A stretch of DNA of 51,193 bases. It comes from a virus (lineage: Duplodnaviria; Caudoviricetes). Location of the stretch: IMG/VR virus record IMGVR_UViG_3300035670_000303, positions 1 through 51,193 of that record. One strand, written 5' to 3'. Position numbers and translations under genes: made by a program. The notes under the pieces were generated by a model. That model had not been told where the DNA came from and did not search any database. It saw only the letters and a program-made list of their open reading frames with translations. Position 1 is the first letter of the stretch; each line of letters starts with the position of its first letter. Below are positions 1 to 51,193 of the stretch, piece after piece.

Positions 1-127
1 CCCTGACCAGCCTGATGATTGTCACCGCGCCGATGGTGGCGTCGGGCTTTGCTGCGGCGCTGCAGCTTCCCTTGTGGGTTGCAGCAGTTCTGCTGCTGCC
101 TGCCTATGCCGTGCTGACTGAGTTCAT
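1..127 (+). repeat. 127-bp exact direct repeat, copy 1
   Basis: Identical to 44257-44383; first mismatch at 128 (C vs T). Confidence 0.95.
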
Positions 128-137
128 CCAGCCGTAG
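15..137 (+). CDS. Small hydrophobic membrane peptide (40 aa, MIVTAPMVASGFAAALQLPLWVAAVLLLPAYAVLTEFIQP)
   Basis: ATG 15 to TAG 137; near-identical copy at 44271-44393 and a paralogue at 46259-46396. Confidence 0.5.
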   Translation: MIVTAPMVASGFAAALQLPLWVAAVLLLPAYAVLTEFIQP

Positions 138-204
138 CCTTGCCCTTGCTGGCCTCGCCATCGCCGCGTGGTTACGCTGCAACCATGTAGCGCAACCGCC
201 AGCC

Positions 205-429
205 GTGTTCGAGACCCTTGCTGCCGCCGGGGTGGTTGCCATGGTGGGATCGCTCTGGCGCCTTTCGGTCGAACACGCCGGGATGCGCGTCACCTTGGAG
301 CAGGGACTGAACTCGGTGCTCAGGGAGTTCCAGGGTCTCCGGCACGACCTCAACAGAGACATCGCCCGAGCCGAAAGCATCCTGGCCGACCACGAAACCC
401 GGATCCGCAAACTGGAGGAGGAGCCATGA
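205..429 (+). CDS. Small N-terminally hydrophobic coiled-coil protein (lysis region)
   Basis: Hydrophobic N-terminus then heptad-like ...DHETRIRKLEE; preceded by a palindrome variant at 176-191. Confidence 0.65.
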   Translation: MFETLAAAGVVAMVGSLWRLSVEHAGMRVTLEQGLNSVLREFQGLRHDLNRDIARAESILADHETRIRKLEEEP

Positions 430-674
430 GAAGCCGCATCACCGGCCACTTCGATGTATCGCTGATCCTCCCAGCCCTGATTGGCCTCATCTACGCCGGC
501 ACCGGCGGGTGGACTGCTGAGCGATGGAACGCTGCCCTGGCGATCATGGGCCTGGGCGCAACCGCAAGAGCAGGATTTGAGCGCGGCTACAACACCTACA
601 ACCCCGACCTGCGCCAGCCTGATCGCCCCCGCGACGAGAAGGGGCGCTTCATCGCAGGCCCCCATGACCGATGA
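426..674 (+). CDS. Putative holin-like membrane protein
   Basis: ATGA overlap with upstream ORF; two hydrophobic segments and a charged C-terminus; near the endolysin. Confidence 0.5.
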   Translation: MRSRITGHFDVSLILPALIGLIYAGTGGWTAERWNAALAIMGLGATARAGFERGYNTYNPDLRQPDRPRDEKGRFIAGPHDR

Positions 675-978
675 CACCCGCATCGTCGCGGACATCGTGG
701 TTGGCGGCCTGCTGGCCCGCTGGCTGGGCGCTGCGCTGCAGCTGATCGCCCTCAAGGCCTTCATTGAGCCGGCAGCTGTGTGGGCCGGCCGCTCGCCCTA
801 CCGCTGGCTCGATCGCCTGCTGGGCGACGTCCTGCCCGATGGCCCGGGAGGCTCAGTAGTCCCAGCGCACCCTGGGGCGCCCCGGCCGGATGCCCACATG
901 CACGAACCCCCGATGGGCGCCGTACCCGAGGCTGTAGGGCCAGTTGGCGTCGCACCACCGCTGGAGCTCGACCACTGA
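664..978 (+). CDS. Hypothetical membrane-associated protein
   Basis: ATG 664 overlaps previous ORF; hydrophobic N-half; 3' end overlaps the convergent endolysin. Confidence 0.4.
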   Translation: MTDDTRIVADIVVGGLLARWLGAALQLIALKAFIEPAAVWAGRSPYRWLDRLLGDVLPDGPGGSVVPAHPGAPRPDAHMHEPPMGAVPEAVGPVGVAPPLELDH

Positions 979-1464
979 CATGCCATCCAGGTAGAAGTCC
1001 ACGGCGCCAGTTTCAGGGGCGTCGTACAGGTGCTCGCTTCGTGATGCGCCGCCCACCTGGGCATTGATCTTTGGCGGCCGGTGGCCAGAGGTGATGATCG
1101 CCGGACGCCGGAAGTGGTCCCTTGCCTTCTGCACAAACTGGCAGAGCACGATCGCGGTGTTGCATTGGTGCTGGCGGGTGAAACGCCTGGCCTCCGACCA
1201 CAGCGTCAACTCGCCATAGGTGACATTGCGGGTGATGCTGTAGCTGAACGGGGATGTCGGCTTGAAACCTTCCACCGGCTCGATCGGCTGGTCTTGATAC
1301 CCAGCCACCCATTCCGCGCTTTCATGCAGCAACCCCTTGTCTGCCTGGCGGATGTGCTGGCCCAGCTTCAATACCGCTGCCTTCTGATGCGGTTCGCCTT
1401 TGTAATGCTCCCAGAAATCCAACCAGCGCTCATCCGTGAGCGGCTTCTTTGTGGTGGGCATCAT
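853..1464 (-). CDS. Endolysin, peptidase M15A family
   Basis: ITSGHR...N..VGGASRSEH...AVDF...GFVHVGIR M15 Zn-peptidase motifs. Confidence 0.88.
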   Translation of the reverse strand: MMPTTKKPLTDERWLDFWEHYKGEPHQKAAVLKLGQHIRQADKGLLHESAEWVAGYQDQPIEPVEGFKPTSPFSYSITRNVTYGELTLWSEARRFTRQHQCNTAIVLCQFVQKARDHFRRPAIITSGHRPPKINAQVGGASRSEHLYDAPETGAVDFYLDGMSVVELQRWCDANWPYSLGYGAHRGFVHVGIRPGRPRVRWDY

Positions 1465-1475
1465 GGGAGCAGAAC

Positions 1476-1491
1476 TCTGCATCCATGCAAC
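1476..1491. promoter_or_regulatory. TCTGCA-N4-TGCAGA family palindrome between divergent endolysin and terS
   Basis: TCTGCA TCCA TGCAAC, 1 nt before the terS GTG; AACTCTGCATCCATGCA also at 13113-13129. Confidence 0.7.
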
Positions 1492-1492
1492 C

Positions 1493-1765
1493 GTGGCTGA
1501 CGCCAACCTGCGAGAGCTCTACGACCGCGGGCACAAGGCCGTGGTCGAGCAGCTGGTCGAAAAGATCGAGAACGGCGATGCAGACGATGGCGACCTGCGG
1601 CTGTTCGCCCAGCTGATGAAGCAGAACAACATCAGCGCCGCACCGATCGAAGGCACCGCCACCGAGGCGATGGCCAGGATGGCCGCCAAGCTCCACACCT
1701 TCGGGGCACTGGAGGAGAAGGCGAAGGTGGTGCCGATCCGCCCGGCACCGCCGGCTAGCGCTTGA
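1493..1765 (+). CDS. terS: Terminase small subunit (T7 gp18-like)
   Basis: ~90 aa helical protein, pattern H..VVEQLVEKIENGDA..GDL....QLMKQNNI typical of cyanopodophage gp18. Confidence 0.65.
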   Translation: MADANLRELYDRGHKAVVEQLVEKIENGDADDGDLRLFAQLMKQNNISAAPIEGTATEAMARMAAKLHTFGALEEKAKVVPIRPAPPASA

Positions 1766-3518
1766 CGCCGCCCACCGCGCCGCTGGCCTTCGGGATGATC
1801 CCCAGGGCCAGTGCATCGAGCTTCGCGCCGGTCTCATCGAACCAAGCCGCCAGGGAGGCCTCCACCAGCTCCTCCTGGCGCCGCTGGGCCACGCGCAGCT
1901 GGTCCTGGGCCGCGGCCTCCACGAAGTGGGCTGCAGCGATCGCCAGGGCGTCGATCCGGTCGTCGTAGAGCAGGCTGCCCCTGTCGGTGGTAATCCGGCT
2001 CAGCTGGAACATCAGCGAGCGTGGGTGGCCGGTGTCCGCATCCCGCTCGGCACCTTCCCAGTCCTTCTGGATCAGCTCGCTGTTCACCACCAGCCGGTGC
2101 TGCTGCACCAGGGGCGCGAGCACGTCAATGATCCGCCGCTCCTTCTGCCCAGCTGACCGTGGGGCCTCCTCGATCGAGCAGGGGTAGATGCGCTGCATCA
2201 CCGGCTGCAGGATCTTGCTGAACATGCCATCGCCGAAGTTCGGCTCAGGGATGACGGCATTGACCTGCCAGCGCTTGGCGATGCCCGCCAGCAGCTCCAG
2301 CACGTCGTCCTCATACCCCCGGGTGGTGCCGCCGCTCTCGAGCACAAACAGGTTGCCGCTGAGCTCGGCCACCACCGCCCAGGACAGTTCATCACTGCCG
2401 CGGCCAGAGGGGTCGATCGCCAGCACGCTGCGCCACTTCTCCGACCTGGGCAGCCAGCCCTGCACCATCATCGGCCGGTGGTAGTAGCGGTCAGCACCCA
2501 GACCCACGCAAGGCAGTTCGTTGATCCGCTGCTCTGCGCCGGATGCCCAGCTGATCACCTCCGGCAGCGCCTTGCCATCCAGCGGCATCACGATCAGGTC
2601 GCCCAGCCGGATCGGGAACTTGTCGAGGGTGCTCAGCCGGCAGTTGAGCATGTACTGCAGCTGCCAGCTGGCCTTGGTGCTGCCGGTCTCCCGCTGGATC
2701 AGCTCGGTGTCGTCAAACCGCTCCGGGTCGGTTGGGCCGCCCACCAGCTGCGGGTTGGTCTCGATCTCCTCCACCATGAGGGGGTCGAGGCAGCCGTCGT
2801 AGACATCGAAGGTGTCCGGCTTGGGGTAGCGGGCCGGCCACATCCGCATCTTGTACCCGCGCTCGCGCACCAGCCGCCAGTACATCGACGTTTCCAGGTG
2901 CGGTGTGCCGCGGAAGCTGATCTGCCGTGGCAGCGGCTGGCCGGCATCCGGCAACAGGATCGACTCGAACTCGGTGGTGGCCGCCCACAACCGCTCCTGC
3001 TTGAGCGGCGTGATCGAGTTGGTGAGGGTCTCGATGTCGTCGGGAATGATCATCGTGGCCCGCTTGCCGGTCAGCGACGGGCTGAGGATCCCGCACGCCC
3101 GCACCGATGGCGCACCATCGCCGCCGATGATCGCCGGGCCCACGTCGAACGCCAGGACGGACTGCCGCTGGTTCTCCTTGGGCTGGAGGCACTGCAGCAG
3201 GTCGATCTCCCGGATGCACCGGGCCATGAAGGTGGTGATCTCCTCGGCCTTGGTTTCGGTGGCGCCAGGAATCAGGATCTTCTCGCCCTCAGGGTCAATC
3301 CGCAGCCGGTGCAATGCCCGGGCGCCGCTGATGGTGGATTTGGCGATGCCACGAAAGCCAACCGTCACCGTGCGGTTGGGGCCCACCTCGTCCCATTCAC
3401 AGATGCGCAGCTGCTGCTTGGTGGGTTCATCCGCTAGACCCAGCTCGCGGAGGATGTAGCAGAAGAAGTAGGCGAACCGGCCGATGCCCAGTTCAGGTGG
3501 GATGGGGTAGACGCTCAT
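1755..3518 (-). CDS. terL: Terminase large subunit (T7 gp19-like)
   Basis: GFRGIAKST Walker A, LTGKRA...IIPDDIE Walker B, AIDPSGRGSDE nuclease motif, DDRIDALA. Confidence 0.95.
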   Translation of the reverse strand: MSVYPIPPELGIGRFAYFFCYILRELGLADEPTKQQLRICEWDEVGPNRTVTVGFRGIAKSTISGARALHRLRIDPEGEKILIPGATETKAEEITTFMARCIREIDLLQCLQPKENQRQSVLAFDVGPAIIGGDGAPSVRACGILSPSLTGKRATMIIPDDIETLTNSITPLKQERLWAATTEFESILLPDAGQPLPRQISFRGTPHLETSMYWRLVRERGYKMRMWPARYPKPDTFDVYDGCLDPLMVEEIETNPQLVGGPTDPERFDDTELIQRETGSTKASWQLQYMLNCRLSTLDKFPIRLGDLIVMPLDGKALPEVISWASGAEQRINELPCVGLGADRYYHRPMMVQGWLPRSEKWRSVLAIDPSGRGSDELSWAVVAELSGNLFVLESGGTTRGYEDDVLELLAGIAKRWQVNAVIPEPNFGDGMFSKILQPVMQRIYPCSIEEAPRSAGQKERRIIDVLAPLVQQHRLVVNSELIQKDWEGAERDADTGHPRSLMFQLSRITTDRGSLLYDDRIDALAIAAAHFVEAAAQDQLRVAQRRQEELVEASLAAWFDETGAKLDALALGIIPKASGAVGGVKR

Positions 3519-3522
3519 GCAG

Positions 3523-3553
3523 AGAGCCCCCCTGCCGAAACAGAGGGGCCCTC
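3523..3553 (-). promoter_or_regulatory. UUCG-capped hairpin immediately 5' of terL
   Basis: Minus strand GAGGGCCCCTCTG-T-TTCG-G-CAGGGGGGCTCTC ending a few nt before the ATG. Confidence 0.5.
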
Positions 3554-3645
3554 ACACCACCACCGACCTTTGGCTTGGGCGTTCACCGCTGCCATCAAGC
3601 CGGTAGTCCCCCGGGAACCACCCCAGCAGGTCATCACAGGGTAGC

Positions 3646-3969
3646 TCAGCTGCCGTAACCGAGTTCGACCCAGATCCCTTCGTGCGCCAGGACTTTCTCC
3701 ATCAGCTCGTTCTTGGTGAAGTCGTCAGGGTTCACCGTTTCCCCCCAGGTTGTCTCCAGCAGTGCAGCGATGTCGGCCTTAAGCAGTGCCGTCAACGCCG
3801 CGATGCGGGCGTTCAGCAGATCAACGATCGGGGACAGGTGGGTGGTGATGTTCAGGTCCACAATCCGTTCCCAGATGCGCCACAGCGGCACCACGGAGCC
3901 GGAGAACAGGCTGAGGTCCCTGCGCACGGAGCTGTCCAGCCAGACATTCATCGAGCGGGCCTGGGACAC
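3646..3969 (-). CDS. Hypothetical protein with small helical C-terminal domain
   Basis: GTG start 1 nt after palindrome CCTGCA GGGG TGCAGC (3971-3986), the same spacing as terS. Confidence 0.55.
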   Translation of the reverse strand: MSQARSMNVWLDSSVRRDLSLFSGSVVPLWRIWERIVDLNITTHLSPIVDLLNARIAALTALLKADIAALLETTWGETVNPDDFTKNELMEKVLAHEGIWVELGYGS

Positions 3970-3997
3970 GGCTGCACCCCTGCAGGACAGCTACAGG

Positions 3998-4393
3998 CTA
4001 CTCCGGGTCGCGGACGACATCCAGGGCTTCATCGAACTGCTGGAACAGGTGGCCGCGGCGTTGCGGGCTGCCCACTGAGGCCAGGCGGGGGTTGATGAGG
4101 AAGTAGCGGCTGCCGGAGGACTTGTCCACGGCGCGGGCGATCAGCTTCTCCTGTCGCAGCCGTCTGATGGACAGGCAGATGTTTGAGCTGGAGACGTTGA
4201 TCTGCTCGGCCAGGGCCTTCTGGGTGACGTTGACGCGACCGCTGCGCCAGTTCATGTGACCGAGAAGGATCAGCAGGACGGCCAGGTCACGGGGCTCCAG
4301 CCGCTTGTCGGCCAGGGCGCCTGCTGCAGCGGAGACGAGTTCTTCGACAAACAGCATGACGAAGTTTTCCGAGCCATTTTCTCTGGGCTTCAT
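3998..4393 (-). CDS. RepL-like winged-helix DNA-binding protein
   Basis: VLLILLGHMNW...VTQKALAEQINVSSSNICLSIRRL...YFLINP...G pattern of plasmid RepL/wHTH proteins. Confidence 0.65.
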   Translation of the reverse strand: MKPRENGSENFVMLFVEELVSAAAGALADKRLEPRDLAVLLILLGHMNWRSGRVNVTQKALAEQINVSSSNICLSIRRLRQEKLIARAVDKSSGSRYFLINPRLASVGSPQRRGHLFQQFDEALDVVRDPE

Positions 4394-4434
4394 TGTGAGG
4401 CGCGAATGGTGGGAGAAAGCAAGGTTCCCGCTAG

Positions 4435-4460
4435 TAGGTGACACCTAGGCGATCCCTAGG
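4435..4460. promoter_or_regulatory. Phased (CC)TAGG-N5-CCTAGG-N5-CCTAGG operator-like site
   Basis: 11-bp periodic CCTAGG; similar at 9043-9060 and 13066-13095. Confidence 0.6.
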
Positions 4461-4479
4461 GAATAACGAACTCAGCAGT

Positions 4480-4492
4480 GGTACAAATGTTC
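4480..4492. promoter_or_regulatory. Cyanobacterial LexA-box-like site
   Basis: GGTACAAATGTTC versus consensus RGTAC-NNN-DGTWC. Confidence 0.5.
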
Positions 4493-4903
4493 AGCCCAGT
4501 CATACCAAGGGATCTGCTCTCGATAAAGTGAATGTCGATTTACTTTAGCCCCCAAGCACCCCAGTCCACCACTGACGATCCGAGATTCAGTCTGATCTCT
4601 TACTGGAGACCCAAAGCAGATTCACAACCCGGGGGAAAGAAGGGGGAAAGAAGGACAGAGGGCCACTCCCACCACGCTGCCTCCCACCCCACCTCCAGCC
4701 GGGCTGCCACCCTGCCACGACCACACCACCATCGCCACCCACGCCCGCCTTCCGGTGGGGTGGCACCACCTCCCTGGTATCTCCGCACCCCAGCGGACCC
4801 GCAGCCGCCTTCCTGGGCCGCCTGGCCCCCTCCTGTGCATCGCTGCAGACCACCCGCCCCCGGGTTGATCGCTGCAGATCCGGCGTCATCCGGCCCAGAC
4901 CGT

Positions 4904-4963
4904 TTTGGGGTCGCGTCATCTAGTGGGGTCCCAATTTGGGGTCGCGTCATCTGGTGGGGTCCC
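4904..4963 (+). repeat. Tandem 29-bp direct repeat, 31-bp period, in the probable genome-end/origin region
   Basis: TTTGGGGTCGCGTCATCT(A/G)GTGGGGTCCC at 4904-4932 and 4935-4963. Confidence 0.85.
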
Positions 4964-5180
4964 CCACGCGAGGCGCAGCTGCTTCCCCCCTATGGGGGCC
5001 GCTCTGCTGCCCCTGGGGCCGCCGGTGGCTGCCCTGGTGCTGCCTGCCTGCCCTGCCTGCGGCTGCTGCGCACCCTGGGGCCTGCCCGGCCAGTGCTGGT
5101 GGGCCACTGCTGCGGATGCGTGATCCGCTGCGCCGGGCTGGTGGGGTGATGCCGGGGCAGCTGGGGTAACTGGTCCGCTC

Positions 5181-5309
5181 TTTTTTGAGAATGGTTCCCA
5201 TTCCTATTCTTACTGTTACGAATTGTTACAGGTATGCACGCGCCCGCTTGGGACACGAATCAACCACGCACCAAAGCGGGCAGACTGTGGACATCTGCAG
5301 TGATGCAGA
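5181..5309 (+). promoter_or_regulatory. AT-rich early promoter region with HLR1-like repeat and perfect palindrome
   Basis: AT-rich island; GTTACGAA-TT-GTTACAGG 5215-5232; TCTGCAGTGATGCAGA 5294-5309 before the first early ORF. Confidence 0.5.
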
Positions 5310-5335
5310 CCACCACCACCGAACCTGGACAACCG

Positions 5336-5569
5336 ATGACCACGACGACCACGCCGGCGCCGCTTGCGGACGCTGGCGAGACGATGCAGCGGCTGGCGTT
5401 CTGCCTGACCGCTGCAGTAGTGGCAGGCCGCTGCCACCAGTCGCAGGCCGACCAAGCGCTGAGCCGATGGCTGATGCGCCCGGTCGAAGCCTCAGGGCTG
5501 ATGGAGCAGTTCGCCCACGTCAGCGCCGCCCACCGCGGGCTAATGCTGATCCGCTGGAGGCCTTCATGA
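5336..5569 (+). CDS. Early hypothetical protein
   Basis: ATG after CAC-rich leader; coupled to next ORF. Confidence 0.55.
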   Translation: MTTTTTPAPLADAGETMQRLAFCLTAAVVAGRCHQSQADQALSRWLMRPVEASGLMEQFAHVSAAHRGLMLIRWRPS

Positions 5570-5703
5570 CCCGCAGCACAGCCGCCGCCCTGGTGCTGGC
5601 GGTGCTGGGGATGGCAGCCGCCGCCCTGGTGCCGCCGGTGCCAGAGCTGCCCGGGGAAGCCCGGCCAGCAACGCCGCACCACTGGCAGCACGCCAGCCAC
5701 TGA
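5566..5703 (+). CDS. Small early protein with signal/TM segment
   Basis: ATGA overlap; MTRSTAAALVLAVLGMAAAALV. Confidence 0.5.
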   Translation: MTRSTAAALVLAVLGMAAAALVPPVPELPGEARPATPHHWQHASH

Positions 5704-5706
5704 CGA

Positions 5707-5778
5707 CAGCCCGGAGGGGGCCCGGTGCCCTCTCCCTGCTGCCCTCAGCAGCACACCACCACCACCACCGACCGACCG
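5707..5778 (+). promoter_or_regulatory. Double-hairpin plus (CAC)n intergenic element, copy 1
   Basis: CAGCCCGGAGGG..CTCCCTGCTG..CAGCA..(CAC)n; other copies at 7171 and 8191. Confidence 0.75.
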
Positions 5779-5967
5779 ATGACCACGACACTTGCCGCCC
5801 TGGTGCTCGCCCTTCTCCTGTTGCCCTTGCTGGTCCTGTTGTGGGCCACCGAAAGCCGGCAGCAACGAGCCCGCCGGATGCGGGGATACGGGATGACTCA
5901 GCAGGCAATCGCAACCCGGCTGGGCTGCAGCCGCACCACGGTGCGCCGACTGCTCGCCGCGGCCTGA
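5779..5967 (+). CDS. Membrane-anchored HTH protein
   Basis: N-terminal TM LAALVLALLLLPLLVLLW followed by GMTQQAIATRLGCSRTTVRRLL HTH. Confidence 0.75.
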   Translation: MTTTLAALVLALLLLPLLVLLWATESRQQRARRMRGYGMTQQAIATRLGCSRTTVRRLLAAA

Positions 5968-6000
5968 TCACCACACCACCAACACCACCACCGACGACCG

Positions 6001-6363
6001 ATGACAACGACAACCGCAAAGACCAAGACCGAGGAGCTCGCCGCTGTGCGGGCCCTGGCCGACCAACTGGGCCCTAACAGCTACCTGGGCCCTTGGCTGC
6101 GCGACGCCCTGCCCTGGCTCGCTGATCAGCTCCGCTGTGACCTGATGCCCCAGCGGGCCCAAACCATGGTTGAGGAGGCAGCCCGCCTGAGGGCCGATGC
6201 CTGCACCGATGCCATAGCCATCCGCAACCAGGCCCACAACGAAGCCCGCCAGACCCGCGAGGAGGTCGAGGCATGGGCAGGCAAGCGGACGGAAGAAGTG
6301 AGCGCCATCACCGGCCGCGCATGGGACGCCCTGCGGCTGGCCATGAAGGAGCTCGAACGATGA
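6001..6363 (+). CDS. Early hypothetical protein (coiled-coil C-terminus)
   Basis: CAC-rich leader, good codon bias. Confidence 0.7.
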   Translation: MTTTTAKTKTEELAAVRALADQLGPNSYLGPWLRDALPWLADQLRCDLMPQRAQTMVEEAARLRADACTDAIAIRNQAHNEARQTREEVEAWAGKRTEEVSAITGRAWDALRLAMKELER

Positions 6364-6536
6364 AACAGCACCGATACCACCAGGGGGCCCTAGCGGTCCC
6401 CTCCGCACAACCCCGCGACTACAGCCCGCCCGAGCTTGAGCTAGCCGGCCCGCAACAGGGCTGGTTGGCCCTCGATGGCGGCGCCCTGGGTCCGCTGTTC
6501 AACGACCACACCACCACCACCGAACCCGACCGATGA
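6360..6536 (+). CDS. Early hypothetical protein
   Basis: ATGA-coupled at both ends. Confidence 0.45.
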   Translation: MKQHRYHQGALAVPSAQPRDYSPPELELAGPQQGWLALDGGALGPLFNDHTTTTEPDR

Positions 6537-6712
6537 CCCACGCCACAGCGCAACGCTGGCGACTGGTCAGCTACCACCCGACATGGGGCAGCGACTGGCG
6601 CCACTTCGCCACCTACTACGAGGCAGTGCAGGCCCGCGCCCGGCTGCTGGCCCTGCCGTCCGACGGCACCGGCTACACGATCGAGCCCTGCCAGCCGGAA
6701 GGGGACCGATGA
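6533..6712 (+). CDS. Early hypothetical protein (59 aa, MTHATAQRWRLVSYHPTWGS...)
   Basis: CAC leader then ATG 6533; ATGA-coupled to next; below the ORF-track cutoff. Confidence 0.6.
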   Translation: MTHATAQRWRLVSYHPTWGSDWRHFATYYEAVQARARLLALPSDGTGYTIEPCQPEGDR

Positions 6713-6879
6713 CCCGCACCTATCCGCAGTGGTGCCGCTCCCTGTATTGCGGGGAGACGGCCTGCCCCGCTGGCTGCCCACACCTGCCCGAGCTGCAGGA
6801 GTTCAAGGCTTGGCAGCGGCGCACCAACGCGCACCAGCCGGACCCGATCTGGAGCCCGACCATCTGGCAGGAGGCCTGA
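6709..6879 (+). CDS. Small Cys-rich early protein
   Basis: C-x4-C-x4-C-x3-C pattern; ATGA overlap. Confidence 0.55.
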   Translation: MTRTYPQWCRSLYCGETACPAGCPHLPELQEFKAWQRRTNAHQPDPIWSPTIWQEA

Positions 6880-6882
6880 ACA

Positions 6883-7167
6883 ATGCCCATCAACGACCTA
6901 TCGGACCCATGCGCTCAGGCGCTGCTGCGCAGCCGGGAACCCAAGCCGAACCCATGGCCCGGCAACCCCAACGCCTATGAGTGCCCCTGGGGCTGCAACG
7001 GGACCGGCTACATGCCGTGGTTCAGCCATATCGAAGGCGGAGTTTGTTTCCGCTGCCACGGGACCGGCTGGATTCTTGGCCGCGGCCACCAGCCCGCACC
7101 GATCAAGCGGGGCAACACCAGCCGCGCCAAATGGCGCAAGGAAGCCGGCCGGATCGTGCCGGCATGA
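6883..7167 (+). CDS. Small zinc-finger protein (DnaJ-type CxxCxGxG repeats)
   Basis: CPWGCNGTG...CFRCHGTG. Confidence 0.7.
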   Translation: MPINDLSDPCAQALLRSREPKPNPWPGNPNAYECPWGCNGTGYMPWFSHIEGGVCFRCHGTGWILGRGHQPAPIKRGNTSRAKWRKEAGRIVPA

Positions 7168-7170
7168 CAC

Positions 7171-7236
7171 CAGCCCGGAGGGGGTGCGCTCCCTCCCTGC
7201 TGGTCTCACCAGCAACACCACCACCACCACCGACCG
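7171..7236 (+). promoter_or_regulatory. Double-hairpin plus (CAC)n intergenic element, copy 2
   Basis: GGAGGGGG-TGCG-CTCCCTCC and TGCTGGT-CTC-ACCAGCA, then CAC repeats to the ardC ATG. Confidence 0.75.
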
Positions 7237-8187
7237 ATGACCAAGACCGCAACCAAGACCAAGCCCAAGACCCGCAAGCCCTACGACGGGCCCACCCCAG
7301 AGGAGAAGCTGGCCGCCGATCTCATCGCCCTGATGGAGCAGGGCATCAACCCATGGCGCCGGCCCTGGGTTGGCTTCAACGGCGAGCACCGCAACCTTCT
7401 GACCGGCCACCAGTACCGCGGGGGCAATCCGCTCCTGTTGGAGGTCGGCAACCTCAGCCGGGGCAACACGCTGCCCCTGTGGATGGGTGCCGGCCAGGCC
7501 AAGGCCAACGGCTGGATGCCAGCCAAGGGCAGCAAGGCCGCCCGCATCGCTCAGCCGCGGCCCGTGAAGTTCGAGGACCCCGACAAGGAGCCCGGCGAGA
7601 TCAGCAGCAGGGACAAAAACTTCATCGTCTATGGGCTGGTGCCCGTGTTCAATGCCGCCGACCTGGTGGGCGTTGACGAGGACAGCGCCGCGGCCCTGGC
7701 CCGCCGCATCGACGAGGCGACCGGGAAGGTCGATCACCGGCCCGAGCCAGAGCGTCTCGCGCACGCCGAGGACGTGTTGCAGGCCTGGCCCGTGGAGGCC
7801 CGCACCGGCGGCACCCTGGCCTGTTACAGCCCGGCGCTGGATCGAATCTCCCTGCCCGAGCCGCGGGCGTTCGACAGCCGCGAGCACTTCGCCGCGACCT
7901 GGGCCCATGAAGCGATCCACAGCACCGGCCATAGGGACCGGCTGGCCCGCGACCTGTCGGGCAAGTTCGGCACACCCGCCTACGCCCGGGAGGAGCTTAT
8001 TGCCGAAATGGGCAGCGCGATTCTCTGCCGCCGGCTGCAGATCGGCTCAGAGCTCAAGGACCATGCCGACTACCTGGGCGGCTGGTGTCAGATCCTGCGC
8101 GAGGACCCGCGGGCTGTGCTCAAGGCCCTGGGCGCTGCCAAGAAGGCCGCCGATCTGATTGCCCCCGAAGCGATCGAGGAGGCGTGA
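7237..8187 (+). CDS. ardC: ArdC-family antirestriction ssDNA-binding protein (DUF1738 plus zincin-like domain)
   Basis: PWRRPW...N..TG..YRG.N, VFNA, HEAIHSTGH..RL.R, YAREELIAEMGSA. Confidence 0.92.
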   Translation: MTKTATKTKPKTRKPYDGPTPEEKLAADLIALMEQGINPWRRPWVGFNGEHRNLLTGHQYRGGNPLLLEVGNLSRGNTLPLWMGAGQAKANGWMPAKGSKAARIAQPRPVKFEDPDKEPGEISSRDKNFIVYGLVPVFNAADLVGVDEDSAAALARRIDEATGKVDHRPEPERLAHAEDVLQAWPVEARTGGTLACYSPALDRISLPEPRAFDSREHFAATWAHEAIHSTGHRDRLARDLSGKFGTPAYAREELIAEMGSAILCRRLQIGSELKDHADYLGGWCQILREDPRAVLKALGAAKKAADLIAPEAIEEA

Positions 8188-8190
8188 TCC

Positions 8191-8257
8191 CATCCCGGAG
8201 GGCTGTGGCCCTCCCTGCTGGGTTCACCAGCGCAACACCACAACCACACCCCGAACC
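8191..8257 (+). promoter_or_regulatory. Double-hairpin plus (CAC)n intergenic element, copy 3
   Basis: GGAGGGC-TGTG-GCCCTCC and GCTGG-GTTCA-CCAGC, then C/A-rich leader to ATG 8258. Confidence 0.75.
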
Positions 8258-8446
8258 ATGCTCACCATTAGCACCACAGAGGCTGCCCTGCTGGCTGCCC
8301 TGCTCCGCCCAAGGGTCACAGCGCTCAGCGAGCTGCTGGCTGCCCAGATCCAATGCCTGCCGCCTGGCGATTCCAGCTGGGCCGATACGGAAGAACAGCT
8401 CGAGACCGCTCAGGCTGCCCTCTCCAAGGTGGAGGCGATCCGATGA
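8258..8446 (+). CDS. Early hypothetical protein
   Basis: Follows repeated leader element. Confidence 0.6.
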   Translation: MLTISTTEAALLAALLRPRVTALSELLAAQIQCLPPGDSSWADTEEQLETAQAALSKVEAIR

Positions 8447-8589
8447 GACGCTTCCTGGGAATAATCAGGCCGCTGCGCGTGCCGCTGCTGTTCGTGGTCA
8501 TCCTCGCCGGCTGGCCCCTGGTGCTGCCCCTGGCCTGGCTCACGCTGCTGGGCTTCTGCGCGTACTGGTTGATCTGGGGGAAGCGATGA
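8443..8589 (+). CDS. Small membrane protein
   Basis: 48 aa, almost entirely hydrophobic; ATGA-coupled at both ends. Confidence 0.55.
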   Translation: MRRFLGIIRPLRVPLLFVVILAGWPLVLPLAWLTLLGFCAYWLIWGKR

Positions 8590-8921
8590 GCGCCACCCCT
8601 GCAGACGTTGCCGCCATGCTGCGCGGCATCCGGGCCCACCATCAGGCGATCAGCGCCAGTGCAGTTGAGACGCTTTTGCACGTCGCAACAGGCGCAGACT
8701 GCAGCGCCGAGCTGTGCCGCCGAATGGGGGTGGTGCGCCAAACCGTCAACCGGAACCTGCAGCACCTAGTTGGCCGCGGCCAGATTGGCAAAGGTCGGGT
8801 TAGGTCCAGGCTGGGGCTGGTGCAGCGGTCGAAACACCCGGACCGCAAAGGGTTTCGGCTTGAGCTCACGGAAAACGGCCGCGAACTTTTAGCTAGTACA
8901 TTTGGACCATTTGAGCCATGA
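8586..8921 (+). CDS. MarR-like winged-helix regulator 1
   Basis: SAELCRRMGVVRQTVNRNLQHL...LGLVQR..HPDRK..RLELTENGR. Confidence 0.75.
   Translation: MSATPADVAAMLRGIRAHHQAISASAVETLLHVATGADCSAELCRRMGVVRQTVNRNLQHLVGRGQIGKGRVRSRLGLVQRSKHPDRKGFRLELTENGRELLASTFGPFEP
8895..8908. promoter_or_regulatory. LexA-box-like site
   Basis: AGTACATTTGGACC, one mismatch to RGTAC-NNN-DGTWCB, in a locally AT-rich patch. Confidence 0.4.
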
Positions 8922-9042
8922 GAATTCGGCTTTTGGCGACCGTCTGCGTCCCTATCACAGGACGATGGCTGGAGTGGTCGCTATGGCTTGAGAACCATGG
9001 CGGCCGGCCCCGGCTTGCTCTGCAGCGGTGCCAAACTCCAGG

Positions 9043-9060
9043 TAGTAGGTATCACCTAGG
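9043..9060. promoter_or_regulatory. TAGTAGG-N5-CCTAGG operator-like site
   Basis: TAGTAGGTATCACCTAGG versus TAGTAGGTGACACCTAGG at 4432-4449; 3 nt before the start at 9064. Confidence 0.6.
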
Positions 9061-9063
9061 ACC

Positions 9064-9381
9064 GTGGATCTCCGTTCACTGGCCTTGGCTTTAGGCACTT
9101 TTGCCACCCAAGACCCGACCCGTTTCCCGCTGCACCACGCCCGGCTGTTCCTTGAAGTCGCTCTAAACGAGCCGACCACCTTCGAGCACCTAGAGCAGGC
9201 CCTCAACCTGACCAACTCCAGCGTGTCCCGATCGGTCTCAGCCCTCAGCGATCGAAACCGCCACGGCGACCGCGGCTACCGGCTGCTCACCGTGGAACGC
9301 GACCCCGAGGAGGGGCGTCGCTTCCTGGTCCGCCTGAGCCCTAAAGGCCGGCTGCTGCTCCAGCAGCTGCAGCGGATCTGA
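9064..9381 (+). CDS. MarR-like winged-helix regulator 2
   Basis: LEQALNLTNSSVSRSVSAL...G..LL...RDPEEGRRFLVRLSPKG. Confidence 0.85.
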   Translation: MDLRSLALALGTFATQDPTRFPLHHARLFLEVALNEPTTFEHLEQALNLTNSSVSRSVSALSDRNRHGDRGYRLLTVERDPEEGRRFLVRLSPKGRLLLQQLQRI

Positions 9382-9415
9382 TCACACCACCACCACCACC
9401 ACCAACAGAACCACC

Positions 9416-10402
9416 ATGACCGGATCAGTTCGCCGCACGGCGGACGGCTGGATTGCCGATGTCTGCATCAACGGCACCCGCCGCACCGCCAAACGCAAGA
9501 CCAAGACCCAGGCCATCGAGGCCAAGCGCCAGCTGCTCGAGCTCCTGGTGGCCCGCAGCAAAGGCGAGCCGGACGGCATCACCATCACCGATGCCCGGGC
9601 CCTCTCCCTGCGCATCCGCTGGGCTGGCAAGGCCTTCGAGCGGACTGCGGCCATCTACAGCCAGGCCGCCGTAGATCACTTCGGCCCGCTCACCCAGCTG
9701 GGCAGCATCACTGCGCCAGCCGTGGAGGAGTGGCGGCAGCTGCTGCTGCGCGGCGGCAACCGCCCAGGGACCGTAAACGCCAAGGTGAGCTGCCTGCGGG
9801 CCATGTTCGGCGATGCCGTGCTCCATGGGCACCTGGCTGCAATCCCGCCGCTGCCCAGGCAGCTGACGAACCGCAACGTCAAGGACCGCACCTTCTCCGA
9901 TGCTGAGATCGCAGCGTTCTGCGATCGGTTCCATGCCGCAGGCCAACCCGCCGCGGCCGACCTTTTCATCTTCCTGCTGGAGACCTGCTGCAGGTGGGGC
10001 GAGGCCGAGCGGCTGCGTGGGGCTGATGTGGATGTGGAGCGCCAAAGGGTCACCTTCTGGGAGACCAAAGCCAACCGGGCCCGCAGCGTGCCGCTCACCC
10101 GCCGCGGCCTGGATGCCCTGCTCCCCCATCTGCCGGCCGTGCCGGGCCATCGGGTCTACCCCTACAGCTACAGGCAGTTCAAGTGGCTGTTCGAGTGCGC
10201 CAAGGAGGGGCTGGGCATCACCGACCCGGCCCTAACGATCCACTGCACCCGCCACACCTGCGCGAGCAAGCTGGCGACCAAGGGGATCCCGCTCCACCAG
10301 CTGATGGCCTTCGGCGGCTGGACCTCACTCCAGAGCGTGCAGCGCTACCTGCACCTGCACACCGATGCCCTGGCGTCCTGCGTGGCAGCGCTTGAGGCCT
10401 GA
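9416..10402 (+). CDS. int: Tyrosine integrase
   Basis: LLETCCRWGE (R), ETK (K), HCTRHT (HxxR), GGW, QRY (Y); short N-terminal arm-binding region. Confidence 0.95.
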   Translation: MTGSVRRTADGWIADVCINGTRRTAKRKTKTQAIEAKRQLLELLVARSKGEPDGITITDARALSLRIRWAGKAFERTAAIYSQAAVDHFGPLTQLGSITAPAVEEWRQLLLRGGNRPGTVNAKVSCLRAMFGDAVLHGHLAAIPPLPRQLTNRNVKDRTFSDAEIAAFCDRFHAAGQPAAADLFIFLLETCCRWGEAERLRGADVDVERQRVTFWETKANRARSVPLTRRGLDALLPHLPAVPGHRVYPYSYRQFKWLFECAKEGLGITDPALTIHCTRHTCASKLATKGIPLHQLMAFGGWTSLQSVQRYLHLHTDALASCVAALEA

Positions 10403-10682
10403 CTGTGGATGCGTCCACCGGATCACGGGAGGATGCAAACTGGGTGCGGTTGGGTGCAGGTTTCTGCATCCTCTGCACCCTTCTCATTTGCTGAGAAGCC
10501 TTGCCACAACTGGCCGGGGGTCTAGCTATCTGGTGAAAGCAGCGGACTCATAATCCGTTTTCCAGTTCTGCATCCCTGCAGATGTCTGGCCTGAACTGCA
10601 GTCAGGCACCCACTGATCAACTCTGCGGGGGTGGGGTGTAATAAGTGCATCGTGATACCGATGCTGCATCTTGCCTGCATCC
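10403..10682. other. attP region: tRNA-derived core flanked by repeated GGRTGC/TGCAYCC arm-like sites
   Basis: Non-coding gap after int; repeats at ~10407, 10431, 10442, 10452, 10465, 10474, 10569, 10676. Confidence 0.75.
10516..10557 (+). pseudogene. 5' half of a tRNA with CAT anticodon (Ile2 or Met), attP core
   Basis: GGGGGTC-TA-GCT..TGG..AGC-A-GCGGA-CTCATAA-TCCG: acceptor 5' strand, D arm and anticodon arm; no T arm or 3' acceptor. Confidence 0.85.
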
Positions 10683-13070
10683 TGCAATTCCTACACACCC
10701 TCGGAGGACCGCCAGCGGCATCTGGAATCGGCGGCTCAGGAGGCGGCAATCAACCGCTCGCGGATCGCCCGGGCCAAGCTCAAACAGCAGGAGAAGGAGA
10801 GCGCCACCGAATACGGCAGGGCCCTGTTCCATGCCCACGGCGAGCGGGTTGCGCTGGCGCTGGAGCACAAGCTGGGCAAGGCGCTGAACCGTGAAGAGTT
10901 GGCCGGCCCGTATCACGCCGGCATGTGGCTGCTGTTCCAGCTGGGCGACAAGGGGCCCCGCTCGATCGCTGCCGTCGCTCTGGGGGTGGTGCTCGATCGG
11001 ATCAGCAAGCCCACCAGCCACCGGGCCATGGCATCCGCCATCGGCAAGGCGATCGAGGCAGAGATCAGAGCGCTGCCGATCGAGGACCGGGGGCAGGATC
11101 TGTTGCGCATCGCCCGCCGGCGGCACGGGAAACAGCTGGCATCAAGGGCCCGGCTGGAGCAGCTGCGCATCCAGGTGGAGCCCTGGGCTGCTGCTGATCG
11201 CTTCCAGGTGGGCGCCTTCCTGCTGGAGATCATCACCACCGAAACCGAGCTCCTGCGAACGACGAAGCAGCCAGGGCGCCGCGGCCTGCAGCTGGTGCCG
11301 GCGCCCGTGGTGGCCGAGATCATCGCTGCCCATCCGCCCACGCCAGCCCGGGCCCGCCGGCTGCCGATGCTCACCCCGCCCAGGCCATGGGAGGGGATGA
11401 CCGGCGGCGGGCACCTCGACAACACCGAGCCCCTGGTGCGCAGCCGCAAAGGGCATCCGATCGACTACCTCACCACCGAGGCCCTGCAGCCGGCGCTGCA
11501 GGTGGTGAACACCCTGCAGGAGCAGGAGCTGCGGCTGGATCCATGGATGGTGGGCAACCAGCGCATTGCCTGGGATGCAAACTTGCGCGGCCTGTTCCCG
11601 ATCCTGCGCGATCCGATCGAGGCCCCGCCCAAACCCACCGAGCTGGTGGGCAAGGAGGCCATGGCCCGCTGGCATCAGCAGGAGCAGGCATTTCACCGGG
11701 ATCGGATCGAAGGCCGCCACGCCCGCAACCAGATCGAGAGCTCCATCCGCCAGGCCGAGCAGCTGGCCGGCGAGCAGCTGTGGTTCAGCTGGTGCATAGA
11801 CATGAGGGGCAGGGCGTACACCGCCAACCGGCTCACCACCCACCAGGGGCCCGACCATGAGAAGGCCCAGATCCTGATTGCCAACGCCAGGCCCTGCGAC
11901 GACCGCGCCGCCGACTGGATCCTCAAGGCTGCCGCGATCCACTGGGGCATGAAGGGCAGCTGGGTGGACCGGCTGCAGTTCGGGCGGGATCAGATCGAGC
12001 GGATGCTGGCCGCGGCCGAGGACCCGCTGGAGCGTGTCCATCTATGGCGTGATGCCAAGGAGCCGTGGCAGTTCCTGGCCTGCTGCCGGGCCATCCAGCA
12101 GTGGATCGAGGACCCCAGCCAGCCGATCCATCAGCCGGTGCGGCTGGATCAGACCAGCTCCGGCCCGGGCATCATCGGCGCGCTGCTGAGGGATCGCGGG
12201 CTGGCCCGGGCCTGCAACCTGATCGGCACCACCTGCCACGACCTCTACACCGAGCTGGCCCAGGAGGTGACGCTGCTGCTGCGCTCTGATCTGGAGGCCG
12301 GCGATGCCAAGGAGCAGCGGCACGCGGCCTGGTGGCTGGAGAAGGGCATCACGCGGGCCATGGCCAAGATCCCCGTCATGTCCACGGTCTACGGGGCGAA
12401 GCTGCTGGGTGTGACCGAGCAGCTGGTGGCCCTGCTCGATGAATCAGAGGGTGCGGTGTCCCTGGGCCGGCTGGAGCGCGAGCGGCTGCTGCCCTGCCGC
12501 TACCTGGCGCGGAAGTTCGGCCTGGCTGTTGGCGCCCGCCTGGGTGGCGCCGTGGCGTTCCAGGCCTGGCTGCGGGCCGTGGTGCGCTGCTGCAGCGCCA
12601 AGAACAAGCCGATGCAGTGGACAACACCGATGGGGCTGCCGATCCGGCTGGGCAAGGAGCTCACCGCCAGCAGCGGGGTGAAGTCGCTGCTGCATGGCAC
12701 CCGCCGCTGGCAGACGCTGCTGGATGCGCCGCCACCGGGGAAGCTCAGCGCCCTGGAGACCGGCCGGGCGATCACCGCCAACCTGATCCACTCCTTCGAC
12801 GCGGCCTTGGTGTGGGCGATGGTCTGCGATGGTGCAGATAAAGGCGTCACGGTGCTGCCCAACCACGACTGTTTCGCCGTCCCGCCCTGCGATGCCGAGT
12901 GGCTGCACAGCACGCTGCTGTGGCGCACTGGGGAGCTCTACCGGCCGGACTGGCTGGCCGAGATCACGGCCGAAATCCAGGCTACGGCTGGGGTGCAGCT
13001 GCCAACGCCGCCGATGGTGGGCACGCTGGAGGTGGGGGAGATCGGCAGGAACCCCTACCTGTTCTCCTAG
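10671..13070 (+). CDS. Single-subunit T7-like RNA polymerase (gp1)
   Basis: DMRGRAY, motif A LDQTSSG, motif B RAMAKIPVMSTVYG, NLIHSFDA, motif C HDCF, C-terminal YLFS; start codon uncertain. Confidence 0.96.
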   Translation: MPASCNSYTPSEDRQRHLESAAQEAAINRSRIARAKLKQQEKESATEYGRALFHAHGERVALALEHKLGKALNREELAGPYHAGMWLLFQLGDKGPRSIAAVALGVVLDRISKPTSHRAMASAIGKAIEAEIRALPIEDRGQDLLRIARRRHGKQLASRARLEQLRIQVEPWAAADRFQVGAFLLEIITTETELLRTTKQPGRRGLQLVPAPVVAEIIAAHPPTPARARRLPMLTPPRPWEGMTGGGHLDNTEPLVRSRKGHPIDYLTTEALQPALQVVNTLQEQELRLDPWMVGNQRIAWDANLRGLFPILRDPIEAPPKPTELVGKEAMARWHQQEQAFHRDRIEGRHARNQIESSIRQAEQLAGEQLWFSWCIDMRGRAYTANRLTTHQGPDHEKAQILIANARPCDDRAADWILKAAAIHWGMKGSWVDRLQFGRDQIERMLAAAEDPLERVHLWRDAKEPWQFLACCRAIQQWIEDPSQPIHQPVRLDQTSSGPGIIGALLRDRGLARACNLIGTTCHDLYTELAQEVTLLLRSDLEAGDAKEQRHAAWWLEKGITRAMAKIPVMSTVYGAKLLGVTEQLVALLDESEGAVSLGRLERERLLPCRYLARKFGLAVGARLGGAVAFQAWLRAVVRCCSAKNKPMQWTTPMGLPIRLGKELTASSGVKSLLHGTRRWQTLLDAPPPGKLSALETGRAITANLIHSFDAALVWAMVCDGADKGVTVLPNHDCFAVPPCDAEWLHSTLLWRTGELYRPDWLAEITAEIQATAGVQLPTPPMVGTLEVGEIGRNPYLFS

Positions 13071-13131
13071 AGGTATTGCCTAGGTGGCTCCTAGGTGCCA
13101 TGCTGCTGCAGCAACTCTGCATCCATGCAGC
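13066..13131. promoter_or_regulatory. Composite site: phased CCTAGG array plus TCTGCA-TCCA-TGCAGC palindrome before ssb
   Basis: CCTAGG at 13079 and 13090; palindrome 13116-13131, ATG at 13136. Confidence 0.65.
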
Positions 13132-13135
13132 ACAA

Positions 13136-13780
13136 ATGCCGCGAGAACTGATTGTGACCCCAGTGGGCGAAGCCTGGTGGGCGAAAGTGTTTGAGCCTGA
13201 GGAGGATCGCTTCGAGGAGGACAAGCCTCGCCAGTGGTCGATCGAATGGGCTGGCCCGCAGAACAGCCGCGAGGTGCTGGGCCTCATGCAGGCCATCGAG
13301 GCCGAGTTCGCTCGCCTCAATGGCGATGGCGCCAAACCCAGCAAGAACGCCTGGCCGTTCAAGGAGCAGACCGACAAGGAAGGCAACCCCACCGGGCTGC
13401 TGGCGTTTCGGATGCGCAAGAACGAAACCACCAAGAAGGGCAAGGTGCTCCAGGCGCCGGCCATCTACGACAGCCACAAGAACCCATGGCCTGCCGACAC
13501 CCTGATCGGCAATGGCAGCAAGGTGAAGGTGGCGTTCAGCTGCTACGGCTGGGAGGACAAGTTCGGCAAGAAGGGCATCAGCCTCAGTCTTGAGGCGGTG
13601 CAGGTGCTGGATCTGGTGCCCTACGAGCAGCGCGATCCCGGCGATGCCTTCGGGGTGGAGAACGGCTATGTGGTGGACACCCCGGCCGATGCGTTTGGTG
13701 GTGGTGAGGAGCTCACCCCGAGCCAGCGACTGCAGCGCCAGGCCGCGCAGCAGCAGGTCGAGGAGGAGATCCCGTTCTGA
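13136..13780 (+). CDS. ssb: ssDNA-binding protein (T7 gp2.5-like)
   Basis: TPVGEAWWAKV, IGNGSKVKV, GISLSLEAVQVLDLV, acidic tail ending EEEIPF. Confidence 0.9.
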   Translation: MPRELIVTPVGEAWWAKVFEPEEDRFEEDKPRQWSIEWAGPQNSREVLGLMQAIEAEFARLNGDGAKPSKNAWPFKEQTDKEGNPTGLLAFRMRKNETTKKGKVLQAPAIYDSHKNPWPADTLIGNGSKVKVAFSCYGWEDKFGKKGISLSLEAVQVLDLVPYEQRDPGDAFGVENGYVVDTPADAFGGGEELTPSQRLQRQAAQQQVEEEIPF

Positions 13781-14169
13781 TGACCGTGCGATCAGCTGAC
13801 TTTGAGCTGCCGCTGCCGCTTCAACCCAAGGAGCGGCCGCGCTTCTCTGGCCATGCTTACAACAGCAAGAAGTACCGGGACTGGATGCAGCAATGCCGAG
13901 CAATTCTCGGCGAGTGGTGGACAATCCCGCCGCTTGATAAGGGTCAGCTGCTCGCTGTTCAGTTCTATTTCCGGGGGCCTGGCACCAGTGATCTCGACAA
14001 TCTCTGCGGTGCAGTGATGGATGCCGGCAAGGGCATTCTCTGGGTCGATGACCGGGTGACGATTCTCAAAAGGATCGAAGCCGAGTGGGAGCAGGCTCCC
14101 AAGAAACAACAATCCATCATTCTCAAGGTGATCTGGGATGAACAATCACGGCTATCCACCGCTGGCTGA
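13780..14169 (+). CDS. rusA: RusA-family Holliday junction resolvase
   Basis: PKERPRF...DLDNL..AVMDA.KGILWVDD. Confidence 0.85.
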   Translation: MTVRSADFELPLPLQPKERPRFSGHAYNSKKYRDWMQQCRAILGEWWTIPPLDKGQLLAVQFYFRGPGTSDLDNLCGAVMDAGKGILWVDDRVTILKRIEAEWEQAPKKQQSIILKVIWDEQSRLSTAG

Positions 14170-14362
14170 GCAGGAGTGCGGCAACTGCCGCTACAGCCGT
14201 GCCACCAAAAGAACCGACGACGTGCTCAGTTGCCGGCGTGATTCGCCCAAGCTGACTGATCTCAAGCACTCCGACGACGACAAGACCTCATGGGGCTGGT
14301 GGCCGGCTGTCTGCCCTGACTTCTGGTGCGGCGAGTGGGCGCCGCAGGAGGTGACTCGATGA
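14138..14362 (+). CDS. Cys-rich conserved phage protein
   Basis: CGNCRY...CRR..P...WP.V...WCGEW. Confidence 0.7.
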
Positions 14363-14928
14363 GGTGCCCCCGCTGCGACCACGACCGCACCAAGGTCGAA
14401 GAAACTCGGCCGCGAGAGGAAGGCGACCTGCGGTATCGCCGCTGCCTCAAATGCGCAGAGCGCTTCACCACCATGGAGCGGGTGTGCGTCAACGACCCAG
14501 GCGCGGCCGGGTATCTCGACGCACATCCCCTGCGGGTGGTGCCGGAACCCCAGCAACCCGCCAAGGCCCCTGCCAAGGCCGCCCGCGCCGCCCGGTTCAT
14601 GCCGGACGAGGTGCCCGACGACTTCGGCATCACCGCCGAGGCTGCACCGCTGCTGCTGCAGTGGTGGCGCGAAAGCCGCCGCAGCAAGCACGGCAGCAAG
14701 GCCACCTGGACTGAGGCCGCCTGGTTGGGCAGTGTTGCCCGGGTGGGCCGGCTCCCCGCCGCCAAGCAGGTCGAGCTCTGCACCGCTGGAGTGGAGAACG
14801 GCTGGCAGTCGCTGCGCGAGGAGTACCTGGGCAGCCACAAGCCGCTCGGCCTGCCGCAGATGGGCCGCCGCCCCATGCCCAAGGACCCCGCCATGCTCGC
14901 CGCGCTGGAGGAGCCATGGCCGGCCTGA
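14359..14928 (+). CDS. NrdR-like Zn ribbon fused to a replication-initiator-like C-terminal domain
   Basis: MRCPRC..T.V.ETR...[17 protein letters not shown]; C-terminal WW..R..K....T..AW...NGWQSL. Confidence 0.65.
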
Positions 14929-15428
14929 CTGCCGAGACCTTCCTGGCGGTTGCCGAAATGGTGGCCGGGCACCTGCGGCTCAAGGAGGCCGATCGGTGGA
15001 GCCCCCATGTGTGCCGGCTCAAGCTGCACAGCTTCAAGGCTGAGTTCCCCGAGGTGAACGACCCGCAGCTGATGTGGGCCGCCGAGAGGTGGATCCAGTC
15101 CACCGACCCCCAGGCGTTCCATCGGTTCCCGATCTGGGCTGAGCTGATGGCGCCGCTGTACCGGACAGAGGGCGGGCTGGCGAATCGCAGCTGGGGCCCG
15201 AAGGAGGACCTGCCTAAGTTCGTGCAGTTCAAGCCGGCCCAACTGGCGCTGCTGCCCGAGCTGCCCGCCTCGATCCATGCCGCGCCCGACCCGGCTAATG
15301 CCGGCGCCTATGCACTGGTGCAGGGCAGCCAGCGGCCGGCGCTGCCGCCAGCTGACGAGGCCCAGGGCCTCACCGATGAGCAGTGGCAGGCCTATCTGGA
15401 GCGGGTGAAGGAGGAGGCGGCAGCATGA
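14916..15428 (+). CDS. Putative helicase loader/inhibitor (G39P- or lambda P-like)
   Basis: W...F.E......AAERWI......FP..AEL pattern; directly after the initiator-like gene. Confidence 0.45.
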
Positions 15429-15673
15429 ACCCGAAATACACAGACAACTGCTGCTCATCCTGCGGTGGTCAAAGTCTGGAGGTGATTGAGTCAAGACAAA
15501 GAAAAGATTGGCGCCGCCGCCGGCATAGTTGCGTGCAGTGCGGGCACAGATGGACCACATACGAAATCAGCGCTGAGCGATTTGAGGAATACCGGGCCGC
15601 AAGCCATGCGCTAAGAGCAATTCTGGATTGCAATAGCGAATACCAGCAAAAGGAGGCCCCATGCAGCCCCTGA
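15425..15673 (+). CDS. Stand-alone NrdR-like Zn-ribbon protein
   Basis: CSSCG....VIESR....RRRRHSCVQCGHRWTTYE; lower GC than neighbours. Confidence 0.75.
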   Translation: MNPKYTDNCCSSCGGQSLEVIESRQRKDWRRRRHSCVQCGHRWTTYEISAERFEEYRAASHALRAILDCNSEYQQKEAPCSP

Positions 15674-15879
15674 TCAGCAGCGCTGCACTGCAGGGGATCC
15701 TCGAAAAGGGTCTGCTGCAGGGGTACTGGTCGATCGACCAGTTCAACAAGACCAGCAAGAAAGGCGAGCCGGTGTTGCCCACGCCTGGGTTCATCACCGA
15801 GCACCCGCAGTTCTTCGACCGGGCCCACCGCGACCTTGATGCCTACGCCCAGGGCGCGGGCAGGAGGGATTGGTTTTGA
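15661..15879 (+). CDS. Hypothetical protein
   Basis: Overlapping chain of ORFs, good codon bias. Confidence 0.6.
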   Translation: MQPLISSAALQGILEKGLLQGYWSIDQFNKTSKKGEPVLPTPGFITEHPQFFDRAHRDLDAYAQGAGRRDWF

Positions 15880-16103
15880 GCTGGCCCACCGACTACGAGA
15901 TCGGCCAGCCGGTGCGCGTCCGCTACCAGGGCGGATGGCGCAGCGGCCAGGTGGTCTCCACCCGCACCCGCAGCTGCATGGTCCTGCTGGTGCGCGGCAG
16001 CAATCAACAGACCATCAACATCCACGATCCCCGCAACATTCAGCCATGCCCCCCAACAAAGACGACCGGCTCGATGTCGAACGATCAGCCGTCCTTCGGC
16101 TGA
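15870..16103 (+). CDS. Small SH3/Tudor-like beta protein
   Basis: YEIGQPVRVRYQGGWRSGQVV; start may be TTG 15876. Confidence 0.55.
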   Translation: MVLSWPTDYEIGQPVRVRYQGGWRSGQVVSTRTRSCMVLLVRGSNQQTINIHDPRNIQPCPPTKTTGSMSNDQPSFG

Positions 16104-16213
16104 GAAGTGATGCGCTGCAACGTGTGCAGCAATCAGGCGAGAGCTTTTCTGGCCGCTGGTGGGATGGCTACCTGCGGGCTATTGACCACATTCTCGAAAT
16201 GGAGAACGAATGA
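16046..16213 (+). CDS. Hypothetical protein
   Basis: ATG 16046; coupled to next ORF. Confidence 0.5.
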   Translation: MPPNKDDRLDVERSAVLRLRSDALQRVQQSGESFSGRWWDGYLRAIDHILEMENE

Positions 16214-16440
16214 TGGGCTGGAGTGAACCAAAGGTCTACGAGTTTGAGGGCCCGCAACCTGTCATCGGCCCCGGCGTCAGCCGCCCCAAGCCAACCGAAT
16301 CAGCCCGGCTGTTTCGGCTCCGGGTGAAGCTGCCCGGCAAACCCCAGATGACGGTCACGCTGCCAGCGCCCACCCGAGGCAAGGCGATCATGTACTGCAA
16401 GAACCGCTGGCCAGGCTGTGATGCGGAGGTGGTGGAGTGA
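16210..16440 (+). CDS. Hypothetical protein
   Basis: Coupled at both ends. Confidence 0.65.
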   Translation: MMGWSEPKVYEFEGPQPVIGPGVSRPKPTESARLFRLRVKLPGKPQMTVTLPAPTRGKAIMYCKNRWPGCDAEVVE

Positions 16441-16775
16441 GTACACCACACCGCGCCACACCTGAGCAGTGGGCCAATCAAGAACATTGGGCTAAATGCG
16501 ACGAGGACAGCGCCTGCCTGATTGATCTCCGCGCCCGCGTCGAGGCGCTGGAGGCTGCGGCCAACTTATCAGCCGGCCTTACAAGTTCCAACCATCCGGC
16601 CGCACCAGATAGTTCGCTGGTCAAGAGGGTGCATAGCTGCATCGTGGGCGAGCCACCGTGTGGCCGCATGCGGGCCCGCGCCGCAATCCGCGAGGTGGCG
16701 GCGGCTGCCAGGGGGCTCCGGTTCACGACCGCCAGGGCTCTGATCGACTGGCTGGAGCGGGAGGGATTGCGATGA
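16437..16775 (+). CDS. Hypothetical protein
   Basis: GTGA/ATGA overlaps at both ends. Confidence 0.6.
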   Translation: MSTPHRATPEQWANQEHWAKCDEDSACLIDLRARVEALEAAANLSAGLTSSNHPAAPDSSLVKRVHSCIVGEPPCGRMRARAAIREVAAAARGLRFTTARALIDWLEREGLR

Positions 16776-17008
16776 AGCTATCCACGCTTGATCTCGGCGG
16801 CGGCATGACTGCCAGCGCCCACCGTGGCGGCCCGTCCGGTCGCTACTTCGTTGGCTACTCCAAAGGTGTCAGCTGGCTGTTCTATGACATCGAATCGCTG
16901 CGCCGTTTTCTTCGCCTGCCACCTGGGACACCAAGCCGCCAGGCCTTTGATGAATGGGCGAACAGCCTTGAACCCGACGAGCCGACCACGAATGAAAGCT
17001 CTAATTGA
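16772..17008 (+). CDS. Hypothetical protein
   Basis: ATGA-coupled; MKLSTLDLGGG... Confidence 0.55.
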   Translation: MKLSTLDLGGGMTASAHRGGPSGRYFVGYSKGVSWLFYDIESLRRFLRLPPGTPSRQAFDEWANSLEPDEPTTNESSN

Positions 17009-17732
17009 CACCGAGGTCTATCTGTTCCGCGCTGCTGCAGCGTGCGAAATGGAAGCCGAGTGGGCCCCCGACGACTGGACCTACATCTGCCGCCACGGTG
17101 ACGCGCAGGCCCAGTTCCAAGACCAGATCGCAGAGCTGCTCGACCACCTGCAGGGTCTCCAGCCGGTGCTGGTGTTCTCCGCTGGTGTCAGCTTCCGCTA
17201 TGGCGTCTGGCCCAAGTACAAGGCCAACCGCAAGAAGTACCGCAAGCCCGCCGGCTACCGGCAGCTCAGGCAGTGGGTCGCCCAGGCCGCGCCATCCCGC
17301 GGCTGGCGGGTGGTCGAGCTGCCCGACATCGAAGGCGATGACGTGCTCGGCGTCCTCTACGAGGAAGGCGACGTGATCGTGTCGATCGACAAGGACATGC
17401 TCACCCTGCCCGGCCACCACCTGCGGGACGGGCAGATCATCGAGGTGTCCCGGCACAACGCGGACATGGCCTTCTACACCCAGGCCCTGGTCGGTGACAC
17501 CAGCGACAACTACCCCGGCTGCCCGGGCTGCGGTCCCGTCGCTGCAGAGAAGGCGCTGGCCGGGTGCTCAACTGAACGTGAAATGTGGGCTGCAGTTGTT
17601 GCCGCCTTCGGCAAGAAAGGTCTCGATGAGCGCTATGCCATCCAGCAAGCCCGCTGCGCTCGCATCCTCAGGCCCGGCGAATACGACCTGGACAGTCACA
17701 CTGTCCGCCTATGGGAGCCCCCGGTAGCCTAA
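16992..17732 (+). CDS. 5'-3' exonuclease (T7 gp6-like)
   Basis: ALID, YKANRK, EGDDVLG, SIDKD, GDTSDNYPGCPGCG. Confidence 0.93.
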   Translation: MKALIDTEVYLFRAAAACEMEAEWAPDDWTYICRHGDAQAQFQDQIAELLDHLQGLQPVLVFSAGVSFRYGVWPKYKANRKKYRKPAGYRQLRQWVAQAAPSRGWRVVELPDIEGDDVLGVLYEEGDVIVSIDKDMLTLPGHHLRDGQIIEVSRHNADMAFYTQALVGDTSDNYPGCPGCGPVAAEKALAGCSTEREMWAAVVAAFGKKGLDERYAIQQARCARILRPGEYDLDSHTVRLWEPPVA

Positions 17733-17737
17733 GGAGG

Positions 17738-17753
17738 TCTGCATAGGTGCAGT
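17738..17753. promoter_or_regulatory. TCTGCA-TAGG-TGCAGT palindrome at the start of the structural operon
   Basis: 7 nt after TAGCCT (-10-like); overlaps GTG 17752. Confidence 0.65.
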
Positions 17754-17919
17754 GTTCCCACTCGTCAGCGACGAATTGATCGCCAGGCTGGAGGCCACCT
17801 TCGGCCAAAAGCCCGATCGCTCGATGAGCCATCGGGAGATTGATCACTGGATCGGCGAGCAGAGCGTGGTGGACTGCATCAAGCGCTGGCACGCCGAGCA
17901 GCAGGGAGGGCTGGGCTGA
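17752..17919 (+). CDS. Small protein opening the structural operon (55 aa)
   Basis: MFPLVSDELIARLEATF...GEQSVVDCIK; TGATG overlap with next ORF. Confidence 0.65.
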   Translation: MFPLVSDELIARLEATFGQKPDRSMSHREIDHWIGEQSVVDCIKRWHAEQQGGLG

Positions 17920-18320
17920 TGTGCGTTGGCGGCTCCGCCCCCAGGGCCACGATCACCGTTCCCAACTACGACCGTTACGACCGGATGCTCGATCGGCAGA
18001 TCGAACTCACCCAGTCCGTCCAGAACACCAAGACGCTGGCGAAGCAGGAGAAGCTGAACTTCGCCATCGCCCAGCAGCAGGGGGCGCTGGCCAACCTGCT
18101 GAGCGTGCAGGAGGCCCGGGCCAATGCGACCGCTGCCGACGCGCAGCGCATGGCTGCACTGATTGGCACGCCGCCGCCCGAGCCGACAGCCGAGGCGCCC
18201 GTCATTGGCGACAGCCGCAAGGGAATGAGCCAGGCAGAGGGCAAGCGCACGCTGCGGATTGACCGCAGGTCCCGCTCCTCCAGCGCTTCTGGCGCTGGCC
18301 TCAACATCGCTCGGTATTGA
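17919..18320 (+). CDS. Small virion protein (gp6.7/7.3 position), paralogue 1
   Basis: MCVGGSAP...GLNIARY; upstream of portal. Confidence 0.7.
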   Translation: MCVGGSAPRATITVPNYDRYDRMLDRQIELTQSVQNTKTLAKQEKLNFAIAQQQGALANLLSVQEARANATAADAQRMAALIGTPPPEPTAEAPVIGDSRKGMSQAEGKRTLRIDRRSRSSSASGAGLNIARY

Positions 18321-18322
18321 CC

Positions 18323-18706
18323 ATGTGCACCGGATCCAGCCCAAGCCGCCCGAAGATCAAGGAGGTGGGGCCAAGCAAGAAGGAGATGCGGAAGCAGAAG
18401 AAGGAGATCCGCGGGTTGAAAGCGGAGATCCGCGACACCCAAAAGGATTTCCGCCAGCAGCTCCAGGCCCAGATTGATGCGGCCAACCTCGCCGCCGAAG
18501 AAGCCGCAGCCGAGGCCGCTGCGCAGATGGCCGCAATGGAGCTGGCCAACTCCCAGCCCGTCTACACGGTCGAGACCGCCCAGCAGGAAGCTGTCTCGCC
18601 CCAGGTCACCCAGCCCACCCAGCCGCAGCAGCCGATCCGCACCACCGGCAGCCTGACGATCGGGGCCCGCCGCGCTCCGGCCACTGGCCTGAACATCGGC
18701 CGATGA
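18323..18706 (+). CDS. Small virion protein (gp6.7/7.3 position), paralogue 2
   Basis: MCTGSSP...GLNIGR. Confidence 0.7.
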   Translation: MCTGSSPSRPKIKEVGPSKKEMRKQKKEIRGLKAEIRDTQKDFRQQLQAQIDAANLAAEEAAAEAAAQMAAMELANSQPVYTVETAQQEAVSPQVTQPTQPQQPIRTTGSLTIGARRAPATGLNIGR

Positions 18707-20340
18707 CTGCAGAAGCCCGCTACAAAAAACTCGAACCAGCTCGCAACCACTGGATCGACCGTGGCCGCGAGGCGGCGGCATTGACCCTGCCATGGCTGCT
18801 GCCATTCGACGGGGATCCGGAACCCCAGGCGCTGGAGAAGATCACCCATCCGTGGGACGGCATCGGCCAGCGGGGCGTCCACAACATCGCCAGCCGGCTG
18901 CTGCTGGCGCTGCTGCCACCCACTGAGACGTTCTTCCGGTTCGTCCACGACGACATGGAGTTTGCCCGGCAGCAGGCCCAGCTGGCAGCAGAGGGGATGC
19001 CGCCTGATCGAATCGCTGAACTCAAGACCCAGATCGACAAGACCCTGGGGCTGATGGAACGGGCGGTGCTGCGCAGCATCGAGACCAGCAACGACCGCAC
19101 CGCGCTGCATGAAGCGCTGCTGCACCTGATCGTGGCCGGCAACTGCATGGCCTATGTCCCCGAGGACGGCTGCAAGGTGTTCAACCTCTACCGCTATGTC
19201 CTGCGGCGTGACCCGATGGGCAAGCCGCTGGAGGCGATCGCCTGCGAGCGGATCCCGGCAGACGAGCTGCCCGAGGCGGCCCGCACCATCCTCGACCAGG
19301 CCGAGCCGATGGACGCCAGCTACGAGGAGCTCCCCGGCGGCGGGCAGGAAAAGCAGCCTGACGAGCGGATGGTGAAGGTCTACACCCACATCTGCTGGGA
19401 GAAGGACAAGTGCCGCTGGTATCAGGAGATCAAGGGCCGGCGCATCGAGGGCAGCGAAGGCAGTTCGCCCCGTGACGTGGCGCCCTGGATTCCGCTCCGC
19501 ATGTTCCGCATCGACGCGGAGGACTACAGCCCTGGCTATGTCGAGGCCGCGTGCATGGCCGACCTGCAGACCGCGAACGCCCTCACCCGGGCCCTGACCG
19601 AGGGTGCGCTGGTGAGCGCCATCTGCAAGTTCCTGGCCAAGCCCGGCGCTGCCGTCACCGCCAAGCAGTTCAACGAGGCCGCCAACGGCGCTTGCCTCAC
19701 CGGCAACCCGGAGGACATCACCGCCGTACAGGTGGGGAAGGGCAGCGACCTGGCCGTGGCCGAGCAGCGGTTGCAGCGGGTGCAGGCCCGGCTGGCTACT
19801 GCCTTCATGCTGAGCGACATCCGCGACAGCGAGCGCACCACCGCCGAGGAGGTGCGGCTGCAGGCCCAGCAGATCGAGAACAGCCTGGGCAGCGTCTACT
19901 CGATCCTCACGACCGAGTTCCAGTACCCCTACATCAGCCGCAAGCTGCACCTGCTCACCAAGGCCGGGGGCCTGCCGCCGCTGCCGGATGACTCGATCAA
20001 GCCGGTGGTGAGCGTGGGCCTGGCAGCCGTGGGTCGGGGTAACGATCTGGAGCGGCACGCCCGCTTCATGCAGATCCTGCAGCAGACGATCACCCCGGAA
20101 GGCACGCTGCAATACCTGATGCCCACCGAGCTGATCAGCCGGCTGGCGGCAGCCATGGGAATCGACACCGTGGGCCTGATCAAGACCCAGGAGCAGATCG
20201 CCGAAGAGCAGGCCGCCCAGCAGCGGGCCGCCCAGCAGCAAGCGCTGCTGCAATCGCCAGTGGCGGATCCGCAGAAGCTGGCCACCGCCGCGGCCACCGT
20301 TCAGGACATGCAACAACCCACTGAGGAGCCCGCCCAATGA
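18703..20340 (+). CDS. Portal / head-tail connector (gp8)
   Basis: W.GIGQRGVHNIASRLLLALLPP, HLIVAGN, RDSERTTAEEVR, GLAAVGRGND. Confidence 0.96.
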   Translation: MTAEARYKKLEPARNHWIDRGREAAALTLPWLLPFDGDPEPQALEKITHPWDGIGQRGVHNIASRLLLALLPPTETFFRFVHDDMEFARQQAQLAAEGMPPDRIAELKTQIDKTLGLMERAVLRSIETSNDRTALHEALLHLIVAGNCMAYVPEDGCKVFNLYRYVLRRDPMGKPLEAIACERIPADELPEAARTILDQAEPMDASYEELPGGGQEKQPDERMVKVYTHICWEKDKCRWYQEIKGRRIEGSEGSSPRDVAPWIPLRMFRIDAEDYSPGYVEAACMADLQTANALTRALTEGALVSAICKFLAKPGAAVTAKQFNEAANGACLTGNPEDITAVQVGKGSDLAVAEQRLQRVQARLATAFMLSDIRDSERTTAEEVRLQAQQIENSLGSVYSILTTEFQYPYISRKLHLLTKAGGLPPLPDDSIKPVVSVGLAAVGRGNDLERHARFMQILQQTITPEGTLQYLMPTELISRLAAAMGIDTVGLIKTQEQIAEEQAAQQRAAQQQALLQSPVADPQKLATAAATVQDMQQPTEEPAQ

Positions 20341-21311
20341 CCGCCACCCCGATCCAACCCACCCCCGACCAGCTGGCCCTGGCCGGCCCTGGCTACGACA
20401 AGGACGCACTGGCTGGCTTCCTGCAGGAGATCGCCGAGGAGGACCAGGCTCTCGCCGCCGGTACGCTGGAGCCGCCCGCCCCGGTCGCGGCACCTGACTT
20501 CGCCACCCTGGAGGTGCAGGGCGACGAGGTGGAGGCCGAGCAGGAGCAGGGCGAACAGCGGCCCCTGGCCGGGAAGTTCAAGTCCCCCGAGGATCTGGAG
20601 AAGGCCTACCTGGAGCTCCAGAAGAAGCTGGGGCAACGGGCTGATTCAACCGTCAAGGATTCCTTGACAGCTGAGCCTGAGCCCATCGAGGTGAAGCCGC
20701 TCACCCGCGAAGAGTCGGTGGAGGCCTGGGGCGAGTCTGTCGTGACCGCCGCCGAGCAGGAAGGGATCGACCTGCAGGAATGGTGCAATGACCTCTACGC
20801 CGGCAAGGACACCAGCGAACGCCGCGGCAAGCTGGCGGCAGCGCTGGGCCTGCCCGAGACGCTGATCGAGCGCTACGAGGCCGGCTCCCTGGCTGCCGTG
20901 GCGCCCAAGGAGCAGGCGGCTGCTGGCCTGAGCGACGAGGACGTGGCCTCGATCCGCGCCATGGCTGGCGGTGATGCCAAGTTTGCCGAGCTCAGCCAGT
21001 GGGCTCTGGCCAATCTCACCGAGGCCGAGCTGGCGGATTACAACGATGCGGTCAACACTGGCAACCCGGCTGCCGCCCGCGCTGCTGTCCGCTGGCTGCA
21101 GAGCAAGGCCGCCACGGCGGATAAGGAGCCGGCCCTGGTGATGGCCAGCGGCGGCACCGCCAACCCTGCCCTGGATGTGTTCGAGACCGAGGAGGAAGCG
21201 ATGGAGGCCAAGCAGGTGCTCACCAAAGGCGGCAAGCAGCGCTACTTGGTGGACGAGAAGTACCGCCGCTACATCGACGCCAAGTTTGCACGGTCTCCGA
21301 TCTTCCTGTAG
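20337..21311 (+). CDS. Capsid assembly scaffolding protein (gp9)
   Basis: LAGKFKSPEDLEKAYLELQKKLG; GG...F..L..WA..NL; position. Confidence 0.9.
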   Translation: MTATPIQPTPDQLALAGPGYDKDALAGFLQEIAEEDQALAAGTLEPPAPVAAPDFATLEVQGDEVEAEQEQGEQRPLAGKFKSPEDLEKAYLELQKKLGQRADSTVKDSLTAEPEPIEVKPLTREESVEAWGESVVTAAEQEGIDLQEWCNDLYAGKDTSERRGKLAAALGLPETLIERYEAGSLAAVAPKEQAAAGLSDEDVASIRAMAGGDAKFAELSQWALANLTEAELADYNDAVNTGNPAAARAAVRWLQSKAATADKEPALVMASGGTANPALDVFETEEEAMEAKQVLTKGGKQRYLVDEKYRRYIDAKFARSPIFL

Positions 21312-21329
21312 AAGGTGTGCATGAGTACG

Positions 21330-21345
21330 TCTGCACTCACGCAGA
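21330..21345. promoter_or_regulatory. TCTGCA-CTCA-CGCAGA palindrome upstream of capsid gene
   Basis: Same motif family; CCTAGG at 21357. Confidence 0.6.
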
Positions 21346-21418
21346 GCACAGGCCGGCCTAGGCCGACACCCTGATCGCAAAACCGTAGAGGTGGCAGAGG
21401 CTCACAGCAAACCTTGCA

Positions 21419-22453
21419 GTGACGCTTATCACGCCATCGCGGCTTGGCCAAATCAAAGGCAATGCCGCAGACAACTACGCCCTGTTCCTGAAACTGGGCA
21501 TGTCGGAGGTATTGACCGCCTTCGATCGCAAAACCGTTTTCACCGGCCGAGTCAAAGAGCGCTCCATTCGGGGTGGTCAAAGTGCTCGGTTCAAGGTGAC
21601 TGGCCGGCGCATCGCTGGGTATCACACCCCTGGCACGCCGATCACCAACGTCCCCACGGACGGCAACAACCCCAACCCCAGCAACGCACCTTCGGATCGC
21701 AACGAGGAGATCATCAATCTCGATGGTCTGCTGGTGGCGCCCGACACCGTGTACGACCTGGACGACCTCATGGAGGACGTGCAGTATCGGCAGGACATGA
21801 TGCACCAGCTGGGTGAGGCCCTGGCCCGCGAGAAGGATGCCCGGATTGCCCGGGTGCTCTATGCCGCGGCCAAGCGCAGCACCGAGCCGCTGAACAAGGC
21901 CAGCAATGCCGGCCGCACCGGCACCGCCCGGACCCTCAGCGCCGGTTATGCCACCGCCTCGAAGCAGGCCAAGGGCGATGAGCTCGCTTCTGTCATCGGT
22001 GACATCAAGGTCGCCATGCAAAAGAAGGATGTCCCCACGGATGACCTTGTGGTTGTCGTGCCTCCCGATGAGTACGACTTCCTCAACGAAGGCAGCAAGG
22101 TGATCAATGCCGATTTCAACCAGGGGTCGGCCAATGGCACCTATGGCGGCGGCACCATCGGCCGGGTGAAGGGTCTCCCGATTATGTGGTCTAACCATGT
22201 GACCCAGGCGGCCTACACCAACACCGCCTTCGATCGCAACGCGGCCTACCAGCAGAACCTGTCCAAGTGCCGGGCTCTGATCTTCCACAAGGACGCGATC
22301 GGTGTGCTCACCCTGCGCCGCCCGCAGCTGCAGATGACCGCCCCCGGCGGGGACTACAACGTGGTCTACCAATCGCAGCTGTTTGTGGCCCGCATGGCCA
22401 TCGGCATGGGGATTCTCCGCGCCGAGTGTGCCGCCGTGATCGAAGTCCCCTAG
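21419..22453 (+). CDS. Major capsid protein (gp10)
   Basis: ALFLK...EVLTAF, RSIRGGQSARF..TGR..A.YHTPG, GEALA, G.GILRAECA. Confidence 0.96.
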   Translation: MTLITPSRLGQIKGNAADNYALFLKLGMSEVLTAFDRKTVFTGRVKERSIRGGQSARFKVTGRRIAGYHTPGTPITNVPTDGNNPNPSNAPSDRNEEIINLDGLLVAPDTVYDLDDLMEDVQYRQDMMHQLGEALAREKDARIARVLYAAAKRSTEPLNKASNAGRTGTARTLSAGYATASKQAKGDELASVIGDIKVAMQKKDVPTDDLVVVVPPDEYDFLNEGSKVINADFNQGSANGTYGGGTIGRVKGLPIMWSNHVTQAAYTNTAFDRNAAYQQNLSKCRALIFHKDAIGVLTLRRPQLQMTAPGGDYNVVYQSQLFVARMAIGMGILRAECAAVIEVP

Positions 22454-22480
22454 CCTGGGTAGGGACAACGGAGGCTTCTG

Positions 22481-22508
22481 CCCCACCTGCTCCTGGGTGG
22501 GGCTTTTT
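22481..22508 (+). terminator. Intrinsic terminator after capsid gene (T-phi position)
   Basis: GCCCCACCT-GCTCCT-GGGTGGGGC followed by TTTTT. Confidence 0.85.
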
Positions 22509-22548
22509 CATGGCTGCCGATAGCATTGGTCTGCACCGTCGCAGCGGT

Positions 22549-23190
22549 ATGGGGCTGACCAACCAATCGGCGACGCCGGGCCGCACCAGCCTGCTCGATG
22601 CGGTGAACATCCTGCTGGCCAACATCGGCGAGCAGCCAGTCAGCACGCTGGAGGACCAGCAGGTACTGGAAGCCCGCAACGCCGAGGACACGGTGCTGGA
22701 GTTCCACAAGGAAGGGCAGACCCGTGGCTGGAGCTGGAACACCGAGCGGGACTATCCCTTCACCCGAAACGACGCCGGCGAGATTTCGGTCCCGGCTAAC
22801 GCCATCAGCTGGCAGCCAGACCCCTACCAGTTTCAGCACCGTTACCAGCTGCGTGGCCAGCGGGTCTACGACAAGTGGCGCCACACCTACCTGATCGAGG
22901 AGAAGGAGCTGCTGGCAGACGTGGTGTGGCTGCTGCCCTGGGATGAGTGCCCCGAGGCCTACAACCGCTGGAGCCTGATCCGCTCTGCCCGCGTGTTCAG
23001 CGCACGGACGGTCGGCGACATGGCCAGCGTGCAGTACACCCAGGTCGATGAACAGCAGGCGCTGATCGAGCTGCTGCGGGTGGAGAACACCCAGGAGGCG
23101 CCCAACATGATCACGGGCCGGCGGCGCTTCCCAACCTTCCAGCCAGCTGAGGGGCTGACCGACCGCCTGATGGGGGGTGTGTTCTTGTGA
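22549..23190 (+). CDS. Tail tubular protein A (gp11)
   Basis: LDAVNILLANIGEQPVSTL, GWSWNTE; palindrome 22530-22545 just upstream. Confidence 0.92.
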   Translation: MGLTNQSATPGRTSLLDAVNILLANIGEQPVSTLEDQQVLEARNAEDTVLEFHKEGQTRGWSWNTERDYPFTRNDAGEISVPANAISWQPDPYQFQHRYQLRGQRVYDKWRHTYLIEEKELLADVVWLLPWDECPEAYNRWSLIRSARVFSARTVGDMASVQYTQVDEQQALIELLRVENTQEAPNMITGRRRFPTFQPAEGLTDRLMGGVFL

Positions 23191-25691
23191 GCCTGGTTAG
23201 CTACATGATCCCCAACCTGATCCAGGGGATCAGTCAGCAGCCGGATGCTCTGCGCGACCCGACCCAGGGCGAAGTGCAGGTGAATGGCATGAGCTCCCTG
23301 GTTGATGGCCTGCGCAAGCGAGAGGGCACCCAGGTCATCGCCAAGGTGTCCAATGACACGCTCGGCAATGTCGCGCTGCACCAGATCCAGCGCGACGCCG
23401 AGGAGCAGTACTTGGTGGTGATCGCCAGGAATGACATCAAGGTGTTCGAGCTGCTCACCGGGGTTGAGCGCTCGGTGTCGGCGCCCGATGGCTACGGCTA
23501 CCTGGCCGGCGGGGGCAACCCACGGCTGGATGTCCGCGCCGCCACGATCGCGGACTACACCTTCATCAGCAACACCAAGCGGCTGCCCGCGATGGCGGCG
23601 GCCACCGCACCAGCGGACCCAAGGCCGCTGCCGCATGAGTGCCTGGTGTGGGTCAAGGCCGCCAACTATGGCCAGACCTACAGGGTCAACCTCAACGGCA
23701 CCGAGGTCACGGTCCAGACCGCCATTCAGCCAGTGGTGGTGGATGACGGCACTGTGACCGAGAACAGGATCTCAGCGGCCGAGATTGCAAGCCAGCTGCG
23801 CACTGCGCTGGCTGGCGTTGCCGGGGTCACCATCACCAGGAGCGGGTCGGTGTTGTGGCTGCGGAGCAGCAGCGCCATCACGATCGAGGCGACCGACGCC
23901 CGTGCCAACGCTGACATCGCGGCGATCACTGGCTCTGTCCAGTCGTTCACCGAGCTGCCGACCGCTGCCCCGAGTGGCTATCAGGTGAAGATCGAGGGCA
24001 GCCCCAGCAACAGGTTCGACAACTACTACGTCCGCTTCGTCCCCGGCGAGGGCGCCGGCGCCTTTGGCGAAGGCGTGTGGGAAGAGACCGTGGCGCCAGG
24101 GACCCAGTTCAGGATCGACGCGGCAACCATGCCCCACCTGCTGGTGCGGCTGCCCAACCGCAGCTTCTGGTTTGGCCCAGCAGATGGCCGGACGGTCAGC
24201 GGGGTCAAGATCCCCAAGTGGGGCGAGAGGGGCGCCGGAGACCTGGACACGTCGCCAGACCCGTCATTCATCGGGCACCCGATTCAGGACGTGTTTGTGT
24301 TCAAGAACCGGATGGGTTTCTTGGCCGATGAAAATATCATCCTCAGCCGCACAAGGGACTTCTTCGAGTTCTTCCCAGAGACCGCTACTGCCGTTCTCGA
24401 CACTGACCCAATCGACCTGACGGCGACCAACCCGCGTGTGGCGCTGCTGCGTTATGCCATTCCGTACCAGGATGAGCTGATTGTTTTCGCGGATCAGATC
24501 CAGTTTCGGTTCAATTCCGCAAACGCTTCGCTGACGCCATCGACTGCGCAGATCACGCTGCTCACCCAATACGAGATCGACCCAAACGTCAGGCCGATAC
24601 AGGCCGCTGGCTCGATTGTGTTTTGCCAGACCAACGGCGAGTGGTCGCAGTTTCAGGAGTTCAGCATCCGAGGCGCGGGGACAGCGCTGGTGGCTGATGC
24701 GTCCGACCTGACGACGTATGTAAGCAGCTACATCCCGAACCAAGTCACAAGGCTTTCGGCCAACGATATTGGCTATTCCTGGTTTGCGATTTCGGACAAG
24801 CCTGGCTATCGCAATCGCATCTATGTCTTTAAGTATTTCAATCGCAGCACGGCGGAAGGGGTGCGGAGGGAGCAAAGCAGCTGGAGCTACTGGCAGCTGA
24901 ACGGTGCCGGCCGGATTCTGCAGATCGTCTGCGTGCAAGAAGTTCTCTACGTCCTTGCTCAGTACGGCAGTGGGGTGTGGCTGGAGAAGATGTCGGTCAC
25001 CGACAAGATGAGCGAGCCGGCGGGCAGGGTGCTGCCGCTGCTCGACCGGCTGGTCAGCACCACGACGGACACGCCGCAGGCCATGCGCGTTGCCGATGGC
25101 ACCTACGACCTGGCGACGGACACCACGGCTTGGCAGCTGCCGTTCCCGGTTGAGGCCCGCACTGTTGCCGCCAGGGCCGGCCTGGCGCAGGGGCAAGGCG
25201 TCAGCGCAGTGTTGGGCGAGACCAGCGATGGCCGGCGCATCAGTGCAAGGGGCGACTGGCGGGGCAAGGCCGTCTATTTCGGCGAGGCCTACGAGTTCCT
25301 CTACCGCTTCACTCGCTTCAAGCTCTACCGGGATGCCGGCGATGGCCGCGTGCCGGGGAACGTGGAGCGGGTGCAGGTCCGCCATGCCCGCGTCCGCTAC
25401 CACGGCTCCCTCTATTTCGAGGCGCACGTCATGGCAGAGCGCCGCAGGGCCGCGGTCTACACCTTCACCGGCAAAACCTTGGATGTCCGCGGCTCTGTCG
25501 TTGGCGATGAAGCCTTCCCCAATTCCGAGCCGCGGCCTCGCCGCTATCTCGATGGCGTGTTCACGATCCCCATTCAGTCGAGGGGCGACACCTGCATCGT
25601 TGAGCTGCGCAGCAGCAGCCCAGACCCCTGCCAGTTCACGACCTGCGAATGGGTGGGCCTGGCGTTCAGCAAGGCGAGGGCAATGCGATGA
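23187..25691 (+). CDS. Tail tubular protein B (gp12)
   Basis: IPNLIQGISQQPD, GLRKREG, TMPHLLVR, PSFIG..I.DVF.FKNRMGFL, QSSWSYW. Confidence 0.95.
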   Translation: MSLVSYMIPNLIQGISQQPDALRDPTQGEVQVNGMSSLVDGLRKREGTQVIAKVSNDTLGNVALHQIQRDAEEQYLVVIARNDIKVFELLTGVERSVSAPDGYGYLAGGGNPRLDVRAATIADYTFISNTKRLPAMAAATAPADPRPLPHECLVWVKAANYGQTYRVNLNGTEVTVQTAIQPVVVDDGTVTENRISAAEIASQLRTALAGVAGVTITRSGSVLWLRSSSAITIEATDARANADIAAITGSVQSFTELPTAAPSGYQVKIEGSPSNRFDNYYVRFVPGEGAGAFGEGVWEETVAPGTQFRIDAATMPHLLVRLPNRSFWFGPADGRTVSGVKIPKWGERGAGDLDTSPDPSFIGHPIQDVFVFKNRMGFLADENIILSRTRDFFEFFPETATAVLDTDPIDLTATNPRVALLRYAIPYQDELIVFADQIQFRFNSANASLTPSTAQITLLTQYEIDPNVRPIQAAGSIVFCQTNGEWSQFQEFSIRGAGTALVADASDLTTYVSSYIPNQVTRLSANDIGYSWFAISDKPGYRNRIYVFKYFNRSTAEGVRREQSSWSYWQLNGAGRILQIVCVQEVLYVLAQYGSGVWLEKMSVTDKMSEPAGRVLPLLDRLVSTTTDTPQAMRVADGTYDLATDTTAWQLPFPVEARTVAARAGLAQGQGVSAVLGETSDGRRISARGDWRGKAVYFGEAYEFLYRFTRFKLYRDAGDGRVPGNVERVQVRHARVRYHGSLYFEAHVMAERRRAAVYTFTGKTLDVRGSVVGDEAFPNSEPRPRRYLDGVFTIPIQSRGDTCIVELRSSSPDPCQFTTCEWVGLAFSKARAMR

Positions 25692-26137
25692 GGTGGGCGC
25701 CGCCGACCAAGGATCGGGTGCTGCATGTGGCCCGCCACCTGCGCAGGCAGGATGCAGTCGAAGTGTTCTGCAGTGATGGGTTGCAACCAGCAGAAGCGGT
25801 AATCCTCAGCTGGAAAAACTCCCCCGACTGCCGTTGCATAGAGGGAGATATTGGAGAGCCAGTGGGCCTGTGTGGCATTGCGCCAAGGGGGAGGATCTGG
25901 ATGCTGGCCACCGATGGCCTGCTGGCCACACCGTCCCATCGCCGGCAGTTCGCCAGGGGTGCAAAGCTCTGGGTGGATGGGCTGGTTGCTGAGGGTGCTG
26001 GGCCGCTGTGGAACCTGGCGCTGTCCAGCAACGTGATCACCCTGCGGTGGCTGCGGTCGCTGGGGTTTGAGCTCAGCACGCCCGAGCCCCATGGGCCCTG
26101 CGGGCAGCTGTTCACCTTCTTCGAGAGGAGGGCCTGA
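25688..26137 (+). CDS. gp13-like protein (acetyltransferase-like fold)
   Basis: LRRQDAVEV, IWMLAT, LWN....N..TLRWLRSLGF. Confidence 0.8.
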   Translation: MRWAPPTKDRVLHVARHLRRQDAVEVFCSDGLQPAEAVILSWKNSPDCRCIEGDIGEPVGLCGIAPRGRIWMLATDGLLATPSHRRQFARGAKLWVDGLVAEGAGPLWNLALSSNVITLRWLRSLGFELSTPEPHGPCGQLFTFFERRA

Positions 26138-26955
26138 TGCCTCTGCCCCTGATGGGCCTATCCCTGGCAATGGGCGGCCTGAACGCAGGCCTGGGGATCC
26201 TTGGTGCTTCGCAGAAGCAAGCTGCCGCCGAGCAGGATTACGTCAACCAAAAGGCGTTCCAGAGCGCCAACCAGCAATTCGCCCAGTGGCAGGCGGGGTT
26301 CACCAAGCGCTACGCCGACGCCAATCAGCAGTACCAGTATTGGCAGTCCACGCTGGCCTACAACCAGCAGCGGGCCTATGTGAACAGCCTGCGCAACTTC
26401 GAGCTGAGCAAGGCAATCGCTCAGGCCGAAGTGGTCAGGCAGACGCGAGCCGCCGCTGGTGCTGACTTTGCCCTGCAGTCCGATGCGCTGAGCCAGCAGT
26501 TTGCCGAGGCCTCGATGGCTGATGCCGTGGCCTACCAGCAGTACCAGGTGGCGGCGCTCAAGGCGCGGGCGTCAGTGGCGGCCAGCGGGCAGGAAGGCAG
26601 CAGCATCGACCGGCTGATCAACGATTACGCCCGCCAGCAGGGCGACTACGCCACGATCCAGCAGATCAACGAGGGGCTGCGCAGCAGGCAGTACACGAGG
26701 GCGCAGACGGCCCAGGTGACCCAGTACCTGAGCCGATACAACAGCCAGCAGTTCTACGAGCAGCAGCCGTATCTGGAGCCGATGCGGCCCTTCCAGCCGC
26801 TGCCGACACTGCTTGCCCCGCCGGCGCCAACGATGACCGGGGCGGCGCCCAGTAGCGGCCCTGGCGTACTGGGTGGCCTGACCGGGCTGATGGGTGGCAT
26901 CAACGCTGGCATCAGCACCTACTCCACCCTCTCCAACATCGCAGCCGGTTCATGA
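26137..26955 (+). CDS. Internal virion protein (gp14-like)
   Basis: Gly/Ala-rich termini, Gln-rich coil, ASGQEGSSIDRL; position. Confidence 0.8.
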   Translation: MPLPLMGLSLAMGGLNAGLGILGASQKQAAAEQDYVNQKAFQSANQQFAQWQAGFTKRYADANQQYQYWQSTLAYNQQRAYVNSLRNFELSKAIAQAEVVRQTRAAAGADFALQSDALSQQFAEASMADAVAYQQYQVAALKARASVAASGQEGSSIDRLINDYARQQGDYATIQQINEGLRSRQYTRAQTAQVTQYLSRYNSQQFYEQQPYLEPMRPFQPLPTLLAPPAPTMTGAAPSSGPGVLGGLTGLMGGINAGISTYSTLSNIAAGS

Positions 26956-29816
26956 GCAGGGATCTTCCGCTGAACCAGATCCGCCCTGAGGCGCAGCCGC
27001 TGAGCACCTTCATCCAGCCTGCGCAGCGCCAGGTGGCGGCACCGGCCGAGCCGCTGGAGATCCCGCGGGTGGCGCAGATCAATGTGATCCAGCAGGGCAG
27101 CGGCGGCAGCATCGCCGGTGCCAACAACTTCGCCCGGACTGCTGCAGCGCTGGCGCCGTTCAACCAGCAGCTGACGCAGCTGGTGGGCACCGGGCTGGCG
27201 CTCTACGCCAAGAACGAGGTGCAGCAGGGCATCAACGAAGCGATGCGGGCGAAGGCGCTGCTCGATGAGCAGACGGCCCAGTCCGGCGCCGAGTACGCGG
27301 CCGAGAACCGCAACCTGTCGGTGCAGGACCCGATCGCGGGCCTGATGATGGATCAGGTCAACCCGTTCCGCGCAGCAGGGCGGCAGCGGGCGCTGACCGA
27401 GCTGGCTGCGATCGAGGCCCCGAGCGCGATGCTCACGGCCTACCGGCAGGCGCTGAAAGGCGGCGACGGGCAAGAGCCAGCCTTCAGGTGGAAGGAAGGC
27501 GACCCGAAGCTGGCGCAGCTCAAGGCCGAGGTGACTCAGGGCCTGGTGCAGAAGTACCAGCTGGATGAAAGCTCCCCGGGGTTTGCGCAGAAGTTCCTGC
27601 CGCAGCTCAACCAGGCCAGCGACAAGATCACCGAGCTGCAGTGGAAGGACCGCCAGGACTACCTCAAGGACTCGGTGTGGCGCACGGCCCAGGCGCAGCT
27701 GCTGGGGTTCTACAAGCAGGCCCTGGACACTGGCATCGAGTTCAACGGCGAGCGAATCACGGTTCAGCAGGGCGCCCGGTGGCGGACTGCCCTGCTTGCG
27801 GCATGGACGATCGAGCTCGACCGCATGGCCGATGAGCTGGGGATCGCGGGCGAGGTGGTCCCGATGAAAGTCCAGGCCATCCGCGGCGCACTGGCCATCG
27901 CAAACGCGAACGGCAACACCGAGCTGGTCGAGCTGCTGAGCCAGGTCGCCATTGGCCCGCCGGACAAGCACGGGTTCCGGGCGCCGGCCAGCTTCTACAT
28001 GACCGAGGACATCCTCGATTCCCAGATCAAGTACGGGGAGCTGTTCTACAAGCGGCAGCAGCGCGAGCAGGAATCACTGGGCCAGGCGTACCAGGACGAG
28101 CTGATCAACAGGACCTATGAGCTGCCGGATGACCTGGCGAGGCTGCAGGCGATTGAGGAGTTGCGGGAGGACGAGCGCTTTAAGGCGCTGCCTCTCAGCC
28201 AGAAGCTGGAGCTTGAGCAGAGCACCGTCGCCACCGTGAAGAAGGTGACGGACATGGGCCGCAGCACGGATGGCGTGGCGGCCCTGCTGCAGGACATGGA
28301 CGGTCGGGTGGGAACCCAGTGGAACGCCAGCGAGGCAACCAGCGAGTTCGAGGCGGCTCTGGCCAGTGCGCCGGAGGATCAGAAGCCTGCGCTGCGGCAG
28401 CAGTTCGCCGCGATCCGCCGCCGCAACAACGAGCGCGAGGCATCGCCCACCAGCAGGGATGTGAGCAATGTGATCGAGCTGCGGATCAAGGCCAACGCCA
28501 GGGCGGCATACCCCAACAGCGTCACCGAGGCGGCAATCCGCGAGCAAAGCGTGCAGCAGCTGATGGCCGGCCTGACCGATGCCGACGCGAAGGCGTCAGT
28601 GCAGCGGCAGTTCTCGGCCTACCAGCCGTTCGTCCGCCAGCGGATTGCCCAGGCCGAGGGCGAAAAGGGCGCACCACTCACCAATGCCGAAGCCGTCGCG
28701 GTCGCCACAAAGGCTCTTGACGAATACGGGTCGCGGGACCCCAAGCAGAAGCAGTACCTGTTCCCCGGTGTCGATGGCCAGCCGGGTGTTGCCGGCAGCC
28801 AGCCGCAGCAGCAGGGAGCAGCTGCAGGCAGCGGCGCCCAACGGCAGGGCCCGCCACCAGGCACCAGGCCCGCCACCAAGCCGGTGTACCCCAGCGGCCA
28901 GCTGGACAACATCCCCGATCGGCAGAGCCGGGTGCGCAGCTGGCGTTCTGAGCCGGTGCTGGATGCGCAGTCGGTCGTCACCGAGGCCAACCGGATCCTG
29001 TACGAGGGCGGCAAACCCAGCGCCGCGCTGCAGCGGTTCGCCAAGGACGCCGGCACCACCCCAGGCGCACTGCTCAACCGGCACATCGACTACTACCCCG
29101 GAGGCATCCGAGTGACACCAGAAGAACGCGAGCGGCTGCAGCGCGACGGCCGGCGGGCGCAGGCCACCCGCAGCGCAGCGCAGACCACGCAGACCGCTGC
29201 CAGATCGCCGCAGGACAGCCCGGTAGCGCGGGCGGCCGGGTGGATGCTCGACATGGTGATGGGCACCAGGCCAGCGGTTGCATCACAGTCCCAGCCCCGG
29301 CTGCGGTCGGCGGCCGGCGCTGGTGGCAGTGGGCAGGTGGCGATGAGGAGTGGGGGCGGCGGCGGGACGCCGCTGACCAAGCTGATCGGCTCGCATGAGA
29401 GCTACGGGGGCAACTACGGGGCCTTCAACCGTGGTGGCAGCAACCAGGGCCACACGGCCCACGGGAGCGGCATCGACCCCGGCTTGACCAACATGACCAT
29501 CGCCGAGATCCAGCGGCGACAGCTGGCGCCTGGCGTGCCCAAGGGGCAGCAGCTGCACGCTGTTGGCAAGTACCAGATCATCGGCAAGACCCTGCAGGGC
29601 CTGATCCGAAACGGCCTGGCATCGCCATCGGAGCGGTTCACCCCCGCTGTTCAGGATCGCCTGTTCATTGCGTTGGCTCGCGGGCGGATTGTTCGCGGGA
29701 ATGTTGAGGCCACCATGCGCGGATTGCAGCAGGAGTGGATAGGCCTCCAGTACGCCGACAAGGCGAAGTTGAGACAAGCAACCATCGACCTCATGCGCAA
29801 CGCGGGGATGCTCTGA
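26952..29816 (+). CDS. Internal virion protein (gp15 position) with C-terminal lambda-lysozyme-like domain
   Basis: IGSHESYGGNY, MTIAEI, AVGKYQII..TL, FTPAVQDRL, EWIGL. Confidence 0.8.
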   Translation: MSRDLPLNQIRPEAQPLSTFIQPAQRQVAAPAEPLEIPRVAQINVIQQGSGGSIAGANNFARTAAALAPFNQQLTQLVGTGLALYAKNEVQQGINEAMRAKALLDEQTAQSGAEYAAENRNLSVQDPIAGLMMDQVNPFRAAGRQRALTELAAIEAPSAMLTAYRQALKGGDGQEPAFRWKEGDPKLAQLKAEVTQGLVQKYQLDESSPGFAQKFLPQLNQASDKITELQWKDRQDYLKDSVWRTAQAQLLGFYKQALDTGIEFNGERITVQQGARWRTALLAAWTIELDRMADELGIAGEVVPMKVQAIRGALAIANANGNTELVELLSQVAIGPPDKHGFRAPASFYMTEDILDSQIKYGELFYKRQQREQESLGQAYQDELINRTYELPDDLARLQAIEELREDERFKALPLSQKLELEQSTVATVKKVTDMGRSTDGVAALLQDMDGRVGTQWNASEATSEFEAALASAPEDQKPALRQQFAAIRRRNNEREASPTSRDVSNVIELRIKANARAAYPNSVTEAAIREQSVQQLMAGLTDADAKASVQRQFSAYQPFVRQRIAQAEGEKGAPLTNAEAVAVATKALDEYGSRDPKQKQYLFPGVDGQPGVAGSQPQQQGAAAGSGAQRQGPPPGTRPATKPVYPSGQLDNIPDRQSRVRSWRSEPVLDAQSVVTEANRILYEGGKPSAALQRFAKDAGTTPGALLNRHIDYYPGGIRVTPEERERLQRDGRRAQATRSAAQTTQTAARSPQDSPVARAAGWMLDMVMGTRPAVASQSQPRLRSAAGAGGSGQVAMRSGGGGGTPLTKLIGSHESYGGNYGAFNRGGSNQGHTAHGSGIDPGLTNMTIAEIQRRQLAPGVPKGQQLHAVGKYQIIGKTLQGLIRNGLASPSERFTPAVQDRLFIALARGRIVRGNVEATMRGLQQEWIGLQYADKAKLRQATIDLMRNAGML

Positions 29817-29819
29817 CCC

Positions 29820-32800
29820 ATGCCACTGAAACTCACCGGCCCCGCACAGCCCGTCGTCCGCGACCAGCCCCAGGCCAAGTACACCGACGAGAACCGCCCG
29901 ATCGGCGCCAAGTCCATCCTGGGTGGCCGGCAGGTGGTGTGGGCTGGGCCGGATTGGCGGTGGCAGTCGCCCAAGTCCTTCGGGAAGCTCAAGAGCAGCG
30001 GCAAGCTGAACCGCTCGATCTTCAGCGACCCGCTGGGGGTGATCGGCAACGAGCTGCGCTACATCGGCCGCCAGATGCAGGCCACCAACCAGCGGGCACA
30101 ACAGGGCGCCCTGCGCAGTGTTGGCCAGGCAGTCACCAGAGCGCTGCCTGGCGTGAATGTGGTGAACGCCCTGCCGGCCGTGCTGGGGCAGACCGGCCGC
30201 AACCTGCAGGCGGGCCTCACCGTGGGCGCGGCCGAGAACGCCGCCAAGCTGGGCATCGCCCTCACGCAGAAGGTCCGCGGCCGGCCGGCTAACCCGGAGA
30301 ACGCCGGGGTAAACAGCCTGGTGGAGCGCATCAGCGATGCCGGCTACCGGGTGCTGGGCGCCACCCCGCCAGGGCAGCAGAACCAGTTTGAGCGGGGCCT
30401 TGATGCGGTCGCCCGCGGCACTGGCGCTGGCATCGTCGGCACTGCCGTCGCGGCCAAGGCCATCCCCGCCATCGGCGTTGGCGCTGCTGGCGCCGTGGTG
30501 ACAGGCGGTGTGCGGCTGGCGGCTGGCGAGGTGCTGAGCACCTTCTTCGATGACAACCGCGGCGGCAACCTGGCCAACCTGGGCGAGGCCTTTGGCCGGC
30601 CACTGCCCCTGTCGGTGAATGTCGGCGAGGACGACTGGATCGACGCGGGCCTGAAATCGCTGATCCCCAACGCCATCCCCGGCCTGCTGCTGTCCGGGGC
30701 GGGCGAAGCGGCCGGTGGCTTCAAGAACACCCGCCGGTGGCTGCGCGATCGGCGCACGGTCTCGCAGGTCACGGACGCCCGCACGCAGCTGGAGCAGGCC
30801 GGCATCACCCAGACCGATCCGGCCACGGGTGCGACGGCCTTCAAGCCGACCGAGCCGGACCCGACCGGCCAGCAGGCGCAGATCAACAAGTTCTTCGAGG
30901 ACATCGGCGAAACCGACCAGCCGCAGACGGTGTACGGCAGCCTGCGGGGTGACCAGCCGGCGGCGCCAGCACGGCCCCCAGCGGATGCGGTCGACCCGGC
31001 GCCCGCCCCTGAGGCAACCCCGGCACCCAAGGCCGATACCGAACCGGCCGCGGCCCCTACTGCCGGCGGCGAGCTGGAGGTGGAGGGCGTCGAGATCGAC
31101 CCGTTCGAGCTGATCTACGACCCCGAGCTGCCCGAGGCGGATGTGGTGTTCAACCTGGTCCGCGACCTGGACGACACCGATCTGCAGGCCCTGCTGGCCC
31201 AGCCCGGCCCGGTGGTGCCGCGCATCGACGAGCTGCTGATGGCCAGGGAGGCCATGCCGGTGCGGCCGGAGCTGGAGCAGGGCCGGGTGATGGCACCGGC
31301 CGAGAGCGTGGCTGAGCGGATCGGTGGCGATGGCCAGCCCCTGCCCTACGAGCAGACGCTGGAGGCGATGCCGCTGGAGACGCTGCGGGGTGCCGCTGCA
31401 CCGGAGAACAACCCGGCCCTGGCCCAGCTGATCGGCGACATCACCGGCCGCGAGTTCGAGGAGTTCACCAAGGCGGACATCATCGAGGGCCTCGCCAAGT
31501 ACCGGGAGCAGTCCGGCCAGGCCCTGCTGGTGCGCGACTGGCAGCAGTCATTCCGCCCCACGGGCGAGATCCAGGCCGACCCGCAGCGGTTCCAGTTCAA
31601 GCAGGGCGTCAACGAGGTGGGCGAGCAGGCCGGCAACAGCCTGGCCGGCGTGGACCGCTGGGACACGGTGGCCGAGGGCACGCTGGATGTGTGGACCGAT
31701 CCGGCCAATGGCGTCACCTATGTGGTGAACGGCCACAACCGGCTGGCCCGGGCTGCCCAGCTGGGGGTGCCCACGGTGCCGGTGCGCGAGCTGCCGGCCG
31801 CCACTGCTGAGGAGGCCCGGGCGCTGGGGGCGCTGGCAAACATCAAGGAGGGCCGCGGCACGGTGTTCGATGCCGCCAAGTTCATGCGCGACAGCGGCAT
31901 CACCGACCCGGAGCAGCTGCAGCGGATGGGTGCGCCGATGACCGATGGGCACGCTGCCCGTGGGCTGGCGCTGGCGCAGCTGCCGGACAACATCTTCCAG
32001 GCCGCCGTGGATGGCCGGCTGTCCGTTGGCAAGGCTGCAGCGATCGGCGGCAGCGGGCTGGACGAGACGCAGATGCAGAGGGCCTACAAGGCGGTGTCCT
32101 CTGGCAAGGACATGAGCGATGCCAAGTTCAGCGAGATCGTGCAGCAGGTCCGCAGCGCCCCGGTGGTGGAAGGTGATCAGGTGGATCTGTTCGGCAACAC
32201 CGAGGCGATGTCCCTGATGGGGCAGAAGGCCGATCTGGTGACCGCCATCCGTAACGATCTGCTCAAGGAGAAGCGGGTATTCGGCACCGCTGCCCGTGGC
32301 GCCGGCCGCCTGGAGCAGGGCGGCAACGTGATCAACGTGGAGAACAGCCGCGCCATCGCTGCCGACGCCGGGCAGGTGCTGGGCATGTTCGACCGACTCA
32401 AGTACGCCCCCGGCCCGGTGGGCGAACTGCTCAACGACGGCGCCCGCCAGATTGCCGAGGGCGCCAAGCCGAAGGTGATCGCTGACCGGATCCGCGGGGA
32501 GATCGCCGAGGCCGTGCGCCGCAGCCTGGACGAGCAGGGCCTGCCCACCGCACGCCCCAAGACAGGGGACCCGGGGCTAGATGCCTTCGCCGACGAAATG
32601 CGGCAGGCACGCACGGGGATAGATGAGCAAATGGCCGCAGGCGAAGAGGAGATGGCTGTTGTGGCGTATGGGCCGCTTGACTTCGAGTTCTGGGGGGATT
32701 CTCCGGTCGAAGTCCACCTGAGAAGGTTTGACGATCTCGAAGGCGACAGGCTGGCTCAAACAGGAGCAGCACAGGATCGTGCCGCCTCGATGAGCCCAAG

Positions 32801-34040
32801 GCAAAAAGCGATGCTGCTCAAAAACAGCTTTGACCGGGCAAGAACCGTTCTCGAACCGGGCCGCTACGTCCTGAACTCAGAAGTGCCGGCGACAAGAAAG
32901 ATGCTCGCCCGGCTGTACCGCGATGACCCAGATTTTGATTGGTTCAGCCGCGGCACCGACGCCCCATCTACCCCCTCTGGAGACAGCTATCCGGTCCTGA
33001 CCGTGCGCGAGCAGGGCCTGCCCACCGCCCGCCCGGCCGGTGCTGCTGCCGAGCCAGCGCCCCAGGTGGTGGAGCTCACCCCCGAGCAGCGCCAGGCTGC
33101 GCAGATCGAGGTGATCCGCCGCGCTGTGGATGAAGCCGAGGTGCGGCCACCGGAGACGCCGATCCCCGAGCTGCCCGATGGCCCGGCTCTCACCCCTGAT
33201 CTGGCCAGGGCCGACCTGGAGACCCGTGGCGGCCAGGTGGAGCCCGGCACCCCCGCTGCGCAGGCCATGGCGGATGAGATCCGCCTGGCGGCTGAGTTTG
33301 CCGAGCGCGATGCGCAGATGCGGGCCATCGCCGAGGAAGGCGCCAAGGACGCGATGGGCTACGAGCTCAAGACGTTCGAGGAGAAGAAGGCGCTGGGGAT
33401 GACGGATGGCTACGACCCCGAGCCGGTGATGCCCACGGAGGTGATGCCCCGCGACACCGGGCCATCCATCCCCGATCTGTTTGAGCAGCAGGCCAGGGAG
33501 ATCGCAGAGTCGGATGCGCGGCTGTACCGGAGGGCAGGCGAAGGACTGCAGCGGATCCGGGAGGGGCTGGATCAGCTGGATCAGCTGGAGGATCCGGCCC
33601 TGGCCCCCGCCCCGGTGCGCCCCGAGCCGCTGCAGCTGGCCGATGACCCGCCCCCCGAGCCGACGACGACGATCCGCTTCACGCCCACCCAGCGGGCCGA
33701 GCTGGAGAACATGAACGAAACCCTGCTCAGGGAAATGGGCTGGAGCCTTGATGGCCCCATGGGCAAGCAGCAGCTTGAGGCCCTGGAGCGCAACATCCGA
33801 ACCGATTACGCCAGCCCAGAAGCAGGCGGCCTTGATGAAGTCAGCCCGCAAGTGCGTCGGTCGATGATCGGCTTGGCGGACAAAATGCGGAAGGCGATCG
33901 AGGCACTGGATCAGCAGCCCCAAGGAGGCCGGCCCAAACCCCGCACCAAGACGGCCGACCAGGCCGCCCGCCAACAGATCCAAGCCAACGAACAGCGGAT
34001 GGCTGAGATCCGCCGCAAAGCTCAACAGGAGGGCTGCTGA
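29820..34040 (+). CDS. Large internal virion protein with central ParB-like domain
   Basis: I.ADPQRFQFK...VW.DP..G.TYVVNGHNRL..A.QLG...VPV; between gp15- and gp16-like genes. Confidence 0.75.
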   Translation: MPLKLTGPAQPVVRDQPQAKYTDENRPIGAKSILGGRQVVWAGPDWRWQSPKSFGKLKSSGKLNRSIFSDPLGVIGNELRYIGRQMQATNQRAQQGALRSVGQAVTRALPGVNVVNALPAVLGQTGRNLQAGLTVGAAENAAKLGIALTQKVRGRPANPENAGVNSLVERISDAGYRVLGATPPGQQNQFERGLDAVARGTGAGIVGTAVAAKAIPAIGVGAAGAVVTGGVRLAAGEVLSTFFDDNRGGNLANLGEAFGRPLPLSVNVGEDDWIDAGLKSLIPNAIPGLLLSGAGEAAGGFKNTRRWLRDRRTVSQVTDARTQLEQAGITQTDPATGATAFKPTEPDPTGQQAQINKFFEDIGETDQPQTVYGSLRGDQPAAPARPPADAVDPAPAPEATPAPKADTEPAAAPTAGGELEVEGVEIDPFELIYDPELPEADVVFNLVRDLDDTDLQALLAQPGPVVPRIDELLMAREAMPVRPELEQGRVMAPAESVAERIGGDGQPLPYEQTLEAMPLETLRGAAAPENNPALAQLIGDITGREFEEFTKADIIEGLAKYREQSGQALLVRDWQQSFRPTGEIQADPQRFQFKQGVNEVGEQAGNSLAGVDRWDTVAEGTLDVWTDPANGVTYVVNGHNRLARAAQLGVPTVPVRELPAATAEEARALGALANIKEGRGTVFDAAKFMRDSGITDPEQLQRMGAPMTDGHAARGLALAQLPDNIFQAAVDGRLSVGKAAAIGGSGLDETQMQRAYKAVSSGKDMSDAKFSEIVQQVRSAPVVEGDQVDLFGNTEAMSLMGQKADLVTAIRNDLLKEKRVFGTAARGAGRLEQGGNVINVENSRAIAADAGQVLGMFDRLKYAPGPVGELLNDGARQIAEGAKPKVIADRIRGEIAEAVRRSLDEQGLPTARPKTGDPGLDAFADEMRQARTGIDEQMAAGEEEMAVVAYGPLDFEFWGDSPVEVHLRRFDDLEGDRLAQTGAAQDRAASMSPRQKAMLLKNSFDRARTVLEPGRYVLNSEVPATRKMLARLYRDDPDFDWFSRGTDAPSTPSGDSYPVLTVREQGLPTARPAGAAAEPAPQVVELTPEQRQAAQIEVIRRAVDEAEVRPPETPIPELPDGPALTPDLARADLETRGGQVEPGTPAAQAMADEIRLAAEFAERDAQMRAIAEEGAKDAMGYELKTFEEKKALGMTDGYDPEPVMPTEVMPRDTGPSIPDLFEQQAREIAESDARLYRRAGEGLQRIREGLDQLDQLEDPALAPAPVRPEPLQLADDPPPEPTTTIRFTPTQRAELENMNETLLREMGWSLDGPMGKQQLEALERNIRTDYASPEAGGLDEVSPQVRRSMIGLADKMRKAIEALDQQPQGGRPKPRTKTADQAARQQIQANEQRMAEIRRKAQQEGC
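32531..33028 (+). repeat. 21-bp direct repeat pair bounding an in-frame 477-bp insert
   Basis: CGAGCAGGGCCTGCCCACCGC at 32531-32551 and 33008-33028. Confidence 0.85.
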
Positions 34041-34042
34041 CC

Positions 34043-37000
34043 ATGGCCAACAACTGCAACGACTACTTCGACGAGCTCCAGAAGCTGCAGGAGGACAACG
34101 ACCGCCTGCGGCAGGAGCTCGCCACCTCCGAAGCCGCACGCAAGGCCGGCGAGGCCTTCCTGCGCACCGAGGTCAAGAAGCAGTGGGTGTTCAAGATGCA
34201 GGACGGCTCAGTCCGTTCGCTCACGGATGCCGACATTGACCGGGCCTACAGCGATTTCGCCAACCGGCTCGAATCCAACGAGCTCAACCAGATCGTGCAG
34301 CGCGGCCTGGGCAATCGCTCCAAGCCGGTCGGCAGCAATGGCCGGTTTGTCAACTACCGGATGCTGATTGACACCGCCAACATCACCGACGCTGAGGACT
34401 GGGCGCGGCTCACCGAGGCGCTGGTCGGCACCTGGAAGCAGATGGCGCCAGAGGACTTCCGCCTGGTAACGGAGGTGTGGGGCCGCGACCGGCTGATGGA
34501 GACCGTGGCCAATGCCTACAAGGACTACATCGACGCGGACGCCATCGCCACATCGCTGGCGAACAACACCGCTGGGTTTATGAATCTGGCCGAGAAGATG
34601 ACCCGCCTGCGGTTCGTCTCCGACATGGCCAAGGAGGGCTACCTGAACACACTGGACCAGATCCACCAGTTCATGGGCAGCACCAGCTCCAAGGTGCCTG
34701 ACGGCCTCAAGCAGCGGGCCTGGAGCTCCTACAAGACAGCGCTGATGGCCGAGCGGCATGTGGCGGCTGCCAAGCGCAACACCGGCCAGGCGCTGCGATC
34801 GCTGCAGACCGACTTCGACCGGCCGGAGATGTTCATGCCCGACATGGCCGAGGCAGCGCAAACGCTGGGCGCCAAGGCTGCAGACGTGAAGCCGGACGAG
34901 CACTTCGCCAAGGTGATCCAGGCGATCGACAACGGCGATGCCGAGGCGATCAAGCAGCTGCGGATCGCGGCGGTGCTCGACTCGATCGACCCCAACGTCA
35001 CCCTGGGCAAGGGCTGGGCCAACACCCACATGCGCTTTGGCAATGCGCTGGTGAAGGACGCCCAGCTGACCAACTTCGGCAGCCAGGTGCGGGCCAACAT
35101 GCTCGGCACCTGGCTGGCCAACACCCACGGGTTCGCCCACCAGGCGTTCGAGAACGTCGGCAACCTCACCCCCAACGGCACGAAGTTCAGCCGGGAAGCG
35201 TTCAGCGAGGGCCTGCGGGTGGCGTGGGAGAGCGCCAAATACTCCCACGACGGGGTGCGGCGTGCCTGGCGCGAGCTGGCGGCTGATGCGTTCTTCCGTG
35301 GCGATGCACCGTTCGGCGGCAACCTCGACACCTACGGGCCCCGGGCCAGCAACAACGATCAGCTGCTCGCCCAGGTAAAGGGCCTGCTGGAGGAGCCCTA
35401 CCTGCCCGGCGGCCCACTGCGGCCGGAGAACTGGGCCCGCACGGTCCACAAGATCCAGGCCGGTGCGCGGATGCTCGCCTTCCACTGGTCGGGTGGCCGC
35501 CATGAGGTGCTCACCCCAGCGCTGCGGGCGATGAGCGCCACCGACAGCGTGCTCGGCTACGACGCCTTCCTGTTCAAGCTCAAAAACGACCTGGAGATCA
35601 AAGCCCGCCGCGACGGTGTGCAGCTGGGTCTGTTCGACCAGCGCAGCCGTGAGGAGTGGGTGGAGAAGCAACTGGACAACGCCTTCTACCAGCTGGCACC
35701 CACCGAGGAGAACGTGCTGGCCTTCCGCCGGCAGCACAAGCTCAAGGGCAGCGACATCAGCGACGACGAGATCCGCTCGATCATCACAGCCGATCGCGCA
35801 CGCAACACCTACGGCTACCCCACGCTCGACACGCCCGAGGCCCAGGGCGCCATGGACTACAGCCTGCGCAACCGGATGCAGAGCGCCCCCGAGGGTGGGC
35901 TGCCTGCCGCCATCGACGAGGCGGTGATGGCCGCCCGCAAGCACTGGGCCATCGACTCGCTGGTGCCCTACTGGCGGGCGCCGTTCAACCAGTTCCTGTT
36001 CGACACCCGCCTCACCTTCGGCCCGCTGGCCGAGACGGTCGAGGTGATCTTCGGCAAGAACCCCACCCAGGAACAGATCGCCAAGGTGCAGGCCGGCTGG
36101 GTCACCACGGGCGGGTTGCTGGGCCTGTTCGCTGGGCTGGACATGGCCGGGCTGATTGAGGGCAATGGCCCGCTGCCGCCAGAGGCACGCCGCGCCTTCC
36201 TGCTCGAAGGCCGCAAGCCCAACAGCATCGCCGGCATCCCCTACCTGGGTGGCCTGCCGATCCTCAACACGCTGTTCCTGTGGAAGGACATCAAGGAAAC
36301 CTTCGTCAGCGGCAACTACTCCAACTTCGACCAGTACAACGCCTTCTGGGGGATCGCCCAGGTGCTCACCAGCCAGCTGATCCGCCAGACCGGCTTCGGC
36401 CAGATGCAGCGGCTGATCGACGCACTGCTCGACCCCGAGAACGAAATGCCGCGGCTGGTGGGCTGGCTGGGCCAGGGCCAGCTGCCGTTCAGCGGGGTCA
36501 TGCGCGACGCGCAGCGGCTGACCGGCTTCGGCGGTGCTGACCTGTACCAGGACCGCGACCCGCTGGGTGAGGAGCGCTACGGGCTGGGCGAGGAGGACTG
36601 GCAGACCAAGACCGAACGCACCCTGCGCGGCTTGGCCTACGGCACCATCCCCCTGCTGGGCCTCCCAGGCGGCGCACCGCGCAAGGAGCAGGACTTCCTT
36701 GGCCAACCGATCCAGCTGGAGTTCGGCGCCGACTGGAAAGAAGCACTCAAGAGCCGGTTCCACCCGCGCATGTGGCCCCGCGCCTACCAGCGGGTCTATG
36801 CCGAGCTCGATGCCCAGGGCCAGCTGCGGCTGCCGCTGCCGCTGCTCACCCGCCGGCTGGAGGGCGTGGCGATGTCTGCAGAGCTGCAGAAGGAGTACAA
36901 CGACACCTTCGGCACCGTGAAGGGCAGCATCCCCCTGGAGGCCCGCGCAGAGCTGGCCGGCCGCAAGATCAACGTCACCTTCAGCTTCAAGAAGGAAATC

Positions 37001-37429
37001 CCGATCGACCTGCGCAGCCAGTTCGCCGGCTCCGGCGTGGTGGTGACCAAGGCGGGCGATTCGGCCACGATCGACCTGGGCCCGTTCCTCAGTAAGCACG
37101 TCAAGGGCAAGACGATCGTGGAGGCCTTCACCAGCCTGTTCAACGATCCGGTATACCAGCGGATGCAGGACCAGCCAGGCACCACCTCCGATCTGGAGGT
37201 GCGCGACATGCCGCCATCGCAGCGCCGGCAGCAGGCGGCATCGCGGATGATCCAGGGCATCTACGACCACTACTCCCTGCTCACCCTCGATCAGCTCAAC
37301 GCATCCGACACCCCGGCCGCCCAGGACTGGCGCCAGAAGCGCAGCGCCATCGCCGAGCAGCAGTTCACCCAGCAGACCGACCGGCTGCAGGACCTGATGG
37401 AGGCCCTGGGCCAGCCAGCGGCCAGATAG
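34043..37429 (+). CDS. Internal virion protein (gp16 position)
   Basis: 1128 aa helical protein, PYWRAPFN, G.IEGNGP...R motifs; precedes tail fibre. Confidence 0.75.
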   Translation: MANNCNDYFDELQKLQEDNDRLRQELATSEAARKAGEAFLRTEVKKQWVFKMQDGSVRSLTDADIDRAYSDFANRLESNELNQIVQRGLGNRSKPVGSNGRFVNYRMLIDTANITDAEDWARLTEALVGTWKQMAPEDFRLVTEVWGRDRLMETVANAYKDYIDADAIATSLANNTAGFMNLAEKMTRLRFVSDMAKEGYLNTLDQIHQFMGSTSSKVPDGLKQRAWSSYKTALMAERHVAAAKRNTGQALRSLQTDFDRPEMFMPDMAEAAQTLGAKAADVKPDEHFAKVIQAIDNGDAEAIKQLRIAAVLDSIDPNVTLGKGWANTHMRFGNALVKDAQLTNFGSQVRANMLGTWLANTHGFAHQAFENVGNLTPNGTKFSREAFSEGLRVAWESAKYSHDGVRRAWRELAADAFFRGDAPFGGNLDTYGPRASNNDQLLAQVKGLLEEPYLPGGPLRPENWARTVHKIQAGARMLAFHWSGGRHEVLTPALRAMSATDSVLGYDAFLFKLKNDLEIKARRDGVQLGLFDQRSREEWVEKQLDNAFYQLAPTEENVLAFRRQHKLKGSDISDDEIRSIITADRARNTYGYPTLDTPEAQGAMDYSLRNRMQSAPEGGLPAAIDEAVMAARKHWAIDSLVPYWRAPFNQFLFDTRLTFGPLAETVEVIFGKNPTQEQIAKVQAGWVTTGGLLGLFAGLDMAGLIEGNGPLPPEARRAFLLEGRKPNSIAGIPYLGGLPILNTLFLWKDIKETFVSGNYSNFDQYNAFWGIAQVLTSQLIRQTGFGQMQRLIDALLDPENEMPRLVGWLGQGQLPFSGVMRDAQRLTGFGGADLYQDRDPLGEERYGLGEEDWQTKTERTLRGLAYGTIPLLGLPGGAPRKEQDFLGQPIQLEFGADWKEALKSRFHPRMWPRAYQRVYAELDAQGQLRLPLPLLTRRLEGVAMSAELQKEYNDTFGTVKGSIPLEARAELAGRKINVTFSFKKEIPIDLRSQFAGSGVVVTKAGDSATIDLGPFLSKHVKGKTIVEAFTSLFNDPVYQRMQDQPGTTSDLEVRDMPPSQRRQQAASRMIQGIYDHYSLLTLDQLNASDTPAAQDWRQKRSAIAEQQFTQQTDRLQDLMEALGQPAAR

Positions 37430-37458
37430 ACCGCCCTGCCAGGGCGCGGCAAGATTGG

Positions 37459-37474
37459 TCTGCAGCCGTGCAGA
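37459..37474. promoter_or_regulatory. Perfect TCTGCA-GCCG-TGCAGA palindrome before tail fibre
   Basis: 4 nt before GTG 37479. Confidence 0.7.
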
Positions 37475-37478
37475 TCTT

Positions 37479-41726
<4,248 letters not shown>

Positions 41727-41782
41727 AGGTCTCCACCACTGCAGAATAAGGGGGCTGTCTTGGCCTGCCATGGCCGCCCCCC

Positions 41783-42133
41783 ATGCCATCTGCCCAAGCA
41801 CCTGAATACTTCGGGGTCCAGCGGGTTATTGGGCCCGATGGCGGCCCCATGCCCACCGACCCCCTCGGCATCCCCGGCGTGGCCCGGCAGCTGGCAGCTG
41901 GGGCCTCCAGCGCGAACACTGCGCTGACCAGCACCTGCCGGCGGATCTCGATTCGCGCCGTGGGCGCTGACATTCGCTACGCCATCGGCAGCAGCAGCCA
42001 GACGGCCAGCGCCACGTCTCATCTGATTGGCATTGGCGAGCGGCTGGATGTGGCGGTGCCTGCCACGCCGAACATTGCCGTGATCCGGGGCGGGACGACA
42101 AACGGAACGCTGGAGCTGACGGAGCTGCTCTGA
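41783..42133 (+). CDS. Small beta-rich putative virion protein
   Basis: Good ORF, TGATG-coupled to next; palindrome variant at 41730-41745. Confidence 0.65.
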   Translation: MPSAQAPEYFGVQRVIGPDGGPMPTDPLGIPGVARQLAAGASSANTALTSTCRRISIRAVGADIRYAIGSSSQTASATSHLIGIGERLDVAVPATPNIAVIRGGTTNGTLELTELL

Positions 42134-43356
42134 TGAGGCTCCACGGGACACGGCGAGCGGCGATTGCGCAGGCACGCGGGCTGGGCAATCCGCTGTGGGA
42201 TCTGGCTGGTGTGCCGCCATCCCTAGACCTGCGCTTCGCTGAGTCGAAGAGCCTGATTGATGCGGTCAGCGGGCAGCAACTGATCACGTTCACCAGGGCC
42301 AGCACTGGGACGTACGTGGACTCCGATGGCGTGATCCGCAGCGCAGCGAATGACATTCCGAGGTTTAACCACAACCCGCTCACGGGCGAGTGCCTGGGGC
42401 TCCTGGTCGAGGAGCAGCGGCAGAATTTGCTGCTGCAGTCGGAAGACTTTTCAACGACGTGGAGCAAAGATGCAGGGGTAGTCATTACGACGAACAGTGC
42501 AAGTTCGCCCGATGGGACAATCACCGCTGATTTACTAGACGGGACAGGGGCCACAAACTTTATTGCTCAGTCAATATCGATCACGTCTGGTGCCACGTAT
42601 ACAATCAGCGCATGGGTAAAAAGCGCGGGCCTAGGCAAAGATACGTTTAGGCTGTTCGGAGACAGCAGCCAATTCTCTGGGCTGCTGACAGCAACAAACA
42701 CTTGGCAGCGTTTCACTTTCACTTTCATATCGGCAAACACTGCATCAAGGACTCACGGTATAACAAGAGATGCTAGTAACAACCCTATTGGCCTCTACAT
42801 CTGGGGCGCCCAGTTAGAAGCCGGAGCTTTCCCCACATCCTACATCCCCACCACCGGCACCGCCGCGACGCGCACGGCTGATGTCGCGTCGATTTCCGGG
42901 ACCAATTTCAGTTCGTGGTACCGGCAGGATGAGGGGAGCATATTTACAGACGCACTAACAACGATGAGATTCTCCGGCTCTAATGCGTTTCCGCGTATTC
43001 TCAATATATCCGATGGAGGCAATAGTAACAACGTGGAGTTGTATTACCGAGTGCTTTCTGCTTACACTGATGCGGGGTATGCCGTCGCAAGCAGTGGCGT
43101 CTCGCAGGCAGGCTTTGACACCGCCTCGGAAACTAATGGCTCAAAGTTGGCAGTTGCTGCAAAGACCGACAGCTTTTCGTTTAACGTTAGCGGTCTGACC
43201 AGAAGTACGGACAACAGTGGCACCCTGCCAATACTAAACCAAGTAAGCATTGGTAAAAGGCCCGCAGGTGCGAATGTTTTTACTGGCACCATCCGCCGCA
43301 TCACATATTTTCCCCAACGCCTTCCCGATTCCACGCTGCAATCCATAACCCTCTAG
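42133..43356 (+). CDS. Head-spike/fibre-like protein with carbohydrate-binding-type domain
   Basis: LDLRFA, ITFTRASTGTYVD, PRF....G..LGLLVEEQR.NL, WGAQLEAGAFPTSYIPT...TR.AD. Confidence 0.8.
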   Translation: MRLHGTRRAAIAQARGLGNPLWDLAGVPPSLDLRFAESKSLIDAVSGQQLITFTRASTGTYVDSDGVIRSAANDIPRFNHNPLTGECLGLLVEEQRQNLLLQSEDFSTTWSKDAGVVITTNSASSPDGTITADLLDGTGATNFIAQSISITSGATYTISAWVKSAGLGKDTFRLFGDSSQFSGLLTATNTWQRFTFTFISANTASRTHGITRDASNNPIGLYIWGAQLEAGAFPTSYIPTTGTAATRTADVASISGTNFSSWYRQDEGSIFTDALTTMRFSGSNAFPRILNISDGGNSNNVELYYRVLSAYTDAGYAVASSGVSQAGFDTASETNGSKLAVAAKTDSFSFNVSGLTRSTDNSGTLPILNQVSIGKRPAGANVFTGTIRRITYFPQRLPDSTLQSITL

Positions 43357-43358
43357 CC

Positions 43359-43691
43359 ATGTACTGTTTCCGCTTCGACACCCGCCAACAGTTCCGCAGC
43401 CTCGCTGCAGCCGAGGGCCTGATCAACGCTGAGGGTGAGCTGATCACCGGAGGCCACGGCTTCGCGGTGGATGAGATCGGCGTCATCTACGAGGGTGGCA
43501 CCTACGACCCCGAGACGGGCGAAGTCATCACCCCGCCCGTCGCCCTCCCCGGCTGGCACGTCAATTCCGTCAGCCTGGCCCCTGAGGCATGGGACGCCTA
43601 TCTGGTGGTGGTCAATTCCCCCGCCCGGATCTTTCTCGGCGGCGCCACCCAGGCCCCGGACACTGCCACCCTGGAGGCTATGAATCAATGA
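43359..43691 (+). CDS. Fibre-associated hypothetical protein
   Basis: DEIGVIY...G.YD..TGEVITPP....GWHVN; directly follows the spike gene. Confidence 0.7.
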   Translation: MYCFRFDTRQQFRSLAAAEGLINAEGELITGGHGFAVDEIGVIYEGGTYDPETGEVITPPVALPGWHVNSVSLAPEAWDAYLVVVNSPARIFLGGATQAPDTATLEAMNQ

Positions 43692-43996
43692 TTGATCGCC
43701 TGACTGCGAGCGTTCTGCGCGATAAGCGCCACTTCTTCGCTGAGTTCACGCCTCGCGCTGAATATGATGGACGGCCCGTAATTCCCGAGCTCCTGAGACA
43801 CGCCGGGGCCATATTGAAGTGTCGTCTCGGGTGGCAGATGACTGAAGGCGATCCATACCCTGGCGAGTGGGCAGTTATTAGCGCTTCTGACGATCCAGAT
43901 CTATTAGGCCGTGCGTGGCTTGCCTCTGGCGATCTGACGCTGTTTATGTGCCCCTCATCATCAAACCTGCTGCACTCGCCTGAGGTAACGCAATGA
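43688..43996 (+). CDS. Hypothetical protein, lower GC
   Basis: ATGA-coupled at both ends. Confidence 0.5.
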   Translation: MIDRLTASVLRDKRHFFAEFTPRAEYDGRPVIPELLRHAGAILKCRLGWQMTEGDPYPGEWAVISASDDPDLLGRAWLASGDLTLFMCPSSSNLLHSPEVTQ

Positions 43997-44262
43997 CCAG
44001 CCCCTATCTTCGCGCCGCCCAGAAGTTCCCAGCCCTCCGCCAGCAGGCCCAGGAACGCCTCAGCAAGCGCCCCGGCCACGCAGGCCGCCCAATCATCCCC
44101 GAGGTGGTAGAGGATCGCCCCGGCAAACCAGCAGCGCCCGGCAGGCAGCCCGAACCCGCACAGGATGCCGTGGTGGTGCGCCGCGCCAAGGACAGCAAAG
44201 GCCGGTTCAAGGCTGACGATCCGTCCACGCCCGAGGACGAGGCATGGGAAGAGCTGCCCTGA
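43993..44262 (+). CDS. Small phage protein with RAKD.KGRF..DDPSTP..EAW motif
   Basis: C-terminal motif recurrent in phage virion-module proteins. Confidence 0.65.
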   Translation: MTSPYLRAAQKFPALRQQAQERLSKRPGHAGRPIIPEVVEDRPGKPAAPGRQPEPAQDAVVVRRAKDSKGRFKADDPSTPEDEAWEELP

Positions 44263-44383
44263 CCAGCCTGATGATTGTCACCGCGCCGATGGTGGCGTCG
44301 GGCTTTGCTGCGGCGCTGCAGCTTCCCTTGTGGGTTGCAGCAGTTCTGCTGCTGCCTGCCTATGCCGTGCTGACTGAGTTCAT
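44257..44383 (+). repeat. 127-bp exact direct repeat, copy 2; podophage/siphophage junction
   Basis: Identical to 1-127. Confidence 0.95.
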
Positions 44384-44393
44384 TCAGTTGTAA
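44271..44393 (+). CDS. Small hydrophobic membrane peptide (allele of 15-137, ends FIQL)
   Basis: Stop position retained (TAA vs TAG) despite divergence beyond the repeat. Confidence 0.5.
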   Translation: MIVTAPMVASGFAAALQLPLWVAAVLLLPAYAVLTEFIQL

Positions 44394-44432
44394 AAACGCC
44401 GGTAAACTATAAACAACACCACCGATCACGCC

Positions 44433-46259
44433 ATGACTGTTGAAACCCGCGCAGCATGGATGATCGGCACTTACAGGAATGTCACGCTTGCTCCGAGTCC
44501 ACCGAACGGTCCGACCGCGCAGAAATTCGGCTGGGCGGACACCCTGGCCCGCCTCACGCTGAATCCTGCTGATCCGGCGCCGATTGCCAGATTCATGGCG
44601 CTGCTGACCAGTACGCAGTACCGGTTTAATGAGTCGTTCATGCCTGCTGGCGCTGGCTGGATTCTCTGCCAGTTCTGGGACAGGTTCACGCCTGAGCAAC
44701 GGGCCACGCTGGCGGCCAAGCTGAAAACAGTTAGCGGCCTGCTGAACCACGGCACCGAGAACCATTTTCTAATCAAGTACGTCGGCGCTTCGCTGTTCGC
44801 CCAGCTCTGGCCCAGCGAGACGGGCTGGTATGACGCGATCACCAAACGGCGCATGTCCAGTGCTGAGTTTGGCGTTGTGGTGAAGCAACGCCTACTGGCT
44901 ACGTTGAGCAGCTACTTCGACAAGGCATACAACGAACATCTCTCCCCGAACTACCTGCCGGTTCATCTGTACCCACTGCACGCGCTCTATAACTGCACCA
45001 CCGATCCTGAGCTCAAGGCCGCTGCCGATGCCGTGCTCACCTATCACGCTGCAGACATGGCGGCGAACTTCTTTCACGGCAACACCATCGCCCCGTACAA
45101 CCGGCCTGGCCCCTACCGCAACATCGAACCGCAGCGCAACACCATCCTGAACTCTCACATCAAGGCGCTGTACTGGCTCTACTGGGCTGAACTGATGCCA
45201 GTCAGCGACCGCCCGCCGATGCGGTTTCCATCGCTGAACTCGTTTGAGGAAGCCCGCCACTTCGCCGTTACCGCCGCCATCTCCACCTGGCGTCCGCCTG
45301 CAGTGCTCGCTGATCTGGCTGCCGGTCGGGGGATCCTGCCGTTCACCCTGCGCGGGTCTGCTGCAGGGTTCGGCGAGTTCGCCCGTGGTGATGCTGCCTA
45401 CACCGAGCGAACCGTTTACCGCCATCAGGAGTACGCCATCGGCAGCGGGAACTTCACCACCAACATCAACAGCCCAGTGCCAGCTCGTGGCCGTGGCCTG
45501 AGCGAGCGCTGCGGCCATCAGATTCTCCTCAAGACCTGCAAGCCGCTCGCCGAGATCACCTGCACCCATCCCTACTGGCGCTCCGCCCCTGGCCAGTACG
45601 CCTGGCTATCGCGCAGCTCGCCGTTTCAGCAGAACGCCCAGCACGAATCCACGCTGATCTCGCTGTTCAACATCCCCGCCACCGATCCGTTCAAGGGCAG
45701 AACCGACCGGACCTGGGAGAAATACCGGGGCGGCATGATTCAGCAGGCATGGATCCGCTGGCCTAAGGGCCTCGACGAGGCGGTGCAGGACCGTGGCTGG
45801 CACTTCCTGCGGGAAGGCTCCACCTACGTCGCCATCCGCGCCTGGGGCCCATCGGAGCTGGTCACCAACGAGTTCCCCGATATGACAGTTCTGCGCAGCA
45901 ACGGCGCTCAGAACGTCGTGGTGATCGACGTGGCCAGCGCTGACGAGTTCCCCACCTTCGCCGCGTTCCGCGCTGCCGTACTGGCTGCTCCGCTGTCGGT
46001 CGATCTGGCAGGTCCGAGCGTCTTCTACCGCAACGTGCGCGGACAAACGATCTCCGCATCCTGGGGGACGTTCAACACGGCCAGCCAGATTGTCGAATCA
46101 TTCCCTCGCGTAGAGGTGGACGGTCAATCTCAGCCCGCTCGATCTGCTGCTGTCATCCAATCGGGCCCGATCAGCCTGGTGGGCCGCGTGCTCAAGGTGA
46201 AACTGCCCAGCGGCAGCCTGTCGGTGGATTGGAGCGGCAGCCTGCCGGTGCTCTCCTGA
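44433..46259 (+). CDS. Putative polysaccharide lyase (heparinase II/III-like helical plus beta-sandwich architecture)
   Basis: HGTENH, EHLSPNY, helical N-half and beta-rich C-half; family assignment tentative. Confidence 0.55.
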   Translation: MTVETRAAWMIGTYRNVTLAPSPPNGPTAQKFGWADTLARLTLNPADPAPIARFMALLTSTQYRFNESFMPAGAGWILCQFWDRFTPEQRATLAAKLKTVSGLLNHGTENHFLIKYVGASLFAQLWPSETGWYDAITKRRMSSAEFGVVVKQRLLATLSSYFDKAYNEHLSPNYLPVHLYPLHALYNCTTDPELKAAADAVLTYHAADMAANFFHGNTIAPYNRPGPYRNIEPQRNTILNSHIKALYWLYWAELMPVSDRPPMRFPSLNSFEEARHFAVTAAISTWRPPAVLADLAAGRGILPFTLRGSAAGFGEFARGDAAYTERTVYRHQEYAIGSGNFTTNINSPVPARGRGLSERCGHQILLKTCKPLAEITCTHPYWRSAPGQYAWLSRSSPFQQNAQHESTLISLFNIPATDPFKGRTDRTWEKYRGGMIQQAWIRWPKGLDEAVQDRGWHFLREGSTYVAIRAWGPSELVTNEFPDMTVLRSNGAQNVVVIDVASADEFPTFAAFRAAVLAAPLSVDLAGPSVFYRNVRGQTISASWGTFNTASQIVESFPRVEVDGQSQPARSAAVIQSGPISLVGRVLKVKLPSGSLSVDWSGSLPVLS

Positions 46260-46396
46260 TGTTCTCAATCCTGTTCATCGTCGCCTGTTGGATCCTCATC
46301 CCCTGGCTGGCGGCATCCACCACGATCCCCCTCCCGCTGTTCCTGCTGCTGATCCTGCCGGTGCTGGTGCTATTGGTTGACCGGATCCAGCCATAG
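46259..46396 (+). CDS. Small hydrophobic membrane peptide (45 aa, ends DRIQP)
   Basis: TGATG-coupled; aligns without gaps over 28 aa with the 15-137 peptide. Confidence 0.55.
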   Translation: MFSILFIVACWILIPWLAASTTIPLPLFLLLILPVLVLLVDRIQP

Positions 46397-46405
46397 CCTG
46401 TTCCC

Positions 46406-46705
46406 ATGACCTCCTGGACCCGCCTACATACCCGGATGTGGGACACCGCGTCCCGCCGGCTGGGCCGCGTGCCAGTGGTGGCCGGCGCCGTGAGCACAAC
46501 CGGAATCTTCGATGAGAAGTCTGAGCTGGTGCTAGATGAGCAGGTGGTGAGCGTTGAAAATGCCCTGACCGTGCGCACCAGCGAGCTGGGCCACCTGCGC
46601 TACGGAGCCAGCATCACGGTGGACGGCGTGGCTTACCGGGTACGCCACGAGCCGATGCGGATAGCGGATGGCCTGCTCTGCGTGATCTCGCTGGAGAAAG
46701 CATGA
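46406..46705 (+). CDS. Head-tail joining protein (lambda gpFII-like)
   Basis: GIFDE, L.YG..ITVDG..YRV....R..DG. Confidence 0.8.
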   Translation: MTSWTRLHTRMWDTASRRLGRVPVVAGAVSTTGIFDEKSELVLDEQVVSVENALTVRTSELGHLRYGASITVDGVAYRVRHEPMRIADGLLCVISLEKA

Positions 46706-47130
46706 CCACCAAACGGGAGCAGATCCTGGCCGCTGTCGCCACTGCGTTGGCGGCCACCAGTGGCGCCACGGGCAGGGTGTACCGCTCCAGGCAAGAACCC
46801 CTCAGCCGCAACGAATCGCCGGCGGTGGTGATCCAGCCGGGCCCGGAGTCGAAGTCTCCCGAGCCGGTCAGCACCTGCAAGATCGACCACACCCTCACGC
46901 TGGTGGTGGCCGTCTACGCCCGAGGCACAATCCCCGACCAGGTGGCCGATCCGGTGGTGAAGTCCGTTCACGGCTTGCTGATGGCAGACCGCACCCTGGG
47001 CGGCCGGGTGATGGACATCTGGCCGCTGGCCCGTGATCCGCAATTCTCCGAGGCTGACCTGGCCGCCGTGTGGGAGGTGCTCACCTACCAGGTCCGCTAT
47101 CGCACCAGCGTCACCGACCTGGGGGCTTAG
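46702..47130 (+). CDS. Tail terminator / completion protein
   Basis: TKREQIL, RVYRSR..P....PA, D.TLGG, Y.V.YRT. Confidence 0.8.
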   Translation: MTTKREQILAAVATALAATSGATGRVYRSRQEPLSRNESPAVVIQPGPESKSPEPVSTCKIDHTLTLVVAVYARGTIPDQVADPVVKSVHGLLMADRTLGGRVMDIWPLARDPQFSEADLAAVWEVLTYQVRYRTSVTDLGA

Positions 47131-47172
47131 GTGAGCTCCATAGGCTGAGGTTGCGGATTCTCAGCCCTGGGT

Positions 47173-47337
47173 ATGCCCCGTTCCAAACCTGAGCCAGATC
47201 CCCGGCCCACCGATGGCGGCAGCTACCTGCTGTGCCCGGATACCGGCAAGTGGATCGACCAGGAGGCGCCGGCACCCGTGGCACCCGCTCCTATTGCCCC
47301 CATCGACGCCCTGAGCGATGACCCTGCTGACTCGTAA
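47173..47337 (+). CDS. Small hypothetical protein (54 aa, GGSYLLCPDTGKW)
   Basis: ATG 47173 to TAA 47337, upstream of tail tube. Confidence 0.6.
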   Translation: MPRSKPEPDPRPTDGGSYLLCPDTGKWIDQEAPAPVAPAPIAPIDALSDDPADS

Positions 47338-48274
47338 GCGGCTGCTCATGGCGGCCGTTGAATCCACCTATGGCACTGCCGCCACCTTCGCCGGCACCGA
47401 TGCCCTGCTGGTGAGCAACCTCGATATCACCCCGCTCGACGTGTCCCTGCTGGACCGTGAGCTGGTGCTTCCGTTTTTCGGCAACAGGGAGAAGGTCGTC
47501 GGCCAGCGCATGGGCTCGGTGACCTTTGATGTGGAGATCGCCGGATCTGGCACCGCCGGTACCGCACCCCGTTGGGGCCGGTGCTTGCGGGCCTGCGGGT
47601 TCGGCGAGACGGTGGTGGCCGCTGACCCAGGCCCGGGTTCGGTGACCTACACCCCGGCCAGCGCCTCGATCGTCGGCCTGTCGCTTGACTTCAACGCCGA
47701 CGGCAACCGACACCTGCTCACCGGCTGCCGCGGCACCGCCACCCTGAACCTGGCGGTGGGCGAGATCCCCCGGATCAGCTTTGAGTTCATGGGGATCTAC
47801 AACGCAGTCACCGCTGCGGCGGCCACCTCCCCAACGTTCGCCGATCAGGCCGACCCGGTGGTGGTGAACTCCACCAACACCACCGGAGTGACGGCATTCA
47901 GCTTCAGCGCCTGCATGGAGAGTTTCTCCCTGGCGCTGAACAACGAGACCCCATTCCGGCAGCTGGCCGGCTGCAGCCAGAGCATCCCGATTGTCGATCG
48001 TGCTCCCAGCGGCGAGCTGGTGATTGAGGCCCCGATTGTTGGCAGTGGCGCCGGCCAGAAGGACTTCTTCGCCGCAGTGTCGGCGCAGACCCTTGGCGCG
48101 ATCGGCTGGCAGCACGGCCAGACCGCCGGGAACATCGTCACCTTCAACGCCCCCACCTGCAATCTGGATGGCCCCAGCTATGCCGATTCGGATGGCGTGA
48201 TGATGCTCAACCTGCCATTTATGCCCGTGCCCACCAGCGCAGGCAACGACGAGTTCACCCTGGTGCTCACCTGA
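47318..48274 (+). CDS. Major tail tube protein
   Basis: ESTYGT, VEIAGSGTAGTAP.WG..LRACG, GQTAGNIV, GNDEF; position. Confidence 0.88.
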   Translation: MTLLTRKRLLMAAVESTYGTAATFAGTDALLVSNLDITPLDVSLLDRELVLPFFGNREKVVGQRMGSVTFDVEIAGSGTAGTAPRWGRCLRACGFGETVVAADPGPGSVTYTPASASIVGLSLDFNADGNRHLLTGCRGTATLNLAVGEIPRISFEFMGIYNAVTAAAATSPTFADQADPVVVNSTNTTGVTAFSFSACMESFSLALNNETPFRQLAGCSQSIPIVDRAPSGELVIEAPIVGSGAGQKDFFAAVSAQTLGAIGWQHGQTAGNIVTFNAPTCNLDGPSYADSDGVMMLNLPFMPVPTSAGNDEFTLVLT

Positions 48275-48307
48275 TCCAGGGCACTGTTCACCACTCACGG
48301 CTAACCC

Positions 48308-48676
48308 ATGGCATTCGTTCTCAAGCAGTCGGCCAGCTACACCTGGCCGGTGCCCCTGCTCATCCCCGTGGATGGCGGCCGGCGTGAAAAGCACAGCTTC
48401 GATGCGGAGTTCAAGCGGCTGCCGCAGAGCCGGATCAACGAGATCATCAAGCTGGCCCGGGCCCTGGAGCTCGGCCGCGCCGATGAGGAATCACTGGACG
48501 ACAAGACCGCCGCGAAGGAGATCCTGATCGGCTGGGCCGGCATCACCGACGACAGCGGCAAGGATGTGCCATTCAGTGAGGCTGCACTGGATCAACTGCT
48601 GGAGATTCCCACCATCGCAGGCCAGATCATCCGCGCCTGGTTCAACAGCATGGAGGTCGCCAAGAAGGGAAACTGA
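48308..48676 (+). CDS. Tail assembly chaperone (gpG analogue)
   Basis: FDAEFKRL, L.GW.GI.D..G..VPFS; ends at GGGAAAC slippery site. Confidence 0.85.
   Translation: MAFVLKQSASYTWPVPLLIPVDGGRREKHSFDAEFKRLPQSRINEIIKLARALELGRADEESLDDKTAAKEILIGWAGITDDSGKDVPFSEAALDQLLEIPTIAGQIIRAWFNSMEVAKKGN
48667..48673 (+). promoter_or_regulatory. -1 programmed frameshift site G GGA AAC
   Basis: X XXY YYZ heptamer directly before the stop; -1 frame open through 49044. Confidence 0.8.
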
Positions 48677-49044
48677 TCGGCGCTGTCGATCACTGGTGGC
48701 ACGGTGATGGCGGCGCCAACGATGACCTGCTGGCGGACCTCAAGGCTTACGGGGCCGATGCCAGTTGCCTGCCGGAGAGCATCACCAAACCGCAGGTGTT
48801 TGAGGTGTGGCCCGAACACGAAGACGCTGTGATGCTGTTCCTGCAGTGCCAGACCCAGTGGCGTGTTGGCGGCTCCGGTGTGGTGGGCCTGGACTATGGC
48901 GTCGTTCTACAGATGATGGATCTTTACGCTGTGGGTAACCGGCGCCAGGCTCTGGAGGATCTGCAGATCATGGAGAGCCGCGCCAAGGAACTGATCAACC
49001 GGGCAGCTGAGCCGAAACAGCCAAAGAAGGGAGGGAAGCGGTAA
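48673..49044 (+). CDS. Frameshift extension of tail chaperone (gpT analogue, DUF1799-like)
   Basis: FEVWPEH..AV.LF....TQWR.G..G..GLDY. Confidence 0.8.
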   Translation: MIGAVDHWWHGDGGANDDLLADLKAYGADASCLPESITKPQVFEVWPEHEDAVMLFLQCQTQWRVGGSGVVGLDYGVVLQMMDLYAVGNRRQALEDLQIMESRAKELINRAAEPKQPKKGGKR

Positions 49045-51193
49045 TGGCGATGAACATGGAAGCGGTCCTGAGGATCGCGGCGAAGGTTACAGGTGCGCAA
49101 GAAATCAGCGCATTGCGGGACAACCTGGACTCCCTGAATCAATCCAGCGGGCTGGCGCGAAAGACCTTCAACGACGCCCCGAAAGAGGCCAGCGAAGGAT
49201 GGGCGTCTTCTGCGCTGAAAGTTGCCGGCCTCACTGCGGCAATCGGCACCTCGGTGATGGCTGCCGTTCAGTTTGAATCCGCCATTGCCGACGTTCGCAA
49301 GGTGGTTGACGGACTGGAGACCCCTGCCGCACTGCAGGAGATCAGCGGCGAGATTCTGGAGCTCTCAAGCCAGATGCCAATCGCTGCAGAGGGGTTTGCT
49401 CAGATCTATGCAGCCGCTGGGGCGTCGGGCATTGCGCGAGATGAGCTCAGAGGCTTTGCGGTCATGGTTGCGCAGGTGGCCACGGCCTTTGAGATGACCG
49501 CAGAAGAGGCCGGCCGATCATTGGCCCAGCTGCGCGTCTCTCTGGGCCTGTCCAACAAGGAAGTCGGCTCGCTGGCCGACATGATGAACTACCTGGAAAA
49601 CAGCACGGGCGCATCAGCTTCTCAGCTGGTGGAGTTCATGACCCGTTCTGGCGCTGTCGGTCAGATGGTGGGACTCACGGCCGGGCAGACCGCTGCATTT
49701 GGCGCGGCGATGGTGCAGGCCGGATTTGAAACGGAAGTGGCCGCCACCAGCTTCAACAACATGGTCAAGGCGCTCAGCCGCGGGCCCTCCATGACTGAGC
49801 GACAGGTGGACGCTCTGCGCCGGTTGGGCTACAGCATGGCGGACGCCAAGCAGGTCGAAACCGAGCTCACCCGAGAGGCGGAGAACGCCAGCCGCCGGCG
49901 TGTGGACGCGGCCAGGTCTCAGAAGGATCAGGTCATCCGCCTGGCCCAGGAGCAAAGCGACCGCAGGATCGAGATCGCCCGCGACGAAACCGACCGACTG
50001 AGCAGGGAGATCAACCGGCGGTACCGCAATGAGCAGCAGGCGCTGCAGGATAACTGGGACGACCAGGCCAAGATTCAAGAGGACCGCCTGCAAGATCGCG
50101 CAGATGCACAGATCAAGGCCCTGCAGCGCCAGGAACGGGCCGAGATCGACTACGCGCAGAAGATCGCTCAGGCTCAGAAAACCGACGCTACAGCCGCTGT
50201 GGACCGGATCCGCGACGCCTACGAGGCGCGGATTGAAGCCGTCCGCGATCAGGTAGACCGTGAGTTGACGGTGCAGCGCCGGGCAGCCCGAGATCAGCAG
50301 CAATTGATTCGCGATCAGCTGGATGATCGCAGGGAGCTTGAACTTAGGGCGAATGCAGATCGCCTCTCGCTGGTGGAAAAACAGGAAGACGCCTTTATGG
50401 ATGGGCAGAAGGCCGCCGCAGAAGGCCGGTTCAAGGCCATTGAAGAGGCTGAGAAGTCTTTCGTTGAGAGGGCCAAGGCCAACGCGAAAGCAACAGGAGA
50501 GTCGCTGGCAAAGGCCTCGACTCAGGGCTTTGCTGATCGGATGGAAAGGGACGCCATTGGCACAATCACGGAAGTCCTGGGCAAGATCAGCAACCTGCCC
50601 AAGTCTAAGCAGTTGTCTGTAATCAGCGATCTGTTCGGCGATGAAGCAAGGGCGCTGTCGCCATTGATCAACAACATTGGCGAGCTAGATAGGATTCTGG
50701 CACTGTCAAACGACAGCACTAAAGCCGCAGGTTCGGTACTCAAGGAATACGCTACTCGGAGCGCTACCGCCGAAAATCAACTCAAACTGCTCAATAACGG
50801 ATTTACCCAGCTGAGAATTGAGCTTGGGAATGCCTTCTTGCCAGCGCTTGCAGCCTTGCTGCCGCCGCTGACGACTGTAATCAACGCTGCCGCCAGCCTT
50901 GTAAAGGCGCTGCAGCCTGCGATCAGAGCCGTTGCTGGTCTGCTGGCCTTTGGCTATGTGGTGCCTTCGATCGTTTCGTTCGTCGGTGCCATCAGCGGCG
51001 TTGTGGCGATCTTCTCCGCTACAAAATGGATCTCGGGCCTGGCATTGCTGGCTGGGCTACCAGGCCCCATCCGGCTTCTGGCCGCGGCATTCACGTTGCT
51101 AGGTGTTGCCGCGAGTCCACTGGGGCCAATCCTCAACGCTGTGGTGATCGGGCTAACGGCGCTGCAGTTCTTGAACTTTGCCAAGAGCTTCAT
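49044..51193 (+). CDS. Tail tape measure protein (TP901-type core), truncated by window end
   Basis: MAMNMEAVLRIAAKVTG..., FESAIADVRKVVD, LADMMNYL, EVAATSFNNM, LFGDEAR; runs off the window. Confidence 0.92.
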   Translation, partial: MAMNMEAVLRIAAKVTGAQEISALRDNLDSLNQSSGLARKTFNDAPKEASEGWASSALKVAGLTAAIGTSVMAAVQFESAIADVRKVVDGLETPAALQEISGEILELSSQMPIAAEGFAQIYAAAGASGIARDELRGFAVMVAQVATAFEMTAEEAGRSLAQLRVSLGLSNKEVGSLADMMNYLENSTGASASQLVEFMTRSGAVGQMVGLTAGQTAAFGAAMVQAGFETEVAATSFNNMVKALSRGPSMTERQVDALRRLGYSMADAKQVETELTREAENASRRRVDAARSQKDQVIRLAQEQSDRRIEIARDETDRLSREINRRYRNEQQALQDNWDDQAKIQEDRLQDRADAQIKALQRQERAEIDYAQKIAQAQKTDATAAVDRIRDAYEARIEAVRDQVDRELTVQRRAARDQQQLIRDQLDDRRELELRANADRLSLVEKQEDAFMDGQKAAAEGRFKAIEEAEKSFVERAKANAKATGESLAKASTQGFADRMERDAIGTITEVLGKISNLPKSKQLSVISDLFGDEARALSPLINNIGELDRILALSNDSTKAAGSVLKEYATRSATAENQLKLLNNGFTQLRIELGNAFLPALAALLPPLTTVINAAASLVKALQPAIRAVAGLLAFGYVVPSIVSFVGAISGVVAIFSATKWISGLALLAGLPGPIRLLAAAFTLLGVAASPLGPILNAVVIGLTALQFLNFAKSF

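Follow-up and report, generated by a model that had tools for sequence, protein, structure and literature searches.

According to the passages of PMC3867540 that deal with bacteriophage T7 and RNase III, the early RNA of this phage carries five RNase III signals, the ideal substrate of the enzyme is 22 bp, cellular substrates are often <20 bp, and at an internal loop only one strand is cut, so that a stabilising 3' hairpin remains. RNase III genes occur in all sequenced cyanobacteria, with 1-3 per host, and RNase J is also present, as stated in part of PMC10989914. With respect to translation, single-stranded CA-repeat tails are described in sections of PMC5934652 as boosting initiation strongly, with a maximum at 16-18 nt. 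When the T7 early intergenic regions were folded for comparison with the locus reported here, two-tier hairpins of like kind were obtained, and at the 0.4/0.5 junction the stop codon was found within the hairpin foot.

The DNA analysed in this study, a stretch of 51193 bases hereafter called the window, belongs to a T7-like cyanopodovirus that carries an integrase gene and falls into the S-SRP02 lineage. Its T7-type single-subunit RNA polymerase gene is located on the + strand at 10671..13070 (PF00940, PF14700 and phrog_414 at 2.9e-125), and the nearest isolate for the encoded polymerase is S-SRP02, at 46.7%. A repeated element is found between ORFs of the early operon, with all copies 5' of this gene. 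Judging from the position of the copies, all of which precede the phage polymerase gene, the early polycistronic transcript is presumably made by the host RNA polymerase.

Three copies had been noted in a preliminary description of this DNA, and the searches carried out here recover the same three. The exact 9-mer CCCGGAGGG occurs three times in the window (5710, 7174 and 8194), on the + strand only, and a gapped-pattern scan returned three forward matches, none in reverse and none with a reversed-pattern control. A covariance model (CM) built from 23 family members scored the copies at 75.7-76.8 bits, the next-ranked match in the window reaching 17.3 bits, and a direct-repeat survey of the window found no further copy elsewhere and none before the late genes. 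As described earlier, each copy starts 3 nt after the preceding TGA, keeps both of its stems paired despite differences in loops and stem lengths, and runs through a C/A-rich tract into an ATG (5779, 7237 and 8258). A third, alternative helix and a pairing of the stop codon had been overlooked.

The element can be folded in two mutually exclusive ways. In the long hairpin, X-up (6 nt just past the stop codon) pairs with X', the 5' strand of hairpin 2, and at the foot the stop codon UGA forms 3 bp with a conserved UCA; above the X-up/X' helix an internal loop of 2x2 nt, fixed and conserved, with [C/A]C facing CU, leads to a G+C-rich upper stem of 7-10 bp that is often UNCG-capped. The window copies thus read 3 bp + 1x1 + 6 bp + 2x2 + 7-10 bp, that is 19-21 levels. 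In the two-hairpin form, X' pairs instead with X-down to give hairpin 2, and the two hairpins stand 1-2 nt apart.

Copy 1 (type A; 5701..5778, + strand; CM match 5699-5764, 76.8 bits) comprises the TGA at 5701-5703, X-up at 5705-5710, the internal-loop CC at 5711-5712, hairpin 1 at 5713-5735, CU at 5736-5737, X' at 5738-5743, UCA at 5745-5747 and X-down at 5748-5752, followed by the C/A-rich leader; its long form folds at -28.6 and its two-hairpin form at -27.0 kcal/mol. Copy 2 (7165..7236, + strand; CM match 7163-7226, 76.6 bits) has the TGA at 7165-7167, X-up at 7169-7174, hairpin 1 with a UGCG loop at 7177-7196, X' at 7199-7204, UCA at 7206-7208 and X-down at 7208-7213. Its unconstrained minimum free energy (MFE) structure is the long hairpin, UGA:UCA included (long -27.8 versus double -24.4 kcal/mol), and its leader precedes an ArdC-type gene at 7237..8187 (+), as had been proposed. 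This gene, with an ArdcN and a zincin metallopeptidase domain (PF08401 8e-17, PF18818 1.7e-40, phrog_7245 1e-65), is the sole gene of the module between copies 2 and 3. Copy 3 (type B; 8185..8257, + strand; CM match 8183-8243, 75.7 bits) begins with the TGA that ends ArdC (8185-8187) and continues with X-up at 8189-8194, hairpin 1 at 8197-8214, X' at 8217-8222, UCA at 8224-8226, X-down at 8227-8231 and the leader up to 8258 (long -26.2 versus double -24.3 kcal/mol). A coding role for the element was rejected, the GTG that lies 7 nt after GGAGG being in frame with the ATG in copy 1 alone and out of frame in copies 2 and 3, with indels of 3, 5 and 1 nt between copies.

The family as collected consists of 44 copies (41 distinct), from the window, 15 related virus loci and two contigs of metagenome-assembled genomes. 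Amongst 18 related IMG/VR records searched, 17 carry 1-3 strong copies each, on a single strand and clustered within 1-3 kb, and in six close relatives the copies likewise precede the RNA polymerase gene. In isolated phages, blastn gave chance partial matches only (E >= 0.05). In the literature covered, subscription journals excluded, no account of a comparable element was found for cyanophages, and the text of the S-SRP02 genome paper (PMC8790148) has no mention of promoter, terminator, hairpin, stem-loop or intergenic.

Both hairpins of the preliminary description covary across this family, as does the third helix. In the long hairpin the paired share is 94.2% of 691 cells, compared with 77.8% after shuffling and 45-55% with the partner columns displaced, although, the sequences being related, such counts of cells exaggerate how many events are independent. 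The alignment was fitted to the two-hairpin fold and is therefore unbiased towards the long-hairpin helix, in which 9 of 17 pairs show both-sided changes; pair 7-59, for example, occurs as GC in 21, CG in 19 and AU in 1 with none unpaired, and pair 10-56 as AU in 35 and CG in 6. The two-hairpin fold has 97.9% of cells paired and both-sided changes in 8 of 14 pairs. The three strands change together: 19 different combinations of X-up, X' and X-down occur, with nine X' hexamers between them, and X-up:X' keeps 5-6 of 6 pairs in all 19, and X':X-down keeps 4-6 of 6, with 5-6 in 18 of them. Of the 41 distinct copies, 39 have the TGA at its fixed place and 37 have the UCA. As TGA is only mildly enriched over its general use in the phage of the window (37 of 45 + strand genes), the stop-codon pairing derives its support mainly from the fixed spacing and the UCA.

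UNCG tetraloops, which have a special stability in RNA, make up 14 of 35 distinct apical loops, and G-U pairs, which on the other strand would appear as A-C mismatches, account for 51 of the 691 cells. These features point to an element that acts as sense-strand RNA; CM matches reach 26-82 bits on the sense strand and at most 25 bits on the antisense strand. With covariation in all helices and no counterpart in Rfam, the suggestion of an undescribed structured element on the sense strand is supported.

The architecture is also found where the sequence is not. In the isolated relative S-SRP02, two junctions of unrelated sequence have unconstrained MFE structures with their parts in the same order, UGA/1x1/7 bp/loop/upper stem/UCA (z -4.7 and -3.7), the long hairpin there having about 25 levels. 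A third junction has a hairpin of ~30 bp (z -7.0), and the junction at 12790-12876 has a simple hairpin only, the lower stem missing.

Considering these observations, we believe that the element may best be explained, with a probability of roughly 45%, as a processing and stabilising site of the T7 RNase III type that refolds after being cut. The analogy with T7, raised in the preliminary description, fits both the place and the architecture of the element. On the early polycistronic sense RNA, the element would fold during transcription into the long interrupted hairpin, and the host RNase III would cut its 3' side at or near the internal loop. Hairpin 1 would stay on the upstream message and protect its 3' end from 3'-5' exonucleases, and the freed X' would re-pair with X-down, so that the downstream message begins with hairpin 2 as a 5'-terminal stem-loop that shields it from the 5'-end-dependent RNase E and RNase J. 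Ribosomes would then load on the leader, 21-29 nt long, C/A-rich, without a Shine-Dalgarno (SD) sequence and extending to the ATG, which would serve as a standby or enhancer site. Cutting of this kind would divide the early transcript into modules complete in themselves, each with one to five genes in translational coupling, and module swapping by recombination at the repeats would be a by-product, because every module has identical ends. The refolding step would account for the conservation of hairpin 2, which RNase III alone would not need. A point against such processing is that, with 19-21 levels and two interruptions in the window copies, the helix lies near the lower limit in length for RNase III.

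The leader is not confined to the element. Hairpin-less (CAC)n leaders on the + strand are found at 5968..6000, ahead of the gene at 6001-6363 (C+A 0.90 over the last 30 nt, SD-like motif not found, repeat families D5, D9, D10 and D16), at about 6502..6532, ahead of the gene at 6533-6712, at about 9378..9415, ahead of the integrase gene (C+A 0.97), and also at 5305-5335. A role of GGAGG as a distant SD sequence was considered and rejected, the motif being 55-60 nt from the ATG, paired, and lost in the divergent copies and in S-SRP02.

The two exclusive pairings, both conserved through covariation, could also be read as a bistable intercistronic switch toggled by ribosomes, in which the terminating ribosome flips the RNase III-competent long form into the two-hairpin form and thereby makes what happens at the junction, be it cleavage, decay or ribosome loading on the following leader, depend on whether the upstream module is being translated. 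The energies agree with such a switch: the difference between long and double forms averages -1.96 kcal/mol (sd 3.1), so that the two are nearly isoenergetic, with the long form stabler in 30 and the double form in 10 of the 41 distinct copies. The register agrees as well. In every copy X-up begins 2 nt and hairpin 1 begins 10 nt past the stop codon; a terminating ribosome would open just the lower part of such an element, and with the stop codon and X-up inside its mRNA channel, the foot and lower stem would melt and X' would flip to X-down. However, the start codon and the C/A leader are free in both folds, and as neither fold sequesters them no regulated output is evident; moreover, other early genes are served just as well by leaders that have no hairpin. 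We therefore regard a switch as rather unlikely as the primary role, and it may be an addition to the processing model, with which it is compatible.

A simpler role, that of a passive stabiliser of the REP type, would require no dedicated endonuclease: the hairpin would block 3'-5' exonucleases after unspecific downstream cuts, and the lower stem would add stability only. REPs have a role in mRNA stabilisation, the element is similarly a repeated extragenic palindrome, and its UNCG-capped hairpin 1 is very stable (-11 to -21 kcal/mol) and lies directly after stop codons. Such a role leaves the conserved 2x2 loop, the conserved UCA and the covarying X-down unexplained, and, given that the element was not seen as a repeat of host genomes among the scan matches listed, we consider it unlikely. 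In a pattern scan of 185,579 species genomes, which gave at least 121 matches, true copies were present, among the matches listed, only in two short phage-like contigs (L155/L156 and L158), and a host-chromosome repeat was rejected on these grounds; hosts of this phage group may be absent from that collection.

In the main family the stem sequence (GGAG...CUCC, CCCUG) is strongly conserved beyond the needs of pairing, which could indicate that a protein or RNA polymerase binds there, the element serving either as a put-like processive antiterminator RNA or as the target of a phage-encoded regulator. The put RNA of phage HK022 has two hairpins 1-2 nt apart, a spacing shared by the two-hairpin form, and genes for several small proteins of HTH and RHH-like type lie beside the copies. 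The conserved stem sequence is, however, absent from the divergent copies and from S-SRP02, where the architecture alone is retained, and an antiterminator is needed once per operon and not behind each module. Rfam gave no match over the whole window at the gathering threshold, and in E-value mode two noise matches to miRNA families on the opposite strand (E 2.8 and 3.9). A binding site of this kind therefore appears quite improbable to us.

Gene content does change at the element junctions when related phages are compared, which raises the question of an element acting purely as DNA, i.e. a recombination site or small mobile palindrome, attC-like or MITE-like, that shuffles cassettes. Synteny blocks start and stop at the copies: in four of five relatives a conserved block of 88-93% begins at 8179-8185 (copy 3), and the ArdC-type gene is replaced by other DNA in the relative L127 and has ~70% identity in L126 and L128. 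Twice over, one downstream gene family is joined via the element to five different upstream families, and the tyrosine integrase gene is nearby (9416-10402, + strand). However, breakpoints also occur at hairpin-less leaders (5986-6006 and 6521), the UNCG loops and G-U pairs indicate RNA and a single strand, and the fixed register to stop codon and leader speaks for a role in expression. Neither GTTRRRY nor RYYYAAC cores, as in integron attC sites, were seen by eye in the 44 aligned copies, and the integrase has only generic matches (PF00589, phrog_1). A DNA-only role is thus very doubtful. The earlier idea that the element could serve as a homology handle is borne out in so far as gene content differs at the junctions in relatives, and this support, being a change of gene content, amounts to a correlation. 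To speak of anti-defence gene cassettes was too strong, since ArdC is the only recognisable anti-defence gene in 27 flanking protein clusters.

An intrinsic terminator or attenuator working on the host RNA polymerase without a U-tract has a very slim chance, for although a stable G+C-rich hairpin stands right after the stop codons, the following bases are CCCUGCUG and then the C/A tract with no U-run, as had been pointed out before, a terminator scan of 3500-11000 flags none of the three copies (its three terminator-like sites, against 3.8 expected, all lie away from them), and three terminators in one short operon ahead of an essential RNA polymerase gene would be costly. Promoters were considered as well. 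The promoter scan of 3500-11000 found no promoter-like site, and a sigma-70 promoter at the copies was rejected, as was a promoter for the phage polymerase, given that the copies are confined to the region 5' of the polymerase gene. The DNA injected by T7-like phages is double-stranded, and the proposal of a single-stranded DNA promoter of the Frpo kind is, for this reason and in view of G/C-only stems, UNCG loops and the lack of -35/-10-like hexamers, unsupported.

If the cutting model is true, RNase III punctuation in the style of T7 would reach a temperate freshwater cyanopodovirus lineage, whose hosts come from a phylum that has RNase J and more than one RNase III paralogue and is not known to have Rho, and the added refolding step would cap both new RNA ends. 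If instead the switch were true, the element would be a portable insulator or coupler, and early modules, including anti-restriction ones, could be exchanged without re-tuning of expression. The family also offers a compact natural part for cyanobacterial multi-gene operons, backed by covariation and ordered as stop codon, putative processing hairpin, 5' hairpin and SD-less CA leader, and it provides a concrete sequence reason for swaps of early modules such as ArdC at identical points in related phages.

Amongst described systems, the REP/BIME sequences, which are intercistronic mRNA stabilisers in enterobacteria, resemble the element in being repeated, G+C-rich, imperfect palindromes after stop codons within operons, and both are plausible barriers to 3' exonucleases and recombination hot spots. 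The element, in contrast, is phage-borne with 1-3 copies per genome, chromosomal dispersal in tens to hundreds of copies not having been found among the matches listed, and it keeps a fixed register to the stop codon, can adopt an alternative fold and has an internal loop that is conserved. Its single-stranded, SD-less C/A tract before the AUG is like the CA-repeat standby or enhancer tails of Sterk et al. 2018, which the sections of PMC5934652 describing them present as engineered 5' tails placed in E. coli ahead of a structured, SD-containing ribosome binding site, whereas the tract of the element is natural, (CAC)n-like, found in a cyanophage and takes the place of the SD sequence. With the RNase III signals of T7 and T3 the relation is one of analogy in build and place and not of family membership, as there is no similarity in sequence or model (in the early region of T7, the top match of covariance model R1 scored 7.6 bits with E 0.66 and lay away from the junction hairpins). 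The element differs from them in its cyanobacterial host, its somewhat shorter helix, its SD-less C/A-rich leader in place of a Shine-Dalgarno site and its second, exclusive and covarying pairing, X'/X-down, which makes a 5' hairpin. Nevertheless, both are multi-copy, mutually similar intercistronic hairpins in the early operon of a T7-type podovirus, situated directly after stop codons and ahead of the initiation region of the next gene, and both are built as a two-tier helix of about two helical turns with an internal loop.

The window, an IMG/VR virus record of 51193 bases with a G+C content of about 65%, is rated 100% complete by CheckV, and its gene calls were identified through Pfam and PHROG matches. 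An endolysin (853-1506) and the large terminase (1755-3518) are encoded on the minus strand, and the early region runs on the plus strand from about 4532. Plus-strand genes include an HTH protein (5779-5967), an ArdC-type protein (7237-8187), a tyrosine integrase (9416-10402) and a T7-type single-subunit RNA polymerase (10671-13070); a MarR-like protein lies at 9064-9381, and SSB, exonuclease, portal, capsid and tail genes are found 3' of the polymerase gene. Among isolates the nearest is S-SRP02, a freshwater phage of Synechococcus (RNA polymerase identity 46.7%), which shares the gene order of the window, minus-strand terminase included; the repeated intergenic hairpin element therefore lies in the early operon, 5' of the gene for the phage polymerase, in what corresponds to the class I region of T7. 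In both phages endolysin/peptidase, large terminase and an HTH gene (window 853-4444, minus strand; S-SRP02 record L145, 6443-10024) are opposite in strand to all other genes, which is unusual among T7-like phages. The window also carries a 131-nt direct repeat (1-131 and 44257-44387, 99% identity), an ORF 3' end beyond each copy of which the sequences are unrelated; the record may have fused variants from two strains, or it may run past the end of a genome some 44.3 kb long and start over; alternatively, the repeat may border an inserted 6.8-kb module (44388-51193), which includes a phrog_290 minor tail protein. A run of CCCGAC/CCGGAC hexamers (38436-38579), which would encode Pro-Asp/Pro-Glu repeats, sits within a 1423-aa tail-fibre-like gene (37455-41726).

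The three copies of the element noted in the preliminary description are real: the only occurrences of CCCGGAGGG are those at 5710, 7174 and 8194, all on the plus strand, and a gapped pattern of the element gave three forward, no reverse and no control matches in the window. As had been described, every copy starts 3 nt past a TGA, and its last part is a C/A-rich tract followed by ATG. The aligned copies have a mean identity of 80%, with indels of 3, 5 and 1 nt; the element is not coding. A consensus scan flagged none of the three as an ordinary terminator, in line with the original assessment, and ruled out a sigma-70 promoter for the copies; no Rfam family matched the element in a search of the window. 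The claim of two hairpins per copy held: all three copies, when folded, form hairpin 1 (GGAGGG.../...CCCUCC) and hairpin 2 (GCUGN.../...NCAGC), but the unconstrained minimum of copy 2 is a single long hairpin.

A pattern scan of IMG/VR returned at least 122 stretches, mostly chance matches from which copies with the whole architecture are distinct. A covariance model of the element (R1), built from an alignment of 23 distinct copies from 19 sources, gave 13 matches of 58.6-81.9 bits in the window and six polymerase relatives, the next best there (18.9 bits) being a true copy scored on its antisense strand. When whole records were searched, 17 of 18 contained one to three strong copies, which in every record share a strand and form a cluster of 1-3 kb, and the sole record with no R1 match is a 15-kb fragment. 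The final family comprises 44 matches, 41 of them distinct. By blastn no isolated phage has the element sequence, and among the at least 121 matches listed from bacterial contigs (one genome per species), true copies occur in only two short contigs, one binned as uncultured Synechococcus and the other resembling a mis-binned phage fragment. No description of the element was met in the S-SRP02 paper (PMC8790148, term search) or in literature searches. At 6361-6535 the window holds either a 58-aa ORF (GC3 0.78) or a structured spacer (predicted fold -68.9 kcal/mol); R1 matches weakly at 6414-6519 (13.9 bits), as it does at syntenic places in the related records L128 and L130, and the stretch could be a decayed copy.

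The long hairpin includes a third helix. Six bases that start 2 nt past the stop codon, termed X-up, can pair with X', the 5' strand of hairpin 2 (whose partner within that hairpin is X-down), and UGA, the stop codon itself, can pair with a UCA present in 37 of the 41 distinct copies, TGA being the usual stop of this phage anyway (37 of 45 plus-strand genes). Together with hairpin 1 these pairings give a single interrupted hairpin of 3 bp, a 1x1 mismatch, 6 bp, a 2x2 loop (CC or AC opposite CU) and 7-10 bp. Scored on an alignment fitted to the other, two-hairpin fold, 94.2% of its 691 cells are paired, against 77.8% for shuffles and 45-55% for slid partners, with both-side changes in nine of 17 pairs, the copies being related, so that cells here and for the other fold are not independent events. 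Pair 7-59 reads GC in 21 copies, CG in 19 and AU in one, and is never unpaired. The two-hairpin fold is supported too (97.9% of cells paired; both-side changes in eight of 14 pairs). Across the family alignment the X-up, X' and X-down segments occur in 19 distinct combinations, in which X' takes nine hexamer forms; X-up:X' keeps 5-6 of six pairs in all of them and X':X-down 4-6 (5-6 in 18). The energy of the long form minus that of the double form averages -1.96 kcal/mol (sd 3.1) over the 41 distinct copies, the long form being more stable in 30 and the double form in 10, and the two folds are predicted to be nearly isoenergetic.

UNCG tetraloops, which are specially stable in RNA, cap hairpin 1 in 14 of 35 distinct loops, mostly with a C-G closing pair. 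G-U pairs, which would become mismatches on the opposite strand, occupy 51 of the 691 long-hairpin cells. As sequence features, both point to a sense-strand RNA.

S-SRP02, whose host is Synechococcus sp. SR-C1, is the only cultured phage of the group that shares this architecture. R1 barely detects its junctions (18.1, 17.8 and 12.5 bits) because the sequences differ. For two of them the plain MFE fold has the same build as the long hairpin, stop-codon foot included (z -4.7 and -3.7), and an X-down copy that matches is present in both; at the level of predicted folds, S-SRP02 gives independent support for the long-hairpin architecture. At a third junction (L145, 12522-12587) the predicted hairpin, about 30 bp long, looks perfect (-57.8 kcal/mol, z -7.0), and the fourth junction folds into a simple one. 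The third hairpin begins with a TAG stop codon, an SD-type start comes after it, and in its upper part it is almost the same as the junction at 11604. C/A-rich leaders lie 3' of the S-SRP02 junction hairpins except in one case, where an SD does.

SD-less, (CAC)n-like leaders precede early genes of the window, integrase included, on the plus strand at 5305-5335, 5753-5778, 5968-6000, 6502-6532, 7214-7236, 8232-8257 and 9378-9415, with a C+A fraction of 0.87-0.97 in their last 30 nt and often the start context GACCG-ATGAC. SD-like motifs are found instead at abutting or overlapping early genes and at most late genes. With at most one mismatch, CACCACCACC occurs 56 times in the window against 6.5 expected.

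Hairpin copies and hairpin-less leaders together delimit groups of overlapping or abutting plus-strand genes (5336-5703, 5779-5967, 6001-7167, the ArdC gene and 8258-8589). In four of five relatives, a block 88-93% identical up to the polymerase gene starts where copy 3 itself begins (8179-8185); 5' of this point the relatives lack the DNA, match it at about 70% identity or have 200-430 extra bases. In four related records (L127, 809-1523; L126, 543-973; L128, 7139-7518; L130, 7327-7523), precisely the stretch from the ArdC stop (or the corresponding position) to the copy-3 homologue carries 200-700 nt of extra or different DNA, and L127 has, in the interval that contains ArdC in the window, a different 159-aa gene, an extra element copy and a 58-aa gene. 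The 62-aa family 3' of type-B copies (copy 3 is one) has five different upstream families in seven phages, and a 159-aa family five in six. The block starts, module swaps and changes of upstream family at copies thus support, as a correlation, the proposal that the element is a homology handle for anti-defence cassettes, but only ArdC is recognisable as anti-defence. Breakpoints in relatives occur at hairpin-less leaders too, and the handle effect is probably a by-product of shared module ends.

We favour, at a probability of about 0.45 and hence tentatively, a putative RNase III processing site that refolds into two caps. RNase III would cut the long form near its internal loop, hairpin 1 would stay on the upstream message as a 3' cap, and X' would refold with X-down, so capping the downstream message at its 5' end. 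Ribosomes would then be recruited by the C/A leader of that message, which has no SD and spans 21-29 nt between hairpin 2 and AUG. Cutting, refolding and double capping would account for all three covarying strands. Passages of PMC3867540 give 22 bp as the ideal RNase III substrate, with cellular substrates often below 20 bp, and state that internal loops lead to single-strand cuts that leave stabilising 3' hairpins. RNase III genes, usually one to three, occur in all sequenced cyanobacteria, together with RNase E and the 5'-3' exonuclease RNase J, according to a section of PMC10989914, and part of PMC5934652 describes single-stranded CA-repeat tails as a strong boost to initiation. The main rival, a switch flipped by the ribosome terminating on the upstream gene, fits the geometry, since that ribosome would cover X-up and not hairpin 1; it has no evident output and appears unlikely.

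The processing-site reading has its closest known likeness in the early junctions of T7, which we take to be the T7 RNase III sites. Picked by annotated gene ends in a T7 record that carries no RNase III site annotation, these junctions fold into mutually similar two-tier hairpins with an internal loop, and in the predicted fold of the 0.4/0.5 junction the stop codon lies within the hairpin foot. T7 early RNA has five RNase III signals, as one passage of PMC3867540 puts it. R1 found nothing in the T7 early region, so that the element and the T7 junctions are related by build and early-operon place, not by homology. The element is thus of a familiar kind; new details are its phage lineage, a putative bistable design built on three strands, a foot that contains the stop codon, and a leader that lacks an SD.
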